Of a DNA stretch of 64,000 nucleotides, positions 1-64,000 are shown piece by piece. The stretch is taken from assembly GCF_001677475.2 (NCBI RefSeq), contig NZ_CP015229.1, one strand, 5' to 3'. The stretch comes from Escherichia coli. GTDB lineage: Bacteria > Pseudomonadota > Gammaproteobacteria > Enterobacterales > Enterobacteriaceae. The notes beneath the pieces were generated by a model that was not told where the DNA came from, did not search any database, and saw nothing but the letters and a program-made list of their open reading frames with translations. Both the position numbers and the translations under genes were made by a program. Numbering within the stretch: position 1 is the first letter of the stretch; each line of letters begins with the position of its first letter.

Positions 1-190
1 CGGTCATCAGGCCACTTCAGGTAATCCCTGCGAAGGAAAACTCACCGATCAATTTGGCCAAATACATTATTTACTACTGGAGCCTGAAGAAGGAAAAATT
101 TTCACTAAAGGAGACAAAGTGTTAATTATTTGCCGACTTTCTGCAACGCGATATTTGGCGGAAAACAATCCCTGGCCCCAAATATTGTAA
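1..190 (+). CDS. yqiJ: 3' end of inner-membrane protein gene (NfeD-like partner of flotillin); start lies upstream of window
   Basis: Open frame (phase starting at nt 2) runs without stops to TAA at 188-190; sits directly upstream of yqiK as in the E. coli yqiJK operon (synteny recalled, not searched). Confidence 0.6.
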
Positions 191-216
191 TTTATTAATC
201 AAAAGGAAATTTAATA

Positions 217-1878
217 ATGGATGATATTGTTAATTCTGTGCCCTCCTGGATGTTTACCGCAATTATTGCCGTATGCATTCTGTTTATTATTGGAATTATT
301 TTCGCCAGGCTCTATCGTCGCGCTTCGGCAGAGCAAGCTTTTGTTCGTACTGGTTTAGGTGGGCAAAAAGTGGTAATGAGCGGTGGCGCAATCGTGATGC
401 CGATCTTTCATGAAATAATCCCCATCAATATGAATACCCTGAAGCTGGAAGTCAGCCGCTCAACCATTGATAGCCTGATTACGAAAGATCGTATGCGCGT
501 CGATGTAGTAGTCGCTTTCTTTGTGCGGGTAAAACCTTCAGTAGAAGGGATTGCCACCGCCGCCCAGACGCTGGGGCAACGCACCCTGTCGCCTGAAGAC
601 TTACGTATGTTGGTTGAAGATAAATTTGTCGATGCCCTCCGTGCAACAGCTGCGCAAATGACCATGCATGAGTTACAGGATACCCGCGAGAACTTCGTGC
701 AGGGAGTACAAAATACCGTAGCTGAAGATCTGTCGAAAAACGGCCTGGAACTGGAAAGCGTTTCACTTACCAACTTTAACCAGACGTCGAAAGAACATTT
801 CAATCCTAACAACGCCTTTGACGCCGAAGGTTTAACCAAGCTGACGCAGGAGACGGAGCGCCGTCGTCGCGAACGTAACGAAGTTGAACAGGATGTAGAA
901 GTTGCGGTGCGTGAGAAAAACCGTGATGCGCTTTCGCGGAAGCTGGAGATTGAACAACAAGAAGCGTTTATGACGCTTGAACAGGAGCAGCAGGTTAAAA
1001 CCCGTACCGCTGAGCAGAATGCGAAAATTGCAGCTTTTGAGGCCGAGCGTCGTCGGGAAGCAGAGCAGACGCGTATTCTGGCTGAACGACAGATTCAGGA
1101 AACAGAAATCGACCGCGAACAGGCCGTCCGCTCAAGAAAAGTTGAAGCTGAACGTGAAGTTCGCATTAAAGAGATCGAACAGCAGCAGGTCACCGAAATC
1201 GCTAACCAGACGAAATCGATCGCTATTGCCGCCAAATCGGAACAACAGTCCCAGGCAGAAGCGCGTGCTAATCTCGCACTTGCAGAAGCGGTAAGCGCCC
1301 AACAAAACGTAGAAACCACTCGCCAGACTGCCGAAGCCGATCGTGCTAAACAAGTTGCCCTAATCGCTGCCGCGCAGGATGCAGAAACCAAAGCGGTTGA
1401 ACTGACCGTGCGGGCGAAAGCAGAAAAAGAAGCCGCAGAGATGCAGGCGGCGGCTATCGTTGAGTTAGCCGAAGCTACACGTAAAAAGGGTCTGGCGGAA
1501 GCAGAAGCACAACGTGCGCTGAACGATGCTATCAACGTACTTTCTGATGAACAAACCAGCCTTAAATTCAAACTGGCCTTGTTGCAGGCGCTACCTGCGG
1601 TAATAGAGAAATCCGTTGAGCCGATGAAGTCTATCGACGGCATCAAGATTATTCAGGTCGATGGATTAAACCGAGGTGGTGCTGCGGGGAATGCGGCATC
1701 AGGCAGCGTTAGTGGCGGAAACCTGGCAGAACAGGCATTGTCTGCCGCCCTTTCTTACCGCACACAGGCACCACTGATTGACTCCTTGCTCAATGAAATC
1801 GGTGTTTCAGGCGGCTCACTGACGGCATTGACCTCACCCTTAACCTCAACAACTCCCGTCGAAGAAAAAGCAGAGTAA
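217..1878 (+). CDS. yqiK: Flotillin-like SPFH/band-7 protein YqiK
   Basis: 553-aa ORF with N-terminal TM segment and long E/A/Q/R-rich coiled-coil region typical of flotillins; hairpin terminator follows at ~1890-1925. Confidence 0.88.
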   Translation: MDDIVNSVPSWMFTAIIAVCILFIIGIIFARLYRRASAEQAFVRTGLGGQKVVMSGGAIVMPIFHEIIPINMNTLKLEVSRSTIDSLITKDRMRVDVVVAFFVRVKPSVEGIATAAQTLGQRTLSPEDLRMLVEDKFVDALRATAAQMTMHELQDTRENFVQGVQNTVAEDLSKNGLELESVSLTNFNQTSKEHFNPNNAFDAEGLTKLTQETERRRRERNEVEQDVEVAVREKNRDALSRKLEIEQQEAFMTLEQEQQVKTRTAEQNAKIAAFEAERRREAEQTRILAERQIQETEIDREQAVRSRKVEAEREVRIKEIEQQQVTEIANQTKSIAIAAKSEQQSQAEARANLALAEAVSAQQNVETTRQTAEADRAKQVALIAAAQDAETKAVELTVRAKAEKEAAEMQAAAIVELAEATRKKGLAEAEAQRALNDAINVLSDEQTSLKFKLALLQALPAVIEKSVEPMKSIDGIKIIQVDGLNRGGAAGNAASGSVSGGNLAEQALSAALSYRTQAPLIDSLLNEIGVSGGSLTALTSPLTSTTPVEEKAE

Positions 1879-2079
1879 ACCCTCTTCTAGGAATAATCCC
1901 TGGCCCAAAAAGCCGGGGATTTTTTATATCTGCGTTCCGCTAAAAAGTGTAAATGATCAGGTTGTTGCAGCGTTTTGCGTGACTGCTCGGGGAAGGCAAA
2001 ACTGCATCAGAGAAAGCATTGCGCGGGGTCTGGCGCTCATCAACAATCGGGGAGTCAGTAAGGGGCTGAAACGGGAAAG

Positions 2080-2222
2080 CCCCTCCCGAAGAAGGGGCCT
2101 TATAGAAGGAAAGGGTTATGATGAAGTTCGTCATCATACTGATTGTGTTGTTACTGTTAAGTTTCCCGACTTACTAACAACTCATCAGAGGGGGGAGAAA
2201 TCCTCCCTTACCCTTGTTCCTT
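2080..2222 (-). ncRNA. sibE: Sib antisense sRNA (antitoxin) overlapping ibs
   Basis: Inferred from established Sib/Ibs architecture (sRNA ~140 nt, fully antisense to ibs ORF); GC hairpin at ~2075-2100 could be the 3' end. Boundaries approximate. Confidence 0.5.
2118..2177 (+). CDS. ibsE: Ibs-type 19-aa hydrophobic toxin peptide (type I toxin-antitoxin)
   Basis: ATG ATG AAG ... TAC TAA encodes MMKFVIILIVLLLLSFPTY, the Ibs peptide I recognise; located between yqiK and hldE where K-12 carries ibsD/ibsE. Which paralog this is cannot be decided from sequence alone. Confidence 0.75.
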   Translation: MMKFVIILIVLLLLSFPTY

Positions 2223-2296
2223 TACTTTAGGTTGAAAAAAAAACAGCGTCAATAGATCTGCCTGCTACGAAGCGAGATCTGTGAAGCGCTTTCCGG

Positions 2297-3730
2297 TTAG
2301 CCTTTTTTATCCTGTTGGATCTTCTTGATAATATTAGTGGTCGAGCAACCGTCTTCAAAGTTGAGCACCAACACTTCGCCGCCGTTGGCCCAGACTTCTT
2401 TACTCCCGGCAATCTCTTCTGGTTTATAATCGCCGCCTTTCACCAGCAGGTCTGGCAGGATACCGGCGATCAAGCGCTGCGGCGTGTCTTCTTCAAACGA
2501 CACCACCCAGTCGACCGCTTCCAGTGCGCCCAGCACAATCATACGCTGTTCGAGCGGGTTAACGGGGCGGGAATCCCCTTTCAGCCGTTTGGTGGAGGCA
2601 TCGCTGTTGACGGCGACAATCAAACGGTCACCCAGTTTACGGGCATTTGCCAGATAAGAGACGTGTCCGGCGTGCAGGATGTCAAAGACGCCATTGGTCA
2701 TCACCACTTTTTCACCGCGTTTACGCGCTGCCGCTACAGCAAGCTTCAGTTCCTCTTCGGTCATCACGCCAAAGCCGGTATCTGCACGTCCACGTACTGC
2801 GTTTTCCAGCTCGATCGGCGAAACCGTGGATGTCCCCAGTTTGCCGACCACCACACCAGCCGCCGCATTGGCAAAGAAGCAGGCTTCTTCCAGCGAATTA
2901 CCCGCTGCCAGCGTTGCCGCCAGGACACCAATCACCGTGTCGCCCGCACCGGTAACGTCATACACTTCCTGCGCCTGAGTTGGCATATGCAGCGGTGCTT
3001 TACCCGGTTGCAGCAGCGACATACCCTGTTCGGAACGGGTCACTAACAGAGCCGAGAGTTCGTAATCGGCAATCAGTTTCATGCCGCGCTCAACAATCTC
3101 TTCTTCGGTCTTACATTTACCGACAACAGCTTCAAATTCCGAGAGATTCGGCGTTAACAGCGTAGCGCCGCGGTAGCGCTCAAAATCGGTACCTTTTGGA
3201 TCAATCAGCACCGGAACACCCGCTTTACGCGCCAGTTGGATCATCTGCTGTACGCTTGCCAGCGCACCTTTGGCGTAGTCAGAAAGCACCAGCGCGCCAA
3301 TCGAACTCAGTGCCTGATTAATCCGCTCGTGCAGCGGCTGCGGATCAACCCCTTCAAAACCTTCTTCGAAATCCAGGCGGATCAGCTGTTGGTTACGGGA
3401 AAGCACTCGCAGTTTGGTAATAGTCGGATGCGTCGGTACAGAAACGAAGTCGCATTTTACGTTGACGTCCGCCAGTGATTTACTCAGCGCACGCGCCGCA
3501 TCATCAATACCGGTCAACCCGACCAGGCGAGCGTTAGCACCAAGAGAAGCGATGTTCATCGCCACGTTGGCTGCGCCGCCCGGACGTTCTTCAATGGTAT
3601 TAACTTTAACCACGGGCACCGGCGCTTCCGGCGAGATACGGCTGGTGGGACCGTACCAGTAACGATCCAGCATCACATCACCAACCACCATCACTCCTGC
3701 ACGTTCAAACTCTGGCAGCGTTACTTTCAT
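2297..3730 (-). CDS. hldE: Bifunctional D-glycero-beta-D-manno-heptose-7-phosphate kinase / heptose-1-phosphate adenylyltransferase
   Basis: 477-aa ORF; N-terminal ribokinase-like and C-terminal cytidylyltransferase-like regions; conserved position downstream of glnE. Confidence 0.9.
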
Positions 3731-3777
3731 TCCTGTCTCCTGAGAGATTCAAAATTTGCGCGCGATAATATCACACT

Positions 3778-6618
3778 TCATTCTTCCACCAGCCACTTCT
3801 GCCAGCTTGCCCGCACCAGTTCACGCTCTGCGGTGAAGCAATCCTCCGACACATGGCCCGGCAATTCCTGTAATGCCAGATGATGAAGTTCATCGCGCAG
3901 CGTCGTGTAAGCACGGGTCAGCGCCATCGCTTCCTGCTCTTCCATAATGTCGTTTTGCGCCAGTAGTTCCAGAATGCGCACGTTGTCTGACCAGCGCGTT
4001 AACTTCGGTTTTTCATGAGCGTAGCGCAACACCAGATATTGAGTAATAAATTCGATATCGGTAATTCCGCCTTCATCGGCTTTGATATCAAAGCGATCGC
4101 GATGTTTATTGCCGAGATGGGCACGCATTTTCTCGCGCATTTCCCGCACTTCTGTTTGCAGGGTTTTGCCTTCGCGCGGCAGCATCATAATTTCCCGACG
4201 CACCGCGTCAAAGTGCGCAGTGAGCTGTGGATCGCCATACACTACCCGCGCACGCACCAGCGCCTGATGCTCCCACGTCCAGGCCTCGTTTTTCTGATAA
4301 TCAGCAAACGCTTCAGCGGATGTCACGAGCATTCCCGCCGCCCCGGACGGACGCAGCCGCGCATCCACTTCGTACAAAATGCCGGAAGAAGTACGCGTAC
4401 TGAACAGATGCATAATGCGTTGCGCCAGACGCAGATAAAATTGCCGCCCGTCGATTTCCCGCTCGCCGTCGGTCATCACATCCATCGGGCAATCATGGAG
4501 GAAGATCAGGTCAAGATCGGAACTGTAACCTAACTCCCAACCGCCCAGCTTGCCGTAGCCGACCACCGCAAAACCACGGCCTTCGCGTTCGTTCAGGTGA
4601 TTTGGCTTACCGTAGCGGGCAACCATTTGAACCCACGCCTGCTGAACGACGGCGTCAATCATGGCTTCCGCCAGCCAGGTTAAGTGATCGCTCACTTTCA
4701 TCACCGGTAGCGTACCGGCGATATCCGCTGCCGCAATACGTAACAGTTGCGCCTGTTTGAACTGACGCAGCGCCTCAAGCTGTTGTTCTTCGTCATCTTC
4801 CGGCACGCGCAGTAAATACTGGCGCAGTTCATCACGGTAGGCATCCGTCGCCGTCGGCTGGTAGAGAGTGTTTGGATCGAGCAGTTCATCCAGCAATAAC
4901 GGATAACGCGCCAGTTGGCTGGCAATCATCGGCGATGCGGCACACAGAGAAATCAAATGTTTAAGCGCCGCGGGGAATTCACTGAGCAATTCTAAATAGG
5001 TGGTGCGGGTAACAATCCCCACCAGCAAGGCGGTAATGCGCGACAGCGTAACGGCAGCGTCTTCACGCGCACAGACATCACTTAGCAAATGTGGCATCAG
5101 ATGGTCGAGCACCTGACGTCCTCGCGGCCCGATGGTGCGCTTATCCAGCTCTTTGCGGAAATCGGCAATCAGCGTTAGCACCTGTTTGCGATCATCCTCG
5201 CTAAGATGCGCCAGCACTGGCGTGGTGTCATCTTCCTGCAACGCATCCTGCCACAGCTCACGCCACTGTTCCGACAGCGACTCTTCCTGAGTTTCGCTTT
5301 CGTCGTCGCCAATCAATTCGTTAAACACCCGGCGCACATTGGTCATATGTCCGGTCAGCTTCCCTGTTAGTTGCGACCAGTCAGCGAAATCCATTGCCCA
5401 CGCCAGCCGCGCACGATTAAGCTCATCAGAAGGAAGCGTCTGGGTTTGTTCGTCGTTAATGCTTTGCAGCAGGTTTTCCAGACGCCGCAGGAACAGATAC
5501 GCCACTCGCAATTGTTCAGCATCGTTTTCAGAAAGCAGATGCAGCGCGGCAATAGCGCTGAGCGTTGGTAGTAAAGAGCGCGATTGCAGCGACGGTTCAC
5601 GCCCGCCGCGAATAAGCTGGAATACCTGGACGATAAATTCAATTTCTCGAATGCCACCCGCGCCAAGTTTGATGTTGTCGGTCAAACCACGTCGACGCAC
5701 TTCGCGGGCAATCATCCCTTTCATGTTGCGCAGCGACTGGATGACGCTGAAATCGATGTAACGACGGAAAACAAACGGGCGCAGCATCGCACGCAACTCG
5801 TTAGCATAGACGCCTTCGCTATCGCCCATAATCCGCGCCTTGACCATCGCGTAACGCTCCCAGTCGCGCCCCTGCTCCTGGTAATAATCTTCCAGTGCCG
5901 CAAAGCTCAGCACCAGCGGGCCACTTTCGCCAAACGGACGCAGTCGCATATCCACGCGATAGACGAAACCATCCTGCGTTGGTTGATCCAGCACTTTAAT
6001 CAGCCGCTGCCCCATGCGGGTAAAAAACTGCGCGTTATCCATTTCCCGGCGTCCGCCCTGGGTACAACCATGTTCCGGCCAGGCAAAAATCAGATCGATA
6101 TCAGAGGAGAAATTCAGTTCCCCGCCGCCCAGCTTACCCATGCCTAAAATCAGCAGCGGTTGCGCTTCGCCCTGCGCATTGCACGGCGTTCCCCATTCGC
6201 GGCAGCAGGCGTCATACAGCCAGTCACGCGCCGCAACAATCAGCGTCTCCGCCAGATGACTGAGCTGCTGCAAAATGCTCTCTTCAGTAACCAGTGCCAG
6301 CGTTTGCGCCCAGGCGATGCGCACCATAATGCGCCGCCGGAATAGCCGCAGCTCGCGCATTACCCCGGCTTCGTCACTCACATTACTGAGCGCCTCCTGC
6401 AACCAGGCAGCGTAATGCTGCCATTCGTCGGCCTGCGGCGGTTGGCTTTCCAGTTCCGTCAGCCACTCTGGATGCGCAATCACGCTGTCCTGCACAAAAT
6501 CACTGAAAGTAAGTACTGACTTCGCCTGTGCGCTAAGTGATTCCTCGGCTAAAGGCTCTGGCAGCCGCTCAACAACGGTCTGCCAGTACTGCTGTAACGG
6601 TGAAGAGAGCGGCTTCAT
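3778..6618 (-). CDS. glnE: Glutamine synthetase adenylyltransferase/adenylyl-removing enzyme
   Basis: ORF track gives 1014 aa from an upstream alternative start; the recognised GlnE N-terminus [13 protein letters not shown] begins at the ATG whose complement is at 6616-6618, giving 946 aa with two nucleotidyltransferase domains. Confidence 0.9.
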
Positions 6619-6640
6619 TAGCGATTTTATCCTTGCCTGA

Positions 6641-7942
6641 TTAACGTTTTCCGCTGTGCAACCAGAACGGTTCCTGATTGTTTGCCTCATTACGGAAATG
6701 TTCAATTTCAATGCGTTGACCGGTCGCAATAGCGTGATGCAGCCCCTGCCAGTTCTCCAGCCAGGCTTGCGCGACGACAGGATTGTAGTAACCCGCCAGC
6801 AACAATATCGAATCAATATCACGCGTCAGGCGTGGCAACTGGTCATGGTAGCGATCGCCTAACGGCTGGCAGAAAACGCTTTTCAGTTCCGCGGCATGGC
6901 GGGAAAGATGGATATCGGCAAAGCGTTTGAAGGAATCGCTGATTTTGCCCTGCGCTTTGGCATCTAAAAACGGCTGCCAGGCTTTGCTTACCAGCCATTC
7001 GGTCAACGCCAGCTTCGCCATCGCCGTTTCGGTAGAGTAGACCGCCGTTACGGCAGACACCGCAGAAGCGATGGTCGCTTCGCATTGAGTCAGTAAATCA
7101 CGTAAGTGAGTGCTCGCTTTACGCGGCACAATGCCACCGAACAGCATCAGCGTATGGCGAACAAGGCCAATGGCTGCCAGCACCTGCTCTTTCGCCGCAT
7201 CGTTGCCGCGTACCCACAGTTCTTCATGATACTGCCATTGCGCTAACGCCAGCTCGAGCGCCGCTTCCAGCCCCTGTTCCACATCAGCTTTTGCCGCAAC
7301 ATGCAAAATGGTGGTCGGTTTGATTTCACGCGCGGGATTGCCCTGCGCCAGATGATAGCCACGCGCCGCTTTGCTCAGGCTGCCCTGGCGTAATCCGGTT
7401 TGCGATACCAGTTGGTTCGCCAGTTTCAGCACCGCGCGCGTGTCGCCGCTAAGCAGTTCCAGTTCCAGCTCGCAGATAGGTTCAGCAAATTCACCCGCTT
7501 TCACTTCCCCCTGGTCGAGGGCGATTTCAATTTGGCTACCATCAACCTCTACCAGCCACTTTTCGCGATAAAAATCGGTGCTGAACAGCGGTTGTACGCG
7601 GGAAGCAAGATCGGCAGGCAATTCGCCGTTCGGCCAGACTTCCGTCGGTAACTGCGCCAGGTCGAGCGTCGGTTCGCTCAACGCCACGTTATATTCCGGG
7701 CGCTGGTGTAAGCCGCCTGTCACTCTTCCTGCAACTTTCATGGTCATCTCATAGCGACCGTTTTCGCCACGAATACGCAAGCCCATGTCGTGCCCACGCA
7801 GCCAGTTATCCGGCGTTTCGTAGTAAATATTCAGCAACTGCACGGGGTCATGGTGCTCGCCGCCCAGCGTATTGAGATGGTCACGCAACGCCTCAACGGC
7901 ACTGTGATTAACAATAAACTTTAATTCGATTTCCTGAGCCAT
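6641..7942 (-). CDS. ygiF: Inorganic triphosphatase (CYTH domain)
   Basis: 433-aa ORF starting [11 protein letters not shown]; conserved ygiF-glnE-hldE arrangement. Confidence 0.88.
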
Positions 7943-8183
7943 AGCCTTTACTTATCGGTTATGTCACATAAGTGACGATGAACGGCGAACTTAATGCGAT
8001 CTTTTTTGTCAGTAGATAGTATTTTGCGCCAAATTGCCATGCAACGGGCAATTTGACGGGCGTAAAAGTTTGAAGCAGTGGCAAGACCTGACACAGAGGA
8101 TTCCGATTGATGTCGAATGCTTTGCGTAGCGACACTGATGCCACTACTATCGTTCCACTTTCCATGACAATAACGACAGCCTG

Positions 8184-8804
8184 ATGCCAAAATTACGCCT
8201 GATCGGATTAACTTTACTCGCACTTAGCGCCACTGCCGTCTCACACGCTGAAGAAACGCGCTATGTTTCTGATGAACTGAATACCTGGGTCCGTAGCGGT
8301 CCGGGAGATCATTATCGCCTCGTGGGCACGGTTAACGCCGGCGAGGAAGTGACCTTATTACAAACTGACGCCAACACCAATTATGCCCAGGTGAAAGACA
8401 GCTCTGGCCGTACCGCCTGGATCCCGTTGAAACAACTTAGCACAGAGCCAAGCCTGCGCTCCCGTGTGCCAGATCTGGAAAATCAGGTCAAAACCCTGAC
8501 CGATAAGCTCACCAATATCGATAACACCTGGAATCAGCGCACCGCAGAAATGCAGCAAAAAGTGGCGCAGAGCGACAGCGTGATCAACGGGTTAAAAGAA
8601 GAAAATCAGAAACTGAAAAACGAGCTGATTGTCGCGCAGAAAAAGGTCGATGCCGCCAGCGTACAGCTGGATGACAAACAGCGCACCATCATCATGCAGT
8701 GGTTTATGTATGGCGGCGGCGTGCTGGGGCTTGGCTTGCTGCTCGGTCTGGTACTGCCGCACCTGATCCCAAGCCGCAAACGCAAAGATCGCTGGATGAA
8801 CTAA
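8184..8804 (+). CDS. ygiM: SH3-domain protein with signal peptide and C-terminal TM anchor
   Basis: 206-aa ORF; N-terminal signal-like segment and hydrophobic C-terminus. Confidence 0.85.
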   Translation: MPKLRLIGLTLLALSATAVSHAEETRYVSDELNTWVRSGPGDHYRLVGTVNAGEEVTLLQTDANTNYAQVKDSSGRTAWIPLKQLSTEPSLRSRVPDLENQVKTLTDKLTNIDNTWNQRTAEMQQKVAQSDSVINGLKEENQKLKNELIVAQKKVDAASVQLDDKQRTIIMQWFMYGGGVLGLGLLLGLVLPHLIPSRKRKDRWMN

Positions 8805-8867
8805 ATCGCCTTCTTCGTTGCACTGTCTTATTATTAGGAATTGTGTATTTGACGAAGGGATGATGGC

Positions 8868-10106
8868 GTGAAGATTTATCTGGTCGGTGGTGCTGTTCGG
8901 GATGCATTGTTAGGGCTACCGGTCAAAGACAGAGATTGGGTGGTGGTCGGCAGTACGCCACAGGAGATGCTCGACGCGGGCTACCAGCAGGTAGGCCGCG
9001 ATTTTCCTGTTTTTCTGCATCCGCAAACGCATGAAGAGTATGCGCTGGCACGTACTGAACGGAAATCCGGTTCCGGTTACACCGGTTTTACCTGCTATGC
9101 CGCACCGGATGTCACGCTGGAAGATGATCTTAAGCGTCGCGATCTGACCATTAATGCGCTGGCCCAGGACGATAACGGCGAGATTATCGACCCGTACAAC
9201 GGTCTGGGCGATCTGCAAAATCGTCTGTTGCGCCATGTTTCCCCCGCTTTTGGCGAAGATCCGTTACGCGTATTGCGCGTGGCGCGTTTTGCTGCGCGTT
9301 ATGCCCACCTCGGTTTTCGTATTGCCGATGAAACTCTGGCACTGATGCGCGAGATGACCCATGCGGGTGAACTGGAACACCTGACGCCTGAACGGGTATG
9401 GAAAGAGACGGAAAGCGCCCTCACCACCCGCAATCCCCAAGTCTTCTTCCAGGTACTGCGCGATTGTGGTGCACTGCGCGTTTTATTCCCGGAAATTGAC
9501 GCCCTGTTTGGCGTTCCGGCCCCTGCCAAGTGGCATCCGGAAATCGACACGGGTATTCATACCTTAATGACGCTCTCAATGGCGGCGATGCTGAGTCCGC
9601 AGGTCGATGTCCGTTTCGCAACGCTATGCCACGATCTCGGTAAAGGACTGACGCCGCCAGAACTTTGGCCGCGTCATCATGGTCATGGCCCGGCGGGTGT
9701 TAAGTTAGTGGAACAACTCTGCCAGCGTCTGCGTGTGCCAAATGAAATTCGCGATTTAGCCAGACTGGTGGCTGAGTTTCACGATCTCATCCACACCTTC
9801 CCAATGCTGAACCCAAAAACCATCGTCAAATTATTTGATTCCATCGATGCCTGGCGTAAACCGCAGCGTGTCGAGCAACTGGCGCTGACCAGCGAGGCTG
9901 ACGTGCGCGGCAGAACCGGTTTTGAATCGGCGGACTACCCGCAAGGCCGCTGGTTGCGCGAAGCCTGGGAAGTGGCACAGTCAGTGCCGACAAAAGCCGT
10001 CGTTGAAGCGGGATTTAAAGGTGTGGAGATTCGCGAAGAGCTGACCCGACGGAGGATTGCGGCGGTAGCCAGCTGGAAGGAACAACGTTGCCCAAAGCCT
10101 GATTAA
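8868..10106 (+). CDS. cca: tRNA nucleotidyltransferase (CCA-adding enzyme) with HD domain
   Basis: 412-aa ORF from a GTG start, [12 protein letters not shown]...; HD motif (HDLGK) in C-terminal half. Confidence 0.9.
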
Positions 10107-10140
10107 CTTTTTAAATTCAGTATATTGCAGAAATCCTTTA

Positions 10141-10175
10141 GGTCGGATAAGACGCACAAGCGTCATATCCGACAC
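10141..10175. repeat. REP-type palindromic element
   Basis: ggtcggataagacgcacaagcgtcatatccgacac, an imperfect palindrome of the REP family, in the cca-uppP intergenic region. Confidence 0.6.
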
Positions 10176-10185
10176 TATCTCTCAA

Positions 10186-11007
10186 TCAAAAGAACACAAC
10201 GTACACCGCAGCTGCCACAATAAAGCGATAAATGGCGAACGGGATAAACGAAATGCGCTTAATCAGTTGCAGGAAGGTTTTAATCGCTATCAGTGCCACC
10301 ACAAAAGCGGTGATAAACCCAACGGCAAACATCGGGATATCGCCGGTTGTCAGGAAGCCCCAGCTTTTGTAGAGATCGAGCGCCGTTGCGCCCATCATCA
10401 TCGGCACCGCCAGCAGGAACGAGAACTCGGAAGCAGCGTAACGGCTCACGCCCATCAGCATCCCACCTGAAATGGTCGCCCCGGAACGGGAGAAACCCGG
10501 CCACAGCGCCAGACACTGGAAACAGCCAATCATAAACGCCTGACGATAGGTCATATCATCAAGACCCGGCGCACGCGGCTCTTTCGGCTTCAGGCATTCG
10601 GCGGCAATCAGCAACAAACCGCCAACGACCAGTGCATACATCACATTTATCGGGTTAAACAATGACTTAATCGTGTCGTGGAACAACAGCCCCAGTACCA
10701 CCGCCGGAATCATCCCCAGCAAAATGTGGATCAGCGTTAAACGACCTTTGCTTTCTCCTTCGTGCTGCAACGGGCGGCCAAAGTGGATGCCAATCAGGCC
10801 AAACAGACGCCGCCAGAACATCACTACTACCGCCAGAATTGATCCTAACTGGATCACAACTTCAAAGGTTTTCGCCGTGTCGCCCTCAAACCCCAACAAG
10901 TGACCGACAATAATCATATGGCCCGTGCTGGATACCGGCAGAAATTCTGTCAATCCTTCGACCACACCCAATATTGCCGCTATCAGCAGCGAGTGCATAT
11001 CGCTCAT
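10186..11007 (-). CDS. uppP: Undecaprenyl-diphosphate phosphatase
   Basis: Polytopic membrane protein; the recognised N-terminus [14 protein letters not shown] begins at the ATG whose complement is at 11005-11007 (ORF track adds one upstream TTG codon). Confidence 0.88.
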
Positions 11008-11097
11008 CAATAAACCCCTAAATTATTAAAATGTACCGCTTGTCCGAACTACTGCAGTATGACCAGGTTATAACCATTTGGTTTAACAGCTGTAAAA

Positions 11098-11466
11098 TTA
11101 ATTATTTTCTTTCAGATTATTGCCACGCTCAATGATTACGCCAACATTCGCCGCCCGCGCCACTGCGCCTGGCTTGCTGAGTTTGATACGCACCCACGGC
11201 GAGTTGAAGCGTGCTAACAGCAGCTCCGCCACCTCTTCAGCCACGCGCTCCACCAGCGCAAAACGCGCCCCCTCGACGTGGCTGACCACCGTTTCTGCAA
11301 TGTCAGCGTAACTGAGGCAATCCGCCACATCATCACTTTTCGCCGCTTTACGGTTATCCCATGCCATTTCGATATCGAACACTAACTTCTGTTCGATGGT
11401 CTGTTCCCAGTCGTAAACACCAATAGTGGTGATTACCGAAAGTTGCTCTATAAATACAATATCCAT
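11098..11466 (-). CDS. folB: Dihydroneopterin aldolase
   Basis: 122-aa protein MDIVFIEQLSVITTIGVYDWE...; conserved folB-uppP neighbourhood. Confidence 0.88.
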   Translation of the reverse strand: MDIVFIEQLSVITTIGVYDWEQTIEQKLVFDIEMAWDNRKAAKSDDVADCLSYADIAETVVSHVEGARFALVERVAEEVAELLLARFNSPWVRIKLSKPGAVARAANVGVIIERGNNLKENN

Positions 11467-11570
11467 CACGTCCTGCCTGCTTTTTGGCTAACCGGATACC
11501 ACTTCCGGCGAAATGTGCGTATTATCCACAGATTCATCGTTGAACACGAATTTTCAAAACGGAACAGCTT

Positions 11571-12188
11571 ATGAGTGCAATCGCGCCTGGAATGATCCTC
11601 ATCGCGTACCTCTGCGGCTCCATTTCCAGTGCCATTCTGGTTTGCCGCTTGTGTGGGCTGCCCGATCCGCGAACCAGCGGCTCCGGCAATCCAGGCGCAA
11701 CCAATGTGTTACGTATCGGTGGCAAGGGAGCAGCCGTAGCAGTACTGATTTTCGACGTTCTGAAAGGAATGTTGCCCGTCTGGGGCGCGTATGAATTAGG
11801 TGTCAGCCCCTTCTGGCTAGGCTTAATTGCCATCGCCGCCTGTCTTGGACACATCTGGCCCGTTTTCTTCGGATTTAAAGGAGGAAAAGGCGTTGCTACC
11901 GCTTTTGGTGCCATCGCACCAATTGGCTGGGATCTCACCGGAGTAATGGCGGGAACCTGGTTACTGACCGTGCTATTGAGCGGATACTCGTCGCTGGGAG
12001 CGATTGTCAGCGCACTGATTGCTCCGTTTTATGTCTGGTGGTTTAAGCCACAATTCACCTTCCCGGTTTCGATGCTCTCTTGCCTGATCCTGCTGCGTCA
12101 TCATGACAACATCCAGCGTCTGTGGCGTCGTCAGGAGACAAAAATCTGGACGAAATTCAAAAGAAAGCGCGAAAAGGATCCCGAGTGA
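11571..12188 (+). CDS. plsY: Glycerol-3-phosphate acyltransferase PlsY
   Basis: 205-aa polytopic membrane ORF, divergent from folB. Confidence 0.88.
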
Positions 12189-12200
12189 TTTCTGGTGGAT

Positions 12201-13133
12201 CTACATAACCTGATAGCCTTCGTCGGGCTTGCCCAGCCGTTGCTGGCACCATGCCGCCAGAAATTCCACGCAGACACGTAATTTCATGCTGCGATAGAGC
12301 GGCTCCCGGTAAACAGCCCAGATATTGGCGCTTTGTGCATACTCCGGCAATACTCGCACCAGTTTGCCACTCTCCAGAAACGGCAACACATCCCACTCGG
12401 AACGCAACATAATCCCTTTGCCCTCCAGCGCCCATTGCAACACTATCTCGCCGCTATTGGAGGAAAGATGCCCGCTTACCTTCACCGATTTTTTCTCCTG
12501 ACCGTTCCCCAACTCCCATATTCCGTGAGTCATATCGCGCTCTTTGGTCACCAGACAATCATGACGACTTAATTCCTGTAAGGATTGTGGCTGCGGATAT
12601 TTTTGCAGATACTCAGGTGCTGCGCATAATATTCTTTTATTTTTCGTTAACAGATGCGCAATATAATAATCAGGAATTTCGTCATTAATACGAATATCCA
12701 GATCAATATTATCCTGCACTAAATCAATTTGCCGATCGAACAATTCAAAATGCACCTGTAACTCAGGATAATTGCGCATCAGTTCGGTAATGGCTGGCGC
12801 AATATGGCTGCGCCCAAAACCAAAACTGCAACCAATACGAATCATCCCCTCCGGGCGCGTTTTGATTTGCGTGACGTCATCGACCAGTCGCTGATATTGG
12901 GTGAGGATTTCCAACGCATGTTCGTAACAACGTTGGCCACTTTCAGTCAGCGCCACGCCGCGAGCGGATCGGTTCAGCAGCGTTGTTGCCAGCGTATTTT
13001 CAAGGATTTGGATCCGCTTGGTGACAAATGCAGGCGTCTGCCCAAGCGTCGCCGCTGCGGCGCTAAAACTCTCGCTGTGGACGATTTCTACCAGTACCTG
13101 CAAATCTTTGGCTAAAGGCCAGCTATTCAGCAT
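12201..13133 (-). CDS. ttdR: LysR-family transcriptional activator of the tartrate operon
   Basis: 310-aa ORF with N-terminal HTH and LysR substrate-binding domain; divergent from ttdA. Confidence 0.88.
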
Positions 13134-13339
13134 CGTTAATTATCCGCAGTTGTGATAAGCGCAGTGTATTTCGCAAAACATTGCCATTCCCTGCTCTGGC
13201 GCAATATTCATTCTTATTTTCGCGTTGATTCACGAACTGTGAATTACATATTCACGGCGGCAAAAAATATAAAACCACATTTTTAGTGGTAGTTTGTGGC
13301 GGTGAATTTTTCCAGACAAATACATAAACTGGAGTTGCC

Positions 13340-14251
13340 ATGATGAGCGAAAGTAATAAGCAACAGGCAGTGAATAAGTTGACGGAGATTATCGCTAACT
13401 TTACCGCCATGATTTCTACCCGAATGCCCGATGACGTGGTGGACAAACTAAAACAGCTAAAGGATGCCGAAACGTCGTCGATGGGGAAAATCATCTACCA
13501 CACGATGTTCGACAACATGCAAAAAGCAATCGACCTGAATCGCCCGGCCTGCCAGGACACCGGCGAAATCATGTTTTTTGTTAAGGTCGGTTCCCGTTTC
13601 CCACTGCTTGGCGAGCTGCAAAGCATTCTTAAGCAAGCCGTGGAAGAGGCAACCGTCAAAGCGCCACTGCGTCACAATGCGGTAGAAATTTTTGACGAAG
13701 TGAACACCGGCAAAAATACCGGCAGCGGCGTACCGTGGGTCACCTGGGATATCGTCCCCGACGGTGACGATGCGGAAATCGAAGTTTACATGGCAGGCGG
13801 CGGCTGCACGTTGCCTGGTCGTTCGAAAGTGTTAATGCCGTCGGAAGGCTACGAAGGCGTAGTGAAATTCGTCTTCGAAAATATCTCCACCCTCGCCGTA
13901 AACGCCTGTCCACCGGTACTGGTAGGCGTGGGCATCGCCACCTCGGTGGAAACCGCCGCTGTGCTCTCACGTAAAGCCATTTTGCGCCCAATTGGCAGCC
14001 GCCACCCCAATCCGAAAGCGGCAGAGCTGGAGCTACGCCTGGAAGAAGGACTCAACCGTCTGGGGATTGGTCCACAAGGGCTGACTGGCAACAGTTCAGT
14101 GATGGGCGTACATATCGAATCTGCCGCCCGCCATCCGTCAACCATCGGCGTTGCTGTTTCTACAGGCTGCTGGGCGCATCGTCGCGGCACACTGCTGGTT
14201 CATGCCGATCTCACCTTTGAAAATCTGTCTCACACCCGGAGCGCGTTATGA
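13340..14251 (+). CDS. ttdA: L(+)-tartrate dehydratase alpha subunit
   Basis: 303-aa ORF, fumarate-hydratase class I N-terminal-like; overlaps ttdB start by 4 bp. Confidence 0.9.
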
Positions 14252-14853
14252 AAAAGATCCTGACAACCCCGATCAAAGCTGAAGATCTGCAAGATATTCG
14301 CGTCGGCGATGTGATCTACCTGACCGGTACGCTGGTGACCTGTCGTGACGTTTGTCACCGTCGCTTGATCGAACTGAAACGTCCGATCCCTTACGATCTC
14401 AACGGCAAAGCGATTTTCCACGCTGGCCCCATCGTGCGCAAAAACGGCGACAAATGGGAGATGGTATCCGTCGGTCCGACAACCAGTATGCGTATGGAAA
14501 GTTTTGAACGTGAATTTATCGAACAGACCGGCGTGAAACTGGTGGTCGGCAAAGGCGGAATGGGGCCGCTGACCGAAGAAGGCTGCCAGAATTTCAAGGC
14601 GCTGCATGTGATTTTCCCGGCAGGCTGCGCAGTACTGGCGGCAACCCAGGTGGAAGAGATTGAAGAAGTGCACTGGACAGAACTCGGGATGCCGGAGTCG
14701 CTGTGGGTCTGCCGGGTCAAAGAGTTCGGTCCGCTGATTGTTTCTATTGATACCCACGGCAACAACCTGATAGCCGAAAACAAAAAGCTGTTCGCCGAAC
14801 GCCGCGATCCCATCGTGGAAGAGATTTGCGAGCACGTCCACTACATCAAATAA
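14248..14853 (+). CDS. ttdB: L(+)-tartrate dehydratase beta subunit
   Basis: 201-aa ORF, ATGA overlap with ttdA stop. Confidence 0.9.
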
Positions 14854-14901
14854 CCCTCCCGGAGAGGCTCACCCCCTCTCCTTTTTCGCAGGCATAACAC
14901 G

Positions 14902-16365
14902 ATGAAACCTTCCACTGAATGGTGGCGATACCTTGCGCCGCTGGCGGTCATCGCCATTATTGCTCTAATTCCGGTTCCCGCAGGGCTGGAGAGTCATACC
15001 TGGCTCTACTTTGCCGTTTTTACTGGCGTGATCGTTGGGCTGATCCTCGAACCCGTGCCGGGTGCCGTGGTGGCGATGGTGGGTATCTCCATTATCGCCA
15101 TTCTCTCGCCGTGGCTGCTGTTTAGCCCCGATCAACTCGCCCAGCCAGGCTTTAAGTTCACCGCCAAATCCCTCTCCTGGGCAGTTTCTGGTTTTTCTAA
15201 TTCGGTTATCTGGCTGATTTTCGCCGCCTTTATGTTTGGCACAGGCTATGAAAAAACCGGGCTGGGGCGACGTATCGCGCTGATTCTGGTGAAAAAGATG
15301 GGGCATCGCACGCTGTTTCTCGGCTATGCGGTGATGTTCTCCGAGCTGATCCTGGCACCTGTAACACCGTCCAACTCGGCGCGTGGTGCGGGAATTATCT
15401 ATCCCATCATCCGTAACCTGCCACCGCTCTATCAATCACAACCAAATGACAGCAGTTCACGCAGCATTGGCTCGTACATCATGTGGATGGGGATTGTTGC
15501 CGACTGCGTGACCAGCGCCATTTTCCTGACGGCGATGGCACCAAACTTGCTGTTAATTGGACTGATGAAAAGTGCATCTCACGCCACGCTGAGTTGGGGC
15601 GACTGGTTCCTCGGGATGTTGCCGCTCAGTATTTTACTGGTGCTGCTGGTTCCCTGGCTGGCTTACGTGCTGTACCCGCCGGTACTGAAGTCTGGCGATC
15701 AGGTGCCGCGCTGGGCAGAGACGGAACTGCAGGCAATGGGCCCGCTCTGTTCGCGTGAAAAACGGATGCTGGGGCTGATGGTAGGCGCGCTGGTGCTGTG
15801 GATTTTCGGCGGTGATTATATCGATGCCGCGATGGTCGGTTACAGCGTGGTGGCGCTGATGCTGCTTCTGCGCATTATCAGTTGGGACGACATTGTCAGT
15901 AATAAAGCGGCGTGGAACGTTTTCTTCTGGCTGGCCTCGCTTATCACCCTCGCTACCGGACTCAACAACACCGGTTTTATTAGCTGGTTTGGCAAACTGT
16001 TAGCAGGCAGCTTAAGCGGTTATTCGCCGACGATGGTGATGGTGGCGTTGATTGTGGTCTTTTATCTGCTGCGCTACTTTTTTGCCAGCGCCACGGCGTA
16101 TACCTCCGCCCTCGCACCGATGATGATTGCCGCTGCGCTGGCGATGCCGGAAATCCCGCTGCCGGTGTTCTGCCTGATGGTTGGTGCGGCAATTGGTCTG
16201 GGGAGCATTCTTACACCATATGCCACCGGCCCCAGTCCGATTTACTACGGCAGTGATTATCTGCCAACGGCGGATTACTGGCGACTGGGGGCGATTTTTG
16301 GGCTGATATTCCTCGTATTGCTGGTGATTACCGGCTTACTGTGGATGCCCGTGGTGTTGCTTTAA
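14902..16365 (+). CDS. ttdT: Tartrate/succinate antiporter (DASS family)
   Basis: 487-aa polytopic membrane protein downstream of ttdAB. Confidence 0.88.
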   Translation: MKPSTEWWRYLAPLAVIAIIALIPVPAGLESHTWLYFAVFTGVIVGLILEPVPGAVVAMVGISIIAILSPWLLFSPDQLAQPGFKFTAKSLSWAVSGFSNSVIWLIFAAFMFGTGYEKTGLGRRIALILVKKMGHRTLFLGYAVMFSELILAPVTPSNSARGAGIIYPIIRNLPPLYQSQPNDSSSRSIGSYIMWMGIVADCVTSAIFLTAMAPNLLLIGLMKSASHATLSWGDWFLGMLPLSILLVLLVPWLAYVLYPPVLKSGDQVPRWAETELQAMGPLCSREKRMLGLMVGALVLWIFGGDYIDAAMVGYSVVALMLLLRIISWDDIVSNKAAWNVFFWLASLITLATGLNNTGFISWFGKLLAGSLSGYSPTMVMVALIVVFYLLRYFFASATAYTSALAPMMIAAALAMPEIPLPVFCLMVGAAIGLGSILTPYATGPSPIYYGSDYLPTADYWRLGAIFGLIFLVLLVITGLLWMPVVLL

Positions 16366-16407
16366 GTAAGGACGGTGCCGGAAGTAACTCTCCGGCACCC
16401 GATAGTT

Positions 16408-17421
16408 TTACGCAGCCGGTAACTCCGCCAGCGGCCAGCGCGGACGCACGCTAACGCCGAGATCCGCCGTCGCGCCTGCTTTAAACCGCACCATTCCGGC
16501 ATAGGCGATCATCGCACCGTTATCGGTACAAAACTCCGGACGCGCGTAGAACACTTCGCCGCGGCGTTTTTTCATCATTTCAGCCAGCTTCGCCCGTAAC
16601 GTGCGGTTAGCACTCACGCCGCCTGCCATGACCAGTCGCTTAAAGCCAGTCTGATCCAGCGCTCGCTTACACTTAATCATCAACGTATCGACCACCGCAT
16701 CTTCAAAGGCACGGGCGATATCAGCACGCGTCTGGTCGTCGGTGCCGTTGTCACGAATGGTATTTGCCGCGAAGGTTTTCAGGCCGGAGAAGCTGAAATC
16801 CAGCCCCGGACGGTCGGTCATCGGACGCGGGAAGACAAAGCGCCCGGCAGTACCCTGAGCCGCCATTTTCGACAGCAGCGGCCCGCCTGGATAATCCAGC
16901 CCCAGCAGCTTCGCGGTTTTATCAAACGCTTCACCAGCGGCATCATCAATGGACTCGCCGAGCAGCTCATACTGACCAATGCCGGTAACGCTGATTAACT
17001 GCGTATGACCGCCGGAAACCAGCAGCGCGACAAACGGAAATTCCGGTGGGTTATCTTCCAGCATCGGCGCTAACAGATGCCCTTCCATATGGTGTACCGG
17101 GATTGCCGGAACGTCCCAGGCAAATGCCAGAGAACGCCCCACGGTCGCGCCAACCAACAGCGCGCCGACTAATCCAGGGCCTGCGGTATAGGTCACTGCG
17201 TCAATGTCTTTTGCCGTTAAACCAGACTCCTTTAGCGCCGCCTGGATCAACGGTACGGTTTTACGCACATGATCGCGGGAGGCCAGCTCAGGCACTACAC
17301 CGCCGTAGTCAGCGTGCAATTTCACCTGACTATACAATTGGTTGGCTAACAAACCTTTTTCATCGTCGTAAATGGCGATGCCGGTTTCATCGCAGGAAGT
17401 TTCAATACCCAGTACACGCAT
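16408..17421 (-). CDS. tsaD: tRNA N6-adenosine threonylcarbamoyltransferase
   Basis: 337-aa [17 protein letters not shown]... (Kae1/Gcp family); divergent from rpsU. Confidence 0.9.
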
Positions 17422-17619
17422 GACTTGTTTTACCTCGCTTTATTACCGCGCAGTGTAGGACCAATGCGGGTTGATGTAAAACTTTGTTCGCCCCTGGAGA
17501 AAGCCTCGTGTATACTCCTCACCCTTATAAAAGTCCCTTTCAAAAAAGGCCGCGGTGCTTTACAAAGCAGCAGCAATTGCAGTAAAATTCCGCACCATTT
17601 TGAAATAAGCTGGCGTTGA

Positions 17620-17874
<255 letters not shown>

Positions 17875-17984
17875 TTCCCCGAGAGCGTTGCTCTCCGATC
17901 AGACTGAGTTGTAGTTGTAAGGCCGTGCTTCCGAAAGGAATGCGCGGCTTATTTTCGTTTATGAATTGCTAAAAATCGGGGCCT

Positions 17985-19730
17985 ATGGCTGGACGAATCC
18001 CACGCGTATTCATTAATGATCTGCTGGCACGCACCGACATCGTCGATCTGATCGATGCCCGTGTGAAGCTGAAAAAGCAGGGCAAGAATTTCCACGCGTG
18101 TTGTCCATTCCACAACGAGAAAACCCCATCATTCACCGTTAACGGTGAGAAACAGTTTTACCACTGCTTTGGATGTGGCGCGCACGGCAACGCGATCGAC
18201 TTCCTGATGAACTACGACAAGCTTGAGTTCGTCGAAACGGTCGAAGAGCTGGCAGCAATGCACAATCTTGAAGTGCCATTTGAAGCAGGTAGCGGCCCCA
18301 GCCAGATCGAGCGCCATCAGCGGCAAACGCTTTATCAGTTGATGGACGGTCTGAATACGTTTTACCAACAATCTTTACAGCAACCTGTTGCCACGTCTGC
18401 GCGCCAGTATCTGGAAAAACGCGGATTAAGCCACGAGGTTATCGCCCGCTTTGCGATTGGTTTTGCCCCCCCTGGCTGGGACAACGTCCTGAAGCGGTTT
18501 GGCGGCAATCCAGAAAATCGCCAGTCATTGATTGATGCGGGCATGTTGGTCACTAACGATCAGGGGCGCAGTTACGACCGTTTCCGCGAGCGGGTGATGT
18601 TCCCCATTCGCGATAAACGCGGTCGGGTGATTGGTTTTGGCGGGCGTGTGCTGGGCAACGATACCCCCAAATACCTGAACTCGCCGGAAACAGACATTTT
18701 CCATAAAGGCCGCCAGCTTTACGGTCTTTATGAAGCGCAGCAGGATAACGCTGAACCCAATCGTCTGCTTGTGGTCGAAGGCTATATGGACGTGGTGGCG
18801 CTGGCGCAATACGGCATTAATTACGCCGTTGCGTCGTTAGGTACGTCAACCACCGCCGATCACATACAACTGTTGTTCCGCGCGACCAACAATGTCATTT
18901 GCTGTTATGACGGCGACCGTGCAGGCCGCGATGCCGCCTGGCGAGCGCTGGAAACGGCGCTGCCTTACATGACAGACGGTCGTCAGCTACGTTTTATGTT
19001 TTTGCCTGATGGCGAAGACCCTGACACGCTGGTACGAAAAGAAGGTAAAGAAGCGTTTGAAGCGCGGATGGAGCAGGCGATGCCACTCTCCGCATTTCTG
19101 TTTAACAGTCTGATGCCGCAAGTTGATCTGAGTACCCCTGACGGGCGCGCACGTTTAAGTACGCTGGCACTGCCATTGATATCGCAAGTGCCGGGCGAAA
19201 CGCTGCGAATATATCTTCGTCAGGAATTAGGCAACAAATTAGGCATACTTGATGACAGCCAGCTTGAACGATTAATGCCAAAAGCGGCAGAGAGCGGCGT
19301 TTCTCGCCCTGTTCCGCAGCTAAAACGCACGACCATGCGTATACTTATAGGGTTGCTGGTGCAAAATCCAGAATTAGCGACGTTGGTCCCGCCGCTTGAG
19401 AATCTGGATGAAAATAAGCTCCCTGGACTTGGCTTATTCAGAGAACTGGTCAACACTTGTCTCTCCCAGCCAGGTCTGACCACCGGGCAACTTTTAGAGC
19501 ACTATCGTGGTACAAATAATGCTGCCACCCTTGAAAAACTGTCGATGTGGGACGATATAGCAGATAAGAATATTGCTGAGCAAACCTTCACCGACTCACT
19601 CAACCATATGTTTGATTCGCTGCTTGAACTGCGCCAGGAAGAGTTAATCGCTCGTGAGCGCACGCATGGTTTAAGCAACGAAGAACGCCTGGAGCTCTGG
19701 ACATTAAACCAGGAGCTGGCGAAAAAGTGA
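17985..19730 (+). CDS. dnaG: DNA primase
   Basis: 581-aa ORF with zinc-ribbon (CPFHNEKTPSF...CFGCG), TOPRIM region and C-terminal DnaB-interaction domain. Confidence 0.95.
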   Translation: MAGRIPRVFINDLLARTDIVDLIDARVKLKKQGKNFHACCPFHNEKTPSFTVNGEKQFYHCFGCGAHGNAIDFLMNYDKLEFVETVEELAAMHNLEVPFEAGSGPSQIERHQRQTLYQLMDGLNTFYQQSLQQPVATSARQYLEKRGLSHEVIARFAIGFAPPGWDNVLKRFGGNPENRQSLIDAGMLVTNDQGRSYDRFRERVMFPIRDKRGRVIGFGGRVLGNDTPKYLNSPETDIFHKGRQLYGLYEAQQDNAEPNRLLVVEGYMDVVALAQYGINYAVASLGTSTTADHIQLLFRATNNVICCYDGDRAGRDAAWRALETALPYMTDGRQLRFMFLPDGEDPDTLVRKEGKEAFEARMEQAMPLSAFLFNSLMPQVDLSTPDGRARLSTLALPLISQVPGETLRIYLRQELGNKLGILDDSQLERLMPKAAESGVSRPVPQLKRTTMRILIGLLVQNPELATLVPPLENLDENKLPGLGLFRELVNTCLSQPGLTTGQLLEHYRGTNNAATLEKLSMWDDIADKNIAEQTFTDSLNHMFDSLLELRQEELIARERTHGLSNEERLELWTLNQELAKK

Positions 19731-19924
19731 TTTAACGGCTTAAGTGCCGAAGAGCGATCGGGAAGCCCCCGACAGCCGCACTGAGAGGCAGCGGCAAATA
19801 TATAAGTACGCCCTCGTAATTATCGTTGGCGGTAAACAACCGTTGGATTTCAGCGTTAACGGCTGAAGGACATCGGGTCAATCGCCCAACACCAACCTCA
19901 TGAAATAAGTGTGGATACCGTCTT

Positions 19925-21766
<1,842 letters not shown>

Positions 21767-21844
21767 TCGGTAGGCCGGATCAGGTGTTACGCCGCACCCG
21801 GCACTAGTCCCTCCGCACAAACGCTACCTTTTCGGTGGCGTTTT

Positions 21845-22351
21845 TTATCGCCCACGCACTACCAGCGCCTGGTCCAGCTCGCGATACGCTTCAACCAGTT
21901 TCTCCAGTGAAACGCGACTTAAACCGCTGGGATTTGGCAGCACCCAAATCTGCGTCGAACCAATGGTGAGCGTTTGTTTCCCCCACTGTGCACCGCGCTG
22001 GCTGAATCCCTGTTCATATGCTTGTTTGCCCAGAATCGCCAACGCCTGCGGCTGATAATCTTCAATTTTTTCAATCAGCTTACGCCCGCCTGCGTGTAGT
22101 TCTTGCTTTGAAACTTCATTGGCTTGCACCGTTGGACGGTCTACCAGTTTGGTGACGCCACAACGATAATCCAGCAGATGCTGTGCCTCCTGCGGCTTCA
22201 ACTGACGGTCGGTAAACCCGGCCTGATATATCACCTTCCAGAAGCGATTTGCCGGATGAGCAAAGGGAAAACCAGTCCCGGCGGATGAAAGCCCAGGGTT
22301 GATACCGCAAAACACGACCCGTAACCCTGGAGCCAAAATATCCTCAACCAT
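21845..22351 (-). CDS. mug: G/U mismatch-specific uracil DNA glycosylase
   Basis: 168-aa [23 protein letters not shown]... Confidence 0.9.
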
Positions 22352-22475
22352 ATTTACTCCTTTCTAACATCACCAGGAAAAGTATAACGAATTGAAAATA
22401 CATTGTTTATAAAAACAGCAGGCGCGCGGTAATGGCTGGATTGCGACACGGAGTTACTTTATAATCCGCTACCAT

Positions 22476-22551
22476 GGCCCCTTAGCTCAGTGGTTAGAGC
22501 AGGCGACTCATAATCGCTTGGTCGCTGGTTCAAGTCCAGCAGGGGCCACCA
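22476..22551 (+). tRNA. ileX: tRNA-Ile (anticodon CAU, lysidine-modified)
   Basis: 76-nt sequence ggccccttagctcagtggttagagcaggcgactCATaatcgc...gggccacca folds as a canonical cloverleaf with CAT anticodon and encoded CCA; its 3' 46 nt are repeated at 36093-36141. Confidence 0.92.
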
Positions 22552-22554
22552 GAT
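22506..22554 (+). repeat. attL core (3' part of ileX plus 3 nt)
   Basis: Exact 49-bp identity with 36093-36141, read directly from the sequence. Confidence 0.85.
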
Positions 22555-22593
22555 TTCAATGAATTACAGATGTATCCAAACTATCTTGCTTTA

Positions 22594-22627
22594 CCAGGAT
22601 ACTTATAGGATACCTCTGAGAAGTATT
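22594..22627 (+). promoter_or_regulatory. Arm-type repeat near attL (AGGATAC motifs; candidate integrase/accessory-factor binding site)
   Basis: ccaggatacttataggatacctctgagaagtatt closely matches 35964-35997 near attR (29 of 34 positions). Confidence 0.45.
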
Positions 22628-22765
22628 AACAAGTAAGAATTGGCTCATGCCTACAGAACAGTTGGGTCGTAGCAGCCGTTCACCTGCGAACAAGAAAGTG
22701 CTACGGGTCTGAACTTTTGCCCCCAACTCTCCAAGAGACCGGCAAAAACCCTGACGGAGGTATCA

Positions 22766-22909
22766 ATGGATACTTTAAGAAAGGGCTCAGACCTGCTGTC
22801 TGCACGTGTGATTGCCGTTACAGGTTTAATCGCAGCACTTGGCAATTTAGGTCTATGCCCAATAGCCGTAGTGCTAGTATGTATAGCTTTAGTTATCATG
22901 CTGAAGTAA
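22766..22909 (+). CDS. 47-aa small hydrophobic membrane peptide (MDTLRKGSDLLSARVIAVTGLIAALGNLGLCPIAVVLVCIALVIMLK)
   Basis: Strong SD (ggagg) 6 nt upstream of ATG; followed by hairpin gcccagctttcgctgggc; a single predicted TM helix. Too short to be in the ORF track. Confidence 0.5.
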   Translation: MDTLRKGSDLLSARVIAVTGLIAALGNLGLCPIAVVLVCIALVIMLK

Positions 22910-23356
22910 TGACAGCGTAACAAGCTCGGCCCAGCTTTCGCTGGGCCTCCCATTTCTACCTCCCAAAATCTATTAGAAACAATAAGCCACTAAAGAAAGA
23001 GCTTTTGCTGGCTACAATACTCACATACAAACAATTTTTATTTTTCGCGGGCGTAAAAAAACGATGGGGCTGGCAGTCCGGAAGACGTCAGGGTACAGAG
23101 ATTTGTACCCGCCTCTCCCTGTGCATGAGCACAATAAGTAACCGAAGGCGGAATTCCGCCCTCGGTACTCACATATGAGAAACGATATTTCTTCCACCGA
23201 TACCCTTTATTTGGGTATCGCGAGTAAGCCCCAAAATCTGGGTGTTACTCTTACTACCCAAACTACGGGTAGTTTCCGTAGTTTCATGGTCGAGTTGCAG
23301 ATCTGCAACTCACCCACCAGCCAACGCAATTTTGCGTTATCGGGAATATCAGCAAG

Positions 23357-23641
23357 TTACCGCCGCAGTCGTTCCGGCTTCTTCCACTGGTAAGTATTTT
23401 TCGCGCTCTCCCTCCGTTGTTGAGAACGGCGACGGTATGCCAGCAACTCAAGGACTCTGATCCGTATGTCGCGCATATCCACGCCGTTAAGCTCGATACC
23501 GTCACGGCGCATCATCTCTGCCACCACACGCGCGTAATTTTCGGCTATCACGCTGTCCGGCTGCGTGGCCTCCTATTTGCTTGATGGTTGTTTGATTCCG
23601 GTAACGCGGCGGATTAATCCCAGCAATTCAGATTCTGTCAT
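23357..23641 (-). pseudogene. Amber-interrupted ORF downstream of terS (remnant of a packaging-module gene)
   Basis: MTESELLGLIRRVTGIKQPSSK, then in-frame TAG, then the 64-aa ORF 23357..23551 in the same frame; start overlaps terS stop. Confidence 0.35.
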
Positions 23642-23652
23642 AGTGCGCTACG

Positions 23653-23973
23653 TTACTTGTCTTTATTCGGCTGCAACTTATCCGGCACATTTCCGGTAGT
23701 TTCCATCAGGTAATCAGCCAGTATCTGTGGGAGGTTGTCGGCAACTCTGGCACTGGCATTACAGGCTTTAACCACTTCCCTTTTAAGCCCATCCAGCATA
23801 GCGGGGGTAATGTGTGGGAAGCTCCTTTGCATAGTAAGCGGGAGGCTGTCCATGATTGATGAAATCTGACTCGCCAGTTTTGAAAGCGCGTACATGCAAA
23901 ACTCTGTATCAATCACGTCACCGCGATCGCGCTCGTTTTTAAGTTCCTGCGCCTCCGCCTGTGCTGTCAGTAA
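23653..23973 (-). pseudogene. Small terminase subunit (lambda Nu1-like), C-terminal fragment separated from its N-terminus by the IS insertion
   Basis: Translation ...AQAEAQELKNERDRGDVIDTEFCMYALSKLASQISSIMDSLPLTMQRSFP... parallels lambda Nu1 C-terminal region (...AQADAQELKNARD...ETAFCTFVLSRIAGEIASILDGLPLSVQRRFP...) from memory. Confidence 0.7.
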
Positions 23974-24085
23974 TCTGATCCTGACTCGTAAGTATGAGAC
24001 GACAATAACTCAGTCCGCCTGGCGCCGATTATTCTGGCCGGTTTTGTAACCTGAGTGTCATTTACATGATCCAACAGGAAATGGC

Positions 24086-25465
24086 GTGACGCTCAATACT
24101 TCTCAGGTCAGTTACTATATGACTCAGCGTAAGAAAGGTATAACTCAGCATATCTCGGCCATGAAGGCTGGTATCTCAGTCCGTTCTGGTCGTCGGATCG
24201 AAAAAGGAGAGTGGGCAAAAAACAGTGTTCGGCACTGGCGCACACGCAAAGATCCTCTGGAAGCTGTGTGGGACAGCATGCTTGTTCCTCTGTTGAAAGA
24301 GAGGCCGGCTCTGACACCAACAACTCTACTGGAGATGCTACAGGATAAATATCCCGGCCAGTACCCCAACAGCCTTCGAAGAACAATGCAACGGCGGGTT
24401 CGCGAATGGAAACTACAGTATGGTACAGAGCAGGAGGTCATGTTCCGCCAGCAACATCAGCCCGGCCTGCGAGGCCTGTCGGACTTTACTGAACTGAAAG
24501 GTGTAGTTGTCACCATCGCCGGTAAGTTGTTGGCGCATAAGTTGTATCACTTCCGTCTGGAATGGAGCCACTGGAGCTGGATGCGGGTTGTTCTGGGTGG
24601 TGAGAGCTTCTCTGCTCTGGCTGAAGGCCTGCAGGAAGCCCTCGGACAACTGGGCGGAGTGCCGGTAGAACATAAAACGGACAGCCTGAGGGCAGCATGG
24701 AAACAACAGGGCGAAGATGGACGCCGCGAGCTGACTGAGCGTTATGCTACTCTCTGTCAGCACTACGGAATGCAGGGCGTACACAATAATGCCGGTCGGG
24801 GCCACGAAAATGGCTCGGTTGAAAGTGCCCACGGACATCTGAAAAGGCGTATCTGTCAGGCGCTGATACTGCGGGGCAGTAACGACTTCAGCACCATAGA
24901 AGAATATCAGGCCTTCATCACTCAGCAGGTTATGCGGCACAACCGTAACAATCAGGATCTGGTCAAGGAAGAACGTCTTCATCTGAAACCGCTGCCGCTT
25001 CGTCGCAGTGCTGACTATGATGAGCTGACTGTGAGGGTTAGTCGCAGCAGTACCATCAATGTGAAGCACGTCGTCTACAGCGTACCTTCCCGGCTTGTAG
25101 GTCAACTGTTACGGGTCAGGTTATGGGACGATCGTCTGAGCTGTTACGTTGGCAGCAGCGAGGTCATGAGCTGCCCTCGCGTCAGACCAGAAAAAGGGAA
25201 GACGCGGGCCCGTCGTATCGACTTCCGACATGTGATCGACAGTCTGGCAAAAAAGCCCGGTGCGTTCTGCCATGCAACGCTGAGAAATGACATCCTGCCG
25301 GACGATGAATGGCGGAGGCTGTGGCGTCGCTTATGTAATCATCTGGAGCCCGATATGGCAGGAAGGCTGATGGTACATGCCGGGAAACGTGGATCTGCAC
25401 CGGCTGATGCGCTTCCTGGGTATAAAAGAAAAGGCGTTGCCGGTAGTCAATGTGATACAGCATAA
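24086..25465 (+). CDS. istA: IS21-family transposase IstA
   Basis: 459-aa ORF (GTG start) with N-terminal HTH and DDE-type catalytic region; sits immediately upstream of an IstB-like gene. Confidence 0.8.
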   Translation: MTLNTSQVSYYMTQRKKGITQHISAMKAGISVRSGRRIEKGEWAKNSVRHWRTRKDPLEAVWDSMLVPLLKERPALTPTTLLEMLQDKYPGQYPNSLRRTMQRRVREWKLQYGTEQEVMFRQQHQPGLRGLSDFTELKGVVVTIAGKLLAHKLYHFRLEWSHWSWMRVVLGGESFSALAEGLQEALGQLGGVPVEHKTDSLRAAWKQQGEDGRRELTERYATLCQHYGMQGVHNNAGRGHENGSVESAHGHLKRRICQALILRGSNDFSTIEEYQAFITQQVMRHNRNNQDLVKEERLHLKPLPLRRSADYDELTVRVSRSSTINVKHVVYSVPSRLVGQLLRVRLWDDRLSCYVGSSEVMSCPRVRPEKGKTRARRIDFRHVIDSLAKKPGAFCHATLRNDILPDDEWRRLWRRLCNHLEPDMAGRLMVHAGKRGSAPADALPGYKRKGVAGSQCDTA

Positions 25466-25510
25466 CCTGAGCAGTTATGAGCAACTACTGCGTGGCAAGG
25501 GAGGTTCGCA

Positions 25511-26266
25511 GTGAGCAATATCCATCACCTTGAACATAGCCTGCGTAAACTACGCCTGACACGAGTTGGAGCTGAATGGCACGCTCTGGAAAAACGAGCG
25601 CTGGCAGAAGGCTGGACACCATCGCGCTATCTTCTGACGCTATGCAATGAAGAACTCCTGTGGCGCGAGAGTGAAAAACTGCGTCGTTATAAAAAGGAGG
25701 CCCGGTTGCCAGTTGCCAAAACGCTGAGCGAATACGACTTCAGTCAGGTGCCGGAACTGAATGGAGCTCAGTTCCGGCAACTCTGTGAAACGACAGACTG
25801 GGTTGATGCAGGAGAAAACGTTCTGCTGTTCGGAGCCAGCGGGTTGGGGAAAAGCCATCTGGCGGCAGCGATCGTGGATGGCGTAGTAGGTCAGGGCTAC
25901 CGGGCCCGGTTCTACAGCGCAGGAGAGCTGTTGCAGGAACTACGTAAAGCCAGAGCTCAGTTGAAACTGAATGAGCTGCTACTGAAACTGGATCGCTACC
26001 GGGTGATAGTGGTGGATGATCTTGGCTATGTCAAACGCGATAGTGCCGAAACGGGTGTGCTGTTCGAGTTAATAGCGCATCGCTATGAACGTGGGAGCCT
26101 GGTGATAACCAGTAACCATCCGTTCAGCATGTGGGGCAGCATCTTCGTGGATGAGACTATGGCGGTGGCTGCGGCAGACAGGCTGATCCATCACGGATAT
26201 ATGTTCGAACTGAAAGGGGAAAGCTACAGGAAAAAGACAGCGAAGGCAGTAACAAGCGCGACTTGA
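25511..26266 (+). CDS. istB: IS21-family helper ATPase IstB
   Basis: 251-aa ORF with Walker A (GASGLGKSHLA) and Walker B (VIVVDDLGY) motifs; RBS gggagg upstream of GTG start. Confidence 0.85.
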   Translation: MSNIHHLEHSLRKLRLTRVGAEWHALEKRALAEGWTPSRYLLTLCNEELLWRESEKLRRYKKEARLPVAKTLSEYDFSQVPELNGAQFRQLCETTDWVDAGENVLLFGASGLGKSHLAAAIVDGVVGQGYRARFYSAGELLQELRKARAQLKLNELLLKLDRYRVIVVDDLGYVKRDSAETGVLFELIAHRYERGSLVITSNHPFSMWGSIFVDETMAVAAADRLIHHGYMFELKGESYRKKTAKAVTSAT

Positions 26267-26325
26267 TGTCGCCCTGAAGGGTGCGGCCAGTATAGTTGGC
26301 GCGAGTCGGCAAAACTAGTTGACGT

Positions 26326-26526
26326 CTAATATCGTAAGAGTTCATCATCATCAATCTCGCCTTTGTCGTTTGTAAGCTGGCTAATTGCATTGTTAACCCT
26401 ATTGTCTATCACGCTGGCAACATCATAAAACGCCTCACGGCCTTTACGTTCAACGGGAGTCACTCCCCACTTGTCGAATGCTGTAGCACTTACCCGGCAG
26501 CTTTGCGCCATGGTTTTTTTGTTCAT
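26326..26526 (-). pseudogene. Small terminase subunit (lambda Nu1-like), N-terminal fragment truncated at the IS boundary
   Basis: MNKKTMAQSCRVSATAFDKWGVTPVERKGREAFYDVASVIDN... parallels lambda Nu1 N-terminus (MEVNKKQLADIFGASIRTIQNWQEQGMPV...); ORF ends exactly at the IS junction. Confidence 0.7.
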
Positions 26527-26639
26527 CAGGTGCGATTTCATCAATATCCCAACTTGGTCAAGGTTTCAGGTTGGTGTGTTGGTGTTATCTTTCCCTTTTT
26601 ATTCATGGAGATAGAGCAAACAACAAAACCACCACCACC

Positions 26640-26745
26640 CCCCTGAAAAAGCTCATAAATAGCGAAAAACCGCGAGGTCGCCGCCCCGTAACGGGTCCAT
26701 ATGCCGGAAAGGACCCGTAAAAAAAGCCGGATTTCTCCGGCCTTG
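26640..26745 (-). other. Lambda-type cos site (cosN with flanking terminase-binding region)
   Basis: Minus strand reads ACGGGTCCTTTCCGG...CGTTACG-GGGCGGCGACCT-CGCGGTTTTTCGCTATTTATGA, nearly identical to the phage lambda cohesive-end region as I recall it (GGGCGGCGACCTCGCGGGTTTTCGCTATTTATGAAAA); lies ~150 nt upstream of the Nu1-like start. Confidence 0.75.
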
Positions 26746-26747
26746 TC

Positions 26748-27161
26748 TCAGATGGTTTTCAGTATGCGATCGATGTCGCCATCATCGCCCGGGTTTCTGC
26801 CAGCGTATGCCATACCAGCTGATACGGCTTTCGGGCTGTGCATGTCCATAAAGTTTTCAAAGGCTGCGGTAAGCTCTGGTGCAACCTTCTGGCGTTCCTG
26901 CTCTATGGTCATGCTAAGGATGCTTTTAGCCGTACCAACATCGATACAAGGCACGTTTGCCATTGCACGTAACAGCGGCTGATAGTCGCCAGATTCATCA
27001 AGCGCCATAATCGCATCAGAGCGCGGCTTGTCCTTCTCTTCCAGGCTGTTAAGTTGATATACGGCCTCGTAGGTTGATAAACCTCTGTCAGCCATTGCCC
27101 GCGCTTCGGCCTTAAATTTACTCGCCAGCGGTAGCGTCATGATGCTTTCATTCGTTGCCAT
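26748..27161 (-). CDS. Hypothetical protein (137 aa) between decoration-like gene and cos
   Basis: ORF with no motif I recognise; co-oriented with capsid genes. Confidence 0.55.
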   Translation of the reverse strand: MATNESIMTLPLASKFKAEARAMADRGLSTYEAVYQLNSLEEKDKPRSDAIMALDESGDYQPLLRAMANVPCIDVGTAKSILSMTIEQERQKVAPELTAAFENFMDMHSPKAVSAGMAYAGRNPGDDGDIDRILKTI

Positions 27162-27173
27162 CGTTCCCTCTGC

Positions 27174-27509
27174 TTATCGGGCCAGTGGCTGAACGGATAC
27201 GCCAGAACCCGCAAAGGCGGCGCATTTTTTCGCATCGGTGTCGACGCTCTCAGGCCAGTTAACGGCGGCGATATTAAATATCCCCGTCTTATAGCACTGT
27301 GCTGATTTCTGCGTCGACGTGTCAACGGGGTACGAGGTCAGATAAACAGCCTTGCCAGATTCCTGACCATCCCACGGCTTAAACTCGCCATTTTCCGCCA
27401 GCATCAGCGGGGTAAATTCCTGAATAACTCCAGCATCAGCGGCAAAATGTACCAGCGTCGTGGATACCTGCTGACTGCCTGCAAATAACTCAATGTATGG
27501 AGTGTTCAT
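27174..27509 (-). CDS. Head decoration protein (lambda gpD-like)
   Basis: 111-aa ORF, size and position next to an E-like capsid gene match lambda D (110 aa); assignment by context and size, weak sequence recall. Confidence 0.6.
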   Translation of the reverse strand: MNTPYIELFAGSQQVSTTLVHFAADAGVIQEFTPLMLAENGEFKPWDGQESGKAVYLTSYPVDTSTQKSAQCYKTGIFNIAAVNWPESVDTDAKKCAAFAGSGVSVQPLAR

Positions 27510-27520
27510 AGAATCCCCCG

Positions 27521-28576
27521 TTAAGCAATTTTGACGGTAACAAATTTGCGAATATCTGCCGGTACCGGCTGCGGTGCGCTGTGCGTCTGCACGTACTCAA
27601 TCGCCGGATCGCCATCCTCAATCCAGTTTTTCGGGTAGTACATGTTTTGCGTTGCGCCAGTTCTTACCGCTTCCGGATCCATAATCGCACCATAGGCCAC
27701 CAGCCCTTTATTGTTAGTGTTGCCCAGGACAAGCAAATCAGGCTCAAGGAAATATTTTTCGGTGCCATCGCTGTCGGTGTATTTGCCGGAATAGACGATA
27801 AGGGCCAGATCACCCAGATAGCCTTTAAAGCTCACCACTTCGCCCAGGTTTTTACAGGCCAGCTCTGCGGCGGATTCTGAACCACGGGAAAGATCGTACA
27901 GTTCACGGAATTTTTTAAAGCTGCGTAACGTGCGCCATACCTCAGCGCCCATAATCATGACGTTGGCGGGGCAACCAGCCTGATCGGTGTATAGTTCGAT
28001 GTCATAGATTGGATCGTGTGTTTCCTTATCTGCCTCAGACCACTTTTTGCCCGATCCCTGCGTAATGATGTTTTTAGTCGGGATTTTCCAGTCGATTTCG
28101 TATCTATTTATTCCTTCGCCCTCAATGATGTTTTTTCCGGTCGTGACCGCATTCACCGCCAGCCATTCTATGCGAGCTTTAATAGCGTTTACCTGGCGGC
28201 GCATGTTGCCAGTAATCAGGCGCATACGGCGATAAGTTGGATCGTTAAGCTGTGCCGGATCTTCTCCAGCCATGCGCATGATGGTTTTTGATGGATCGAT
28301 TTCGTGTTTTGGTTTCATATAGCCAGGGCGGATAGTGCTTGTTTCGTACCCTTTATCGCGCTGAACCTGACTCCCCACCATAGGCGAACAAAAAGCCGAC
28401 ATGGTGACTTCTTCAATATCCAGGGTATCTAACATGATGTCCTGCGTGTTGAAGGTTGCCACGTTCGGGAAAAACAGCGACGTAAACAGCGGACTGAATT
28501 TAAATTCCGAAATATCCCCACGATTCAGGTACGCGAAAAGCTGGTTAGTGTTAAGTGCCGTTGCTTTGCCTGTCAT
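27521..28576 (-). CDS. Major capsid protein (lambda gpE-like)
   Basis: 351-aa ORF aligning along its length with lambda E from memory: FKFSPLFTSLFF / FKFDPLFLRLFF, PGYMKPKHEIDP / PGYVKPKHEVNP, YSGKY...LVLGNTNN...YPKNW / YSGQY...MVLGNTQA...YPKNW. Confidence 0.8.
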   Translation of the reverse strand: MTGKATALNTNQLFAYLNRGDISEFKFSPLFTSLFFPNVATFNTQDIMLDTLDIEEVTMSAFCSPMVGSQVQRDKGYETSTIRPGYMKPKHEIDPSKTIMRMAGEDPAQLNDPTYRRMRLITGNMRRQVNAIKARIEWLAVNAVTTGKNIIEGEGINRYEIDWKIPTKNIITQGSGKKWSEADKETHDPIYDIELYTDQAGCPANVMIMGAEVWRTLRSFKKFRELYDLSRGSESAAELACKNLGEVVSFKGYLGDLALIVYSGKYTDSDGTEKYFLEPDLLVLGNTNNKGLVAYGAIMDPEAVRTGATQNMYYPKNWIEDGDPAIEYVQTHSAPQPVPADIRKFVTVKIA

Positions 28577-28815
28577 TATTCACCCCCATGAGTCTGATTC
28601 ATGCCCAGCGCCGCGCGTAAATAGGCGCGTACCTGCCAGCCTGTTGACGGCTCAACCATCGCCAGCGGCTCAAGTCCTGCCGCAATGCCTGCTTTTACGT
28701 TCTGCTGGTGGCGTTCCTTGAGCGCCTCCACGATGTCTGGGCTTATGTAAACTGTCACCCCGCCTTTTTTCTCTTCTGCCATAGTCGGAAATTCCTCTTT
28801 GACGTTAAAAATCAC
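28576..28815 (-). CDS. Hypothetical small protein translationally coupled to the capsid gene
   Basis: 79-aa ORF (possibly starting at internal MAEEKK); stop shares one base with the capsid ATG. Confidence 0.5.
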   Translation of the reverse strand: MIFNVKEEFPTMAEEKKGGVTVYISPDIVEALKERHQQNVKAGIAAGLEPLAMVEPSTGWQVRAYLRAALGMNQTHGGE

Positions 28816-28846
28816 AACTGGATGTTCATCCAGTTGTGATTATAAT
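28811..28846. promoter_or_regulatory. Perfect 14-bp inverted repeat plus TATAAT box upstream of the capsid operon
   Basis: atcacaactggatg-tt-catccagttgtgat immediately followed by tataat; read directly. Confidence 0.45.
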
Positions 28847-28951
28847 CATGATTTCATTTTACGCAATAATGTTGAGTTGTGTTGCAAATTGTGAAATGAT
28901 TTCCGGCAACAGTAGTCACCATACTGTTAGATAAAAGCCTCATATGCAAAA

Positions 28952-29028
28952 GCCCGATAAGACCCTCTGACCTTATCGGGCTTTTTTTGGGGCATAAAAA
29001 AGCCGGACTTCTCCGGCTTCTGTTACTC
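28952..29028. terminator. Pair of intrinsic terminator hairpins between the SSB gene and the capsid operon
   Basis: gcccgataag...cttatcgggc followed by T-run; and gccggacttctccggc flanked by A-run / T-run (functional on minus strand). Confidence 0.55.
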
Positions 29029-29033
29029 GTTGC

Positions 29034-29456
29034 TTAAAACGGTATGTTATCCCCGTACGGATCATCGTTACCCGCCTGTTGTTTTGCCCTGTTCAGTGCG
29101 TCAGTAGCCTGCCCTTGCTGGCCTTTTTTGCCGCCCGGTCGCGCCGTTCTCGCACTGATTACGCTGTCTGCGATAACCTGCCAGCCCTGCCGCGTTTCGC
29201 CGTTCTGGCCTGTCCACTGGCTTACCTGCATGTTACCCGCCACGCTCACCAGTTCGCCTTTGTGGTGTTTTGCCAGTGCGTCGGCCTGTCTGCCAAACGC
29301 CAGGACGGATAACCACATCGTCGCCGTTCCGTCATCTGCCTGGCTGCACGGAAGGGGGACCGCCATACTAGCCATCGTCATTTGTGTACCCTTGCTGGTG
29401 GTCTTTAACTGCGGGTCAGCCACCAGCCGCCCGTAAGCCGCTATCTGTGCTGTCAT
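29034..29456 (-). CDS. Single-stranded DNA-binding protein (island-encoded SSB)
   Basis: 140-aa ORF; Gly/Gln-rich linker and acidic C-terminal tip ...DDPYGDNIPF resembling the SSB C-terminal DDDIPF motif. Confidence 0.75.
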   Translation of the reverse strand: MTAQIAAYGRLVADPQLKTTSKGTQMTMASMAVPLPCSQADDGTATMWLSVLAFGRQADALAKHHKGELVSVAGNMQVSQWTGQNGETRQGWQVIADSVISARTARPGGKKGQQGQATDALNRAKQQAGNDDPYGDNIPF

Positions 29457-29698
29457 GCTGTCTGCTCTCCGGTTTTAACGTTGATGGTTGTCACCTGTTC
29501 CGCTTCGGCAATCTCCCGTTCTGTCAGCGTGGCAAAGTTTGCAGCTGCCGTTGTCATGAATGCGCTAATCAGTTCGGGATGTGCTTTCGCATATCCTTCC
29601 CCGGCGTTGCGGTCGATGATTTTTATCGACACCCTTAACCAGTGTTCCGTCAAATCAAGGGCGTGCGATTGTGATTTTTTTGTGTGCTTCGCTGTCAT
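29453..29698 (-). CDS. Hypothetical protein (81 aa), coupled to ssb by ATGA overlap
   Basis: ORF directly downstream of the iteron array; no recognised domain. Confidence 0.5.
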   Translation of the reverse strand: MTAKHTKKSQSHALDLTEHWLRVSIKIIDRNAGEGYAKAHPELISAFMTTAAANFATLTEREIAEAEQVTTINVKTGEQTA

Positions 29699-29742
29699 AG
29701 GCTTTATCTCACAGCAGTAAATTAAAATTTTTGCGTTTTAAC

Positions 29743-29971
29743 CCTTCACCTGTTCACCTTTTGATATTTTCCATTTAAATTCATACTGTTAAGGGGTGAA
29801 CAGTTTCACAAAAACTATTCACCAACTGTTCACCACTGTTCACCCTTGAAGCTCAATAAACAACCAAAAAGGTGAACAGTGAATAGTTTGGTGAATAGTT
29901 CATAAATAACTGTTCACCCTATAATATACTGATATAAAAGATATTTATGACAGGGTGAACAGTGGTGAACA
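29743..29971. repeat. Iteron array (P4 ori/crr-type TGTTCACC octamers)
   Basis: Perfect TGTTCACC at 29751, 29827, 29837, 29911 and its complement GGTGAACA at 29795, 29871, 29954, 29964, plus degenerate copies (tattcacc, ggtgaata), within ~230 bp immediately 3' of the primase gene. Confidence 0.8.
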
Positions 29972-29985
29972 GTTATTCCATAAGT

Positions 29986-31803
29986 TTAATTTTTGCTATC
30001 GTCATTAGTGACTGATACACATGATGGCATCCAGTCTTCTGATTCCTCCGTCAGTGTCACGTTTGAACGTAAACCGTGCTTCGTTTTCCGTTTTATATAC
30101 TCCCTGCCATATTCCGCCATTGCCCCAGGCATATCTTTACCGAAGCGCGTCAGTGTTACAGGTTTACCAAACCCATGAGCCCTCATATAAGCCAGATAGG
30201 CATGATAGAGATACCTGCGCGGGCTGAATGGCACAATTTCAGCATTACCCACTAACAGGCCATCACACATTACCGACGCCATGAGATAGCCGCAGAAGTC
30301 CACCAGCGAATCCCCCTCTCGCTTTATCGCCAGTGCTTCTTCAGATTTCTGCTGCTCATATAACAGGCGTCTGGCTTCGTCCTGGTCAGCAAACCTTGTA
30401 AGCAGATGGCGAATCACTACCGCCAGCTCACCTTCTATTTTTTCCGCCAGCATCGGATCGCGTTCGTTCTCCGGTACAACTTCCGAAAAATTGAATATCA
30501 CCCGACGACGTGAGATCCCCCCGCTGCGGTCACTGAATGACATGGCGTTATTGTTAACCGCCAGCACTACTGCCGGAATACGCGTTGAGTAGGGGGCTTT
30601 GTGTTTCGGGTCAATTGCCACCTTGTCACCGCCTGTAATGGCCTTAATTCCTGCCCCATCACCAGCGTAGCGGGTCATATCCGGCATGATAATCAGCGAA
30701 AAGCCAACCACTAACGCGCGTTCCCTTGCATCTTCCAGCGCCTTCATGCTTGCCGATACTGTGTTGGCCTTACCCGCCAGCATGGTGCAAATCTCCGCCA
30801 TCACGCTTTTACCACTTCCCCCTGGACCTGTTACCTCAATGAATAACTGCCAGTCGTACCGGTTCGCCAGCACCATGAATAATGCAGCCAGTACGCGATC
30901 CGCCTTGCGGTCATTCTCAGCCACCGAACGGCGTAACCACTTCCAGAAATTCGGCGCATGTGTTGCCAGCGTTTCCCCCTCTGCTGGTGGGCTGAAAGGT
31001 AATTCACTGGCAATTAACAACCAGTCGTTTTTGTTATGCTCCCGAAAATTACCTGTTCTGGTATCAAATACCCCGTTACTGAATCCAATCAGGTTACGGG
31101 CTGTATTCCCCATTACAGGCAAACTTAACTTCATGGTATCGACCGCCGATTTAATGGCGTTCTGCGAATAGCTGATCTCCGCATCAATGAAAATCTGCGC
31201 CATAGCACGCTGTAACTCTTTATCCTGAACCGGCTCCCATACAACGCCGTTGTAATGGTGAACAGTGTCAGAGTCAGCATGAATCGCCAGTTCACCGCCA
31301 TAATGTGCCAGGAGAACTTCGCCGCGTTGACTTGCTCCCATCTGGTTAAGCGCCAGTGATGAAGCGTTATCGTCTTTTACCCGCTCTTTTTTCTTTACAG
31401 GCAGTTCAACTACCTTTTTCTTTTCCGCCAGCTCTGCCCGTTCACGTTCCAGATATTCGCGCCAGTTCTCCCGTTTCTGGCTGTGCATTCCTTCAGGATA
31501 ATAATCAGCATCCCTGACACCTGCCGCTGCCAGTTTCTGCCCGATGGTATTAACAAGCCCCGGACGCAATAACCCCGCCTGGTAGAGACGCACACGATAG
31601 CGTCCGTCCGGTACGATTTGCAGGTTGTCCAGTTCGGCAAGTTGTTGCTCTCCAAGCCAGACAGGAGGCACGTTATCGCCAGCCAGTCGCCCGTCCTGTT
31701 CCTGCCACTGCTTCGCATGTGCCCACGCATCACTACCCGCAAAAATGATGACTTCCGTCATTTTGTCACGTGGCTGGTGTTTTAAATTTGGCGCTTTTTT
31801 CAT
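29986..31803 (-). CDS. Satellite replication protein (P4 alpha-like primase-helicase, D5-type NTPase)
   Basis: 605-aa ORF (likely start MKKAP with ATGA overlap to upstream gene); Walker A GPGGSGKS; adjacent to TGTTCACC iterons. Confidence 0.75.
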   Translation of the reverse strand: MKKAPNLKHQPRDKMTEVIIFAGSDAWAHAKQWQEQDGRLAGDNVPPVWLGEQQLAELDNLQIVPDGRYRVRLYQAGLLRPGLVNTIGQKLAAAGVRDADYYPEGMHSQKRENWREYLERERAELAEKKKVVELPVKKKERVKDDNASSLALNQMGASQRGEVLLAHYGGELAIHADSDTVHHYNGVVWEPVQDKELQRAMAQIFIDAEISYSQNAIKSAVDTMKLSLPVMGNTARNLIGFSNGVFDTRTGNFREHNKNDWLLIASELPFSPPAEGETLATHAPNFWKWLRRSVAENDRKADRVLAALFMVLANRYDWQLFIEVTGPGGSGKSVMAEICTMLAGKANTVSASMKALEDARERALVVGFSLIIMPDMTRYAGDGAGIKAITGGDKVAIDPKHKAPYSTRIPAVVLAVNNNAMSFSDRSGGISRRRVIFNFSEVVPENERDPMLAEKIEGELAVVIRHLLTRFADQDEARRLLYEQQKSEEALAIKREGDSLVDFCGYLMASVMCDGLLVGNAEIVPFSPRRYLYHAYLAYMRAHGFGKPVTLTRFGKDMPGAMAEYGREYIKRKTKHGLRSNVTLTEESEDWMPSCVSVTNDDSKN

Positions 31804-32099
31804 TTCTGCTCTCTCCACGCGGCAATCATGTTTTTCAGTTCCTGTAGTTTTTTATCAACATCCATACATGACACATGGTTATTTCTGGAAGGCGGGATTT
31901 CCCGCCGGAATCTGCAAATAAAGATCTCCACGTTCAGCGAGCTATGAAATGAATAGCCATCACGAATAAAATACACACGGTCAAACATTATCGATTTTAC
32001 TGTTACTCTGTTGCCGTTCTTATCCCGATAAATAGCGCCGGGGATAATTTTGGGATGTGCATAACCGCTGGCAGTCAAGCCAGATAAATACGTTCTCAT
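31800..32099 (-). CDS. Hypothetical protein (99 aa)
   Basis: ORF translationally coupled to the primase gene; no recognised domain. Confidence 0.5.
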   Translation of the reverse strand: MRTYLSGLTASGYAHPKIIPGAIYRDKNGNRVTVKSIMFDRVYFIRDGYSFHSSLNVEIFICRFRREIPPSRNNHVSCMDVDKKLQELKNMIAAWREQK

Positions 32100-32105
32100 G
32101 ATTAT

Positions 32106-32426
32106 TTATCCCCGATTTGAATCAGTATTCGCTTTCTTTATGGCATTTAATGCATCTGTGGCATTTTCAATGGTGCACCGTAACGAAATATCAAAATGTC
32201 CAAGCATTGCCAGTAACAAACCGATATTACCCATATCAATGCGCATGGCCTTTTCGTCATAGTCCTCATTTTCTGACGCATGCCACATCAGGCTACCAAT
32301 TGACGCAACGGCCATTGATATATTGTCAGTCGCCCCATCCGCAGCGGAATAAACCTTTTTAGCAATATCATGCTCACAGTTAAAATGCGGATTAATCAGG
32401 TACTGGTAATTTGACATATCAGGCAT
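32106..32426 (-). CDS. Hypothetical protein (106 aa)
   Basis: ORF upstream of the 99-aa gene; lower GC than flanking island DNA. Confidence 0.5.
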   Translation of the reverse strand: MPDMSNYQYLINPHFNCEHDIAKKVYSAADGATDNISMAVASIGSLMWHASENEDYDEKAMRIDMGNIGLLLAMLGHFDISLRCTIENATDALNAIKKANTDSNRG

Positions 32427-32622
32427 GGCACACCCCCTGACGAATACGGGCGGCGAATACCATCACGCAGCCAGCCGGGGAGTGCTGGCGTGCTTCCTGT
32501 TCGCTGGTGGCCACGATGGTAATCACACGCGGTTTTGCGGCGCTCAGGGCGATAAAACGCCAGGCGAATTTATTCAGGTTGTGCGAATCCCGCCCTTGCG
32601 GGTGTATGGTATGATTTCTCAT
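32419..32622 (-). CDS. Small protein, possibly Icd-like (host cell-division inhibitor family of P4-like elements)
   Basis: 67-aa ORF MRNHTIHPQGRDSHNLNKFAWRFIALSAAKPRVITIVATSEQEARQHSPAGCVMVFAARIRQGVCHA; the family assignment is from memory of similar annotations and is tentative. The 334-aa ORF in the track is an upstream stop-free extension that looks non-coding. Confidence 0.45.
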   Translation of the reverse strand: MRNHTIHPQGRDSHNLNKFAWRFIALSAAKPRVITIVATSEQEARQHSPAGCVMVFAARIRQGVCHA

Positions 32623-32717
32623 AGCTACCTCGATACTCTCGTTATCGTTGGTGGTTAGAAGCCCTGCGAGTGGTAACGACACTTGCGGGGCTTTGTTTTT
32701 TGTTGCACTTACTGTTA

Positions 32718-32763
32718 ATGTACGTACGTAATATTGATGATAATAGGAGTTACGTACGTACAT
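32718..32763. promoter_or_regulatory. Twin palindromic operator (two copies of TACGTACGTA, 30 bp apart) in a divergent promoter region
   Basis: atgtacgtacgtaat at 32718-32732 and gttacgtacgtacat at 32749-32763; second copy overlaps the start codon of the RHH-like gene. Confidence 0.55.
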
Positions 32764-32953
32764 GTCAACATTAAAGCGGGATAAATCACCACGCGGCGAG
32801 GGATGGTCGCCGACATTCCAGATACGAATTAGCAAAGAACTACGCCAGCAAGTAAACGAGGCAGCAACCGCCGATGGCCTAACCCTCGGCAATTGGTTTA
32901 AAGAATTAGCTCGTGCCGAACTAAAGCGACGCGGCATTGAACCTAAAGGCTGA
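32762..32953 (+). CDS. Small DNA-binding protein, probable ribbon-helix-helix fold
   Basis: 63-aa ORF; TFQIRISKELRQQVNEAA... resembles a beta-strand plus helix RHH pattern; two short basic ORFs follow at 32957-33082 and 33138-33317. Confidence 0.5.
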   Translation: MSTLKRDKSPRGEGWSPTFQIRISKELRQQVNEAATADGLTLGNWFKELARAELKRRGIEPKG

Positions 32954-33429
32954 TGTATGACTGAAAAGCAGACCGATAACAAACTTTCTCTACCAGAGAA
33001 TAAACCAGCAGGCTTCTTACCAAGAAAAATCCTTGATGAGATCAAACGCCGCCAGCGGCGCAAGGCCAAAGAGCAGGAGTAACCATCACCAGCGCCGTGG
33101 TGCGGTGAACTGTGGCGCACAGGGTTACAGGTATCTACGATGACTGACAAATCATTAAAGAAATTATCCTCATCCAAGAAAAAACAACGCAAAAATGCGG
33201 TAAACGAACATGAACCGGAGAGATTCGCACCATGTGCGTTTATCCTTGAGAAGTACCTTAAAGAGTATTCTAGGAAAATACGCTCATTGCAGGCATGGCA
33301 GCGAATCGAGCCAGACTGATAGCATTGCCCACCAGCCAACAACCTGGTATTCTGGATATGCTCAAGTTTAGTGTTATGCCACTGGCGGCCCTCTGCGGTC
33401 GCCTTTGTTTTATGTGCCATCACTCCCCC

Positions 33430-33648
33430 TTACACCGTCTGCGTTCTGCGAGTGGATGCAAGATAAGCATCGAGATCAGTGCGCATATACAGCACTTTGC
33501 GCCCCAGCTTATGGAAAGGGATTTTTACCTTGCCAGTACAGGCCCAGTTCGCCAGCGTTTGATTGTTAACGCCAAGGTAGGCAGCAGCTTCAGCACGTGT
33601 AAGGCGGTCAGTTGATAAATCAGATTTCTTTAAATTCATATCTATCAC
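33430..33648 (-). CDS. alpA: AlpA/excisionase-family HTH regulator
   Basis: 72-aa ORF with LTRAEAAAYLGVNNQTLANWACTGKVKIPFHKLGRKVLY (MerR-like HTH_17 pattern). Confidence 0.75.
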   Translation of the reverse strand: MIDMNLKKSDLSTDRLTRAEAAAYLGVNNQTLANWACTGKVKIPFHKLGRKVLYMRTDLDAYLASTRRTQTV

Positions 33649-33709
33649 CGTGTACTTCTAAGTAACAACGGTGATAAATATCAATCAATGGGTATTTTGT
33701 TTTTAGCCC

Positions 33710-33786
33710 AATAGCCAGTTGCTGTGGGGAGGTTACCAGTTATTTAGCCTTAATAGCCAGCTATTAAGATACACTAGCCAGCTATT
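33710..33786. promoter_or_regulatory. Three TAGCCAG-containing operator-like repeats upstream of alpA
   Basis: aatagccagttgc (33710), aatagccagctatt (33752), ctagccagctattg (33773); plus inverted repeat atcaccgtg...cacggtgat at 33651-33682. Confidence 0.45.
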
Positions 33787-34507
33787 GGGGGTGAACAAGT
33801 TCAAACGAAGAATATTTATCAGGTCTTGGTGGTTGTGCTCCTGATTCTTTAATCCATTTATCCAGAGTGTTTTTACTTACTTTCCCATGATAGTAAACAG
33901 AAAGCTCGTTCAATAAACCTGTTTTACTGGCTTTAGGGTACTTTTCCCATGTTAGTTTAATTACGTGCATAACTTCATTGTAATAATGATTTCTTGGTTT
34001 GCGCGCTTTTTCTTTCTGTGATAAGGATAAAGCATCTTTTATTTTTTTATCTTTTTCATGGTTCGATATAATTTCTTCAAAAAAGTCATTAAGCAATAAC
34101 TCAACACCAACCCTAGTAAGTTTGTCTGCGTGATTACGCATTCCGACATGGTACAATGCAACTGCTGAATTTAAAGTATCGACAACCTGACAAGATAGTT
34201 TACTATCAAATATTAAAAAACCACATGAATCCATTCTTATAGCTAATTCAATAGGATATTGCTCGATTTCTCTTAATTCTAAACCATAACACAAAAGAAA
34301 TTCTCTTGTTGGATACTTTGATTTATAAAAATAATCTCTTATATCATCAATCAAGCGTTTTATAGCCTCTATGGTGGAGTTTTTCGGGGATAAAGATACA
34401 GGAACGTTTAAAACTGAAGAGTCTCGCCCACCAGTAATTAAATCATTCATAACCGAATAAATAATATATTGTTTGACCGATATATTGTTATCACCCATAT
34501 ATGTCAT
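33782..34507 (-). CDS. AT-rich orphan protein (241 aa) in the integrase-proximal cargo position
   Basis: Long ORF with visibly lower GC than the rest of the island; overlaps the int stop; no motif I can recognise. Confidence 0.6.
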   Translation of the reverse strand: MTYMGDNNISVKQYIIYSVMNDLITGGRDSSVLNVPVSLSPKNSTIEAIKRLIDDIRDYFYKSKYPTREFLLCYGLELREIEQYPIELAIRMDSCGFLIFDSKLSCQVVDTLNSAVALYHVGMRNHADKLTRVGVELLLNDFFEEIISNHEKDKKIKDALSLSQKEKARKPRNHYYNEVMHVIKLTWEKYPKASKTGLLNELSVYYHGKVSKNTLDKWIKESGAQPPRPDKYSSFELVHPQ

Positions 34508-35912
34508 TCTTTTCTTGTACTATAGCAAATAGTAAACGACGTTTTTCATCATCACTCATGCCCTCCAGTGCGGAAAGTAATTGCGCATCGATAGATTTTT
34601 TACTCTCCACCAGCCCGGCATGTTCCAGAATTGCCCGTTCTATCCGTGATGCTGGCTCCAGCAGTTCATCAGCACCGAAATGTAAATACCCCTGCGTTAC
34701 GTCGGCACTTCGCATAGTGCGGTGATTCATCAGGCGCTTGAGGATGTAATTACCCACGCCCACCAGCTCAGCAACCGTTCCGAACGTCCGGCGTGCGTCG
34801 TGCCACTTAAACGGGACAGGGAAGAGCATTTCATCGTTCGCCTCAGGAATGGTAGCCGCGCTTATCCGGTCTATGATGTGCCGTGTCTCCTGAATCACTC
34901 CCTTCACGCCAGGAAACACCAGCACATCATCAGCAGCTTTGTTTTTTAGCCTGCGAAGAAACATTTTCCGCAACGTATCAGTGATCGGCAGTTCAAGCGG
35001 ATCCCCGTTTTTCGTGGTGTCTATCCAGAAAAAGCGACCGCCCATATTCACGCGATCCCACGTAAGGCCAAAAACTTCTGATTTCCTCAGTCCGGTAAAC
35101 AGTGCCATTTCCACGGCATCACATACCGTAACAGCTATATCATCCCTTTCCTGTTCGCCCTGGTCGCGCACAGCAGCTACAGCAGCAAACCAGCGGGGAA
35201 AATCATGCAGGCGGATACGTTCCGTTTTTCTTACCGTTCCGTGCCACTGGCGCTTGGTGCTCAGTACCAGAGTCGGCGGATCCGGTAAAAGAGTATTACC
35301 CGCATCATCACGGTAATGATCATGCGCAAACCGACACACAGCACGTAGCGCACGCGCCCATAAATCGGCCTGTGCCTTGCTTCCTGTACCAACCCCAGCC
35401 CGTAACGTGGTTTTATCAGCACCGAACCATACAGCCCCATCAGTGATGGCCTTATGCCGTTGTTCCACCCGTTCGCGGGAAATACTGGCGAGGGTATGGG
35501 CCATCCAGTCACCGGAATAATTCTGTAATATGCTGCGGTACTGTTTTTCTGTGGAGGGTTTCAGGCGGTGGCCACGATTTTTTACGTAGGCGTCAATCGC
35601 CTCACTCAGCGTTATCATGGCCTTGTTGTTAGTGCGCTTTGCTATGTTCGGATTTATCCCCGTTGTGGCGACTTCGCCAAGGAGTTCCATAGCTTTAGCC
35701 CTGGCATTATCCACGCTCAGATCAGGAAAACGCCCCAGCGTTGCACGAATAAATTTTCCGTTACGCTTACGGGAAATGCAGAAACTTTTCACACCAGACG
35801 AACCTACACGGACACGCAGCCCGTTAACCTCCGTATCACCATATTCGACCTGTCCATGTTCCGGCGTTGGCAGTTCTGCAATTTTTACTTTAGAGAATCT
35901 GAATAATTTCAC
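34491..35912 (-). CDS. int: Tyrosine site-specific integrase
   Basis: 473-aa ORF from a GTG start; catalytic signature region (LRKSE..., WHDARRTFGT, ...QGYLHF) with an N-terminal arm-binding-like domain. Confidence 0.85.
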   Translation of the reverse strand: MKLFRFSKVKIAELPTPEHGQVEYGDTEVNGLRVRVGSSGVKSFCISRKRNGKFIRATLGRFPDLSVDNARAKAMELLGEVATTGINPNIAKRTNNKAMITLSEAIDAYVKNRGHRLKPSTEKQYRSILQNYSGDWMAHTLASISRERVEQRHKAITDGAVWFGADKTTLRAGVGTGSKAQADLWARALRAVCRFAHDHYRDDAGNTLLPDPPTLVLSTKRQWHGTVRKTERIRLHDFPRWFAAVAAVRDQGEQERDDIAVTVCDAVEMALFTGLRKSEVFGLTWDRVNMGGRFFWIDTTKNGDPLELPITDTLRKMFLRRLKNKAADDVLVFPGVKGVIQETRHIIDRISAATIPEANDEMLFPVPFKWHDARRTFGTVAELVGVGNYILKRLMNHRTMRSADVTQGYLHFGADELLEPASRIERAILEHAGLVESKKSIDAQLLSALEGMSDDEKRRLLFAIVQEKNDIYG

Positions 35913-35935
35913 TCATACACCCCACCAAGCGATCT

Positions 35936-35997
35936 GGTATCCTGGAAAATCGCTTGTTCTGCTCCAGGATACCTATAGGATACCGTAAAGAAGTATT
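35936..35997 (+). promoter_or_regulatory. Arm-type repeats near attR, directly upstream of the integrase start
   Basis: ggtatcctgg / ccaggatacc inverted pair plus tandem GGATACC copies and the block shared with 22594-22627. Confidence 0.45.
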
Positions 35998-36092
35998 TTG
36001 GGGTATATACAGGTATTTATACAGTAGTTTTAAAAAATGCTAAGGTATTGAAAAGTATCGCTAAGTATCTGTAAGTAAAGGGTTATCAACCA

Positions 36093-36141
36093 ACTCATAA
36101 TCGCTTGGTCGCTGGTTCAAGTCCAGCAGGGGCCACCAGAT
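36093..36141 (+). repeat. attR core (displaced partial copy of tRNA-Ile 3' end)
   Basis: 49-bp exact copy of 22506-22554; upstream sequence is not tRNA-like, so this is not a functional tRNA. Confidence 0.85.
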
Positions 36142-36191
36142 ATAGCAAAGGCTGACGAGAAATCGTCAGCCTTTTTCTTTTTATATATCAG

Positions 36192-36956
36192 TTACTTTGC
36201 GTGCCAGTAAGCCGCTGCACGTACCCGCTGTGGATCATACTGTTCCGCTTCAAAGCGGCGGCTTAAATTCTTAACGACTTTGCCTTCGCCGGTTATCCAG
36301 ATGAAGTAATCATCGGCAGGGATTTGCATCTGCGCCAGACGCGCATCTACTGCCTGCTCATCATGTGCCAGCCATTCGATATTAAAACCATCAAGGTGCG
36401 CGAGATAATCCTGACAGGCGTTATCCCGCACGCTAACCAGCGCACTAACTTGCGGTTTAACGGCAAGTTTGCTCAACGTTTCCAGGCGGCGGCGCAGTGC
36501 GGGCATTCCGGATTCATCGCAGACATACAGCTGATACGCGTAATCTTCCGGCACCACCAGCGAACCGCGGGGACCTGCCACCGTGAGTTTATCGCCCGGT
36601 TGCGCCTGCATTGCCCAGCTGCTGGCGACGCCACCTTCGTGAATAAAGAAATCAATCGCCAGTACATGGCGTAGTTCGTCATACAGCGGTGTATAGTCAC
36701 GCGACGGTGGGCGTGGTCCTTCCGGCCAGACGATGCCCTCTTCCGTTACTGTTGGCGGCACAAAGTGAGCATCAGATTGAGGAAAGAAGAGTTTGCTGTG
36801 ATCGTCAAAGCCGCGCGATGTAAAACCGTCCAGCGCCTCGCCGCCAAAGACAATGCGCTGAAAACCGGCGCTAATACGCTCAACGCGTAGCACAGTCAGT
36901 TCACGGAAGCGCAGATCATTGCGAACGCGCTGCGGGTAGCGGGGGGAGTTATTCAT
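36192..36956 (-). CDS. yqjH: NADPH-dependent ferric-siderophore reductase (siderophore-interacting protein)
   Basis: 254-aa ORF, FAD-binding/ViuB-like; divergent from yqjI. Confidence 0.88.
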   Translation of the reverse strand: MNNSPRYPQRVRNDLRFRELTVLRVERISAGFQRIVFGGEALDGFTSRGFDDHSKLFFPQSDAHFVPPTVTEEGIVWPEGPRPPSRDYTPLYDELRHVLAIDFFIHEGGVASSWAMQAQPGDKLTVAGPRGSLVVPEDYAYQLYVCDESGMPALRRRLETLSKLAVKPQVSALVSVRDNACQDYLAHLDGFNIEWLAHDEQAVDARLAQMQIPADDYFIWITGEGKVVKNLSRRFEAEQYDPQRVRAAAYWHAK

Positions 36957-37232
36957 TGTTATCGCCTTCGTGATAGTAATAAGATATATCTAAATAAATT
37001 TCGTAAATGATAATGATTGTTAATCATGATAAATGCAAGCGATTTGTAGAACTGATACATCTGAGGTATGAGAAGACATTCAACGTCGTAGAAAGGCTGG
37101 CGGATGCGGCGTGAACGTATTATCCGGCCTGGATGTGAGGTGCATTCACGTTTAAAAATCATTTTTATACTTGCAAGAGCGCTCATGTCAGATATAAATT
37201 AGATATATCTAATTAAGCAAAAGGAGGCTGAT

Positions 37233-37856
37233 ATGAGCCATCATCACGAAGGGTGTTGTAAACATGAAGGCCAGCCACGCCATGAAGGCTGCTGCAAAGG
37301 TGAGAAGTCAGAACATGAGCACTGCGGACACGGTCACCAGCATGAACACGGTCAATGCTGCGGTGGTCGCCACGGTCGCGGCGGCGGTCGTCGGCAGCGT
37401 TTCTTTGGTCACGGTGAATTGCGTCTGGTGATTCTGGATATTCTCTCGCGCGATGACAGCCACGGTTACGAGTTGATTAAAGCGATTGAAAATCTGACCC
37501 AGGGGAATTACACCCCAAGCCCGGGCGTCATCTACCCGACGCTGGATTTTCTCCAGGAGCAGTCGCTGATTACCATCCGCGAAGAGGAAGGTGGTAAGAA
37601 GCAGATTGCGCTGACCGAACAAGGCGCGCAGTGGCTGGAAGAAAACCGCGAACAGGTGGAGATGATCGAAGAACGCATCAAAGCGCGTTGCGTTGGTGCA
37701 GCGCTGCGCCAGAACCCGCAAATGAAGCGGGCGCTGGATAATTTTAAAGCGGTGCTGGATTTACGCGTCAACCAGAGCGATATCACTGATGCACAAATAA
37801 AAAAGATCATTGCGGTGATCGACCGCGCCGCTTTTGATATTACGCAACTGGATTAA
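37233..37856 (+). CDS. yqjI: PadR-family metal-responsive repressor with His/Cys-rich N-terminus
   Basis: 207-aa ORF, MSHHHEGCCKHEGQPRHEGCCKGE... followed by a PadR-type wHTH. Confidence 0.88.
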   Translation: MSHHHEGCCKHEGQPRHEGCCKGEKSEHEHCGHGHQHEHGQCCGGRHGRGGGRRQRFFGHGELRLVILDILSRDDSHGYELIKAIENLTQGNYTPSPGVIYPTLDFLQEQSLITIREEEGGKKQIALTEQGAQWLEENREQVEMIEERIKARCVGAALRQNPQMKRALDNFKAVLDLRVNQSDITDAQIKKIIAVIDRAAFDITQLD

Positions 37857-37863
37857 TCACCGA

Positions 37864-37958
37864 TTGCCGGATGCGGCGTACCCTACACACCCCGTAGGCC
37901 TGATAAGATGCGCCAGCATCGCATCAGGCATTGTGCTCCAACCGCCGGATGCGGCATA
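37864..37958. repeat. BIME (tandem REP elements)
   Basis: gccggatgcggcgtaccc... and ...ccgccggatgcggcatacc repeats between yqjI and aer. Confidence 0.65.
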
Positions 37959-37962
37959 CCGA

Positions 37963-39483
37963 TTAATGCAGCACCGTCACCGCGTCTTCCAGTCGGCTGG
38001 CGCGGTGTTTCACCATCGCCGACACCTGCGCACTCTCTTCCACCAGCTCGGCATTTTTCTGGGTGATCAGGTTAAGCTCATCCACTGCACGGGTCAGGCT
38101 GGAAAGCCCATCGGCCTGTTCCAGCGTTGAGTGGCTAATCTGGGCGATCAACTGGGTGACGTTTTTCACCTGTGCCACAATATCTTCCATCGTCCGTCCG
38201 GCGGCGTGTACCTGCTGCGAACCGGATTGCACCTTATCAGCACTGGCATCAATCAGCTTGCGAATATCGTTGGCAGCATTGGCGCTGCGGCTGGCTAAAT
38301 GACGCACTTCCCCTGCCACCACTGCAAAACCTTTGCCTTGTTCGCCGGCTCGTGCCGCTTCCACCGCCGCATTCAGGGCCAGAATATTGGTCTGAAACGC
38401 AATATCGTTAATCAGCGAAGTAATGGTGCCAATGCGCTGGGTACTGTCGGCGATATCGTCCATTGTCTTGATCACCGTGCTCATCGCCTCCCCGCCCTGC
38501 ACTGCCGCATTACTGGCAGTGATAGAAAGTTTATCGGCAGCCGACGCCGTGGCAGAGTTCTGTTTCACCGACGCCGCCATTTGGTTCATGGTCGCCACCG
38601 TTTGCTGAACGTTATCAACTGTCTGCTGGGTATGTTCGTTCAGTTCATCGGTGCCTTTCGCCAGCGTCTCACTGCCGTTTCTGACACTGGACACCTGGCT
38701 TGAGACATCGTTAATTAGCCAACGGCACATCAGGCCAAGCTGCCCTACCGCGCGTAATGTCAGCCCCAGCTCATCGCTGCGATTCAGATGCTCAACACTA
38801 TTACGCTCTCCGGTCGCCACCTTCAGTGACTGACGGGCGACATTTTCTATCGGGCGGACAATCTGCCATTCAAAACAGGCGCTTGCCAACAATACCACTA
38901 ACGCACAGAGGATATACGTCACCACCGGGGCAGCAACAAACCAAAGCATGACCGCCAGCAAGATAAACATCAGGGTCATCACGCCACGCGCCCGCCAGCG
39001 AAGCGGTAATGAAGGCAGTTTACCCAGCCAGCCTTTACGCACCACCAGGCCTTTATGAATACGCTTACTGGTACGTCCGGCGTTCAACGCTTTGTACAGC
39101 GGCTCCACCGCCGCGATCTCTTCATCCGTCGCCCGGGTACGAATCGACATATAGCCACTGATTTTTCCCTCACGCACCATCGGTACCGCATTGGCCCGCA
39201 CCCAATAATGGTCGCCATTTTTGCGGCGATTTTTCACGATGCCGCTCCAGGGCTCCCCTTTTTTCAGGGTGAACCACATATCCGCAAACGCCGCTTTTGG
39301 CATATCCGGGTGACGCACCATGTTGTGCGGCTGCCCTTGTAACTCTTGCAAGGTATAGCCGCTCACCTGTACAAAAGTGTCATTAGCATGAGTGAGATAG
39401 CTTTTCAGATCGGTAGTGGACATCAGAGTGGTATCGTCCGCCAGCGGGGTATTTTGCTGGGTGACATACGAATGAGAAGACAT
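37963..39483 (-). CDS. aer: Aerotaxis receptor (PAS domain plus MCP signalling domain)
   Basis: 506-aa ORF; N-terminal PAS, central TM hairpin, C-terminal methyl-accepting signalling domain. Confidence 0.9.
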   Translation of the reverse strand: MSSHSYVTQQNTPLADDTTLMSTTDLKSYLTHANDTFVQVSGYTLQELQGQPHNMVRHPDMPKAAFADMWFTLKKGEPWSGIVKNRRKNGDHYWVRANAVPMVREGKISGYMSIRTRATDEEIAAVEPLYKALNAGRTSKRIHKGLVVRKGWLGKLPSLPLRWRARGVMTLMFILLAVMLWFVAAPVVTYILCALVVLLASACFEWQIVRPIENVARQSLKVATGERNSVEHLNRSDELGLTLRAVGQLGLMCRWLINDVSSQVSSVRNGSETLAKGTDELNEHTQQTVDNVQQTVATMNQMAASVKQNSATASAADKLSITASNAAVQGGEAMSTVIKTMDDIADSTQRIGTITSLINDIAFQTNILALNAAVEAARAGEQGKGFAVVAGEVRHLASRSANAANDIRKLIDASADKVQSGSQQVHAAGRTMEDIVAQVKNVTQLIAQISHSTLEQADGLSSLTRAVDELNLITQKNAELVEESAQVSAMVKHRASRLEDAVTVLH

Positions 39484-39765
39484 GTTCGCGTCCTGTGCAG
39501 GTTATATGGTTGTTAACTTCTTGTCAGAGTTTATGTCGGCCCCGCTGCGGTTATCTTTAACCGATTAATTTGATTTAGATCGCAATTTGCGATTAAAGCA
39601 CAAATCTAATTCCTTGATTTAAAATACTTTCACTCTGTTACTATACGAAAACGTTAATTATCTTGCCCAAAAATCAGGCAGTTAATGCCCTGAAAGCGTG
39701 CATTTGCGCAGCAATCATCAAATCCATACCCGACAAAAACCGTGCAAAATAACAGCAAATATTAA

Positions 39766-41280
<1,515 letters not shown>

Positions 41281-41321
41281 TATCAAATCGGATGGCGATA
41301 CGACGTCGCCATCCGATCTTT

Positions 41322-41751
<430 letters not shown>

Positions 41752-41753
41752 CA

Positions 41754-51883
<10,130 letters not shown>

Positions 51884-51909
51884 GCCAGTGAGCAAACACG
51901 GCACTATCT

Positions 51910-53479
<1,570 letters not shown>

Positions 53480-53482
53480 AAT

Positions 53483-53591
<109 letters not shown>

Positions 53592-53592
53592 C

Positions 53593-53639
<47 letters not shown>

Positions 53640-53756
53640 GCGTCGTATCCGGCATTTCCAATGGGCGTATTCTTTTTGAATCCCATCACAAACCCCGCAC
53701 TCCCCTTTTCCCTTTTCTCTGGCGACGGCTAAATTAGAACTCATCCGACCACATAA

Positions 53757-55802
<2,046 letters not shown>

Positions 55803-55816
55803 ATCGTGCATTGAAG

Positions 55817-55910
<94 letters not shown>

Positions 55911-55919
55911 CTGCCAATC

Positions 55920-57056
55920 TTAACGACGACGCCCCAATTTCACCGCTTTCAGCACCACAAATTTATTATTCGTGGCAATAGTGGTGCAGTTGCCGAAAAT
56001 TTTCTTCAGTTTGTGGAAGTAATCCAGATGGCGGTTGGCAACGATATACAGCTCACCATTGATTTTCAGGCAGCGGCGGGCGTGGTGGAACATCTCCCAG
56101 GCGACGTTATCGGTCAGCGCATGTTGTTGATGAAACGGCGGGTTGCAGAGCACAGCATTAAAGCGAAAAGGCTCCACGCCGGAGAGCGCGTTGTTGATCA
56201 TAAACTCGCAGCGATCCAACGCCTCTGGCATGTTGGTTTCAACGTTCAAACGGCTGGAAGCAACCGCCATCGGTGATTCATCGACAAACACCACTTTCGC
56301 CTGCGGGTTTTTATCAAGCAATGTCAGGCCAATTACACCATTACCACAGCCGAGATCGACAATCTCACCTTCGAGATTCTCTGGCAGATGTTGCATAAAG
56401 AAGCGCGCGCCAATATCCAGCCCGGTGCGGGAGAAGACATTCGCATGGTTGTGGATAGTCCAGTCAGTACCTTCCAGTTTCCAGCTAACGGTCTGCGGCG
56501 CATCGGCCAGCGGCGGTTCATTGAATGTACAGTTAATCAGGCGCGCTTTTTTCCATGCCAGCGTGGTGGTGGTCGGGCCGAGTACTTTTTCGAACAGTTC
56601 CAGCGTGGAAGTGTGAATGTCACGGGCTTTGGCACCGGCAATAATACGTGTATCCGACGTGACCACTTTGCGCAGCGCACGCAGTTGCTGTTCCAGCAAT
56701 GCCAGTGTTTTCGGCACTTTGATCAGCACCACACCCGGCTGTTGCGGGTAGTCGGCGGTGCTGTCGAGAAACTTCACGCTCGACTCATCAATCCCGTTGA
56801 GGCGTAAATTCTCGCGCGTCGCCAGTTCACTGATGTATGAGTCGCCAATGCTGTACGGCTTATGTTCCGCCAGCGCACAACTTAACGCACCAAAGGCATC
56901 ATTCAGGATCAACACCGGGCCGCGGATTTCTGTGTCGTCCAACTGTTGCAGCAAATATTCATCCGCCGCTTCCCACGCCTGTAGCGGGTTAACGTCATCC
57001 GTCGCCGGAAAACGTTGTAGTGTCAGTGAACGGAAACCGTTGTCTAAGTGGCTCAT
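55920..57056 (-). CDS. rlmG: 23S rRNA (guanine1835-N2)-methyltransferase
   Basis: 378-aa ORF with two Rossmann-type methyltransferase halves (motif VDLGCGNG). Confidence 0.88.
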
Positions 57057-57140
57057 CGGCCCTCCTGAATGATAAAATTTCGACGTTGCCCCTGAAAAGG
57101 GTGCGTGAGTATACCCTTTTTCTCTTTTTCGTGGGCGGTT

Positions 57141-57644
57141 ATGAGCAATCTTACTTATCTTCAGGGTTACCCCGAGCAGCTACTTTCCCAAGTGCGCACG
57201 CTGATTAATGAACAACGTCTGGGCGATGTGCTGGCAAAACGCTATCCGGGAACGCACGACTACGCCACCGATAAAGCCCTCTGGCAATATACCCAGGATC
57301 TGAAAAATCAGTTTCTGCGCAATGCCCCGCCGATCAATAAAGTGATGTATGACAACAAGATCCATGTGCTAAAAAACGCGCTCGGGTTACATACCGCTGT
57401 TTCTCGTGTGCAGGGCGGCAAGCTGAAAGCGAAAGCAGAGATCCGCGTCGCTACCGTGTTTCGCAACGCGCCGGAACCGTTTTTACGTATGATCGTCGTC
57501 CATGAACTGGCGCATCTGAAAGAGAAAGAGCACAACAAAGCGTTCTATCAATTGTGTTGCCATATGGAACCGCAGTACCACCAGCTTGAGTTTGACACCC
57601 GGCTGTGGCTAACGCAGTTGTCGCTTGAGCAGGACAAAATCTGA
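57141..57644 (+). CDS. ygjP: Putative metal-dependent hydrolase (HExxH motif)
   Basis: Recognised N-terminus [10 protein letters not shown] begins at 57141 (ORF track starts at an upstream GTG); [12 protein letters not shown] motif. Confidence 0.82.
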
Positions 57645-57710
57645 AAATGATGCCAGGCGTTATATTTTCAACCATTAACGCCTAAAATCGACGCCCCCTC
57701 TTTTCGGACC

Positions 57711-58403
57711 ATGCTGCGCGCATTTGCTCGCCTTCTTCGCCGCGTTTGTTTTTCTCGCCGGACTCTTAAAATTGCCTGTTTATTGTTGCTTGTGGCAGGA
57801 GCGACCATTTTTATCGCCGATCGCGCAATGGTCACCGCCAGCAAGCAGCTGACCTGGAGCGATATCAACGCCGTTCCGGCGCGTAACGTGGGTTTATTGC
57901 TGGGGGCGCGACCGGGTAATCGCTACTTTACCCGACGCATTGATACCGCAGCAGCGTTGTACCATGCCGGAAAAGTGAAATGGCTGCTGGTAAGTGGCGA
58001 TAACGGACGTAAAAATTACGATGAAGCATCAGGCATGCAGCAGGCTTTGATCGCTAAAGGCGTACCGGCGAAAGTGATCTTCTGCGACTATGCCGGATTC
58101 TCAACGCTTGATTCGGTAGTGCGTGCCAAAAAGGTGTTTGGGGAAAACCATATCACCATTATTTCGCAAGAATTTCATAACCAACGCGCCATCTGGCTGG
58201 CAAAGCAATACGGCATTGATGCCATCGGGTTTAACGCGCCAGACCTGAATATGAAGCACGGCTTTTATACTCAGCTACGGGAAAAACTCGCCAGAGTCAG
58301 TGCGGTGATTGACGCGAAAATCCTCCATCGCCAGCCGAAATATCTTGGGTCATCGGTCATGATTGGTCCGTTTAGTGAGCATGGCTGCCCGGCGAAAGAA
58401 TAA
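57711..58403 (+). CDS. ygjQ: DUF218-family membrane-anchored protein
   Basis: 230-aa ORF with N-terminal TM segment. Confidence 0.82.
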
Positions 58404-58481
58404 TGCGTATCTGCGCACGTCGAAGATGAAAAAGGCGTGCTACATTGACGACAGAATCCCTTTATGGAGTATCCACGCGTT

Positions 58482-59468
58482 ATGATACGTTTCGCTGTGA
58501 TTGGCACGAACTGGATCACTCGTCAGTTCGTCGAGGCCGCCCATGAGAGCGGTAAATACAAGTTAACCGCCGTTTATTCCCGCAGCCTTGAACAGGCTCA
58601 GCACTTCGCCAATGATTTTTCTGTCGAGCATCTGTTTACATCGCTGGAAGCGATGACGGAAAGCGATGCCATTGACGCGGTGTATATTGCCAGCCCGAAT
58701 GCCCTGCACTTTTCCCAGACACAACTTTTCCTTAGCCATAAAATTCATGTGATTTGCGAGAAGCCGCTGGCGTCGAATCTGGCGGAAGTGGATGCCGCCA
58801 TTGCCTGCGCACGAGAAAATCAGGTGGTGCTGTTTGAGGCATTTAAAACCGCCAGCCTGCCGAACTTTCATCTGTTACGCCAGGTGCTGCCGAAAGTCGG
58901 CAAATTGCGTAAAGTCTTTTTCAACTACTGCCAGTATTCCTCGCGGTATCAGCGTTATCTGGACGGCGAGAATCCCAACACCTTTAACCCGGCGTTCTCT
59001 AACGGTTCAATCATGGATATCGGCTTTTACTGCCTGGCGTCGGCGGTGGCGTTATTTGGTGAACCGAAAAGCGTGCAGGCAACCGCCAGTTTGCTGGCAA
59101 GCGGCGTGGATGCCCACGGCGTGGTAGTGATGGATTACGGTGATTTCAGCGTTACGTTGCAGCACTCAAAGGTCAGCGATTCTGTGCTGGCAAGCGAGAT
59201 TCAAGGCGAAGCGGGATCGCTGGTGATTGAAAAACTTTCTGAATGCCAGAAAGTCTGCTTTGTGCCACGCGGCAGCCAGATGCAGGATCTCACCCAACCG
59301 CAGCATATTAATACCATGCTCTACGAAGCAGAGCTGTTCGCTACCCTGGTGGATGAGCATCTGGTGGATCATCCAGGGCTGGCGGTCAGTCGCATCACCG
59401 CCAAACTGCTGACCGAGATTCGCCGCCAGACTGGGGTGATTTTTCCGGCAGATAGCGTAAAACTATAA
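58482..59468 (+). CDS. ygjR: Gfo/Idh/MocA-family oxidoreductase
   Basis: Recognised N-terminus MIRFAVIGTNWITRQF (NAD-binding Rossmann start) at 58482; 328 aa. Confidence 0.82.
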   Translation: MIRFAVIGTNWITRQFVEAAHESGKYKLTAVYSRSLEQAQHFANDFSVEHLFTSLEAMTESDAIDAVYIASPNALHFSQTQLFLSHKIHVICEKPLASNLAEVDAAIACARENQVVLFEAFKTASLPNFHLLRQVLPKVGKLRKVFFNYCQYSSRYQRYLDGENPNTFNPAFSNGSIMDIGFYCLASAVALFGEPKSVQATASLLASGVDAHGVVVMDYGDFSVTLQHSKVSDSVLASEIQGEAGSLVIEKLSECQKVCFVPRGSQMQDLTQPQHINTMLYEAELFATLVDEHLVDHPGLAVSRITAKLLTEIRRQTGVIFPADSVKL

Positions 59469-59519
59469 TTGCCAAAGTAAAACAGTGTAAAAGGTATGTA
59501 ACAGACCATTGACTGGCTG

Positions 59520-59751
59520 AATGGTCTGTCATACTTTGTTACCTGCAAAGGGGAGTAACTTCATTGCCGGTCGATCGTCATTACGATGTGTGAAAAACCA
59601 CATCCGGTCACCGGGCAACCCGAAAGGAATACGCAGACGTATTCCTTTTTTGTTGTAAGTGAGACCTTGCCGGAAGGCGAGGTCTATGCATAAAAAGCAG
59701 CGGCTGACGTCTTCCGACGTTGGCCGTTTTTTTTATGTGTAAGGAACTTCT
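59520..59751 (+). ncRNA. alx 5' leader: pH-responsive element / yybP-ykoY-type Mn2+ riboswitch
   Basis: Long structured untranslated leader before alx with a terminator-like hairpin and U-tract (gcggctgacgtcttccgacgttggccgtttttttt) just before the ATG; assignment from established knowledge of the alx locus. Boundaries approximate. Confidence 0.55.
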
Positions 59752-60717
59752 ATGAATACTGTCGGCACGCCGTTGCTATGGGGCGGATTCGCTGTTGTTG
59801 TCGCCATTATGCTGGCTATCGACCTGTTGTTGCAGGGGCGTCGTGGGGCACATGCCATGACCATGAAACAGGCTGCGGCCTGGTCGCTGGTCTGGGTGAC
59901 GCTGTCGTTACTGTTTAACGCCGCTTTCTGGTGGTATCTGGTGCAGACACAGGGGCGCGAAGTCGCTGACCCGCAGGCGCTGGCCTTCCTCACGGGTTAT
60001 CTGATTGAGAAATCGCTGGCGGTCGATAACGTCTTCGTCTGGTTAATGTTGTTCAGCTATTTCTCTGTTCCGGCGGCATTACAGCGCCGCGTGCTGGTGT
60101 ATGGCGTGCTCGGGGCGATTGTTCTGCGTACCGTCATGATCTTCACCGGTAGCTGGCTGATTTCGCAGTTCGACTGGATCCTGTATATCTTCGGTGCCTT
60201 CCTGCTGTTTACCGGCGTGAAAATGGCGCTGGCCCATGAAGATGAATCAGGCATTGGCGACAAGCCGCTGGTGCGTTGGCTGCGCGGTCATTTGCGCATG
60301 ACCGACACCATAGACAACGAGCATTTCTTTGTGCGTAAGAATGGCTTGCTGTATGCCACGCCGCTGATGCTGGTGCTGATTCTGGTGGAATTGAGCGACG
60401 TGATTTTCGCCGTGGATAGCATCCCGGCTATCTTCGCCGTGACCACTGACCCGTTCATTGTGCTGACCTCAAACCTGTTTGCGATCCTCGGCCTGCGTGC
60501 GATGTATTTCCTGCTGGCGGGCGTAGCAGAGCGTTTCTCGATGCTCAAATATGGCCTGGCGGTGATTCTGGTGTTTATCGGTATCAAGATGCTGATTGTC
60601 GACTTCTACCATATTCCGATCGCCGTTTCGCTGGGCGTGGTGTTTGGCATTCTGGTGATGACATTTATTATCAACGCCTGGGTGAATTATCGGCATGATA
60701 AGCAGCGGGGAGAATGA
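59752..60717 (+). CDS. alx: TerC-family membrane protein (putative Mn2+ exporter)
   Basis: 321-aa polytopic membrane ORF. Confidence 0.88.
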
Positions 60718-60815
60718 TTCGCTGTATATTAAGCCATTACTAGAGATAACTCATTCCAGACAAAGGTGAGCTATTAATTATGTAATCGGCTTATAGCTCT
60801 TTACAAAAAGACCGC

Positions 60816-61070
60816 ACTGGTGTTGGTGGCGTCAAAATCGCCGAAGCGTTCCCTGGAGGCCGGGGCGACGCGCATGGATGCGCGGCGAGGGCGCATCTTA
60901 CAGGGACGTTCCCTTGCGCCCGACCCGGTAGCCGCAAGGGATAAGCTGAGGGAACCGCGCAGCGGCGATTTTGTTCGCCAGAGCCTGGGGGTGCAGGGGG
61001 CGGCGGCGATTGGCCGCCCCCTGCGCGCTCCCTGCGCCAGTGACTTTATATGGCATAGCACATTAAAGGA
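60816..61070. repeat. GC-rich palindromic intergenic element
   Basis: Dense imperfect palindromes (e.g. gggggcggcggcgattggccgccccc, agggacgttccct) between alx and sstT; both overlapping ORFs in the track look non-coding. Confidence 0.4.
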
Positions 61071-61332
61071 GCGCAACCGTTCTCATATTCCAAATAGTTT
61101 TGCCCATATGTTATCTAATCAGCCTTAGTAGCCAGTCCTTCCCTCTGTTTATGTCAAATAAATGTAACCATTAAGTTGCAAAATATGACCTCTCTTTAAA
61201 ATCCAGCATTTTTCGCTTCCCGAAGCTGTAACTTTCCTTATACTCGACCTTGCAAACACTTTGTTACATCCTGAAAGATGCGTCGACAGAACGCACCAGG
61301 GATGTGCGACAACACAATGAAAGGATCGAAAA

Positions 61333-62577
61333 ATGACTACGCAACGTTCACCGGGGCTATTCCGGCGTCTGGCTCATGGCAGCCTGGTAAAACAAATCCT
61401 GGTCGGCCTTGTTCTGGGGATTCTTCTGGCATGGATCTCAAAACCCGCGGCGGAAGCTGTTGGTCTGTTAGGTACTTTGTTCGTCGGCGCACTGAAAGCC
61501 GTTGCCCCCATCCTGGTGTTGATGCTGGTGATGGCATCTATTGCTAACCACCAGCACGGGCAGAAAACCAATATCCGCCCTATTTTGTTCCTCTATCTGC
61601 TGGGTACCTTCTCTGCTGCTCTGGCCGCAGTCGTTTTCAGCTTCGCCTTCCCTTCTACCCTGCACTTGTCCAGTAGCGCGGGTGATATTTCGCCGCCGTC
61701 AGGCATTGTCGAAGTGATGCGCGGGCTGGTAATGAGCATGGTTTCCAACCCCATCGACGCGCTGCTGAAAGGTAACTACATCGGGATCCTGGTGTGGGCA
61801 ATTGGCCTCGGTTTCGCACTGCGTCACGGTAACGAGACCACCAAAAACCTGGTCAACGATATGTCGAATGCCGTCACCTTTATGGTGAAACTGGTCATTC
61901 GCTTCGCACCGATCGGTATTTTTGGGCTGGTATCTTCTACCCTGGCAACCACCGGTTTCTCCACACTGTGGGGCTACGCGCAACTGTTGGTCGTGCTGGT
62001 TGGCTGTATGTTACTGGTGGCGCTGGTGGTTAACCCATTGCTGGTGTGGTGGAAAATTCGTCGTAACCCGTTCCCGCTGGTGCTGCTGTGCCTGCGCGAA
62101 AGCGGCGTGTACTCCTTCTTCACCCGCAGCTCTGCGGCGAACATTCCGGTGAATATGGCGCTGTGCGAAAAGCTGAATCTGGATCGCGATACCTATTCCG
62201 TTTCTATTCCGCTGGGAGCCACCATCAATATGGCGGGCGCAGCAATCACCATTACGGTGTTGACGCTTGCTGCGGTTAATACGCTGGGTATTCCGGTCGA
62301 TCTGCCTACGGCGCTGCTGTTGAGCGTAGTGGCTTCCCTGTGTGCCTGTGGTGCCTCCGGCGTGGCGGGGGGGTCTCTGCTGCTGATCCCACTGGCCTGT
62401 AATATGTTCGGTATTTCGAACGATATCGCCATGCAGGTGGTTGCCGTCGGCTTTATCATCGGCGTATTGCAGGACTCTTGCGAAACCGCGCTGAACTCTT
62501 CAACTGACGTGCTATTCACTGCGGCAGCTTGCCAGGCAGAAGACGATCGTCTGGCAAATAGCGCCCTGCGTAATTAA
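61333..62577 (+). CDS. sstT: Serine/threonine:Na+ symporter
   Basis: 414-aa polytopic membrane [24 protein letters not shown]... Confidence 0.9.
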
Positions 62578-62581
62578 TTGT

Positions 62582-63133
62582 TTAACCCCTTTCGTCTACG
62601 GCGGAAGGGGTTTTCTCCACTTTAAACGGATCAATTCCCCTTTTCTGCATCCGCCAGAAACGAATGATATTCAGGCCATTCATTAGCAGAAAACTGCCCT
62701 CAATCATCGTGCCGCCAATCGACCCCGCCCAGAAGTTGTGAATCACCCAGCAACACGTTGAAAACCACATCACGCAGCGCATGGTCAGCCCTTTACAGCG
62801 GAACAGCGCCCAGGTACTGACAATCGTGCCAATAACCGGCAATAGTTCAACAGGATGATGGAACTTCGCCAGGCCGATTCCGCCAGTCAGCACAATAAAT
62901 ATCGCCATTACCCATAAGCTGCGCGTGCGTAAGGTAATCAACGTACGAATAGCATTAAGGATGGCACTGGCACCGGCAGGATAAGTGCCCAGGAGGAAAA
63001 AATGCACGCCAATAACGGCGCTATAGACCGAAAGCTGCTTTTTGAAGCGACGTTCGTCACGGTTAAAAAATGTAGTGATACCAATCAGAAAGGCGATGAC
63101 ACCCACGCCCTGGGCCAGCCAATACGCGGTCAT
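62582..63133 (-). CDS. ygjV: Inner-membrane protein YgjV
   Basis: 183-aa hydrophobic ORF. Confidence 0.85.
   Translation of the reverse strand: MTAYWLAQGVGVIAFLIGITTFFNRDERRFKKQLSVYSAVIGVHFFLLGTYPAGASAILNAIRTLITLRTRSLWVMAIFIVLTGGIGLAKFHHPVELLPVIGTIVSTWALFRCKGLTMRCVMWFSTCCWVIHNFWAGSIGGTMIEGSFLLMNGLNIIRFWRMQKRGIDPFKVEKTPSAVDERG
62583..62615. terminator. Bidirectional intrinsic terminator between sstT and ygjV
   Basis: aaccccttt-cgtctacggcgg-aaggggtt hairpin flanked by T/A runs. Confidence 0.55.
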
Positions 63134-63215
63134 GATAAATCCTTAACAGGTATGGAAAAGCAAACGGCGCTTCACATTATGAAACGCCGTTTTTTATTAA
63201 CAACTCATTTCGACT

Positions 63216-64000
63216 TTATAGCGTTACGCCGCTTTTGAAGATCGCCAGTTCGCGGAAGTCGTTACGCTCGTTACAGGTTTGCTTACCGTTGGCAAACTCA
63301 ACGATGGTATCGATAAATTCTTCCAGCAACTGCGGCATCGCTTTACCGTGGATCAGCTGACCTGCGTCAAAGTCGATCCAGTGTTTTTTCTTCGCCGCCA
63401 GTTCACTGTTGGTGGCGATTTTCACCGTCGGCACAAATCCACCATACGGCGTGCCACGACCAGTACTGAACAGCACCATATGGCAGCCCGCACCCGCCAG
63501 GGCGCTGGTCGCTACGGCATCGTTACCCGGTGCACTTAACAAGTTCAGCCCCGGCGTTTTCAGACGCTCGCCGTAACGCAGCACGTCAACCACGACACTG
63601 GAACCCGCTTTCTGGGTACAGCCAAGTGATTTGTCTTCCAGCGTGGTGATACCGCCCGCTTTGTTCCCCGGCGATGGGTTTTCGTAGATCGGCTGGTCAT
63701 GGGCAATAAAGTACTGTTTGAAGTCGTTGACCATAGTGACCAGTTTTTCAAACGTTGCTTCGTCGCGGCAATGATCCATCAGCAACTGCTCTGCGCCAAA
63801 CATCTCCGGCACTTCGGTCAGTACGGTAGTACCGCCGTTAGCAATCACGTAGTCAGAGAAACGCCCCAGCATCGGGTTAGCAGTAATACCAGAAAGACCG
63901 TCAGAACCACCGCACTCCAGACCAAACTTCAGTTCGCTGAGTTTGCCTGGCTCGCGTTTATCGTTGCGCATCACGTTATACAGCTGATGCAAATGCTCGA
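63216..64000 (-). CDS. uxaA: Altronate dehydratase, C-terminal part (gene start lies beyond window end)
   Basis: Open frame runs to the window edge; C-terminal sequence ...GKAMPQLLEEFIDTIVEFANGKQTCNERNDFRELAIFKSGVTL; preceded by a terminator hairpin at ~63165-63197. Confidence 0.85.
   Translation of the reverse strand, partial: EHLHQLYNVMRNDKREPGKLSELKFGLECGGSDGLSGITANPMLGRFSDYVIANGGTTVLTEVPEMFGAEQLLMDHCRDEATFEKLVTMVNDFKQYFIAHDQPIYENPSPGNKAGGITTLEDKSLGCTQKAGSSVVVDVLRYGERLKTPGLNLLSAPGNDAVATSALAGAGCHMVLFSTGRGTPYGGFVPTVKIATNSELAAKKKHWIDFDAGQLIHGKAMPQLLEEFIDTIVEFANGKQTCNERNDFRELAIFKSGVTL

Follow-up and report, generated by a model that had tools for sequence, protein, structure and literature searches.

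A lambda-like capsid and decoration gene pair in the putative late operon of an EcCICFT073-type satellite at ileX of Escherichia coli

The window analysed here, a stretch of 64,000 nucleotides of Escherichia coli (RefSeq assembly GCF_001677475.2, contig NZ_CP015229.1), contains a genomic island integrated at the ileX tRNA gene that measures 11.2 kb between its two 49-bp att repeats when an inserted IS element is excluded (Table 1). PICIs have been defined by five core components, with a 'capsid morphogenesis' gene among them (PMC10085698), and the island carries an integrase gene with att repeats, a regulator, a primase, a capsid morphogenesis gene and terS with a cos site; its size lies in the range of 10-20 kb. 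The initial annotation had called the element a satellite, which agrees with the presence of the integrase, the excisionase-type HTH regulator, the P4-type primase, SSB, cos and terS. By its gene content the island is a Gram-negative PICI of the EcCICFT073 type located at ileX, helper dependence having been shown for the orthologous EcCICFT073 only. The 72-aa regulator does not match PF05930 (AlpA), the family found at the same place in related islands. No portal, protease, terL, tail or lysis gene is found among all island ORFs (ORF list and PHROG matches). The island has been partly damaged in this strain: the 93-aa gene, intact in TUM1886 and CFT073, is broken by an in-frame stop codon, and an IS21-family element flanked by a 7-bp target duplication (TCGTAAG) splits terS, the only gene of the head-gene/terS region that it interrupts. 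As a consequence of this split terS is probably non-functional here; its intact orthologue encodes 180 aa and is 36% identical to lambda Nu1.

Table 1. Features of the ileX island, with positions in the window and the basis of each assignment
Feature	Position	Strand	Basis or remark
ileX tRNA, CAU anticodon, integration site	22476-22551	plus	ARAGORN; RefSeq tRNA-Ile in sister locus
Left att repeat copy	22506-22554		49-bp direct repeat
Remnant of conserved 93-aa gene, phrog_1561	23357-23641	minus	Translation and PHROG match
terS 3' fragment, Nu1-like	23653-23992	minus	PHROG terminase small subunit, E 5.5e-26; aligns to locus L001, 8667-9007
IS21-family element	23993-26331	plus	NCBIfam transpos_IS21 and IS21_help_AAA, both above cut-off
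istA	24086-25465		Within IS21-family element
istB	25511-26266		Within IS21-family element
terS 5' fragment	26332-26544	minus	PHROG
cos region	26650-26720	minus	Sequence comparison
Scaffold-like gene (mini-Nu3), 137 aa	26748-27161	minus	hhalign, helper gpC match, tblastn, phrog_53; directly downstream of D-like gene
D-like head decoration gene, gpD/SHP family, 111 aa	27174-27509	minus	PHROG, Pfam, PDB, lambda gpD match; orthologue of c1500
E-like major capsid gene, lambda gpE family, HK97-fold, 351 aa	27521-28576	minus	Pfam, PHROG, PDB, lambda gpE match; orthologue of c1499
Conserved 68-aa protein, phrog_3255	28576-28782	minus	PHROG; heads the operon
Promoter-like site TTGCGT, 16 nt, TATAAT	28810-28866	minus	Conserved; from sequence and comparison
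Two terminator-like hairpins between replication genes and head-gene operon	28946-29015	minus	Read by eye; not listed by the automatic scan
Replication module as a whole	29034-31818	minus	
SSB	29034-29456	minus	Replication module
81-aa protein	29453-29698	minus	Replication module
P4/D5-type primase	29986-31818	minus	phrog_864 DNA primase, E 6e-192; P4-family primase C-terminal domain
Excisionase-type HTH regulator, 72 aa	33430-33648	minus	HTH_17, E 1.7e-11; TIGR01764 excisionase; phrog_66
Tyrosine integrase	34491-35912	minus	phrog_1, E 9e-40; tyrosine-type recombinase in sister locus
Right att repeat copy, duplicate of ileX 3' half	36093-36141	plus	49-bp direct repeat

The two genes on which the initial annotation had focused lie at the positions that it gave, on the minus strand, and its reading of both products is borne out by database searches. 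The 351-aa protein, said to align with lambda gpE along its length, is covered by Phage_cap_E (PF03864) from residue 26 to residue 349 (E 3.6e-52) and is 43% identical to gpE over 342 aligned residues (E 9e-94); it also matches the PHROG major head protein family (E 5e-110) and the lambda capsid chain 7VI9 in a PDB sequence search (E 2e-82). Its fold can be judged from the CFT073 protein c1499, which is 94.3% identical over all 351 residues and the crystal structure of which (PDB 3BQW) has been taken in published work to represent the HK97 type and has provided the molecular-replacement model in the study of a capsid protein. These matches confirm the 351-aa protein as a full-length capsid protein of the lambda gpE family, with the HK97 fold. 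Similarly, the product of the adjacent gene, which is 95.5% identical to c1500, matches HDPD (PF02924, E 5.8e-18) and is 37% identical to lambda gpD; the closest solved relative is SHP of phage 21 (PDB 1TD0, E 2.9e-14), and lambda gpD chains in the PDB are found with E values of about 1e-9. The assignment of the 111-aa protein to the gpD/SHP family of decoration proteins is confirmed by this homology. Both proteins are of full length and, as seen in alignments, retain the core that is conserved among structural proteins of the capsid and decoration types.

The initial annotation had also stated that portal, protease/scaffold and terL genes are missing, and that only capsid-shell paralogues are present. 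The absence of portal, protease and terL holds, but a scaffold homologue adjoins the D-like gene, and with it the island holds capsid, decoration and scaffold genes. The 137-aa product of this gene, here termed mini-Nu3, aligns over 119 columns (hhalign probability 97.5%, E 8e-12) with the C-terminal region of lambda Nu3, a stretch of about 120 residues with which gpC ends as well. It is 36% identical to the C-terminus of gpC of the lambdoid prophage located at icd in CFT073, which was used for comparisons and is probably the helper of EcCICFT073; in addition, it retrieves annotated Nu3 with tblastn and matches the C-terminal end of phrog_53. Profile methods were needed to establish this link, since phmmer against 1.8 billion representatives finds just nine proteins, mostly fragments. 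The S49 protease domain is absent and no Pfam family is matched, the PDB sequence search returns a chance hit only, and the predicted structure, all-helical, finds no match in a fold search. On sequence evidence, the 137-aa gene is homologous to the C-terminal part of Nu3 and has no protease domain.

The operon begins with the gene of a 68-aa protein, whose stop codon and the capsid start codon overlap, and continues with the E-like, D-like and mini-Nu3 genes; the cos site and the Nu1-like terS follow. From gene order, and from the block named c1498-c1501 in PMC10530653, the 68-aa and 137-aa genes are likely to be the orthologues of c1498 and c1501, respectively. The 68-aa protein has no significant match in Pfam, PDB or fold searches; its predicted structure consists of an extended N-terminus followed by two helices, with which Foldseek finds nothing in the PDB. 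A relationship to lambda FI, which would be expected at this place from the reversed gene order, was considered and rejected (hhalign probability 0.1%). Comparison with ribbon-helix-helix regulators gave insignificant Pfam scores only (RHH_1 E 5.9, BrnA E 0.36). Upstream of this gene a perfect inverted repeat of 14 bp, followed by a run of T, overlaps the promoter-like site, and inspection by eye reveals no LexA box. The terminator-like hairpins that lie between the replication genes and the operon are kept in EcCICFT073 and in the O157 island. At the other end, between the head genes and terS, the minus strand contains at 26675-26686 the exact lambda cosN (GGGCGGCGACCT), the flanks of which are kept in PICIs, in the CFT073 helper prophage and in lambda, while the cosB side differs.

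As the initial annotation had noticed for the E-like and D-like genes upstream of cos and terS, the gene order is reversed relative to lambda, in which it is Nu3-D-E; the island has E, D and Nu3-like genes in this order, all on one strand. E-like proteins of the island and of lambda, phage 21 and the CFT073 helper prophage are 43-46% identical and D-like proteins 37-47%, the Nu3 C-terminal region is homologous, and cosN is identical to that of lambda. The scaffold homologue differs from lambda Nu3 in that it lacks the N-terminal third and is not nested in a protease gene, and the island is without the portal, protease, terL, W, FI and FII genes of lambda. The closest described system is EcCICFT073, with which the island shares the same four-gene block (68-aa, capsid, decoration and 137-aa proteins, 93-95% identical), cosN, the upstream control region and a backbone of integrase, HTH regulator, DUF4222, primase and SSB. 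However, EcCICFT073 is integrated at the phoQ/roxA site and carries rppA where the present, TUM1886 and O157 islands carry the Nu1-like terS; the split of terS by IS21 and the stop codon in the 93-aa gene further distinguish the present island. The E/D arrangement in a PICI is already a known feature, c1499 and c1500 of EcCICFT073 (the same genes, 94-95% identical) having been described in 2018 (PMC6092414).

The distribution of the module was followed in 11 related islands, i.e., the TUM1886 sister and ten islands with capsid proteins that are 52-94% identical. In all 11 the E-like gene precedes the D-like gene; none of them has a portal, protease or terL gene, and head-tail adaptor/connector and HNH genes are absent from these islands and from the present one. 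Mini-Nu3 is not universal: an AlpA-domain gene occupies its place in four inspected islands and it is missing from one. The compact arrangement recurs at other integration sites and also in Salmonella and Serratia, and the module is found in 590 of 5426 complete E. coli genomes. The phage protein most similar to the capsid protein, in a search of 50,697 phage records, is 47% identical, and the capsid alignment shows residues that set the island lineage apart. With dN/dS values of 0.10-0.14 for the E-like gene and 0.05-0.15 for the D-like gene, these comparisons show the pair to form, at the level of sequence, a lineage that is specific to satellites and subject to purifying selection. One of the related islands lies within a P2-like prophage; capsid proteins of P2-type phages belong to another family than lambda E.

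The function of these genes has been approached experimentally in EcCICFT073. With lambda, the packaged DNA of this island is phage-sized (PMC6092414), its DNA entering full-size heads as multimers; the size of the present island, four copies of 11.2 kb amounting to about 45 kb, would fit this. Deletion of c1499 or c1500 leaves interference and transfer unchanged and does not restore lambda plaques (PMC6092414), c1503 (rppA) is the only gene downstream of ori that inhibits lambda when expressed singly (PMC6739421), and the island is still transferable with cas9 in place of c1498-c1501 (PMC10530653). Markers in published EcCICFT073 studies have been placed in c1501 or have replaced c1499 or the whole c1498-c1501 block. 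Since transfer survives the deletions and the cas9 swap, a structural role of these genes, if any, is non-essential with the helpers tested, namely the resident CFT073 prophage and phi80.

We consider it somewhat probable that the E/D genes belong to a conserved late operon of EcCICFT073-type PICIs that supplies shell proteins; the mechanism taken on its own, in which island shell proteins assemble on the helper portal, we propose tentatively, at rather less than an even chance. In this model, induction of a lambdoid helper would lead to excision and replication of the island, which the helper large terminase would cut at the cos site. The capsid, scaffold-like and decoration proteins of the island would be made from their own promoter and would assemble on the helper portal, either alone or mixed with helper gpE and gpD. 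The island would thereby supply the most abundant head components, and its genes would consequently be redundant with a competent helper (e.g., lambda or phi80) and useful where the shell proteins of the helper are limiting, incompatible or defective. The dispensability of the genes fits such redundancy (PMC6092414, PMC6739421, PMC10530653), and the presence of a decoration protein and a scaffold homologue beside the capsid gene fits a lattice former and not a single poisoning subunit. Against a role in the shell speak the tolerated loss of c1499, c1500 or the whole block, the variable presence of mini-Nu3 and the island within a P2-like prophage. A stronger form, which we regard as unlikely, is that the operon of 68-aa, capsid, decoration and mini-Nu3 genes constitutes a self-sufficient kit by which the island would assemble a head shell of its own upon a portal taken from the helper. 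If so, these islands would stand, in evolution and in function, between classical PICIs, which take everything from the helper, and cf-PICIs, which take tails only, and lambdoid prophages with a defective or interrupted E or D gene could serve as helpers.

That the capsid paralogue instead alters the size or shape of the capsid or acts as a poison in the head assembly of the helper, like Ccm of SaPIbov5, with helper interference and satellite-sized heads as a result, seems quite improbable. CpmB of SaPI1 mimics the C-terminus of the helper scaffold, and mini-Nu3 may by analogy recall it; moreover, an 11.2-kb monomer would be of a length suited to a small shell. Small heads are made by Ccm, itself a capsid homologue, and also by PmCI172, which carries a capsid homologue (PMC6893505; PMC6092414). 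The island proteins resemble Ccm and CpmB in being satellite-encoded homologues of a helper capsid or scaffold protein, yet the small capsids and helper interference that Ccm and CpmB cause have not been found for the EcCICFT073 orthologues of the module. Phage-sized DNA is obtained with lambda in the presence of 94%-identical orthologues, lambda plaques do not return upon deletion of c1499 or c1500, and inhibition of lambda by a singly expressed gene downstream of ori is confined to rppA. Capsid remodelling, which the initial annotation had put forward, has thus had a negative outcome so far in the orthologues, with no effect of deletions, single expression or the cas9 swap. Furthermore, Ccm is 23% identical to the helper capsid protein, versus 46% for the island E-like protein, and lacks the accompanying decoration protein that the island capsid gene has and that a poisoning subunit would not need. 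Similarly doubtful is a role outside the virion, with the proteins acting as a decoy or trigger for capsid-sensing host systems, in the exclusion of other phages, or in complementing defective lambdoid prophages as helpers. Strong purifying selection on genes that are dispensable for transfer would be explained in this way, as would the promoter and operator-like palindrome that the operon has of its own, apart from the replication genes, and helper-embedded PICIs are known that interrupt the helper E gene while bearing their own (PMC10111431). However, no PADLOC defence model is matched by the operon proteins, nor by the accessory genes, and the retention of full length and conserved core is that expected of structural proteins.

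Two further explanations are contradicted by the data. The proximity of an IS21 element, 1 kb away, and the stop codon in the neighbouring 93-aa gene could suggest leftovers of a decayed lambdoid prophage that lost the rest of its head module through IS21 or other deletions, but this is very improbable: the TUM1886 ileX island, in which the same E/D pair was found, is 99.8% identical, free of the IS and endowed with the same gene set, so that, as regards the concern raised in the initial annotation, the head module was not deleted by the IS. The recurrence of the compact arrangement at other sites and in other genera, dN/dS values of about 0.1, the lack of any phage capsid protein more than 47% identical and the PICI-type replication and integration genes argue in the same direction. 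The island could also be taken for a cf-PICI, a satellite that makes the entire capsid itself and takes only tails from its helper, given its capsid, decoration, scaffold-like and terS genes; the likelihood of this is close to nil, as the defining portal, protease, head-tail adaptor, terL and HNH genes are all missing. The cf-PICIs (e.g., EcCIEDL933) have the integrase, alpA and replication backbone and a capsid gene of their own in common with the island, but additionally encode portal, protease, adaptors, terL and HNH and build their own small capsids, and the capsid genes of cf-PICIs and PICIs separate in phylogenies (PMC10085698).

The present island adds a further example, partly decayed through an IS, to a type of satellite that about one in ten complete E. 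coli genomes contains. Together with its relatives it raises the question of what preserves a capsid gene, the decoration gene that goes with it and, in many cases, part of a scaffold gene under purifying selection in hundreds of islands, though the model island is transferred without them. An answer would show to what extent satellites can substitute for structural proteins of their helpers, and could matter for delivery vehicles, in which the c1498-c1501-type block is now treated as free cargo space. Helper-embedded PICIs (11capE; PMC10111431) are of the same island type and carry the same E-D pair, and one of the related islands inspected here is of this kind, lying inside a lambdoid E gene; they sit in a late gene of a prophage, whereas the present island occupies a chromosomal tRNA gene.

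The initial annotation described the 351-aa protein as gpE-like along its length and the adjacent 111-aa gene as gpD-like, and both descriptions stand. For the former, the Pfam Phage_cap_E profile covers almost the entire protein (E = 3.6e-52), the PHROG hit is to the major head proteins (E = 5e-110), and the alignment with lambda gpE spans 342 residues with 43% identity. The latter is recognised by Pfam HDPD (E = 5.8e-18) and shares 37% identity with lambda gpD; its nearest relative of known structure is SHP, the phage 21 decoration protein (PDB 1TD0). These family matches lie far beyond chance, and the assignment of the two products as capsid and decoration proteins is practically certain. 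One 463-aa ORF (P0072) carries Phage_cap_E and HDPD domains together, which is either a fusion of the two neighbouring genes or a sequencing artefact. The pair is already known and represents a rediscovery, since its products are 94.3% and 95.5% identical to c1499 and c1500 of E. coli CFT073, respectively, which were described in EcCICFT073, the model Gram-negative PICI of that strain (Fillol-Salom et al., 2018, PMC6092414), a capsid gene occurs in 21 of 29 reference Gram-negative PICIs (PMC10111431), and 'capsid morphogenesis' is one of the five core PICI components in SatelliteFinder (PMC10085698). The crystal structure of c1499 (PDB 3BQW) has already served as HK97-type representative and has provided the search model for a different capsid protein. 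The observation is thus borne out by the analysis; the reading originally attached to it is supported in part.

The pair resides on a 13.6-kb unit between two copies of a direct repeat, preceded by rpoD, mug and ileX, with nearly all genes on the minus strand and the integrase at the far end. Other products are an excisionase-type HTH regulator, a DUF4222 protein, a P4/D5-type primase, an SSB and small function-unknown proteins. A 241-aa gene beside the integrase, in a slot where PICIs often have accessory or defence genes, had no match in PHROG or PADLOC. Two terminator-like hairpins separate the late operon from the replication genes. The promoter-like site of this operon is overlapped by a perfect 14-bp inverted repeat (AATCACAACTGGAT gaac ATCCAGTTGTGATT), and a T run follows. 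As RNA the repeat folds with -20.8 kcal/mol (z = -4.3), and a C>T / G>A pair of substitutions preserves its symmetry in EcCICFT073. It may serve as an operator or as a promoter-proximal terminator. The 68-aa gene, whose stop overlaps the capsid start codon (TAATG), encodes a protein of no recognised family or fold that may act in regulation or in assembly.

Features of the island and its borders, with dN/dS among the window island, EcCICFT073 and the O157 island
Feature	Position	Strand	Remarks	dN/dS
ileX tRNA	22476-22551		CAU anticodon	
att-like direct repeat, 49 bp	22506-22554 and 36093-36141		3' half of ileX	
93-aa gene	23357-23641	minus	beyond terS; in-frame stop	
IS21-family element	23993-26331		splits Nu1-like terS downstream of cosN; 7-bp target duplication	
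cosN	26675-26686	minus	exact lambda cosN	
137-aa gene	26748-27161	minus	directly downstream of decoration gene	0.2-0.6 (with 68-aa gene)
D-like decoration gene, 111 aa	27174-27509	minus	Pfam HDPD	0.05-0.15
E-like capsid gene, 351 aa	27521-28576	minus	Pfam and PHROG matches	0.10-0.14
68-aa gene	28576-28782	minus	conserved; in all close relatives	0.2-0.6 (with 137-aa gene)
Promoter-like site of head-gene operon	28810-28866	minus	TTGCGT, 16 nt, TATAAT; conserved	
241-aa gene	33782-34507	minus	beside integrase	
Integrase	34491-35912			

The claim that portal, protease/scaffold and terL are all missing holds only in part. No island ORF matched portal, protease, large terminase, tail or lysis proteins, but the 137-aa gene is, by profile comparison, a shortened homologue of the lambda scaffold. 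Its product has no Pfam match; it matches the PHROG head maturation protease family at that family's C-terminal end, shares 36% identity across 83 residues with the C-terminal part of the CFT073 prophage gpC homologue, and retrieves an annotated Nu3 gene from a phage record by tblastn. When the profile of its family was compared with that of lambda Nu3 and related proteins, the probability was 97.5% (E = 8e-12, 119 columns), the aligned part being residues 72-192 of the 201 in lambda Nu3. The predicted model is helical throughout; its tail is flexible, and it includes a short terminal helix. Some databases already label the protein 'head-tail (pre)connector'. The reversal of the capsid and decoration genes relative to lambda is borne out and extends to the scaffold: the island order is the exact inverse of lambda Nu3-D-E, yet with the genes on one strand. 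Related islands do not all have this third gene: four of the more distant ones inspected (L011-L014) have in its slot a gene whose product, of 114-145 aa, contains a Phage_AlpA domain, and the slot is empty in the Salmonella island L008.

Deletion of the remaining head genes by the IS event would have explained this gene content. However, the E. coli TUM1886 chromosome carries the same island with the same capsid/decoration pair, likewise integrated at ileX and lacking the IS (99.5-99.8% identity). Its gene set is identical except that terS is restored, with no additional head module. The block of 68-aa, capsid, decoration and 137-aa genes also occurs in EcCICFT073, in an O157:H7 island at the phoQ/roxA site and in an island near yejO. 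In all more distant islands inspected, from Salmonella, E. coli and Serratia (capsids 52-68% identical), the capsid gene precedes the decoration gene within an int-regulator-replicase backbone, and portal, protease and terL were not found. The deletion argument fails because IS-free and distant islands alike are without these three genes. Two of the distant islands lie inside prophages. One (L013; 3292-10812 of Salmonella contig AAEGCM010000006.1; pair at 52% identity) sits between baseplate/tail-fibre and tail-tube genes of a P2-like prophage and appears to be helper-embedded in a non-lambdoid prophage; the other (L012; 1511-13073 of a metagenome scaffold) interrupts gene E in a lambdoid prophage, leaving fragments of 91 and 254 aa, an arrangement matching published helper-embedded PICIs.

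Among 5426 complete E. coli genomes, 590 carry the 2.7-kb module at a coverage of at least 80%. Island-borne relatives of the capsid protein are 52-99% identical to it, none of 50,697 phage genome records holds one above 47%, and island-borne capsids share residues absent from lambda and the CFT073 helper prophage. Judged from these sequences, the capsid/decoration module is an old satellite-specific lineage and not a recent capture; a prophage remnant is contradicted, and the reading as a capsid-forming PICI (cf-PICI) fails on gene content.

The initial annotation raised the possibility that the paralogs remodel helper capsids. Such size redirection or helper interference, as by the SaPIbov5 capsid paralog Ccm, is contradicted by tests of the orthologues: EcCICFT073 DNA packaged with lambda is phage-sized, and deletion of c1499 or c1500 changes neither lambda interference nor transfer by the resident prophage (PMC6092414). 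When genes downstream of ori are expressed singly, none except c1503 (rppA) inhibits lambda (Fillol-Salom et al., 2019, PMC6739421), and with cas9 in place of c1498-c1501 transfer persists with phi80 as helper (Ibarra-Chavez et al., 2020, PMC10530653). This dispensability fits redundancy beside a competent helper. The proteins are conserved and constantly paired, in an operon with its own promoter-like site, and a contribution to the shell can be envisaged. Upon helper induction, capsid, decoration and scaffold-like proteins encoded by the island would be produced and would enter head assembly on the helper portal, alone or mixed with helper proteins, and helper terminase, steered to the island cos by island terS or Rpp, would fill these heads with island multimers. 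As a whole this mechanism is possible rather than probable; within it, a lattice-forming role is favoured over a single poisoning subunit because the matching decoration protein is always present. A role outside the virion, or in the rescue of defective helpers, is a less likely candidate.

In a comparison of the window island with EcCICFT073, the O157 island, lambda and the CFT073 prophage, the flanks of cosN (GGGCGGCGACCT) are invariant. The cosB side differs. The intact terS orthologue encodes 180 aa with 36% identity to lambda Nu1, and the 93-aa gene is intact and conserved in sister islands. The disruption of terS by the IS21 element, together with the stop codon in this neighbouring gene, suggests that the copy in this strain is undergoing decay and that its mobilisation may be poor.

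Follow-up and report, generated by a model that had tools for sequence, protein, structure and literature searches.

A LexA-box-like palindrome at the predicted promoter of the capsid operon of an Escherichia coli phage satellite

What acts at a long, perfect palindrome just upstream of the capsid genes of a phage satellite? The window, by which we mean the whole 64-kb stretch of E. coli chromosome analyzed here, carries an EcCICFT073-type phage satellite (PICI) that spans from a tRNA-Ile gene (22476-22548) to an integrase gene (34491-35912), and within it such a palindrome had been noted and taken as a likely operator for a repressor or a late activator of capsid gene expression. We consider it likely that the core of this palindrome is a host LexA operator (SOS box), which would make the hyp68/capsid/decoration operon SOS inducible. 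What can be read directly from the DNA is the sequence match, the pattern of conservation, and the geometry of the site relative to a conserved predicted promoter.

Assignment of the island to the PICIs is based on the presence of an integrase, an AlpA-type HTH, a primase-helicase, and a packaging/capsid module within an island of about 11 to 13 kb beside a tRNA gene; the Pfam matches found within it are Phage_integrase, HTH_17, D5_N/Pox_D5, SSB, Phage_cap_E, HDPD, and Phage_Nu1. The genes of interest are the following:

28576 to 28782, minus strand: hyp68, the first gene of the operon (68 amino acids, phrog_3255), its stop overlapping the start of the capsid gene
27521 to 28576, minus strand: homolog of the lambda gpE-like major capsid protein (351 amino acids; Pfam Phage_cap_E, 3e-52; PHROG 29)
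27174 to 27509, minus strand: homolog of the lambda gpD-like head decoration protein (111 amino acids; Pfam HDPD, 5e-18), counterpart of c1500
26748 to 27161, minus strand: hyp137 (phrog_1999), with a weak match to the C-terminal part of a head maturation protease/scaffold
28792 to 28799, minus strand: ribosome-binding site of the operon's first gene, AAGAGGAA, recognized in the sequence and invariant in the alignment

The palindrome does lie upstream of these genes, as had been stated, and the genes are on the minus strand, but the first of them, originally called hyp79, is likelier a 68-amino-acid protein that starts at the ATG at 28782, because the strong ribosome-binding site (28799 to 28792) precedes this codon and because the gene is annotated so in relatives. 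The operon probably extends to the downstream cos and the Nu1-like terS. In the prototype island, EcCICFT073 (CFT073, NC_004431.1), the order is PerC, hyp68, capsid, decoration, and so on, next to phoQ; the 351-amino-acid gpE-like protein is the counterpart of c1499 in the CFT073 annotation. The genes c1499 and c1500 are described as capsid and head decoration homologs, respectively, and their deletion gave no phenotype (PMC6092414). A literature search by the CFT073 locus tags c1497 to c1500 returned the PICI paper alone and no expression data.

Two differences among the islands can be recorded here. In many relatives (L003, L005, L008, L011-L013, L094, and L165), EcCICFT073 among them, a gene for a PerC-family regulator directly precedes the promoter, and the window's island has no PerC gene between ssb and the capsid operon promoter. 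Farther downstream, an IS21-family element (23993-26331, with istA at 24086-25465 and istB at 25511-26266, both on the plus strand) splits the Nu1-like small-terminase (Rpp/TerS-like) gene into halves at 26332-26541 and 23652-23992 (minus strand); this gene is intact in the 99.5%-identical island of strain TUM1886. Judging from the sequence, the window's copy of the satellite is probably packaging defective.

The palindrome itself was borne out as described, a perfect 14-bp inverted repeat with a tt center and no mismatch, and its arms in fact extend to 15 nucleotides:

28810 to 28841, unstranded: 15+2+15 palindrome, AATCACAACTGGATG-tt-CATCCAGTTGTGATT, from the sequence and a repeat search
28811 to 28840: the 14+2+14 form, ATCACAACTGGATG (28811-28824), tt (28825-28826), and CATCCAGTTGTGAT (28827-28840), without mismatch
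28816 to 28835, unstranded: LexA-box-like 20-mer, AACTGGATGTTCATCCAGTT, the top match of the position weight matrix (PWM) in the window

In the repeat search of the window, the two 15-nucleotide arms (28810-28824 and 28827-28841) were 100% complementary, and this was the longest perfect close inverted repeat within the 64 kb. By simple arithmetic, a perfect 14-nucleotide arm pair at one fixed spacing is expected 64000/4^14, or about 2.4e-4, times per 64 kb, so the palindrome is not a product of chance. The half-site occurs once in the window, with no further copies beyond chance. Rfam gave no family at the palindrome or the promoter region, and only subthreshold chance matches nearby.

The inner part of the palindrome resembles a known site. 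The core, AACTGGATGTTCATCCAGTT, has CTG at 28818-28820 and CAG at 28831-28833, and CTG-N10-CAG is the invariant frame of E. coli LexA boxes (PMC11228462). Scoring was done with a symmetrized PWM derived from a published set of 18 LexA boxes of E. coli (PMC3009722, Table 4), with the proven sites scored leave-one-out. The core reaches 20.5 bits (heterology index, about 7.0 to 7.4), level with recA (20.8) and sulA (20.4) and above cho (19.5), lexA (19.4), ruvA (18.5), uvrD (16.2), dinB (13.6), dinG, and polB. The proven boxes span 6.7 to 28.3 bits on this scale, and the island variants and orthologs span 16.3 to 21.7. Dropping three CTGG/TTGG sites from the matrix still left the core at 19.5 bits. 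It is the best match to the LexA matrix in the whole window, with P = 7.7e-8 per position from the exact score distribution and 0.005 matches of this score expected by chance per 64 kb. Even given a random 9+2+9 palindrome, such a score has P = 1.2e-4. The core combines the CTG-N10-CAG frame, a match to the consensus within the proven range, and a position predicted to block a promoter. The second-best match in the window (18.8 bits; CATTGTTTATAAAAACAGCA, 22401-22420), in which TTG replaces CTG, sits on the chromosomal side of the island junction, flanked by mug and the tRNA-Ile gene.

Where the site lies relative to a promoter depends on which strand is read. The elements in and around the promoter region are as follows:

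28841 to 28846, plus strand: the TATAAT of the original prediction, directly after the 14-nucleotide right arm, mirror of the minus-strand -10 (from the sequence)
28839 to 28844, minus strand: predicted -10 TATAAT of the capsid operon promoter (P2), within TGATTATAATCA (from the sequence)
28861 to 28866, minus strand: predicted -35 TTGCGT, 16 bp upstream of the minus-strand TATAAT (from the sequence)
28851 to 28867, minus strand: degenerate copy (ATTGCG-TAAAA-TGAAAT) of an inverted repeat, TTGCA-N5..7-TGCAA, over the -35 and spacer
28948 to 28985, unstranded: hairpin terminator separating the ssb unit from the promoter region, with tails T7 (plus strand) and T4 (minus strand)
28998 to 29022, minus strand: first terminator hairpin past ssb, with a T6 tail on the minus strand (from the sequence)

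The TATAAT said to abut the palindrome is indeed present on the plus strand, but there it faces away from the hyp68/E-like/D-like genes, because these are on the minus strand. Since TGATTATAATCA (28838-28849) is its own reverse complement, TATAAT is present on the minus strand as well, from 28844 to 28839 and with a 2-bp overlap with the palindrome, and it is this copy that is relevant to the capsid operon. The minus-strand -10 is invariant in the E. coli relatives and retained in Salmonella and Pluralibacter, and the promoter as a whole, TTGCnn-16-TATAAT, is conserved in all three. Its -35 is weak; an automatic promoter scan missed TTGCGT-16-TATAAT because the -35 matches at only 3 of 6 bases. 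Transcription from this promoter should start at about 28831-28835, as predicted from its position, and the box, which begins 3 bp past the minus-strand TATAAT, would then occupy about -3 to +17. The scan did report a second candidate promoter upstream (P1), TTCACA-18-CATTAT, roughly conserved in E. coli and Salmonella; a start from there would place the LexA-like box at about +25 to +45.

Other identities for this sequence were considered and set aside. On inspection, a TCACA..TGTGA that recalls a CRP site has the wrong orientation and spacing and is seen only in the window's variant, and TGAT-N4-ATCA over the -10 resembles an FNR core, a resemblance that the palindromic TATAAT accounts for. 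Neither a replication origin nor cos falls at the palindrome: origin-type repeats lie at about 29750-29837 and cos at about 26641-26722. In the former region, CTGTTCACC/GGTGAACAG repeats, both inverted and direct, cluster immediately 3′ of the primase-helicase gene, and PICI replication origins have been reported 3′ of that gene (PMC6092414).

Of the two kinds of regulator originally proposed, the position and the match to boxes such as those of recA and sulA favor a repressor; a late activator fits poorly, because the site follows the -10 and covers the predicted start, a position at which repressors act. Boxes that overlap the start site are typical of tightly LexA-controlled genes (PMC8072944). 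We see host LexA as the best candidate for the binding protein, ahead of any helper or late factor. From these observations we infer that LexA binds and represses, that the operon is SOS inducible, where transcription starts, and how far the operon extends. We imagine that, as long as the cell is undamaged, a LexA dimer bound to the box would keep an otherwise strong promoter from initiating; upon DNA damage, activated RecA would promote LexA self-cleavage and the operon would be turned on. The signal releasing the operon would be the same one that induces lambdoid helper prophages.

A palindrome of this length could also act as RNA. Transcripts arriving from P1, or by readthrough from ssb, might fold it on the sense strand and stop at the U-run that follows, an attenuator or terminator whose readthrough would require a helper or island antiterminator; alternatively, the hairpin might serve as a 5′ stabilizer. 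The palindrome in the operon sense folds at -20.8 kcal/mol (z of -5.6), followed by a U-run, and P1 provides a candidate source for such transcripts, being roughly conserved in E. coli and Salmonella. Over 16 haplotypes, 92% of cells are paired, and three pairs have changed on both sides. The hairpin covariation score was reached by only 6 of 500 shuffles, a result that, by the tool's own caveat, lies within the range for related sequences without structure. Yet pair 5/26 is mismatched in half of the haplotypes, and sense and antisense pair equally well. The stem base beside the U-run is AU rich, and after the full 15-bp stem the run has only 3 U's in the window, with T5 to T7 in relatives. 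In Salmonella and Pluralibacter only a 7-bp stem is left, and in Salmonella the U-run is 7 nucleotides from it. Compensatory maintenance of the hairpin was not found in the orthologs, covariation in E. coli being weak and the long stem being lost in the other two genera. A transcript from the TATAAT promoter, moreover, would include only the inner 5 to 7 bp (-1 to -8 kcal/mol, z of about 0), and the chance that a random hairpin would also be a good LexA box is about 1e-4. The box-less lineage described below has the T-run and no hairpin; the run is therefore a feature of the leader rather than a terminator tail. The likeness to Rho-independent terminators and leader attenuators is a stable sense-strand hairpin followed by a T-run, and the differences are the AU-rich stem base, a long stem that is not conserved across genera, and a T-run without a hairpin in the sister lineage. 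Taken together, we regard the RNA reading as unlikely.

We return to the LexA operator and to what the relatives tell about it. The promoter region is present in 600 of 5426 complete E. coli genomes, or about 11%, and our comparison drew on 12 chromosomal copies and 80 IMG/VR contigs, yielding 90 tabulated sites. CTG and CAG are invariant across about 90 related islands and are also present in Salmonella and Pluralibacter. Immediately left of the box, six different triplets occur among the tabulated sites (TAA, GAG, GGA, GAT, CAA, and GAA; a seventh, TGA, came from one contig with apparent sequencing indels that was excluded from the table), and the right flank is likewise variable. Within the box, the variants in E. 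coli are CTGGATA, which is neutral, a flipped center, and a change of CCAG to ACAG; the last of these breaks the palindrome and raises the LexA score to 21.7 bits, nearer the consensus. In the flipped case (the IMG/VR contig L072), the center reads CTGGATGTTCATCCAG in the operon orientation, compared with GAAC in all other relatives, a difference that fits an inversion or template switching inside the palindrome. EcCICFT073 has the same box, ATCATAACTGGATGAACATCCAGTTATGAT after GATTATA, upstream of the gene preceding c1499.

The outer arms behave differently from the box. Among the E. coli sites, the arms are complementary at 11 to 14 of 14 positions, about half of the haplotypes having mismatches, and the perfect 30-bp form is shared by the window's lineage and the commonest one, to which CFT073 belongs. 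From these sequences, the conserved unit is the inner 16- to 20-bp core, not the 30-bp palindrome; the symmetry that extends it to 30 to 32 bp is lineage specific and probably not the functional unit. There are features for which LexA offers no explanation: the outer ATCA/TGAT flanks keep their symmetry in almost every E. coli variant, and a few of the flank variants look compensated (GGA/TCC, GAG/TTC, CAA/TTG, and TAA/TTA). One can envision that the perfection over 30 to 32 bp has no dedicated function and is a mutational by-product, arising by quasi-palindrome correction around a shorter functional core. Quasi-palindrome correction by intrastrand template switching yields multibase compensated jumps, and such jumps are seen, e.g., TTA to TCC opposite GGA, as is a center changed from GAAC to GTTC in one relative; the outer arms are a mix of perfect, one-mismatch, and two-mismatch forms. 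This would account for the outer arms but not for the conserved core, and so it complements the LexA operator; as the explanation of the locus it is very unlikely.

Within E. coli, the region from -60 to +60 is conserved throughout, and conservation of the core there does not rise much above background. Because the whole promoter region is so conserved, the strongest comparative argument comes from two extra genera and one box-less lineage. A protein search with hyp68 found contigs of Salmonella and Pluralibacter gergoviae, the only two extra lineages, with homologs of 60 to 66% identity. The Salmonella sequence reads TATAAT-CAGGA-CTGGATAAATATCCAG-ATTAGA, with noncomplementary flanks and a LexA score of 18.3 bits. 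In Pluralibacter the site is AACTGGATGTTTGTCCAGTT, about 11 bp farther downstream of the -10, and it scores 17.9 bits with the inner ATG/CAT symmetry lost. Both orthologs retain the LexA core only; the outer arms are gone. Retention of the core in different genera suggests a factor common to the hosts, not a phage-specific immunity repressor. Scans of species-representative genome contigs with the capsid protein and with the hyp68 alignment returned no relatives. The phage collection contained no phage with this promoter, similarity being confined to the cos site (phage 21-like).

A sister lineage (IMG/VR contigs L155-L161 and L164), whose first gene is 60 to 65% identical, has neither box nor hairpin. 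Its -10, TAAAAT, is weaker, and the T-rich leader and the TTGCA..TGCAA repeat are retained. The absence of the box beside the weaker -10 is consistent with strong promoters being the ones that need a repressor site. In a third type of island (L013), homology to the promoter runs as far as TATAAT and is followed by different cargo without a box; this break in homology directly after TATAAT marks the end of the promoter module.

The same comparison bears on whether a dimeric regulator other than LexA might use the site. A long perfect palindrome over the start site is classic operator architecture, and the symmetric ATCA/TGAT flanks reach beyond the 20-bp LexA box. Candidates would be hyp68 acting on its own operon, the products of the 241- and 334-amino-acid ORFs, the PerC-like protein, or a repressor or Cro-like protein of the helper phage. 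As the first downstream gene, and one with no assigned function, hyp68 is a natural suspect, but no DNA-binding fold was detected in it: there was no Pfam match, and the AlphaFold model (a beta-hairpin plus helices, pLDDT 74.6) gave no PDB fold match better than E = 6, so that the idea of a ribbon-helix-helix autoregulator was not supported. PerC is missing from this island and from many relatives that have the box. Phage immunity repressors are highly specific, whereas the core persists in three genera despite changed flanks, center, and position. The single occurrence of the half-site in the window also speaks against such a regulator, and for any such protein the LexA match would be a coincidence at the 1e-4 level. 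We therefore judge another dimeric regulator improbable.

That leaves the question of how a LexA operator would fit with what is known of satellite induction. In EcCICFT073, induction of alpA is reported to depend on the helper and not on SOS (PMC6092414). This is compatible with LexA control here, because the box would govern the late module only. During helper infection without SOS, the operon would stay repressed unless there is another input, and the conserved TTGCA..TGCAA repeat hints at one. This repeat is degenerate in the window; most relatives have a perfect copy (ATTGCAcAAAATGCAAT), as do Pluralibacter (TTGCATTAAATGCAA) and the box-less lineage (L002-L012, L097, and L155-L161 are included); to judge by its sequence, it may be a site for an activator, a second repressor, or another regulator. 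A third TGCAA lies about 21 bp farther upstream.

Two further inverted repeats were seen elsewhere in the island. At 33634-33685, ATCACCGT-N16-ACGGTGAT lies directly upstream of alpA (33636 to 33430, minus strand), the gene for the satellite's master activator, its right arm overlapping the alpA Shine-Dalgarno and start region; it may sequester the ribosome-binding site or act as an operator. At 32718-32763, a perfect 14-nucleotide inverted repeat, ATGTACGTACGTAA-N18-TTACGTACGTACAT, occupies the divergent intergenic region between an Icd-like gene and a small plus-strand ORF and is a candidate operator of the island's regulatory region.

The plus-strand TATAAT could be the -10 of a divergent plus-strand promoter, although a divergent transcript is speculative. 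In a more elaborate scheme, which we hold to be quite unlikely, the palindromic -10 (TGATTATAATCA) would fire both ways and a single LexA dimer would gate both directions, sitting at +1 of the capsid operon and over the -35 of a divergent noncoding transcript of about 135 nucleotides, while the long palindrome might attenuate sense transcripts from upstream. The divergent transcript would end at the hairpin with the plus-strand T7 tail (28948-28985). On that strand the tail is T7 to T8 in Pluralibacter and the E. coli relatives, and in Salmonella it is shorter and interrupted. A plus-strand RNA from 28853 to 28990 is possible, with a fold of -41.5 kcal/mol (z of -4.1); the fold is stable, but there was no Rfam match and no convincing covariation.

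The papers on EcCICFT073, EcCIMP1, the helper-embedded PICI, and cf-PICIs do not mention LexA control, save in citing work on SaPIs, and LexA control of the capsid operon of a Gram-negative PICI has apparently not been described before. If the LexA operator is real, excision and replication would await a cue from the helper phage, while the capsid/packaging module would hear the host SOS signal directly. It would also offer a regulatory handle on genes of the c1499/c1500 type, for which deletion gave no phenotype (PMC6092414), and the E. coli SOS regulon would gain an operon of a mobile element carried by about 11% of complete genomes (600/5426). Because the prototype island has the same box, LexA control can be addressed in the CFT073/lambda/phi80 system.

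Among the known E. coli boxes, those of ruvAB (CGCTGGATATCTATCCAGCA) and cho (CACTGGATAGATAACCAGCA) are close parallels: like the core, they have a CTGG-N8-CCAG frame, an AT-rich center, and a position in the promoter core, and the core's PWM score is at least as high as theirs. It differs from them in lying in a mobile element rather than at a repair gene, in being set within a longer perfect palindrome, and in its GAAC center, which is less AT rich than the consensus; LexA binding at the island core is a prediction. Other mobile elements of E. coli also have LexA-controlled promoters, including the colicin operons, phage 186 tum, and the Gifsy antirepressors. In these, a LexA box positioned at the -10 or immediately past it keeps a strong promoter for a potentially costly function silent, as is proposed here. 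Colicin promoters typically carry two overlapping boxes, and the island has one; the genes here are, in contrast to those systems, structural protein homologs.

A further comparison is with the SaPIs, in which operon I, a packaging/capsid-remodeling module, is LexA controlled (Ubeda et al. 2007, as cited in PMC5052747). The likeness is that both are satellites of the PICI class in which a morphogenesis/packaging module has its own promoter and a site for host LexA, a predicted one in the island, so that the module would respond to the same signal as helper prophages do on induction. The two are not homologous in sequence: operon I has the Firmicute LexA motif and encodes cpmAB/terS, compared with the gpE-, gpD-, and Nu1-like proteins here. 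LexA control is, by the same citation, experimentally shown for the SaPIs and is predicted for the island. The likeness is functional only and would be convergence, not common descent; if LexA does act here, the EcCICFT073 family of PICIs and the SaPIs have arrived independently at the same wiring.

Follow-up and report, generated by a model that had tools for sequence, protein, structure and literature searches.

The ssb gene of a predicted PICI in Escherichia coli and the C-terminal tip of its satellite SSB family

By comparing a short, island-borne ssb gene with its relatives, its neighbouring genes and the host protein, we found that it probably encodes a functional SSB of a PICI replication module, which would provide an extra supply of SSB for induced replication and would work through the usual host partners (we place the probability of this reading at roughly 0.75). 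The gene lies in the window, by which we mean the whole 64,000-nucleotide stretch of E. coli chromosome that was analysed (contig NZ_CP015229.1). Its C-terminal tail is unusual beside that of the host SSB, and from the family alignments it appears to be the normal, still canonical-looking tail of a satellite SSB family. The presence of an SSB in a PICI replication module is already known from the literature and from RefSeq annotation.

The ssb gene and its product

The coding sequence and the three parts of its protein are located as follows:

29034..29456, minus strand: ssb coding sequence, an ATG-started ORF of 140 amino acids plus stop
29148..29456, minus strand: OB-fold ssDNA-binding domain, residues 1–103 (profiles, AlphaFold2, Foldseek and host alignment)
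29073..29147, minus strand: short disordered linker, residues 104–128 (alignment and AlphaFold2)
29037..29072, minus strand: C-terminal tip GNDDPYGDNIPF (family motif DDP[YFW]xDxIPF)

The gene is preceded by a GGAG-type ribosome-binding site and its product ends in AGNDDPYGDNIPF, the last residues being NDDPYGDNIPF. A 1-kb stretch around it (28800–29800) is 100% identical to strain TUM1886, in which the ssb product of the identical locus is RefSeq WP_000126655.1. Profile searches matched the protein to Pfam SSB PF00436 over residues 5–99 (E=4.4e-16; 59.3 bits against a cut-off of 26) and to TIGR00621 (61.1 bits against a cut-off of 53.95), and 25 PDB SSB sequences matched it at E<=1e-3. AlphaFold2, given a family alignment of 28 sequences, modelled residues 1–103 as an OB fold (pLDDT ~80–91) and residues 104–140 as a disordered tail (pLDDT <50), and the top 50 Foldseek matches of the model in the PDB were all bacterial SSB OB domains (probability 1.00). 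Profiles and predicted fold thus agree on a bacterial-type SSB, as the preliminary description of this DNA had proposed for these 140 codons; that description gave no strand, which is the minus strand. We regarded a 130-aa plus-strand ORF at 29044–29436 as a shadow of the ssb frame. For the island SSB we infer ssDNA binding, an oligomeric state and partner binding.

The chromosomal SSB of E. coli (178 aa in strain CFT073) is built from the same three parts, an OB fold, a disordered linker and an acidic, amphipathic tip, and is 25% identical to the island protein over the OB domain. Three of the four base-stacking aromatics through which EcSSB contacts ssDNA are aligned with aromatics of the island protein (W54, F60 and W88 with W48, F54 and W81), whereas W40 has no aromatic equivalent; the tetramer-interface His55 is likewise not conserved and is replaced by Leu. 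The linkers differ in both length and composition, with 55 residues rich in Gly, Gln and Pro in the host protein versus 25–30 residues in the island protein, where the linker is basic (six K/R) and not Gly/Pro/Gln-rich. Across the SSB family, the alignment shows this linker to be modular and prone to indels.

The island and its replication module

The window has the chromosomal order rpsU-dnaG-rpoD-mug-tRNA ... nfeF-nfeR-aer, and two 49-nt repeats bound a 13.6-kb island that includes a 2.3-kb IS. The main features are:

22506..22554, plus strand: attL core, 49-nt direct repeat corresponding to the 3' part of the tRNA(CAT) at 22476–22551
36093..36141, plus strand: attR core, perfect 49-nt direct repeat of attL
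34491..35912, minus strand: tyrosine integrase (Arm-DNA-bind_3 and Phage_integrase)
33430..33639, minus strand: HTH_17 regulator, possibly of the AlpA/excisionase class, 69 aa
31800..32099, minus strand: DUF4222 gene; islands of this kind have it as a conserved partner upstream of the initiator
29986..31818, minus strand: primase-helicase (D5_N, DUF5906, Pox_D5; P4-family primase C-terminal domain), replication initiator
29749..29973, no strand assigned: candidate replication origin with 10 iterons GGTGAACAGT (at most one mismatch) in both orientations, from an iteron search
29453..29698, minus strand: 81-aa ORF, phrog_1231
28948..29026, minus strand: two tandem GC-rich hairpins with U runs, terminator-like, from folding
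26748..28576, minus strand: late module of capsid, decoration and scaffold-like genes, corresponding to c1499/c1500 of EcCICFT073
27521–28576, minus strand: lambda-E-like major capsid gene
27174–27509, minus strand: gpD-like decoration gene
26748–27161, minus strand: 137-aa gene, probably scaffold-like

The island genes all lie on the minus strand, and the CAT-anticodon tRNA at attL is annotated as tRNA-Ile by RefSeq. Reading from the tyrosine integrase, the order is a 241-aa protein, the HTH_17 regulator, an Icd-like gene, a 106-aa protein and the DUF4222 gene, followed by the D5_N/DUF5906/Pox_D5 primase-helicase, a 287-nt gap, the 81-aa ORF and ssb, and then by the two terminator-like hairpins, a 79-aa ORF, the lambda-E-like capsid, gpD-like decoration and 137-aa scaffold-like genes and a Nu1-like small terminase. 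The 69-aa regulator matches HTH_17 (45 bits) and not Phage_AlpA itself; Schmid et al. put the two families in one group (PMC10111431), and related islands carry PF05930. That the gene is island-encoded, as had been proposed, is borne out by the direct repeats flanking an element with integrase, HTH_17 regulator, primase and capsid genes.

The closest known system is EcCICFT073, which is the prototype of the Gram-negative PICIs (phage-inducible chromosomal islands) and whose capsid and decoration genes are c1499 and c1500 (Fillol-Salom et al. 2018, PMC6092414). We found that CFT073 1380852–1388654 is syntenic with the window island (Icd-like, DUF4222, primase, small ORF, SSB, capsid, decoration). 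The EcCICFT073 SSB (C_RS06995, WP_000126698.1) ends in GGDDPYGDDIPF and occupies the same position, after the DUF4222 gene, primase, origin gap and small ORF and before the capsid E/D genes, with the same 4-nt overlap between the small ORF and the ssb start, a DDPYGDxIPF tip and a short linker. It differs in being 136 aa long, in having another linker module (NRRKTTGTQGNQPPAG) and in carrying Asp at the fourth position from the C-terminus (GDDIPF), closer to the canonical ending, and in CFT073 a PerC gene follows ssb. Because of the att repeats, integrase, HTH_17 regulator, primase, capsid E/D genes and synteny, we assign the island, from sequence, to the EcCICFT073-type PICIs integrated at a tRNA, with the SSB as a predicted part of its replication module.

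The neighbourhood of ssb suggests how this module is laid out. The iterons lie around AT-rich stretches in the gap that separates the primase stop from the 81-aa ORF, and the window holds 16 matches to the iteron against 2.9 expected, 10 of them within the 225-nt stretch; one more exact copy lies inside the primase gene (31257–31266). In PICIs the ori is directly 3' of the initiator gene (Fillol-Salom et al. 2018, PMC6092414), and primase, SSB and DUF5906 colocalize with a mapped origin in a study that lists SSB only as a replication-category gene (PMC10111431). By its position, 29749–29973 would be the PICI origin. On the other side of the 81-aa ORF, its stop overlaps the start of ssb by 4 nt (ATGA), which suggests translational coupling of the two genes. 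The post-ssb hairpins begin 8 nt past the stop codon (MFE -43.8 kcal/mol, z = -5.8 by direct folding), and a consensus terminator scan made no call at them.

The same 4-nt arrangement recurs in other islands: wherever an ORF precedes ssb, its end overlaps the ssb start by 4 nt (six loci), and the coupled protein itself varies widely between islands (81, 83–104, 180, 247 or 257 aa, or absent).

Several further observations concern the rest of the island. Its head and packaging genes comprise only the capsid E, decoration, scaffold-like and Nu1-like genes, with no tail or lysis genes, and an Rfam scan of the island returned the tRNA only and no P4-like immunity RNA. The 137-aa protein is similar to head-maturation proteases over their C-terminal end only (phrog_53, profile positions 494–568 of 583), and since the lambda scaffold Nu3 is nested within gpC in a like arrangement, it is probably scaffold-like. 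The mechanical ORF list has a 334-aa frame at 32419–33423 on the minus strand, of which RefSeq annotates the last 67 codons only (Icd-like); matches to a PHROG 'transcriptional repressor' are confined to residues 252–333, and the longer frame probably starts too early, at an upstream GTG. An imperfect 34-nt direct repeat (22594–22627 and 35964–35997; 85% identity) lies just inside the island ends, some 40 and 95 nt away from the att cores, and could represent integrase or excisionase binding sites.

The 2.3-kb IS is an IS21-family element at 23993–26331 (IstB Pfam, 209 bits) inside the island's Nu1-like small-terminase gene, which it splits into an N-terminal part at 26326–26544 and a C-terminal part at 23653–23916. 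Its genes are:

24086–25465, plus strand: istA
25511–26266, plus strand: istB

The otherwise 99.5% identical TUM1886 island is without the IS and has an intact 180-aa small-terminase gene, and a 7-bp alignment overlap at the IS suggests a target-site duplication. The window copy is thus probably packaging-defective and, because of the IS in the small-terminase gene, may no longer be transferable. The ~480 bp next to attL (22555–23035) did not align to the TUM1886 island, and over the 600 bp that follow identity falls to 88.5%; the edge of the island is here a variable accessory region.

An insertion in a packaging gene could be taken to mean that the ssb gene beside it is also a decaying remnant without current function. 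This is hardly credible here, as the ORF is intact with its ribosome-binding site and coupled start, the surrounding 1 kb of DNA is 100% identical to that of the IS-free island, and both the tip and the OB domain (mean column entropy 0.39 bits in the family) are strongly conserved and found in several genera. It is because of this conservation that we exclude a decaying gene.

The C-terminal tip in the satellite family and in host SSB

The preliminary description had set the tail DDPYGDNIPF apart from the host ending DDDIPF, and rightly so: the host protein ends in PPMDFDDDIPF, and the hexapeptide of the window SSB is GDNIPF. The two tips align exactly in register (island D-D-P-Y-G-D-N-I-P-F, host P-M-D-F-D-D-D-I-P-F) and share the aromatic residue at -7, the Asp at -5 and the final Ile-Pro-Phe, with Phe as -1. 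Relative to the host, the island tip has Gly for Asp at -6, Asn for Asp at -4, and an acidic pair at -10/-9. With three acidic residues in the last ten, it is an amphipathic acidic tip of the type that ends in [IL]-P-F.

We surveyed the tails of 120 close relatives, which follow DDP[YFW]xDxIPF, and calculated column statistics for 96 full-length members. Asp(-5) and Phe(-1), which are D136 and F140 of the window SSB, are invariant in all 96 members, P139 (-2) is kept in 93 and I138 (-3) in 91, and the IPF ending is present in 108 of 115 close relatives. The -4 column, in which the window SSB has Asn, is the most variable of the tip and the second most variable of the whole protein (N44, D21, G19, E11 and S1 among the 96). 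Alternation of N, G, E and S at this position is seen on two linker backgrounds (QAGNDDPYGDx and TGQHDDPYGDx), and near-identical proteins carry D, N, G or E there.

The comparison was widened to 67 distant relatives with an x-P-F type ending, found by searching 1.84 billion cluster representatives. Short SSBs (125–150 aa) whose tips are of the [FY][DN]Dx[ILV]PF type are frequent among these; position -7 is F or Y in 45, position -6 is D or N in 57 and position -5 is D in 60, while -4 is free (E20, D15, P11, A8, G4 and others). The exact ending DDDIPF occurs in none of 115 close relatives and in 5 of the 67 distant ones, and is the consensus of chromosomal SSBs and not a strict requirement of the SSB family. 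What truly distinguishes the satellite family is not the Asn but Gly(-6), found in 97/115 close relatives versus 1/67 distant relatives, together with the acidic pair shifted to -10/-9. The tip residues are invariant across hundreds of clusters from several genera, and their retention in a disordered tail beside an indel-rich linker suggests that selection acts on the tail.

Published work on the host tail indicates what the two substitutions could mean for partner binding. The last two SSB residues (P176/F177) sit in a hydrophobic pocket and Asp residues contact its basic rim, and in a model of the complex with chi, D172 faces K132, D173 faces R135 and D174 faces R128 (PMC3045619); in the interaction of the SSB tail with DnaG-C, hydrophobic contacts and hydrogen bonds dominate (PMC3632105). 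In the island tip the residues that bind the pocket are retained, as is the equivalent of D173, and D172 and D174 have no equivalents. As Gly(-6) and Asn(-4) replace these two residues, lower affinity for some partners is possible, and with a single Asp adjoining the IPF a weaker or reweighted affinity is conceivable. Our literature search found no experimental study of any PICI SSB, and 'ssb' is absent from the main text of four PICI papers.

These differences bear on the proposal of the preliminary description that the altered tip biases the recruitment of replication factors toward the island. On this view, the family-specific tip PYGDxIPF would shift partner selectivity toward replication factors or the island primase-helicase, over nucleases and repair proteins. 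In its favour, Gly(-6) is typical of the close family and nearly missing from distant relatives; the loss of D172 and D174, with their modelled contacts to K132 and R128 of chi, could reweight affinities (PMC3045619), and partners differ in their reliance on electrostatics (PMC3632105). We nonetheless consider it unlikely. Against it speak the in-register alignment, in which the pocket-binding IPF and D(-5) are kept as in host SSBs, and the variability of -4 in near-identical proteins; moreover, the prototype PICI has DDIPF, and three unrelated initiators share this one SSB family. As SSB has no preference for particular ssDNA sequences, SSB alone cannot mark one replicon.

Initiators, relatives and the proposed role

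Sequence similar to the 1-kb ssb region was present in 1695 of the 5426 complete genomes of E. coli, in up to six places per genome, and 27 aligned relatives are 79–97% identical to the window SSB. Ten SSB variants were compared by island context (tip; initiator; island or other genes):

YGDNIPF; D5_N/DUF5906; window island
YGDDIPF; D5_N; CFT073
YGDNIPF; D5_N/DUF5906; cfPICI-like island with HK97-type capsid, protease and portal genes
WGDDIPF; D5_N/DUF5906; capsid E/D genes, Nu1
FGDDLPF; D5_N/DUF5906; ProQ, PerC
YEDEIPF; DUF927; ProQ, PerC
FSDDIPF; DUF927; ProQ, PerC, antiterminator Q
YGDGIPF; DUF927; E. coli, ProQ
YGDGIPF; DUF927; Salmonella, ProQ, PerC
WGDDIPF; AAA_25 helicase-like; ProQ, PerC

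One SSB family is thus found directly downstream of three unrelated initiators (D5_N/DUF5906, DUF927 and AAA_25), in classic PICIs as well as in the cfPICI-like island, whose HK97-type head genes are of the kind typical of capsid-forming PICIs. In these E. coli and Salmonella satellites the position directly after the initiator and the DxIPF-type tips are constant, whereas the initiator, the coupled ORF (absent or 83–257 aa) and the downstream genes (ProQ-domain, PerC or capsid modules) vary, and -4 is D, G or E. Because the same family stands behind three unrelated initiators, these contexts are suggestive of a generic function through host partners and not of a replicon-specific handshake.

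We also considered whether the tip variant tracks the initiator type. Asn(-4) was seen only with D5_N initiators in about ten contexts; Asp(-4) occurs with all three types, which within this small sample of ~10 contexts leaves no exclusive pairing.

In islands with DUF927 or AAA_25 initiators, ProQ-domain and PerC genes often follow ssb. In a related island, from Salmonella enterica subsp. salamae, a reverse-transcriptase gene (RVT_1, 327 aa; L016:6788-7771) lies downstream of an SSB-ProQ-PerC block and may be retron- or DRT-type defence cargo.

A search of 50,697 phage records returned no close homologue of the island SSB (best 31% identity, mostly staphylococcal and streptococcal phages), and we take this to mean that the family is, as judged by sequence, probably satellite-specific among known coliphage-related elements. 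The staphylococcal and streptococcal phage SSBs among the tblastn matches are, like the island SSB, SSBs of mobile elements. The idea that ssb was borrowed from a helper coliphage was rejected, with no coliphage homologue among the matches listed from these records.

The lack of a close coliphage homologue among those matches has also been weighed for a role in conflict, in which the island SSB would compete with the host SSB for tip-binding proteins, form mixed tetramers, interfere with replication or recombination of the helper phage, or evade or trigger defence systems able to sense foreign SSBs, and in which the -4 residue would be under diversifying selection, tuning the choice of host, helper-phage or defence proteins that engage this SSB. 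If this were true, different PICIs would carry functionally distinct SSB tips. The hypervariability of -4 between invariant neighbours, with the same substitutions on two linker backgrounds, is compatible with such tuning, and two reports can be counted for it: lambda Red-beta is reported to interact with E. coli SSB (PMC6393309), and an SSB-like phage protein is reported to control a DRT10 defence system (2026 bioRxiv preprint). However, -4 varies just as freely in distant relatives, as an unconstrained side chain would, and the conserved position of ssb beside initiator and origin points to replication. We regard both the conflict role and the diversifying selection on -4 as very unlikely.

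The reading that we prefer remains that of a functional SSB serving the PICI replication module, and the sequence of events may be pictured as follows. A helper phage would induce the island and the island operon would be transcribed; the primase-helicase would open the iteron origin directly upstream of ssb, and the island SSB, coupled to the small upstream ORF, would coat the exposed single strands. Its tail, an Asp-x-Ile-Pro-Phe preceded by an aromatic residue and with two further Asp, would dock in the hydrophobic-pocket/basic-rim sites of host Pol III chi, DnaG and other proteins, as the host tail does, and so recruit replisome and repair proteins of the host. The island SSB would in this way add capacity for the burst of satellite replication, and factors would not be redirected to the island; expression on induction and the capacity role are both inferred. 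Plasmid and phage SSBs likewise add SSB capacity, the SSBs of the F plasmid and P1 being mobile-element proteins that supplement the host protein, and complementation data exist for some plasmid SSBs.

The above analyses suggest that the locus is a well-behaved example of the E. coli PICI replication module, with initiator, iteron origin, coupled ORF and SSB. Its importance beyond annotation is slight, and the contribution of SSB to satellite replication is a modest question. For those who work on satellites and SSB partners, it may be useful that the family has a conserved tip of its own, DDP[YFW]xDxIPF, with a free residue at -4, and that this one SSB family is common to PICIs with three unrelated initiators, including one with cfPICI-type head genes.

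Follow-up and report, generated by a model that had tools for sequence, protein, structure and literature searches.

We predict, at a probability of roughly 85%, that the iteron array at 29743-29971 of the window (the whole 64-kb stretch of E. coli DNA analysed here) is the Rep-dependent replication origin of the island in which it lies, a member of the EcCICFT073 family of Gram-negative PICIs that sits at tRNA ileX. This prediction, made by sequence comparison, is founded on a marked excess of iterons, a domain of the 1KA8 type at the C-terminus of the adjacent Rep, the precedent of EcCICFT073, the conservation of the array, its co-variation with Rep and its behaviour as a cassette, and on the island holding only one such cluster, which lacks a DnaA box. 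In Gram-negative PICIs, the region directly 3′ of the replication initiator has been described as the origin, with sets of iterons on either side of an AT-rich stretch (PMC6092414), and both the position directly 3′ of pri-rep and the iteron sets around an AT-rich region are found here.

The island spans 13.6 kb between perfect 49-bp direct repeats (a size that includes a 2.3-kb IS element) and is flanked by host genes of the E. coli rpoD-mug-ileX ... nfeF(yqjH)-nfeR-aer region. It displays the attributes by which PICIs are recognised, namely int, alpA and pri-rep genes, one-way transcription, a size in the 10-15 kb range, its own att sites and an absence of genes for tail and lysis. The minus-strand gene order is tyrosine integrase, 241-aa protein, AlpA-like HTH, Icd-like protein, 106-aa protein, DUF4222, Rep and the array, followed by an 81-aa protein, SSB, a small protein, a lambda-E-like major capsid protein, a head decoration protein, a 137-aa protein and the small terminase. 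The integrase is sited at the island end remote from the intact tRNA ileX. The features to which we refer below are:

22506-22554, plus strand: attL, a 49-bp repeat equal to the 3′ half of tRNA ileX (CAT anticodon)
26748-28576, minus strand: capsid-related genes, i.e., major capsid (27521-28576, lambda-E-like), head decoration (27174-27509) and the 137-aa ORF
29034-29698, minus strand: downstream partners of the replication module, i.e., the 81-aa protein (29453-29698, phrog_1231) and SSB (29034-29456), in the same order as in EcCICFT073
29743-29971: iteron array, predicted PICI replication origin, with three dyad-symmetric modules, collinear with the validated EcCICFT073 ori
29743-29802: distal module, with CCTTCACC at 29743, TGTTCACC at 29751 and an opposed iteron at 29795
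29816-29897: central module, with three iterons opposite three inverted iterons and a 26-bp spacer between them
29911-29971: Rep-proximal module, with tandem iterons at 29954 and 29964 (10 bp apart) and an opposed iteron at 29911
29986-31818, minus strand: Pri-Rep gene, annotated as 'DNA primase family protein', with D5_N, SF3 helicase and C-terminal winged helix
30025-30315, minus strand: predicted C-terminal origin-binding winged-helix domain, residues 502-598 (1KA8, Pox_D5 PF03288, covariation with the iterons)
30457-31320, minus strand: coding region of the D5_N and SF3 helicase core (Pfam; 7OLA match)
31414-31803, minus strand: N-terminal domain of ~135 aa, free of a family assignment, apparently standing in place of the DnaG-type primase domain of alpha
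33430-33648, minus strand: AlpA-like excisionase/activator gene, a PICI hallmark
34491-35912, minus strand: tyrosine integrase
36093-36141, plus strand: attR, the identical 49-bp repeat at the other island end

An exact search of the window recovered eight perfect copies of the octamer TGTTCACC within 221 bp (29751-29971), which are evenly divided between the plus strand (29751, 29827, 29837 and 29911) and the minus strand (29795, 29871, 29954 and 29964). To these are added two units with a single mismatch, TATTCACC, at 29816 (plus) and 29890 (minus), and two units with two mismatches that were read off the sequence, at 29743 (CCTTCACC) and 29880 (reverse complement of TATTCACT), bringing the total for 29743-29971 to eight perfect and four degenerate units. 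The true conserved repeat unit is the 10-mer ACTGTTCACC. Across the 64-kb window there are 10 occurrences of TGTTCACC versus the 1.80 ± 1.18 that are expected, and a count of at least 10 was reached in none of 100 shuffles; beyond the array the octamer is found only at 31257 and 33790, a number equal to chance expectation. The preliminary description had reported at least eight perfect octamers in both orientations plus degenerate copies within 230 bp, immediately 3′ of the primase-helicase gene and at a density unmatched elsewhere in the window, and these counts and positions bear it out on each point.

The array begins 14 bp past the stop codon of the minus-strand Rep ORF and ends about 50 bp ahead of 29698, the start of the following minus-strand gene, within an intergenic gap of 288 bp. 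Read in the direction of the gene, its layout is (2>, AT-rich, 1<)(3>, spacer, 3<)(1>, AT-rich, 2<), with gaps of 13 bp between each pair of neighbouring modules and a dyad centre for the whole array near 29857 with 52-nt arms. The left set of the central module comprises the units at 29816 (degenerate), 29827 and 29837, spaced by 11 and 10 bp, and its inverted set those at 29871, 29880 (degenerate) and 29890 (degenerate). Tandem iterons throughout the array are spaced by 9-11 bp, which places them on the same helix face. The spacers of the outer modules are AT-rich, with a 35-bp one in the Rep-proximal module (29919-29953, about 22% GC) and a 36-bp one in the distal module (29759-29794, about 27% GC). 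GC content amounts to 22-33% in the spacers, 22-45% in the array region and about 50% in the flanking genes, and the lowest values (22-28%) coincide with the two spacers of ~35 bp.

No second iteron cluster was found in the island on counting perfect or one-mismatch copies, and no DnaA boxes were found in the array or close to it. Within rep itself, a perfect TGTTCACC (31257-31264) and a single-mismatch copy (31289-31296) lie 32 bp apart; we considered this pair as a second site and rejected it, since the off-array count is at the chance level and P4 alpha lacks internal copies, and it is probably meaningless. Neither a sigma-70-like promoter nor an intrinsic terminator was predicted in 29300-30300, and no structured RNA was detected in the array, the Rfam match in the island being confined to the tRNA. 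A full-text literature search with TGTTCACC returned unrelated primer matches only, and the supplements of PMC6092414 contain neither the TGTTCACC octamer nor the word "iteron".

The cognate protein of the array, Rep, is 610 aa long if a GTG start is taken and 605 aa with the ATG at 31803 (the PGAP start). Pfam places D5_N at residues 167-296, the DUF5906/SF3 helicase core at 330-454 and Pox_D5 (PF03288) at 501-596, and the Walker A motif reads GPGGSGKS. Its top match among solved structures is the origin-binding domain of P4 alpha (1KA8, deposited under the title 'putative P4-specific DNA primase'), which aligns with residues 502-598 (97 aa, E=2.5e-24), followed by the SaPI5 primase-helicase (7OLA), which matches the helicase core (E=2.7e-10). 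Homologues of the N-terminal domain (residues 6-150) come nearly all from E. coli and Shigella, and none of them has a Pfam match within this domain. In some of these homologues it is fused to a RepA/AAA_25 helicase rather than to the D5/SF3 type, and its occurrence on both helicase types shows it to be a module common to different PICI initiators. The positions of the TOPRIM glutamate and DxD read A-G-S-D and Y-Q-A-G in Rep, as judged by eye with no computed alignment. The annotation 'DNA primase family protein' is supported by the helicase part only; with an N-terminus that is devoid of a clear primase signature, Rep alone may not supply every initiation function.

The closest experimentally studied counterpart is EcCICFT073, whose rep plus putative ori sustained the replication of a temperature-sensitive plasmid at 44 °C (Fillol-Salom et al. 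2018, ISME J, PMC6092414), whereas plasmids mutated in ori or rep did not maintain replication (PMC6092414, Fig. 2b). Its Pri-Rep is 49% identical to Rep over the full length (596 aligned residues), including the N-terminal domain, and the two islands share a gene order of int, alpA, DUF4222, pri-rep, ori, small ORF, ssb and lambda-like capsid and decoration genes, all in one direction. The same study describes the role of AlpA in EcCICFT073 and its homologues of the capsid-related genes seen here (c1499/c1500; PMC6092414). The 289-bp gap past the EcCICFT073 rep holds opposed iteron sets around AT-rich spacers that are collinear with those of our array. However, they are built from a different octamer, TGTCTACC, with zero copies of the TGTTCACC used by this island, and the C-terminal domains of the two Reps are merely 34% identical. 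The elements also differ in location and packaging genes, EcCICFT073 being beside phoQ and lacking a TerS homologue, with cos sites used instead (PMC6092414), and the present island being at ileX and possessing a terS, which an IS21-family element interrupts in this copy. The view taken in the preliminary description, that the array is most likely the island origin, thus gains support from both the 1KA8-type domain and a collinear, functionally tested origin whose initiator is 49% identical to Rep.

To place the array in a wider context, we scanned one genome per species, which yielded 62 loci from which the rep ORF and 400 bp downstream were extracted by script. All ten further PICI-type homologues of ~600 aa (L006-L015; from Klebsiella, Raoultella, Pluralibacter, Citrobacter, Kluyvera and Serratia) have an iteron array at most 330 bp from the stop codon. 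These arrays are collinear and the three-module layout is recognisable in most of them, with a weak example in L011, which has two perfect copies. As judged from 3-kb flanks, the ~600-aa homologues from other genera possess a single cluster, which is next to rep. Across six other elements that use TGTTCACC, identity to the window is 82% in iteron columns versus 57% in spacer columns (Mann-Whitney P=1e-7), a pattern indicating that the iterons are under selection. Within E. coli itself, 656 occurrences of the 291-bp array region were counted, spread over 593 of 5426 complete genomes (~11%), with a maximum of six copies per genome. Several islands of one Rep/iteron specificity can therefore share a cell, and the presence of up to six array copies in a genome argues against strong iteron-based incompatibility while the islands are integrated.

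The comparisons further indicate that the octamer switches at every site in step with the C-terminal domain of Rep. The Rep of Kluyvera georgiana (L012) is 90% identical to that of the window in the helicase core and 67% identical in the last 100 residues, where five extra amino acids are inserted into the predicted wing (KRKTKHG-----LRSN versus KRKQCTRGPDKGRTISN), and all its iterons are TGTCTACC. Serratia alleles display a different insertion and have the octamers TGTCCGCC or TGTCCACC. A further replacement is seen in a PICI of E. coli O157:H7 E32511 (L068, 7995-8196), where a RepA-type helicase is lodged between the same DUF4222 and orf-ssb neighbours, and unrelated AAAGTGAGG repeats in both orientations surround an AT-rich stretch 3′ of the rep gene. 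The presence of a RepA-type allele with its own repeats in the same slot points to the exchange of rep-ori cassettes among E. coli PICIs. The array thus travels and evolves with rep as a cassette, a behaviour that one would expect from a cognate origin, but not from a packaging site or a promoter serving the downstream genes.

The iteron itself links the array to satellite phage P4. In the P4 record X51522, TGTTCACC bears the label 'ori type 1 repeat' at both ori and crr, in agreement with the earlier identification of the octamer as the P4 type I iteron of these two sites. The P4 ori (9310-9413) has six type 1 copies and crr (4291-4590) has ten annotated copies, five of them perfect. Beyond the identity of the octamer, the tandem pair GGTGAACAGTGGTGAACAG, with its copies 10 bp apart, is found both in the P4 ori and at 29953-29971 of the window. 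Moreover, crr lies directly 3′ of alpha as the array does with respect to rep, and each 120-bp crr unit consists of convergent iterons around a ~35-bp spacer, like those of the array. Arrays of the crr type also follow the genes of 800-aa P4-type homologues from Proteus and Rahnella. P4 differs in having separate ori and crr sites instead of a single array, and both its 120-bp tandem duplication and its type 2 repeats are absent from the array. From these correspondences, we infer that P4 crr is the positional homologue of the single PICI origin.

The initiators show a comparable mixture of likeness and difference. A DnaG-type primase, an SF3 helicase and a winged helix make up P4 alpha (PMC2777425). 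By BLASTP, residues 150-600 of Rep are 51% identical to residues 320-771 of alpha, a segment that covers D5_N, SF3 and the winged helix, and the C-terminal 100-residue region is 48% identical to that of alpha. The N-terminal ~320-aa DnaG-type primase region of alpha, in contrast, has no recognisable counterpart in Rep, which instead has a seemingly unrelated domain of ~135-145 aa. Rep therefore appears to keep the helicase and the predicted origin-binding domain, with its N-terminus exchanged relative to alpha, and the expectation that the domain arrangement of the 605-aa protein may differ from that of alpha is borne out by the apparent replacement of the primase region with a domain of ~135 aa. 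The earlier designation of the array as a satellite origin of the ori/crr type holds for the alpha-type iteron and binding domain; as to the element, it is a PICI with a single array and is not P4-like. We rejected its identity as a P4-like satellite because a tblastn search with all P4 proteins against the window recovered alpha only, none of sid, delta, psu, epsilon and the P4-type int being found by this search, and the 106-aa ORF of the island is unrelated to P4 ORF106.

Parallels with the Gram-positive PICIs extend to the general plan of the module. As in SaPIs, the predicted origin is directly 3′ of rep, with iteron sets bordering an AT-rich region, and the initiator is predicted to be a self-loading helicase of the SF3 type, the Rep core matching SaPI5 7OLA as noted above. 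However, the iterons show no sequence relationship to those of SaPIs, the origin-binding domain is here of the P4 alpha type, and SaPIs have the Stl repressor versus the AlpA activator of Gram-negative PICIs (PMC6092414). An element more closely related in its replication module is vB_KppS-Ant from K. pneumoniae ATCC 13883 (LR881103), which has a Rep that is 74.5% identical and eight copies of TGTTCACC directly after it in the same layout. It differs in its host genus and in its much larger and different packaging and capsid module (terS, terL, portal and connectors). This element has been published as a filamentous ssDNA phage (PMC8006926). Its 16.5 kb (L002) encode an integrase, a P4-alpha-like Rep with iterons, a major capsid protein, portal, connectors, terS and terL, and within the rep-array region that was compared, it is essentially identical to the ATCC 13883 host genome region (L010). 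By its gene content, vB_KppS-Ant resembles a capsid-forming PICI and not an inovirus. The present island is itself not a cf-PICI, as its repertoire is limited to the major capsid protein, the decoration protein and terS, with no portal, protease, connectors or large terminase.

Several alternative functions can be weighed against the origin reading. The array might be a cis enhancer of the crr type that is bound by Rep, with replication starting elsewhere in the island, as in P4. This is suggested by its position, which matches that of P4 crr (just 3′ of alpha, with ori 4.5 kb off), and by the resemblance of its convergent iterons about a ~35-bp spacer to one 120-bp crr unit. But P4 crr is not itself a start site and needs a second iteron cluster, namely ori, whereas the island has no such cluster even when one-mismatch copies are counted, and the rep and putative ori of EcCICFT073 sufficed for plasmid replication (PMC6092414). 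With a single rep-adjacent cluster in the ~600-aa homologues of other genera as well, judging by their 3-kb flanks, we hold such an enhancer role to be improbable. Plasmid iteron arrays often act both as origins and as operator or copy-control sites, and the location of this one, in a 288-bp gap that immediately precedes another gene of the same direction, is likewise in keeping with a site that mainly regulates orf81-ssb-capsid or limits replication by handcuffing, rather than serving in initiation. Against such a role, the predictions give neither a sigma-70-like promoter nor a terminator for the array and its surroundings, origins typically have AT-rich spacers and a dyad architecture like those seen here, and the functional evidence for the homologous region is one of origin activity (PMC6092414). 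As this regulatory function could also coexist with that of an origin and would not replace it, we regard it as a distinctly improbable substitute.

A packaging (pac or cos) site for the island small terminase could likewise be entertained, since the island has terS and satellites need a packaging signal. Yet the repeat is an iteron of the alpha type that co-varies with the C-terminal domain of Rep, and the array travels with rep into vB_KppS-Ant, where the packaging module is wholly different. EcCICFT073, moreover, has an equivalent array despite having no TerS homologue and using cos (PMC6092414), and these observations make a packaging function very improbable. The notion that the array is a functionless chance or low-complexity repeat is favoured by its AT-rich context only. 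It is already refuted by the shuffles, none of which reached the observed count, and by the cross-genus layout, the conservation of iteron columns above spacers and the presence of the array in 593 of 5426 E. coli genomes, leaving it a negligible probability.

Under the origin reading, induction of the island by a helper phage would lead to the production of Pri-Rep from the gene just upstream of the array, and its C-terminal winged helix would bind the ACTGTTCACC iterons. As the iteron clusters oppose one another over AT-rich spacers, Rep subunits would be brought together, and those on opposed sets are predicted to assemble into SF3 hexamers, melt the AT-rich spacer and self-load as the replicative helicase. 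The dyad symmetry of the whole array would fit bidirectional loading. Given that the N-terminus of Rep has no demonstrable primase signature, the primers may be supplied by host DnaG or by a helper function.

In another part of the island, an IS21-family element (23993-26331; istA 24086-25465, istB 25511-26266) is inserted in terS. Strain TUM1886 has the same island at ileX, 99.7-99.9% identical, with no IS21-family element and with terS intact. The copy studied here is probably defective for packaging and may still replicate; owing to the terS disruption, it may no longer be mobilisable even if able to replicate. For about 480 bp beside attL (22552-23035), blastn finds no match in the ~220-bp segment that occupies this place in the TUM1886 island, and the attL-proximal end varies between otherwise near-identical islands. 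A near-identical 22-nt element, GCCGGAGAAATCCGGCTTTTTT on the minus strand, occurs twice (26720-26741 and 28996-29017), one site being directly past ssb and the other directly past the 137-aa ORF of the capsid cluster; it consists of a hairpin and then a T-run and resembles an intrinsic terminator.

The origin 3′ of pri-rep belongs to a class that is already published and functionally tested in a homologue, and this array is a further allele of it. What may be modestly new is the identity of its iteron with that of P4, the joint switch of iteron and wing on a fixed scaffold, and the apparent status of crr as the counterpart of the PICI origin. The sharing of the iteron and of a homologous origin-binding domain makes cross-talk between P4 and PICI origins possible. 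We tentatively suggest, while considering it rather unlikely, that PICI and P4, two unrelated kinds of satellite, could cross-activate or compete for each other's origins in a shared cell. If so, P4 alpha might start replication at the PICI origin, or the P4 ori and crr might respond to PICI Rep, and the switches to TGTCTACC, TGTCCGCC and TGTCCACC that accompany the insertions in the predicted wing would represent escapes from such cross-talk. P4 crr would then be the evolutionary counterpart of the single PICI origin. This does not overturn the current understanding of these elements; it turns replication cross-talk between P4 and PICIs into a testable question. The four octamer variants on one scaffold constitute a natural series for studying how winged-helix initiators change their specificity. 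Finally, a predicted origin and its cognate initiator can now be assigned for an island type that is present in ~11% of complete E. coli genomes, which aids the annotation of islands of this kind that are often labelled as defective prophages.

Follow-up and report, generated by a model that had tools for sequence, protein, structure and literature searches.

Introduction

The prototype Gram-negative cos-type PICI is EcCICFT073 (Fillol-Salom et al. 2018). It carries int, AlpA, a divergent YlcI/YnfO gene, an Icd-like gene, small genes, a DUF4222 gene, a primase, SSB, a lambda E-like capsid protein and a decoration protein. Its alpA is activated by the induced helper phage, and its pri-ori segment alone replicates a plasmid, as described in that paper. 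A second PICI, EcCIEDL933 (Sp7 or O-island 51 of O157:H7 Sakai), encodes RgdR (ECs1581), a basic DUF4222 protein of 99 aa whose gene overlaps the primase by 4 nt. RgdR is a published regulator of LEE and motility. It activates LEE1 and acts as a repressor of motility, and its binding to DNA is non-specific. Both T3SS activation and DNA binding depend on the RGD motif at residues 20–22, and the R20C variant is inactive (PMC3378721, PMC10877973). According to the literature, all E. coli PICIs analysed encode RgdR. In ECOR61, a six-gene operon from an Icd-like gene to a primase causes cell death once the T7-like orf24 is expressed (Silas et al. 2023 preprint).

Two phage systems offer a more distant comparison. 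The P4 left operon runs from the Ash/'cI' ORF through epsilon (8-nt overlap), orf151 and orf106 to the alpha primase, with an AlpA/Vis-type gene upstream. In the immI region of phage P1 (c4 RNA, icd, ant), translation of the Icd-family ORF is coupled to that of the gene that follows, the anti-repressor of P1.

Here, we examined two small genes upstream of a primase in a 64,000-nucleotide stretch of Escherichia coli DNA (NZ_CP015229.1), which is called the window below. With a rough probability of 0.55, we read both as helper-induced early-operon genes of an EcCICFT073-type PICI, one encoding an RgdR-like transcription modulator with a Tudor/KOW fold and the other an acidic helical protein from an exchangeable slot of the operon.

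Results and Discussion

The host element

The genes lie in an island of 11 kb, or 13.6 kb counting an IS21-family insertion, at tRNA-Ile2. Its framework is as follows.

22506–22554, plus strand: attL, a 49-bp direct repeat at the 3' end of tRNA-Ile2(CAT)
29792–29974, strand not given: iterons GGTGAACAGT in an AT-rich stretch 3' of the primase, putative ori
32762–32953, plus strand: divergent YlcI/YnfO or Arc-like small regulator gene (profile matches, RefSeq)
33430–33648, minus strand: AlpA-type HTH_17 activator or excisionase-like gene (profile matches)
34491–35912, minus strand: tyrosine integrase (ORF list, RefSeq annotation)
36093–36141, plus strand: attR, the identical 49-bp repeat

The island is an EcCICFT073-type PICI and not a P4-like element. 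It contains int, AlpA, an Icd-like gene, a D5-type primase, SSB, lambda E/D-like capsid and decoration genes, and terS. It combines the hallmarks of PICIs: int, alpA, pri-rep followed by an iteron ori, a size of about 11–15 kb, a specific att site, capsid-redirection and packaging genes, and no tail or lysis genes. Family scans of its regulatory and replication genes returned AlpA, Icd-like and D5-type primase only. The P4 core genes (Psu, Sid, Delta, epsilon and the alpha-type primase) are absent from the RefSeq annotation of a 99.9%-identical island.

The complete gene set given above for EcCICFT073 recurs here in unchanged order, although the two elements differ in several respects. The integrase and the att site are different (the roxA/phoQ locus in EcCICFT073, tRNA-Ile2 in the island), the PerC gene of EcCICFT073 is absent from the island, and four genes of 73–77 aa occupy the position of the single 106-aa gene. 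A further difference is that terS is broken by the IS21-family element in the window copy, so this copy may be transfer-defective.

Gene layout of the early operon

The early operon comprises the promoter/operator, the leader hairpin, the Icd-like gene, the 106-aa gene, the 99-aa DUF4222 gene, the primase, an 81-aa gene and SSB, in this order. The features up to the primase are listed below.

32740–32768, minus strand: sigma-70-like early promoter TTGACA-17-TATTAT, bracketed by a perfect, operator-like 14-bp inverted repeat
32658–32694, strand not given: conserved hairpin in the early-operon leader, with two compensatory pairs across divergent PICIs
32419–32622, minus strand: Icd-like gene, first of the early operon (NF033153, E 9.3e-18; RefSeq)
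32106–32426, minus strand: 106-aa gene, encoding an acidic (pI 4.8) two-helix hairpin protein, phrog_15327 (ORF list, profile match, AF2 model)
31800–32099, minus strand: 99-aa gene of the DUF4222/RgdR family, PGA clade, encoding a basic protein (pI 9.9; PF13973)
29986–31803, minus strand: PICI primase/replication initiator, coupled in translation with the DUF4222 gene (D5_N, DUF5906, Pox_D5; RefSeq annotation)

The sequence-only reading had placed two orphan genes here, co-oriented with the primase, in DNA of lower GC content than its surroundings, with an ATGA overlap between the 99-aa gene and the primase. The ORF list confirmed both frames, on the minus strand and in the direction of the primase. 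The overlap is also real: the plus-strand letters at 31800–31803 are tcat, and the TGA of the 99-aa gene shares the primase ATG at 31803, the start chosen by RefSeq in the near-identical TUM1886 locus. The first primase start given by the ORF lister is a GTG at 31818. The GC content of 31800–32426 is 0.416, as compared with 0.51 for the primase, 0.583 for the Icd-like gene and 0.48 for the island. The term 'orphan' had to be abandoned, since the 99-aa gene belongs to the named and partly characterised RgdR/DUF4222 family and the 106-aa gene encodes a widespread hypothetical protein with remote homologues in satellites.

Both frames are more than chance ORFs; they are real, conserved members of the E. 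coli PICI early operon. A Shine-Dalgarno-like motif precedes each start, and both genes were found in about 470 of 5,426 complete E. coli genomes. Pairwise dN/dS values for the two genes ranged from 0.11 to 0.55, and from 0.11 to 0.33 where divergence was appreciable.

From the Icd-like gene to the primase, the genes form one operon with no internal terminator-like site; the minus strand had none between the promoter and the primase. The junctions are tight: the Icd-like stop and the 106-aa start overlap by 8 nt, a 6-nt gap separates the 106-aa and 99-aa genes, and the ATGA overlap follows. In some assemblies, the 106-aa and Icd-like ORFs are fused. A 334-aa ORF at 32419–33423 is the Icd-like frame run upstream to a GTG; we deemed it spurious, RefSeq annotating a 67-aa gene there.

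Comparison with P4 and P1

By analogy with P4-like elements, the earlier reading had proposed helper-manipulating functions for the two genes. The positional part of this analogy stood. In both operons, small genes separate an Ash/Icd-like ORF from the primase, an AlpA-type gene lies upstream, and the 106-aa gene comes first after the Icd-like ORF with an 8-nt overlap, exactly as epsilon does after the P4 'cI' ORF. The rest did not stand, as the island is a PICI without Psu, Sid, Delta or epsilon, and its small proteins are unrelated in sequence to those of P4. The epsilon family PF25738 matched neither protein, while P4 epsilon itself scored 170 bits. Aligned with epsilon, the 106-aa family gave an hhalign probability of 0.2% and nothing in BLASTP; for P4 orf106 (DUF5375) against the small proteins, hhalign gave 0.1%. 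DUF4222 and P4 orf151 resemble each other in a short PGxIYR stretch; the hhalign probability was 10.9%, and this relation was not accepted. An Rfam scan of 22000–37000 (E ≤ 1) yielded the tRNA and chance-level matches only, with no RNA of the P1 C4 or P4 CI type.

These data bear on the proposal that one or both proteins act like P4 epsilon, as anti-repressors derepressing a helper prophage or as factors interfering with helper development. Apart from the shared position, a small, acidic and helical 106-aa protein would suit a protein-binding inhibitor. Bro-N/AntA anti-repressor-like genes occur in the same operon of related satellites, and in EcCIMP1 a conserved 'antirepressor' adjoins the Ash gene and the primase. 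The P1 arrangement shares an Icd-family ORF coupled to its neighbour. The island has no C4 RNA match, and the 106-aa protein resembles no Pfam or NCBIfam model, any anti-repressor families in those libraries included. However, no homology links either protein to epsilon, orf151 or orf106, and the 99-aa gene is a member of another family, that of RgdR, whose documented activity differs. Induction in EcCICFT073 also runs in the opposite direction: the induced helper activates alpA, and a helper derepressor is therefore not required. We consider an epsilon-like role very unlikely.

The 99-aa protein

The 99-aa protein matched Pfam PF13973 (DUF4222) at residues 16–67 with 65.8 bits (cut-off 27; E 2.5e-18). 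In BLASTP, it aligned with ECs1581/RgdR over 99 of 99 residues without gaps, at 31% identity (E 5e-14). From sequence comparison, it is a divergent RgdR-family member. At residues 20–22 it has PGA instead of RGD. Among the aligned DUF4222 homologues, RGD occurs 64 times, PGA 15, NGD 12, PGD 10 and CGD 4 times, and the PGA and RGD clades share only 30–42% identity. Because the essential RGD is replaced, the protein probably does not activate LEE1, and the other activities of RgdR may not transfer to it either. The dN/dS values of the gene were 0.17–0.55.

The AF2 model (pLDDT 78.5) shows a β-barrel at residues 23–56 and a helix at 78–98, and the fold-search matches were Tudor/KOW folds. A PDB sequence search (E ≤ 10) gave no match. 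Searches of the phage collection with the 99-aa and 106-aa genes, at the DNA level and by tblastn, returned nothing at E ≤ 1e-3; DUF4222 came up there only when RgdR was the query and hits to E ≤ 1 were allowed.

The location of the family is constant. DUF4222 genes lie invariably just 5' of at least three unrelated types of initiator, namely the D5-type primase, DUF927 primases and O-like/HTH_36 proteins, the last in lambdoid phages SfIV and 733R5 and in prophage e14. An overlap of the stop codon with the initiator start is frequent, and the 4-nt overlap onto the primase is common to ECs1581, the CFT073 homologue and the 99-aa gene. RgdR and the 99-aa gene differ in their upstream neighbours, which are ECs1578–1580 for the former and the 106-aa gene for the latter.

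One explanation for this constancy would be that DUF4222 is a replication accessory protein, origin-remodelling or loader-like, made in a fixed ratio to the initiator, with the 106-aa protein as its acidic partner or chaperone. The basic character of DUF4222 and the non-specific DNA binding of RgdR agree with such a role, as do the tight linkage of the PGA-clade gene to the 106-aa gene and the complementary charges of their products (+8 and −7). Against it, plasmid replication from the EcCICFT073 pri-ori segment, as described, does not require the upstream genes, an argument against DUF4222 as an essential replication factor. The documented phenotypes of RgdR are transcriptional, and remote homologues of the 106-aa gene are not followed by DUF4222. 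On balance, an accessory role in replication appears unlikely.

A more general proposal starts from the same positions. In PICIs, cf-PICIs and lambdoid phages alike, DUF4222 may be coupled in translation to initiators of the D5, DUF927 and O types, and a putative unannotated DUF4222 ORF within the K-12 e14 gene ymfM may be one such case. As a Tudor/KOW-like 'companion' of mobile-element replication initiators, DUF4222 would redirect host transcription or nucleoid proteins as the element begins to replicate. The virulence effects of RgdR would then be a by-product; as a partner or antagonist specific to this clade, the acidic 106-aa hairpin would tune DUF4222 or sense a phage protein. We assign a low probability to this generalisation.

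The 106-aa protein

The 106-aa protein matched phrog_15327 (E 2e-71) and no Pfam, NCBIfam or PADLOC model. Its gene is present in 473 of 5,426 complete E. coli genomes (~9%), in both PICIs and cf-PICIs. Among the records that the searches for both genes listed, CFS3292 is the only one in which it does not adjoin this DUF4222 allele. With dN/dS values of 0.11–0.32, it is under purifying selection.

The AF2 model (pLDDT 77) consists of two helices, at residues 19–51 and 58–105. This acidic hairpin had no informative structural match, and a PDB sequence search (E ≤ 10) found nothing. We discarded a membrane-protein interpretation: the maximal 19-residue Kyte-Doolittle hydropathy is 1.47 and the net charge is −7. 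An exhaustive phmmer search of 1.84 billion representatives gave 15 matches, three of which were long repetitive proteins (TPR_12, Ig-like repeats) that we dismissed as repeat or compositional artefacts. The remote homologues are few, and all of them occupy the same slot of other integrase–AlpA–replicase satellites. In Sp7 and CFT073, the slot between the Icd-like gene and DUF4222 is filled by other small helical genes. The 106-aa protein is one of many interchangeable small helical proteins of this slot.

The slot also raises the question of phage defence. The segment from the Icd-like gene to the primase could form an abortive-infection or superinfection-exclusion device, with the Icd-like protein as the toxic effector and the small proteins sensing or gating it in response to phage proteins. 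The ECOR61 operon, which kills the cell under T7-like orf24, resembles that of the island in having an Icd-like gene first, tight overlapping small genes and a DNA primase last. Suppressor transposon insertions fell in its Icd-like gene and the next two small genes (Silas et al.). The sizes and overlaps (8 nt, 1 nt) of the ECOR61 small genes reproduce the ECs1577–1579 layout ahead of RgdR and the primase in Sp7, an operon equivalence drawn from coordinates. An 8-nt overlap likewise joins the 106-aa gene and the Icd-like gene, and the two ORFs can be fused. The likeness has limits, however. The ECOR61 small genes (Sp7-type, 61 and 63 aa) are not homologous to the 106-aa gene, the transposon insertions were possibly polar, and the long N-terminal extension noted for the ECOR61 Icd-like protein is absent from that of the island. 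PADLOC defence models matched neither small protein nor the neighbours. We regard a dedicated exclusion device as improbable, although the ECOR61 phenotype indirectly supports some interference role of the operon as a whole.

Proposed mechanism

The reading that we prefer is that of two helper-induced early-operon genes. The island would be switched on, as happens in EcCICFT073 through AlpA following helper-phage induction, and the early-operon proteins would then be co-produced owing to the tight junctions between their genes. By analogy with RgdR, the 99-aa protein, with its predicted SH3-like (Tudor/KOW-type) barrel and C-terminal helix, would most likely modulate transcription, of the host or of the island, without sequence specificity; its contacts may be with DNA or with the transcription machinery instead of one particular operator. 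The 106-aa protein would most likely bind another protein, either its basic neighbours or a factor of the helper or of a competing phage.

Conclusions

The outcome is largely ordinary and of modest importance: two 'orphans' receive new labels. The 99-aa gene becomes a divergent RgdR-family gene, and the 106-aa gene a conserved uncharacterised PICI gene carried by roughly one complete E. coli genome in eleven. Annotation and PICI biology gain from three points. The small genes that separate the Icd-like gene from the primase form a mosaic of interchangeable helical proteins. The cell-death phenotype at the equivalent operon of ECOR61 makes these small genes candidates for phage–phage or satellite–phage conflict. 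For RgdR-type genes, the fixed, coupled place before unrelated initiators points to a role in the life cycle of the island or phage rather than in virulence regulation.

Two small genes upstream of the primase

The primase gene is preceded on its own strand by two small ORFs, on which the ORF list and the sequence agree, and by an Icd-like ORF:

32622-32419, minus strand: Icd-like ORF of 67 aa, upstream of the 106-aa gene
32426-32106, minus strand: 106-aa gene
32099-31800, minus strand: 99-aa DUF4222 gene

The ATG of the 106-aa gene lies 8 nt within the 3' end of the Icd-like ORF, and six bases separate the two small genes. In the sequence ATGA, the TGA of the 99-aa gene (31802-31800) and the ATG of the primase (31803-31801) overlap. 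This ATG is the RefSeq start in the 99.9%-identical locus of strain TUM1886; the first in-frame primase start given by the ORF lister is a GTG at 31818. A Shine-Dalgarno-like motif precedes all three starts. The GC content of 31800-32426 is 0.416, as compared with 0.583 in the upstream gene, 0.51 in the primase and 0.48 in the island. Strand, overlap and low GC thus stand as the sequence-only reading described them, but its term "orphan" has to be dropped. The 99-aa ORF matched Pfam DUF4222 with 65.8 bits (cut-off 27), and the 106-aa ORF matched phrog_15327 end to end (E 2e-71). By blastn, the 106-aa gene was present in 473 and the window DUF4222 allele in 470 of 5,426 complete E. coli genomes. 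Pairwise dN/dS values for five alleles were 0.11-0.32 and 0.17-0.55, respectively. Both ORFs are genes, not chance reading frames. From the Icd-like gene to the primase, the spacing is operon-like and the synteny is conserved.

Host island

A perfect 49-bp direct repeat (att sites) bounds a 13.6-kb island between a CAT-anticodon tRNA gene, whose 3' part forms the left copy (Met by ARAGORN, tRNA-Ile in RefSeq), and nfeF:

22506-22554 and 36093-36141: att repeats
24086-26266 (plus strand) and 26326-26544 (minus strand): IS21-family element (istA 459 aa, istB 251 aa) and the terS that it interrupts
29792-29974: four iterons GGTGAACAGT(G/T), AT-rich (GC about 0.37-0.40), directly after the primase stop
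33782-34507, minus strand: 241-aa gene without a family, GC 0.325, between int and alpA

From the right end, the minus strand carries the integrase, the 241-aa gene and an AlpA-type HTH_17 gene. They are followed by a YlcI/YnfO (Arc-like) gene, divergent on the plus strand, and by the minus-strand Icd-like gene (NF033153). Next, all on the minus strand, come the 106-aa gene, DUF4222, a D5_N/DUF5906/Pox_D5 primase, an 81-aa gene, SSB, a 79-aa gene, a lambda E-like major capsid gene, a head decoration protein gene, a 137-aa gene and a terS fragment. For the 241-aa gene, no match was obtained with Pfam, NCBIfam, PHROGs and PADLOC; it may be an accessory or cargo gene of the island.

The sequence-only reading drew its comparison from P4-like elements. 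The gene order of the island (int/AlpA/Icd-like/primase/capsid) is, gene for gene, that of EcCICFT073, the prototype Gram-negative phage-inducible chromosomal island (PICI), which has homologues of the capsid (c1499) and decoration (c1500) genes and an iteron-type origin resembling the iterons found here (PMC6092414). On the att repeats, this gene order and the iterons, we assign the element to the PICIs, not to the P4-like satellites. EcCICFT073 induction is AlpA-dependent and helper-triggered (PMC6092414). Since terS is interrupted by the IS here and is intact, with no IS, in the 99.9%-identical TUM1886 island, the window copy may be packaging-defective.

Putative control region of the early operon

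Two features lie upstream of the Icd-like gene:

32768-32740, minus strand: promoter-like site TTGACA-17-TATTAT, 11 of 12 matches
32658-32694: 15-pair hairpin in the leader of the Icd-like operon

Within 32700-32790, a perfect 14-bp inverted repeat, ATGTACGTACGTAA ... TTACGTACGTACAT, encloses the promoter and spans its -10 element. This repeat looks like an operator, and its ligand is possibly the divergently encoded YlcI/YnfO protein. CFT073, one metagenomic satellite and two further E. coli PICIs retain the hairpin, in which two pair changes are compensatory; no Rfam family matched it. Read on the plus strand, it resembles a terminator, with a T-run behind it (folded as plus-strand RNA, -30.3 kcal/mol, z -3.6); this T-run is weak in the other islands. 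On the minus strand, no terminator-like site was found from the promoter-like site to the primase.

Comparison with P4 and ECOR61

P4 has the order ORF88/Vis, the "cI"/Ash ORF, epsilon and orf151 (each with an 8-nt overlap), orf106 (DUF5375) and alpha. As small genes lie between "cI"/Ash and alpha there too, the earlier positional analogy is sound. It does not extend to the proteins: BLASTP, Pfam and hhalign gave no relationship of either window protein to epsilon, orf151 or orf106, and Rfam found no C4/CI-type RNA. An epsilon-like anti-repressor, which the matching position would favor, is therefore improbable.

Among experiments on equivalent operons, the one that bears most closely on these genes comes from Silas et al. 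In ECOR61, reconstituting the cell death that a T7-like accessory gene triggers required six linked genes, from the Icd-like gene to the DNA primase; suppressor insertions hit the Icd-like gene and the two small genes after it (bioRxiv 10.1101/2023.04.06.535777). The struck genes have the sizes and overlaps of Sp7 ECs1577-1579, and from these coordinates we infer an equivalent layout. The cell death caused by that operon speaks for a role of our genes in an Icd-based abortive-infection device. The ECOR61-type small genes, however, are not homologous to the 106-aa gene, and we regard this role as unlikely.

The DUF4222 gene

The DUF4222 literature leads to RgdR (ECs1581) of O157:H7 Sakai Sp7/O-island 51, a 99-aa protein whose gene overlaps the primase gene ECs1582 by 4 nt. 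The window protein is 31% identical to it over all 99 residues without gaps (E 5e-14), and the CFT073 homologue shares this layout. RgdR activates LEE1 independently of Ler, represses motility, raises Congo-red binding and binds DNA weakly and non-specifically; the natural variant R20C, with an altered RGD motif, lost T3SS activation and DNA binding (PMC3378721). In the window protein, PGA replaces RGD at the same positions. Among the full-length homologues collected, we counted RGD 64, PGA 15, NGD 12, PGD 10 and CGD 4 times, in an alignment that also took in three homologues of the 106-aa protein, the source of a few odd entries. With its PGA motif and 30-42% identity to the RGD clade, the window gene belongs, by sequence, to a distinct clade of the DUF4222/RgdR family.

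In the AlphaFold model (mean pLDDT 78.5; >90 over residues 21-60), a barrel of four to five strands (residues 23-56) is followed by a short helix and then by a long C-terminal one (78-98). Foldseek agreed on Spt5 KOW, with no match reaching E <= 0.001. The likeness is one of fold only; it is compatible with a nucleic-acid- or polymerase-binding module and is proof of neither. The protein would modulate transcription in a sequence-nonspecific, RgdR-like manner; lacking R20, it would probably not activate LEE.

Across islands, PGA-clade DUF4222 precedes differing replication genes (RefSeq "DNA primase family", "DUF927" and "primase-like DNA-binding domain"), overlapping them in every case. A tblastn search with RgdR gave weak matches in 99 temperate phages. 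In SfIV (L013:3438-3659) and vB_EcoS-733R5 (L014:3480-3659), the match is an unannotated 59-73-aa ORF (PF13973, E about 1e-19), which runs in another frame across the 3' half of a YmfM-like gene and ends 11 nt inside an O-like replication gene. The same unannotated ORF lies inside ymfM of K-12 e14 (L016:4502-4681; NC_000913.3 about 1204001-1204180). In the overlap, identity between e14 and 733R5 is 88% for the DUF4222 frame and 48% for the ymfM frame; the published filamentation phenotype of ymfM (e14 "cell division inhibitor") could therefore stem from either frame. The constant feature of DUF4222 is thus its place directly 5' of a replication initiator, whichever type this is. Since the EcCICFT073 pri-ori segment alone, as described, replicated a plasmid (PMC6092414), DUF4222 is probably not an essential replication factor. 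That the two genes are a replication accessory pair seems doubtful.

The 106-aa gene

The 106-aa protein has no match in Pfam, NCBIfam, PADLOC or PDB sequences. A word-indexed search gave 19 clusters, nearly all from E. coli, and exhaustive phmmer over 1.84 billion representatives only 15 matches, three of which (long TPR or Ig-repeat proteins) were rejected as artefacts. Three genuine remote homologues (42, 36 and 29% identity) come from other satellites that encode an integrase and AlpA; all lie in the small-gene block 5' of differing replicases (AAA_25, DUF927, zinc-ribbon/Toprim). In E. coli genomes, the gene is flanked by the Icd-like gene and PGA-clade DUF4222, and it is common to EcCICFT073-type and capsid-forming PICIs at several integration sites. 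Sp7 and CFT073 have three or four other small genes in its slot. Some are families of their own across islands: ECs1579 with a CFT073 76-aa protein and a 65-aa protein in another island (L009), and ECs1580 with a CFT073 77-aa protein. Between the Icd-like gene and DUF4222, shuffled, mostly helical small proteins recur across islands (L002:3691-4299, L003:4050-4940, L009:6293-6490).

With pI 4.8 and net charge -7, the product is an acidic protein between basic neighbors (DUF4222, pI 9.9; Icd-like protein, pI 11.3). A membrane protein was considered and rejected, the product not being membrane-like at this charge. Its mode of action would be protein binding. An in-frame fusion of the Icd-like and 106-aa ORFs occurs in some assemblies (...ARIRQGCAMPDMSNY...; proteins P0001, P0057). 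In other islands (L010:7314-7778), a second, longer Icd-like gene of 154 aa lies directly 5' of the 106-aa gene and is similar to the Icd-like effector with an extended N terminus that was reported for ECOR61.

Discussion

We favor, with a probability of roughly 0.55, early-operon genes co-expressed with the primase, encoding an RgdR-like modulator and a protein-binding 106-aa protein. We place high confidence in identity and context but low confidence in the molecular mechanism. Co-expression would begin when the island is activated by AlpA or a helper phage. The finding is real and largely accounted for by existing knowledge: one gene encodes a divergent representative of an already known regulator family, the other a conserved hypothetical protein, and the satellite is of a known kind. 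Two by-products are the most interesting: DUF4222 is coupled in a fixed manner to replication initiators, and a hidden ORF of this family lies within ymfM.

Follow-up and report, generated by a model that had tools for sequence, protein, structure and literature searches.

The locus between the Icd-like gene and the oppositely transcribed gene for a 63-residue protein raises the question of whether two short palindromes in this intergenic region are an operator through which the small protein controls itself and the genes on the other side. The window, a stretch of 64,000 nucleotides of Escherichia coli DNA, contains an island at 22506–36141, bounded by 49-bp direct repeats (22506–22554, the 3′ end of a tRNA-Met gene, and 36093–36141). 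This island of 13.6 kb, including an IS21 insertion, codes for an integrase (34491–35912), lambda E/D-like capsid and decoration proteins, an SSB, an HTH_17/excisionase protein and a D5_N primase, and the near-identical island of E. coli A36 also carries TerS. This is the gene content of a Gram-negative PICI (approximately 10–15 kb, att repeats, integrase, AlpA-type regulator, replication module, partial virion genes). The Icd-like gene (32419–32622, minus strand), identified by NF033153 (E = 9e-18), Pfam and the RefSeq annotation of A36, is the first of a leftward operon that continues with a 106-residue ORF, a DUF4222 gene and a D5_N/DUF5906 primase-helicase gene (29986–31818). An AlpA/excisionase-like HTH gene (33430–33648, minus strand; PF12728, E = 1.4e-11; TIGR01764) lies upstream of this operon in the same direction, and is convergent with the cassette of the 63-residue protein. 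The gene for this protein (32762–32953, plus strand) is transcribed opposite to every other gene of the island.

The earlier note had described two 10-bp palindromes near the start of the 63-residue ORF. This description is correct: the 64-kb window contains TACGTACGTA at two positions only, 32721–32730 and 32751–32760, 30 bp from start to start. The two copies are part of a perfect 14-nt inverted repeat, ATGTACGTACGTAA (32718–32731) and TTACGTACGTACAT (32750–32763). An identical pair of 10-bp palindromes, 10–60 bp apart, arose in 5 of 300 first-order Markov simulations of 64 kb each, which corresponds to a chance level of about 0.017. The significance of the pair judged from the window alone is modest, and the decisive support for these putative boxes comes from their conservation in 51 of 55 related loci. 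In these loci, which come from many genera, the boxes are kept at fixed positions while the spacer between them diverges. Among 46 unique upstream regions, again from many genera, conservation of at least 90% is confined to the columns of the two boxes, of the motif ATGTCAA and of TA in the −10 element of the rightward promoter. The perfect box is missing in four of the 55 loci, all of the TFQ class, and a few loci contain a single box. Box pairs across loci were located by a frame-anchored search; an automated inverted-repeat finder slid register from locus to locus.

This comparison also changes how the repeat should be read. The unit conserved in the family is GTACGTAC, present at 32720–32727 and 32754–32761 in inverted orientation, 34 bp apart and in the frame GGTnnnnACC. 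The apparent 30-bp direct repeat results from the (TACG)n periodicity of this particular element. Since the family spacing is 33–35 bp (31 bp in two loci), or approximately 3.1–3.3 helical turns, the exact phasing implied by the proposed distance of about three turns is unsupported. The second palindrome had also been said to overlap the start codon of the 63-residue protein. The ATG begins at 32762, two positions after the last base of the 10-mer (32760), so that the two abut without overlapping; what does overlap the ATG is the 10-bp frame of the box, by one nucleotide, together with the −35 element of the leftward promoter. We define putative operator box 1 as 32719–32728 (TGTACGTACG) and putative operator box 2 as its reverse complement at 32753–32762 (CGTACGTACA), based on conserved columns and co-variation, with GTACGTAC as the core of both. 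A search across the 64 kb for further GTACGTAC sites as marks of other regulated promoters found none beyond these two.

Both boxes fall on predicted promoters. All start sites given here are predictions by consensus scoring. The leftward promoter P_L (32740–32768, minus strand) matches the consensus at 11 of 12 positions, with a −35 element TTGACA (32768–32763), a 17-nt spacer and a −10 element TATTAT (32745–32740). From a predicted start near 32733 it would read the operon from the Icd-like gene to the primase. The rightward promoter P_R (32693–32721, plus strand) combines a weak −35 element TTGTTT (32693–32698) with an extended −10 element TGtTAATGT (32713–32721), and its predicted start near 32728, within box 1, would serve the gene of the 63-residue protein. 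A position weight matrix scan placed the best minus-strand match at the relative position of P_L in six of six loci, and the best plus-strand match at the position of P_R in four of six; in a fifth, the P_R position scored within 0.5 of the best. ATGTCAA is kept in most loci, and TGnTA[AG]GGT is fused to box 1 in all operator classes. Box 1 covers approximately +6 to +13 of P_L and the −10/+1 region of P_R; it extends over the final bases of the −10 element of P_R and over both predicted starts. Box 2 sits in the spacer of P_L, adjoining the −35 element, just 5′ of the ATG. The boxes of the proposed divergent switch are placed on both promoters, which are predicted to face each other and overlap rather than simply to stand back to back. 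The Shine–Dalgarno sequence AGGAG (32745–32749) lies 12 nt from the ATG, which is a long distance.

The 63-residue protein, our proposed repressor, had been called ribbon-helix-helix (RHH)-like, which its predicted fold bears out; it matches Arc in this fold and, marginally, in sequence profile. A family profile run against PDB sequences ranked Arc repressor first (E = 0.007, residues 11–58, the whole domain), followed by MazE7, AmrZ and HP0222 with E values of 0.2–0.9. The AlphaFold2 model (pLDDT 76) has a strand-helix-helix fold with helices at residues 25–37 and 42–56. The best 26 Foldseek matches in the PDB are all RHH proteins, among them Arc, PutA, AmrZ and CopG. The Arc match superimposes 42 columns with a TM score of 0.85 and an rmsd of 1.3 Å; the tiny size of the domain keeps the Foldseek E values at 0.15 or worse. 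By sequence, the RHH assignment is marginal: the matches to YlcI_YnfO_N, HicB, Arc and RelB all lie below curated cut-offs. For the YlcI/YnfO model NF041551 the score is 20.3 bits (E = 4e-4) against a cut-off of 30, which relatives in the same slot of other islands exceed (31.1 bits in L005, 63.3 in L002, 59.7 in L004). The predicted β-strand spans S16–I23 (extended segment 17–23 in the model), where PTFQIRI aligns with PQFNLRW of Arc, placing T18-F-Q20-I-R22-I opposite Q9-F-N11-L-R13-W. Polar, DNA-facing residues alternate with hydrophobic core residues in this strand, as in the RHH superfamily, and T18, Q20 and R22 are the predicted base-reading residues.

Strand and boxes were compared in about 80 related loci of Enterobacterales and Pasteurella. 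The two boxes of a locus always vary in concert, and they do so together with the putative DNA-reading β-strand of the adjacent protein. The strand [SA]PTFQIRI pairs with the box GGTACGTACC, SPQFRMRI with GGTGACCACC, [SA]PPFHMRI with GGTGTACACC, xPMFNVRx with GGTATAGACC/GGTCTATAC, xPAFQIRx with GGTGTGTACC/GGTACAyAC, and SPQYQMRL from Pasteurella with GGTAATTACC/GGTATATACC. Variation at residues 18 and 20 follows that of the four inner base pairs of the boxes in these loci, with TFQ corresponding to ACGT, PFH to GTAC, QFR to GACC and MFN to ATAG. The core GTACGTAC occurs in 51 of 55 TFQ loci and in none of 20 others (Fisher test, with kinship among loci ignored). Because the boxes are no more than 40 bp from the gene of the protein, part of this co-variation reflects common descent. 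The pattern suggests that satellites diversify immunity by cassette swapping. The more than 10 natural pairs of β-strand and box also provide a ready-made specificity table for RHH–DNA recognition.

Fold, box conservation, co-variation and promoter positions support the proposal of the earlier note that the palindromes are an autoregulated operator of the RHH protein over the leftward early operon. We consider it likely that an Arc-like RHH autorepressor controls the replication operon of this satellite through two boxes, with an additional antisense layer. An RHH dimer would recognize the two inverted 8–10 bp boxes by T18, Q20 and R22 of the N-terminal β-strand. Since the boxes lie on P_L and P_R, their occupation would switch off the Icd-like/DUF4222/primase operon and subject the repressor to negative autoregulation. 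The predicted starts near 32728 (rightward) and 32733 (leftward) face each other; upon loss of the repressor, the strong leftward promoter should exclude the repressor promoter, which would result in switch-like behavior. Candidates for lifting the repression are a helper-phage factor or read-through from an AlpA-activated upstream promoter. From the sequence data we infer DNA binding, repression and its lifting, as well as the start sites and the existence of the antisense RNA.

This candidate antisense RNA, likely a second negative layer of about 80 nt, had been overlooked in the first reading of the locus. The candidate promoter P_as (32607–32615, plus strand) consists of an extended −10 element TGgTATGAT located among the first Icd-like codons, with a predicted start near 32622. 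Among 44 unique loci, its hexamer TAnnnT is conserved at T1 (41/41), A2 (41/41) and T6 (43/44), as is the G at −14 (40/41), while the middle three bases and the encoded N-terminal peptides vary. The candidate RNA (32622–32704, plus strand), delimited by a terminator scan and hairpin conservation, is complementary to the start codon, Shine–Dalgarno sequence and leader of the Icd-like mRNA and would end in a hairpin (32658–32694) and a T-run. From the first Icd-like codons to this hairpin, the RNA would cover the ribosome-binding site of the operon. In all 44 loci the plus strand forms the more stable hairpin, with 93 G–U pairs versus 15, which is why we assign the hairpin to a plus-strand RNA. 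Compensatory changes occur in 6 of the 11 lower-stem pairs (RNAalifold on a length-homogeneous subset); a global MAFFT alignment of the 44 leaders misaligns the hairpins, and RNAalifold finds almost no structure in it. A simple terminator or a minus-strand leader was rejected as an explanation of this hairpin, given that the T-run is not conserved (in Pectobacterium, for example) and that the plus-strand specificity holds in 44 of 44 loci. Rfam searches for C4, isrK, P4 CI or other RNAs gave no match at E ≤ 1 over 12 kb (26000–38000), and the C4, isrK and P4 CI covariance models gave none at E ≤ 10 over the 231 bp from 32560 to 32790. Permissive Rfam matches were at chance level (miRNA models on the palindromes, ctRNA families at E values of 0.5–2). 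The candidate RNA, which has no Rfam family, would add an RNA layer to satellite control.

Related islands contain comparable arrangements. In the model island EcCICFT073, which has the same gene order as the window island, an equivalent but non-homologous cassette places two GTGTGGCCCAC boxes around the −10 element of a promoter read by eye as TTGACG-18-TATAGT, next to a YlcI/YnfO protein. The RefSeq locus tag of this candidate repressor gene, C_RS30120, is outside the numbering of its neighbors, suggesting that it was annotated later than they were. In related E. coli islands, the position divergent from the Icd-like gene is taken by YlcI/YnfO proteins (NF041551), a family of small prophage proteins, each with its own repeated boxes. 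The window protein is distantly similar to this family, for which the literature searched yielded no published function. The promoters of the YlcI/YnfO cassettes stand back to back, whereas those of the window stand face to face.

Several known systems combine similar elements. The immI region of phage P22 is the source of Arc, the best match of the window protein in sequence and structure, even though the identity is only about 20–24%. In P22, a tiny autoregulated RHH repressor binds inside a promoter spacer, the repressors Arc and Mnt occur with the overlapping, closely apposed and opposing promoters Pant and Pmnt, and the small cis-antisense RNA sar acts on the regulated operon. The P22 operator consists of two adjacent half-sites in 21 bp and regulates an antirepressor; here, two boxes 33–35 bp apart would regulate Icd-like and primase genes in a satellite island. 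Adjacent half-sites are also found for CopG and MetJ, in contrast to the spacing in the window, which is a non-integral number of helical turns. In plasmid pMV158, the RHH autorepressor CopG and the countertranscript RNAII jointly limit the operon of the replication gene. In pMV158 the repressor is encoded at the head of the operon that it represses, while the gene discussed here is divergent and belongs to an integrated, phage-dependent element. One MetJ dimer binds each 8-bp palindromic metbox; metboxes are tandem and adjacent, and a corepressor is needed. Metbox AGACGTCT and GTACGTAC both have a CG-containing core, but homology is limited to the fold.

The Stl/Rpr–Str systems of SaPIs and Gram-positive PICIs likewise have a control region with a proposed silencer that separates the integrase side from the replication operon (PMC6092414). 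However, the Stl repressor is a large HTH protein whose gene is transcribed together with int, as opposed to a 63-residue RHH protein encoded opposite to all other island genes and for which no helper-encoded antirepressor is known. A role as master repressor and a likeness to Stl derepression may be proposed by analogy. As overexpression of AlpA by itself induces EcCICFT073 (PMC6092414), the repressor is not obviously the master control. As in the immunity systems of phage P1 (immI, with the c4 antisense RNA, icd and ant) and of P4 (CI RNA), the first gene is Icd-like and follows a structured leader, and negative control by RNA is suggested. C4/isrK-type RNAs have been reported in some Gram-negative PICIs (PMC10111431). 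The RNAs of P1 and P4 are processed from a sense-strand leader, whereas the candidate described here would be a true cis-antisense transcript, with no match to the C4 or isrK families.

Gram-negative PICIs are widespread carriers of virulence and anti-phage genes, and a concrete candidate for their repressor and operator can now be proposed. More tentatively, and with somewhat more doubt than confidence, we suggest that the so far missing maintenance (immunity) switch of these islands, including EcCICFT073, is made up of three parts: a small protein of the RHH or YlcI/YnfO type, boxes matched to it on the Icd-like/primase promoter, and a cis-antisense RNA. Specificity variants would then define immunity groups of satellites, and induction would override the switch by a helper-phage factor or by AlpA-driven read-through that silences the convergent repressor gene. 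This candidate switch makes precise predictions as to which bases and which three residues should be swapped. The literature covered (YlcI, YnfO, DUF3950, PICI repressors, EcCICFT073 induction and satellite antisense RNA, outside subscription-only papers) does not describe such a switch.

An alternative that we consider unlikely, but still the strongest, is that the protein does bind the boxes but serves mainly as a copy-number or replication feedback after induction, in the manner of CopG and RNAII of pMV158, with AlpA deciding on silencing and induction. The controlled operon codes for primase and replication functions, the RHH protein is paired with a candidate antisense RNA across the start of the first gene, and some homologues are also found on plasmids. 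In addition, EcCICFT073, which AlpA overexpression alone induces (PMC6092414), carries an equivalent cassette. Yet the near-consensus leftward promoter must be held off by something in the single-copy, integrated state, and maintenance and feedback are not mutually exclusive.

The inverted repeat might instead act as an RNA hairpin, for processing, stability or termination of leftward alpA read-through or of a long rightward transcript, with the changes in its arms being RNA compensation. The arms do form a perfect 14-nt inverted repeat, changes in box 1 and box 2 always preserve complementarity, and the lone arm mismatch in the NPAFQIRI class (L073, L084 and L085) would be a G–U pair on the plus strand. 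We nevertheless find this explanation quite improbable. Most arms are themselves palindromic (GTACGTAC, GTGTACAC, GGTAATTACC), a property needed by a dimeric protein but not by a hairpin, and three of the four SPQFRMRI loci have two direct copies of one box (GTGACCAC), so that a hairpin would contain two central mismatches. Arm sequences track the β-strand residues of the adjacent protein and coincide with promoter elements. Moreover, the predicted rightward transcript starts in box 1 and would contain one arm only.

It is very improbable that the protein is the antitoxin of a toxin–antitoxin pair and the palindromes its operator. Homologues are named "HicB family antitoxin" in several sources, and there are weak matches to PF05534 (HicB) and RelB. 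The PF05534 match reaches 17.6 bits against a cut-off of 21 and covers the RHH part only; the adjacent ORFs contain neither HicA nor any other toxin family; the gene stands alone on its own strand in most loci; and its 41-residue neighbor is probably a recombination scar. Least credible of all is that the twin palindromes are a chance (TACG)n product or restriction/methylation sites devoid of a regulatory role: TACGTA and GTAC are indeed typical type II restriction targets and the pair is only modestly unexpected in the window, but the comparative data already contradict this idea by the fixed positions of the boxes next to a diverging spacer and by the replacement of both boxes together with unrelated ones wherever the β-strand differs.

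Returning to the autorepressor cassette, the two small ORFs noted after the RHH gene, of 41 and 59 residues, are both present, but neither belongs to the conserved module. The 41-residue ORF (32957–33082, plus strand), for which family searches returned no match, is probably a recombination scar. It is a chimera, the C-terminal half of which derives from the 3′ end of a YlcI/YnfO-type gene that cassette replacement left in place: it shares the C-terminal sequence RRQRRKAKEQE with the YlcI proteins in L002, L003, L004 and L006, and homology to these loci restarts at about 33037. The basic 59-residue ORF (33140–33319, plus strand) matches PHROG 21027 (phrog_21027, E = 5e-30). Its homologues are found in L003, L004 and CFT073 and are absent from L005, L007 and L008, so that this ORF accompanies YlcI-type cassettes rather than the RHH type of the window. 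The rightward cassette ends in a terminator-like hairpin with a T-run (33384–33413, plus strand); on the minus strand this hairpin lacks a T-run and would therefore not stop leftward transcripts from alpA.

The window has exactly two copies of the palindrome TACGTACGTA (32721-32730 and 32751-32760), and a search permitting one mismatch found no extra copies there. At their flanks the two copies extend into a perfect 14-nt inverted repeat, ATGTACGTACGTAA (32718-31) and TTACGTACGTACAT (32750-63). Some twin 10-bp palindrome with copies 10-60 bp apart arose in 5 of 300 Markov simulations of 64 kb; judged on the window alone, the pair is of only modest significance. The genes on either side agree with the earlier note: an Icd-like gene on the minus strand (32419-32622; NF033153, E = 9e-18) and ORFs of 63, 41 and 59 aa on the plus strand. 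Its statement that the second palindrome overlaps a start codon is slightly off, as the 10-mer ends at 32760 and the ATG of the 63-aa ORF (32762-32953) begins at 32762. Chance or a restriction site as the origin of the pair was rejected.

Family matches of the 63-aa protein are all weak and point in one common direction. It scores 20.3 bits against YlcI_YnfO_N (cut-off 30), with further weak matches to HicB, Arc, RelB, MobA and a PHROG named 'Arc-like repressor'. With a profile from 16 homologues, the best solved relative is P22 Arc (E = 0.007), aligned end to end, with P17-T-F-Q-I-R-I23 opposite Arc P8-Q-F-N-L-R-W14. By this alignment T18, Q20 and R22 are the counterparts of Q9, N11 and R13, the base-contacting residues of Arc. 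The AlphaFold2 model (pLDDT 76) contains an extended segment (17-23) and helices at 25-37 and 42-56. All of its top 26 Foldseek matches in the PDB are ribbon-helix-helix (RHH) proteins, including Arc (TM 0.85, rmsd 1.3 A), PutA, AmrZ, NikA and CopG. A toxin-antitoxin reading of the protein was rejected.

Homologues with 63-79% identity occur in Edwardsiella, Morganella, Klebsiella and metagenomes, and 75 more loci were taken from a scan of species-representative genomes. In almost all loci the RHH gene is the sole gene on its own strand, divergent from an operon with a primase gene last; in those loci whose context was inspected closely, its other flank carries AlpA and integrase. Column conservation was computed over 46 unique upstream regions of the class that shares the window's beta-strand, [SA]PTFQIRI. 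Conservation reaches at least 90% only in the pair of GTACGTAC boxes, in ATGTCAA and in the TA of a -10 element, whereas the spacer between the boxes varies. The conserved unit is therefore GTACGTAC in a GGTnnnnACC frame, present twice with 33-35 bp from one start to the next. The window's own boxes lie at 32719-28 (box 1) and 32753-62 (box 2), 34 bp centre to centre.

Where the beta-strand differs, both boxes differ in like manner. The strand [SA]PTFQIRI goes with GGTACGTACC, SPQFRMRI with GGTGACCACC, [SA]PPFHMRI with GGTGTACACC and SPQFKMRI with GGTGGCCTCC. Paired forms accompany xPMFNVRx (GGTATAGACC / GGTCTATAC), N/APAFQIRx (GGTGTGTACC / GGTACAyAC), SPIFSVRL (GTATGGACC / GGTCCATAC), SPMLPIRI (GTATATGCC / GGCATATAC) and, in Pasteurella, SPQYQMRL (GGTAATTACC / GGTATATACC). 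Non-palindromic boxes are present as inverted copies, or in some loci as direct copies. An upstream GTACGTAC was found in 51 of 55 loci with the [SA]PTFQIRI strand and in none of the 20 remaining loci (Fisher p = 1.3e-14, shared ancestry ignored); since protein and boxes are tightly linked, descent alone accounts for part of this pattern. The two sites, though separate, change jointly; substitutions are limited to the inner 4 bp of the boxes and to the residues predicted to read bases; and the boxes are conserved while the spacer diverges. These three features are what a cognate repressor-operator pair predicts, and binding of the 63-aa protein to the boxes is highly probable. Two one-box variants, from a Pantoea symbiont (L042) and Rosenbergiella (L054), have lost the interval from box 1 to box 2; this deletion brings the rightward -10 element and the single box right up against the ATG and removes the leftward -10.

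In a consensus scan of the region a single strong promoter stood out, on the minus strand: TTGACA (32768-63), 17 nt, TATTAT (32745-40), an 11/12 match. Read on the opposite strand, its -35 is the TGTCAA of ATGTCAA, and this double use accounts for the conservation of codons 1 and 2 of the RHH gene. Box 2 occupies the part of the leftward spacer that adjoins the -35; relative to the predicted start, box 1 spans about +6 to +13. A simple PWM scan placed this promoter (P_L) at an equal relative position in 6/6 loci. The same scan gave a rightward extended -10 promoter at 32693-32721, with TGtTAATGT (32713-32721) as its -10 element; this position gives the best plus-strand score in 4/6 loci and, in a fifth, a score no more than 0.5 below the best. 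The motif TGnTA[AG]GGT is fused to box 1 in all operator classes. Transcription is predicted to start at about 32728 rightward and about 32733 leftward; as these starts face one another, the two polymerase footprints would overlap.

The inverted repeat could instead act as an RNA hairpin. This is unlikely, since most arms are palindromic on their own, non-palindromic boxes are direct rather than inverted in some loci, and arm sequences track protein residues. A separate hairpin (32658-94) does occur in the leader that separates box 1 from the Icd-like start codon; a T-run follows it in the window. All related loci have this hairpin, and the plus-strand form is the more stable one in 44/44 loci (mean -21.1 vs -15.2 kcal/mol), with 93 G-U pairs on that strand vs 15 on the minus strand, and 6 of 11 lower-stem pairs show compensatory changes in a 16-sequence subset. 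Upstream of the hairpin, where the opening codons of the leftward gene lie, aligned loci share a hexamer (T1 41/41, A2 41/41, T6 43/44, G at -14 40/41) whose middle bases and encoded peptides vary, in the manner of a TAnnnT extended -10; the window has TGgTATGAT (32607-15, plus strand). Taken together, hexamer and hairpin point to a predicted RNA of about 80 nt from the plus strand (about 32622-32703), which would be antisense to the SD and start codon of the Icd-like gene. The candidate region, 32607-32704 on the plus strand, contains a small inner hairpin, a stem GCUAC/GUGGU and a plus-strand-specific GC hairpin. No Rfam match to it was found in 26000-38000, including a permissive search of 32560-32790. 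Because the T-run is absent in some genera, the transcript may run on into the RHH gene.

In related E. coli islands the Icd-like gene and its leader are ~90% identical to those of the window, yet the slot of the RHH gene encodes unrelated YlcI/YnfO proteins, a family of small prophage proteins. These cassettes have their own unrelated repeated boxes (TGAATCGCAC, GTGTTAAACAC, GTGTGGCCCAC, and TGGTACGTACCA in locus L005). Homology with the window is interrupted between about 32695 and about 33037, which indicates that the cassette was exchanged by recombination. The 41-aa ORF (32957-33082) is a chimera whose last residues, RRQRRKAKEQE, are the C-terminus of the YlcI/YnfO gene that was displaced, and the 59-aa ORF (PHROG 21027) is part of the old cassette. 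In EcCICFT073, the model Gram-negative phage-inducible chromosomal island (PICI), the equivalent cassette has the YlcI/YnfO gene C_RS30120 divergent from the Icd-like C_RS30125 (L088 243-1053 = NC_004431.1 1380242-1381052). Read by eye, a leftward TTGACG-18-TATAGT promoter there has its -10 flanked by two GTGTGGCCCAC boxes. Boxes thus lie on the leftward promoter in both cassettes, so the predicted common target is the leftward promoter of the replication operon. The numbers of these two locus tags fall outside their neighbours' numbering, which suggests that both genes were added late to the annotation. One E. coli island (L006 3475-3542) has a second copy of the leader hairpin region, at 88% identity, downstream of the cassette.

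We propose that one Arc-like dimer per box would repress the strong P_L, that the RHH protein would autoregulate its own weak rightward promoter, and that the antisense RNA, acting on the first gene's translation start, would be a backup to the repressor. As a whole, repression with autoregulation is a likely reading. A role in copy control as in plasmids, in place of keeping the island silent, is also compatible with the data. AlpA activates EcCICFT073 genes (PMC6092414). The alpA gene lies upstream of the replication operon and co-directional with it, and a scan found no minus-strand terminator between them; AlpA-activated read-through could therefore bypass P_L, and could silence the convergent repressor gene. 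Repression might alternatively be relieved by an antirepressor from the helper.

RHH repressors on overlapping promoters are classical (e.g. P22 immI), as is control of replication genes by an RHH protein with antisense RNA (e.g. pMV158 copy control); what appears to be new is the architecture of the cassette and its location. The founding paper on Gram-negative PICIs called a global repressor 'unclear' (PMC6092414), and full-text searches turned up no account of the RHH cassette or of YlcI/YnfO function. The module is widespread, in Enterobacterales, the Pasteurella satellite Pmp8, a 106-kb Klebsiella phage and plasmids. With its boxes it also occurs outside satellites, adjoining Mu-like Mor/gp27 genes in Klebsiella pneumoniae (L010) and in Klebsiella phage P12620-1 (L089, 106 kb), whose genes are annotated as hypothetical only.

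The RHH cassette is part of a 13.6-kb island that 49-bp direct repeats (22506-22554 and 36093-36141) delimit at the 3' end of tRNA-Met, and whose gene order is that of EcCICFT073. It encodes an integrase (34491-35912), an AlpA/excisionase-like HTH protein (33430-33648), an operon of Icd-like, 106-aa, DUF4222 and D5_N primase genes, SSB, a lambda E-like capsid protein and a D-like decoration protein, and carries an IS21 insertion. A 99.9% identical copy of 32400-33450 is annotated in E. coli A36, where one strand of the island carries all genes except the small cassette with the RHH gene. The IS21-family element (24086-26266; istA 24086-25465, istB 25511-26266) lies in the left part of the island, where the near-identical A36 island has a terminase small-subunit gene instead. 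Two copies of AAAAAAGCCGGAyTTCTCCGGC (26720-26741 and 28996-29017), a hairpin preceded by an A-run and hence a T-run on the other strand, lie on both sides of the capsid/decoration block and are probably terminators bounding this module. Upstream of the alpA-like gene, AATAGCCAG occurs three times (33710, 33752 and 33773, within 33710-33781) at spacings of 42 and 21 bp, partly inside short palindromes (CTTAATAGC/GCTATTAAG); these repeats may be AlpA or integrase-arm binding sites. Outside the island, 37897-37973 (minus strand) gave a sub-threshold Rfam match (44.3 bits vs a gathering score of 59.5) to naRNA4, a REP-derived nucleoid-associated RNA.

Follow-up and report, generated by a model that had tools for sequence, protein, structure and literature searches.

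How the alpA-type master gene of a Gram-negative PICI is controlled is a question that the known systems answer in part. AlpA of EcCICFT073 activates its own promoter and helper phages induce alpA (PMC6092414); AlpA of EcCIMP1 also positively autoregulates (PMC11773190). The 2018 paper that defined the Gram-negative PICIs left the global repressor unclear and the phage inducer of alpA unidentified (Fillol-Salom et al. 2018, PMC6092414). The same question is raised by an alpA-like gene in the 64,000-nucleotide stretch of Escherichia coli DNA analysed here (hereafter the window), which is preceded by a repeat-rich control region. A first-pass annotation of this region had proposed three TAGCCAG repeats and an inverted repeat near the alpA start as candidate binding sites for the island repressor or for AlpA autoregulation, with AlpA and an RHH-like protein as the possible binders.

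We read the island that carries this region as an EcCICFT073-like satellite because its gene content matches that of EcCICFT073, the reference Gram-negative PICI. Over approximately 13 kb, its genes are ordered int, an uncharacterised 241-aa ORF, the alpA-like gene (HTH_17), YlcI-like, Icd-like, DUF4222, D5/DUF927 primase, SSB, major capsid, decoration protein and terS. As in Gram-negative PICIs, int is terminal, the alpA-type regulator and the primase-helicase are co-directional, tail and lysis genes are absent and the element is small. The 69-aa gene sits at the place of alpA in the EcCICFT073 layout, and in Pfam its product matches only HTH_17 and HTH_66 at E ≤ 0.01, with no match to Phage_AlpA (PF05930). 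A BLASTP comparison with AlpA of EcCICFT073 returned only 7/15 identities. The gene is called alpA-like here by position and fold class only, and by sequence it is an allele distinct from that of EcCICFT073.

The repeats lie in the 142-nt intergenic spacer between the 241-aa ORF and the alpA-like gene, both of which are on the minus strand, and a small YlcI/YnfO-like (RHH-like) gene on the opposite strand converges on the alpA-like gene from just downstream. The coordinates of all features are collected in Table 1. About 40 related islands were compared, and viral contigs scanned with the AlpA-like protein yielded 54 loci. With the exception of four distant loci, all 54 share the layout int, ORF (205-297 aa), spacer and alpA-like gene; the spacer is approximately 141 nt in most of them and 58-150 nt overall. 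The overlap between int and the ORF is also found in L003, L061 and L062. A search of 29000-37000 against known RNA families (Rfam 15) gave nothing relevant at E ≤ 1, including no C4/CI- or IsrK-type immunity RNA.

Table 1. Features of the alpA-like control region and its neighbours (positions in the window; centres and hexamer position are relative to the alpA-like ATG)
Feature	Coordinates	Strand	Remarks
Tyrosine integrase (int)	34491..35912	-	Pfam Arm-DNA-bind_3 and Phage_integrase; overlaps ORF start, co-directional
Uncharacterised ORF, 241 aa	33782..34507	-	RefSeq: 238 aa from 34498; start overlaps end of int
Exchangeable regulatory cassette	33562..34523	-	ORF, four sites, predicted promoter, hairpin and first ~26 alpA codons; window compared with L003
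Candidate operator site 1 (distal)	33771..33788	-	Centre -140.5; PWM 18.5 bits; position and CYRG core conserved in 15 class A loci
Candidate operator site 2	33750..33767	-	Centre -119.5; PWM 16.3 bits
Candidate operator site 3 (weak, AAATAACTGGTAACC)	33729..33746	-	Centre -98.5; PWM 8.2 bits
Candidate operator site 4 (promoter-proximal)	33708..33725	-	Centre -77.5; PWM 19.4 bits
-10-like hexamer GATATT	33677..33682	-	-43 to -38; predicted PalpA; invariant within class A
Hairpin 5' arm, mRNA sense UAUCACCGU	33668..33676	-	Inverted-repeat half ACGGTGATA; stem extends to 33682
Hairpin 3' arm, mRNA sense ACGGUGAUA	33643..33651	-	Inverted-repeat half TATCACCGT; includes Shine-Dalgarno GGUGA (33645-33649); stem runs into AUG
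alpA-like gene, 69 aa	33430..33639	-	HTH_17/excisionase-type winged helix; Pfam HTH_17 1.2e-11, TIGR01764 8.9e-10

The three TAGCCAG repeats of the first-pass annotation are indeed present upstream of the alpA-like gene, at 33712, 33754 and 33775 on the + strand, with start-to-start spacings of 42 and 21. The motif is more frequent in the window than chance would predict (15 copies observed, 5.3 ± 2.3 expected), with three copies falling within 70 bp. The set was incomplete as described: a fourth, weaker copy (GTTACCAGTTAT, 33733-33744) occupies the 42-bp gap, giving four CYRG cores (33715-18, 33736-39, 33757-60 and 33778-81) in exact 21-bp phasing. The sites of the array are 18-bp palindromes with the consensus CCARTARCYRGYTAYTGG, derived from 15 related loci. 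Site 1 includes the TAG stop codon of the 241-aa ORF, site 2 lies inside a perfect 20-bp palindrome (CTTAATAGCCAGCTATTAAG, 33749-33768), and the CYRG core of the weak site 3 is kept at the same position in all class A loci (the relatives that share the motif of the window). Strong PWM matches are confined to the array; this holds for the whole island and, in class A relatives, for the 3 kb on either side of alpA, and a PWM scan detected no further operators elsewhere in the island or its relatives. A single 19-bit match occurs at 62829; it is isolated and far from the island, and for these reasons it was treated as chance.

The spacers of the class A relatives (15 distinct loci) are approximately 62% identical to that of the window, with all four cores at the same positions. 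For the 11 of these relatives that align without gaps (152 nt, approximately 62% identity to the window), information content is 1.59 bits per column in the 10-bp site cores and 1.03 in the spacers, and reaches 1.84 and 1.95 in the two hairpin arms. Because of this conservation and the phasing we do not consider the repeats to be a product of chance. The sites are dyads, repeated, helically phased and fixed in position among relatives, as in the operator arrays of dimeric helix-turn-helix proteins. These features, together with the restriction of the sites to one place in the island and one face of the DNA, support their designation as candidate operators that look genuine. It is hardly credible that they are instead chance repeats, recombination-directionality sites or arm-type sites of the integrase. 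The relatedness of AlpA-like proteins to excisionases, whose binding sites come in arrays, would favour such a role, but the sites here are palindromic and approximately 2.2 kb from the int-proximal end of the island, no PWM match of ≥ 8 bits is found near the attachment region, and conservation and phasing exclude chance.

Across related islands the positions of the sites are fixed while their sequences define six or more specificity classes, and in six motif classes the proximal site is centred at -77 to -78. Class A sites (TAGCYRGCTA) are phased at 21 bp, class B sites (AAATCYRGTTTA and AACCAGATAT) at 20 bp, class D sites (CATAGCGCGTTATG) at 21 bp, class E sites (CATAGCCTGGCTATG) at 22 bp, class F sites (GCATAACnGnTATGC) at 20 bp and class G sites (AACCAGTTA) at about 20 bp. 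In class C relatives, another dyad, rich in G/C, takes the place of four clear sites, and the distant relative L062 has a terminator-like palindrome where the array would be. A CCAG/CTGG core is common to many of the motif classes; CCAG is absent from the sites of classes D and F.

These classes provide a means of identifying the protein that reads the sites, and they track a partner that the first-pass annotation had left unconsidered, the C-terminal domain of the 241-aa ORF. The ORF consists of a variable N-terminal helical domain and a conserved C-terminal HTH-like domain of approximately 83 aa (33785-34033). Related ORFs have unrelated N-terminal halves and share the C-terminal ~83 aa, with the consensus KPRN..Y.EV..I..TWEKYP.ASKT.L..L..HY.GKVS..TL..WI..SG..PPKP.KY..FELV.P. 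No family for this ORF was found in Pfam, NCBIfam or PHROGs. A word-indexed homologue search retrieved only 13 relatives, with uninformative names, and the best hit of a PDB profile search was the non-significant Ku70 SAP (E 0.88). A profile of the C-terminal domain matched about 164 clusters (at 50% identity) among 1.84 billion proteins; nearly all of these are 190-280 aa in length and have the domain at the extreme C-terminus. Also among the hits of this profile are a protein that passes the HTH_32 threshold of Pfam and has the helix-turn-helix unit in four tandem copies, and another consisting of 12 HTH_23 repeats. The AF2 model of the ORF is confident (pLDDT 85.7) and all-helical, with a three-helix bundle at the C-terminal end. 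From these models and profiles, DNA binding by the C-terminus is plausible.

Motif class and the third helix of this domain correspond one-to-one: GKVSKNTLDKWI in class A (core SKNTLDKW), VPVAGTVEKWL in class B (VAGTVEKW), GRVDEGTVDSWI in class C (DEGTVDSW), GKVSEETLARWI in class D (SEETLARW), GVSVDRLDAWF in class E (SVDRLDAW) and GVSEDSLRRWA in class F (SEDSLRRW). The variable residues of the domain sit in this predicted recognition helix. A distant relative that was found independently, P0100, combines a class D-like helix with class D-like sites.

Two comparisons show which parts of the locus travel together. In island L003, the sequences flanking the region are 95.4% and 95.8% identical to those of the window, and 34523..33562 is unalignable. 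The unalignable part comprises the ORF, the sites, the hairpin and 26 codons at the start of alpA, which were thus exchanged as one cassette between islands that are otherwise 95% identical. In strain KC-Dl-1, the sites, alpA and the C-terminus of the ORF are identical to those of the window; the N-terminus of the ORF and int differ. N-terminal domains therefore swap independently of the C-terminus and the sites, a pattern also apparent in the ORF alignment. From the patterns in L003 and KC-Dl-1, we conclude that the C-terminal domain and the sites form the unit of exchange and that the N-terminal domain is a separate module.

The co-variation of the ORF C-terminus with the sites could reflect physical linkage alone; site 1 overlaps the ORF stop codon. 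In that case the sites might be read by a helper-phage or host factor, with the classes corresponding to different helpers and the ORF carried along. The P4 late promoters, which are activated by Ogr of the helper P2, offer a parallel. The position of the sites upstream of a weak promoter would suit such a factor, as would the induction of alpA by helper phages through a phage factor that is as yet unidentified (PMC6092414). Recombination breakpoints, however, separate the N-terminal from the C-terminal domain within the ORF, and none is located between the ORF and the sites, so that the ORF C-terminus and the sites stay together in all the loci seen. The concentration of variable residues in the predicted recognition helix likewise argues against linkage only, and we regard a phage or host factor as an unlikely reader of the array.

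Neither of the proteins that the first-pass annotation had named as binders follows the motif classes. AlpA autoregulation, whether activating or limiting its own promoter through the four sites, would agree with the positive autoregulation demonstrated by genetics in EcCICFT073 (PMC6092414) and EcCIMP1 (PMC11773190), with the presence of the first 26 alpA codons inside the swapped cassette and with the CCAG/CTGG core common to many classes. Against this, islands L039 (class A, TAGCYRGCTA) and L040 (class B, AACCAGATAT) have different motifs and AlpA proteins with near-identical 40-aa DNA-binding regions, with one difference in residues 12-52, and the residue that separates them also varies among class A islands. 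One AlpA helix (GVNPQTLANWAHTGKVKIPFHKVGRKVIY) is common to classes C, E and F, which have three different motifs, classes D and F do without the CCAG core, and the AlpA-like protein of the window is itself a different allele from the autoregulating AlpA of EcCICFT073 (HTH_17 rather than Phage_AlpA). AlpA is therefore an improbable reader of the sites. For the RHH-like protein the case is weaker still. Its faint resemblance to Arc-like repressors and HicB, and the position of its gene, convergent with alpA from just downstream, might suggest an island repressor that binds the repeats, but the three RHH-like sequence types are shuffled independently of motif class. The type 'IRFED..GPG.FSSWVK' occurs beside classes A (in L009, whose sites are identical to those of the window), C, D and E, and the window's own type also occurs beside class C. 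With one type next to four motifs and different types next to the same motif, a role for this protein at the repeats is very improbable.

A generic sigma-70 scan of 33300-34100 returned no strong promoter, and the search for a promoter was made in its place by scanning for elements whose position is conserved across classes. Only one promoter-like element is found at the same place, -43/-42, in each of classes A, B, C, E, F and G; it is a -10-like hexamer that reads GATATT, TAAAGT, TATAGT or TAGATT and is accompanied by a poor -35. In the window, a weak -35-like CTAAAA is found at 33701-33706, 18 nt upstream of GATATT. This candidate for PalpA is a weak match to consensus (5-8 bits) and falls outside the top four candidates in the window itself, and the conservation of GATATT may stem from its membership in the extended stem described below rather than from -10 function. 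Transcription from PalpA is predicted to start near 33668-33671, at the end of the hairpin 5' arm, because the hexamer abuts that arm and the start would lie approximately 7 nt downstream of it. Relative to this predicted start, the operator centres fall near -47, -68, -89 and -110. Since every site is upstream of the poor -35, with the proximal one directly adjoining it, the geometry is less typical of a steric repressor and leans slightly toward ligand-dependent activation; a repressor or roadblock is nearly as likely, and the regulator may also be an anti-activator.

The inverted repeat at the alpA start (TATCACCGT/ACGGTGATA) is present as the first-pass annotation reported, except that its second arm was misquoted by one base ('cacggtgat' for aacggtgat on the + strand). 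It has a 16-nt loop, and arms extended to 18 nt are still 89% complementary. Read as mRNA, it forms a hairpin of 14-18 bp (-23.3 kcal/mol, z -6.5 relative to shuffled sequences) that pairs the Shine-Dalgarno sequence and AUG with upstream sequence; for a transcript that begins downstream of the 5' arm, the folding energy is no more than -3.4 kcal/mol. The hairpin is kept in every class with differing arms (UAUCACC/GGUGAUA, UAGCUCC/GGAGCUA and UUCACCAUC/GAUGGUGA), and in a distant relative the arms are AAUGCACC/GGUGCAUU. Across 27 distinct aligned leaders, the proportion of paired cells is 82%, compared to 34-46% when the partners are slid, and 36 cells show double changes; the observed values were reached by 0/500 shuffles. 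Such a stable, conserved hairpin with compensatory changes over the Shine-Dalgarno sequence is what is expected of fold-back control of translation. The stem core contains 27 G.U and 16 A.C cells and the sense strand folds more stably in 21/27 sequences, a strand asymmetry that provides moderate evidence, short of proof, for the sense strand. In L021 the register of the stem is shifted and the Shine-Dalgarno region is still paired.

The alternative is that a protein, such as one of the lambdoid CI/Cro type, recognises the inverted repeat as an operator in the DNA. The repeat contains TATCACCG, which is identical to the half-site of the lambda operator consensus. Lambda is a helper of EcCICFT073 (PMC6092414), and a dimeric protein site would also demand that the palindrome be preserved through compensatory changes; with a G.U to A.C ratio of only 27:16, the repeat may yet be a DNA-level palindrome. 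The half-sites are, however, 25 bp apart centre to centre as opposed to 9 in the 17-bp lambda operator, and the arms become UAGCUCC/GGAGCUA or AAUGCACC/GGUGCAUU in relatives, yet the Shine-Dalgarno sequence is covered every time. The excess of G.U over A.C cells, the better folding of the sense strand and the register shift in L021 also speak for RNA. A lambda-type CI/Cro operator was rejected because of the distance between the halves and the co-variation of the arms to unrelated sequences, and a DNA operator of any kind seems a poor prospect here. Thus, of the two elements that had been proposed as protein-binding sites, the repeats retain an operator-like character, and the inverted repeat is more likely a leader-RNA hairpin that sequesters the alpA Shine-Dalgarno sequence.

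Based on these results, we propose that the control region combines an operator array for the cassette's own regulator, which would set the activity of the predicted PalpA, with a fold-back hairpin that would bury the Shine-Dalgarno sequence. We give this reading about an even chance (roughly 0.5). It builds on elements that are seen directly, namely the sites, their phasing and conservation, the co-variation of the ORF C-terminus, the exchange of the cassette and the covariation of the hairpin. In the first layer, dimers of the 241-aa ORF product would bind the four operators via the C-terminal homeodomain-like/winged HTH, and the array would set transcription from the weak PalpA in front of the alpA-like master switch; the presence of several phased dyads suggests cooperative binding. 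The variable N-terminal helical domain may be the input module, used for sensing helper phages.

In the second layer, the inverted repeat would fold in the mRNA and bury both the Shine-Dalgarno sequence and AUG. Transcription of int is the likely source of read-through toward alpA. No minus-strand terminator-like site was predicted between the ORF and alpA (33300-34100 scanned), and because int and the ORF overlap and run co-directionally without such a site before alpA, read-through into alpA is possible. Only read-through transcripts would hold the full hairpin, as the predicted PalpA start coincides with the 3' end of the 5' arm. RNA reading through from int and the ORF would then be translationally silent and PalpA transcripts would be open, so that the hairpin could act as IS10-style fold-back insulation against read-through from int.

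A broader proposal is more tentative, and we hold it at clearly less than even odds: that this ORF family is both the helper-phage sensor and the master regulator so far missing in one subfamily of Gram-negative PICIs. Its swappable N-terminal domains would recognise helper proteins, and its C-terminal HTH and four operators would form 'immunity-like' cassettes that gate alpA, backed by the fold-back hairpin. For helper-phage sensing by Gram-negative PICIs, the cassette is a testable candidate for the link in one PICI subfamily. It supplies a four-site DNA target, a protein whose input and DNA-binding domains can be separated, and naturally occurring variants of specificity, and it bears on annotation and on the engineering of PICI-based delivery vehicles.

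Among the papers that could be searched, none was found on the ORF family, the operators or a protein regulator between int and alpA. The closest system is EcCICFT073, which belongs to the same island family and has the same gene order, with alpA as the first gene after int and in the same orientation. It does not have an ORF between int and alpA, where the window has the 241-aa ORF; its 365-bp spacer contains 10-bp-phased ACAAC direct repeats, in contrast to the 21-bp-phased palindromes of the window; and no equivalent of the Shine-Dalgarno hairpin was seen in it. Because EcCICFT073 lacks the ORF and has the ACAAC repeats, the window has a different regulatory module from this member of its island family, and this difference in architecture rules out a transfer of the EcCICFT073 promoter data to the window.

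Other satellites offer partial parallels. The late promoters of P4 are activated by Ogr of the helper phage P2 through an upstream dyad. One of these, the late-left promoter PLL (upstream of vis; for its context, see PMC10111431), resembles the control region described here in being a satellite promoter with an upstream dyad in front of an AlpA/Vis-type gene. The P4 activators are zinc-finger proteins (Ogr/Delta) that use a single TGT-N12-ACA dyad, a motif that the control region described here does not have.

In staphylococcal pathogenicity islands (Gram-positive PICIs), Stl is a proven master repressor that is divergently transcribed and has an N-terminal XRE-like HTH. The ORF of the window differs in that it is co-directional, has its HTH-like domain at the C-terminus and shows neither sequence similarity nor clear fold similarity to Stl. 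Stl is nevertheless similar in plan (see PMC9927489 and PMC9638917): an island regulator encoded next to int that has a DNA-binding domain and a highly variable domain for sensing helper-phage proteins and that controls the promoter from which the island cycle begins.

The exchange of a regulator together with its operators between near-identical elements recalls the immunity cassettes of lambdoid phages, although here the operators do not cover the predicted promoter but lie upstream of it, and the regulator family is unrelated. For the hairpin, the parallel is IS10/Tn10, in which fold-back inhibition of transposase translation was reportedly described by Davis, Simons and Kleckner in 1985. 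In both cases, upstream sequence pairs with the ribosome-binding site, and the structure forms (in the window, by prediction) only in transcripts that enter from outside. The IS10 promoter starts inside its hairpin, whereas the internal start in the window is predicted from the conserved -10-like hexamer only; and where IS10 protects its transposase gene in this way, the hairpin of the window would protect the gene of a regulator.

P0114, a 484-aa protein recovered in the representative search with a profile of the C-terminal region of the ORF (the uncharacterised gene between int and the alpA-like gene), contains the ORF's helix-turn-helix unit four times in tandem. Its N-terminal region, to which the repeats are fused, gives restriction-endonuclease-like and RAP-like matches. 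The unit therefore looks like a self-contained DNA-binding module that is also put to use elsewhere. The class A operator matrix gave a single strong match far outside the island (CCAATAACCGGCAATAGT, 19.2 bits), apparently within coding sequence. As this match is isolated, it is probably due to chance.

Downstream of the alpA-like gene, the YlcI/YnfO-like (RHH-like) gene occurs as three sequence types in the window and its relatives, and their distribution is shuffled without regard to the control cassette of alpA (the ORF, the four sites, the predicted promoter, the SD hairpin and the start of alpA). A 59-aa ORF in the same area matches phrog_21027 (function unknown).

Several other features were located in and beside the island (table). 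Repeats of (A/C)TGTTCACC / GGTGAACAG, some direct and some inverted, are densely packed immediately 3' of the primase gene and are probably the replication-origin iterons of the island; a long dyad within this cluster is the source of a spurious Rfam miRNA-family match. A fragment resembling a tRNA 3' end (TGGTGGCCCCTGCTGGACTTGAACC) adjoins int, and GGTATCCT / AGGATACC motifs recur immediately upstream of the int start; these probably represent the site of attachment together with arm-type or promoter elements of int. Another integrase, accompanied by an HTH regulator of its own, lies beside the island and suggests a tandem arrangement of islands. The tRNA-Met called by ARAGORN falls inside a hypothetical CDS annotated in the identical strain A36 record.

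Coordinates of features in the window and in related loci
Feature	Location	Strand
Second integrase and HTH regulator	window about 19500-25100 (L001 148-5692)	
tRNA-Met	window 22476-22551	
Primase-adjacent repeats	window 29760-29990	minus
Long dyad	window 29812-29901	
YlcI/YnfO-like gene	window 32762-32953	plus
59-aa ORF	window 33140-33319	
tRNA-like fragment (minus-strand read) and int-upstream motifs	window 35940-36140	
Operator-matrix match	window 62829-62846	
Region of the terminator-like palindrome and SD hairpin	L062 2104-2203	
EcCICFT073 repeat arrays between int and alpA	L059 4188-4252 and 4449-4473	

In the distant relative L062, a strong terminator-like palindrome (GGGGGGATCACAGTACACTGTGATCCC followed by a T-run) replaces the four sites after the ORF, while the SD hairpin is retained with new arms (AATGCACC/GGTGCATT). 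In EcCICFT073, a 10-bp-phased direct repeat (ACAACGnGAA-like) is present in six copies after int, and a related GACACAAC cluster lies ahead of alpA; in this reference PICI, these repeats are thus candidates for an array of another kind, either regulatory or arm-type.
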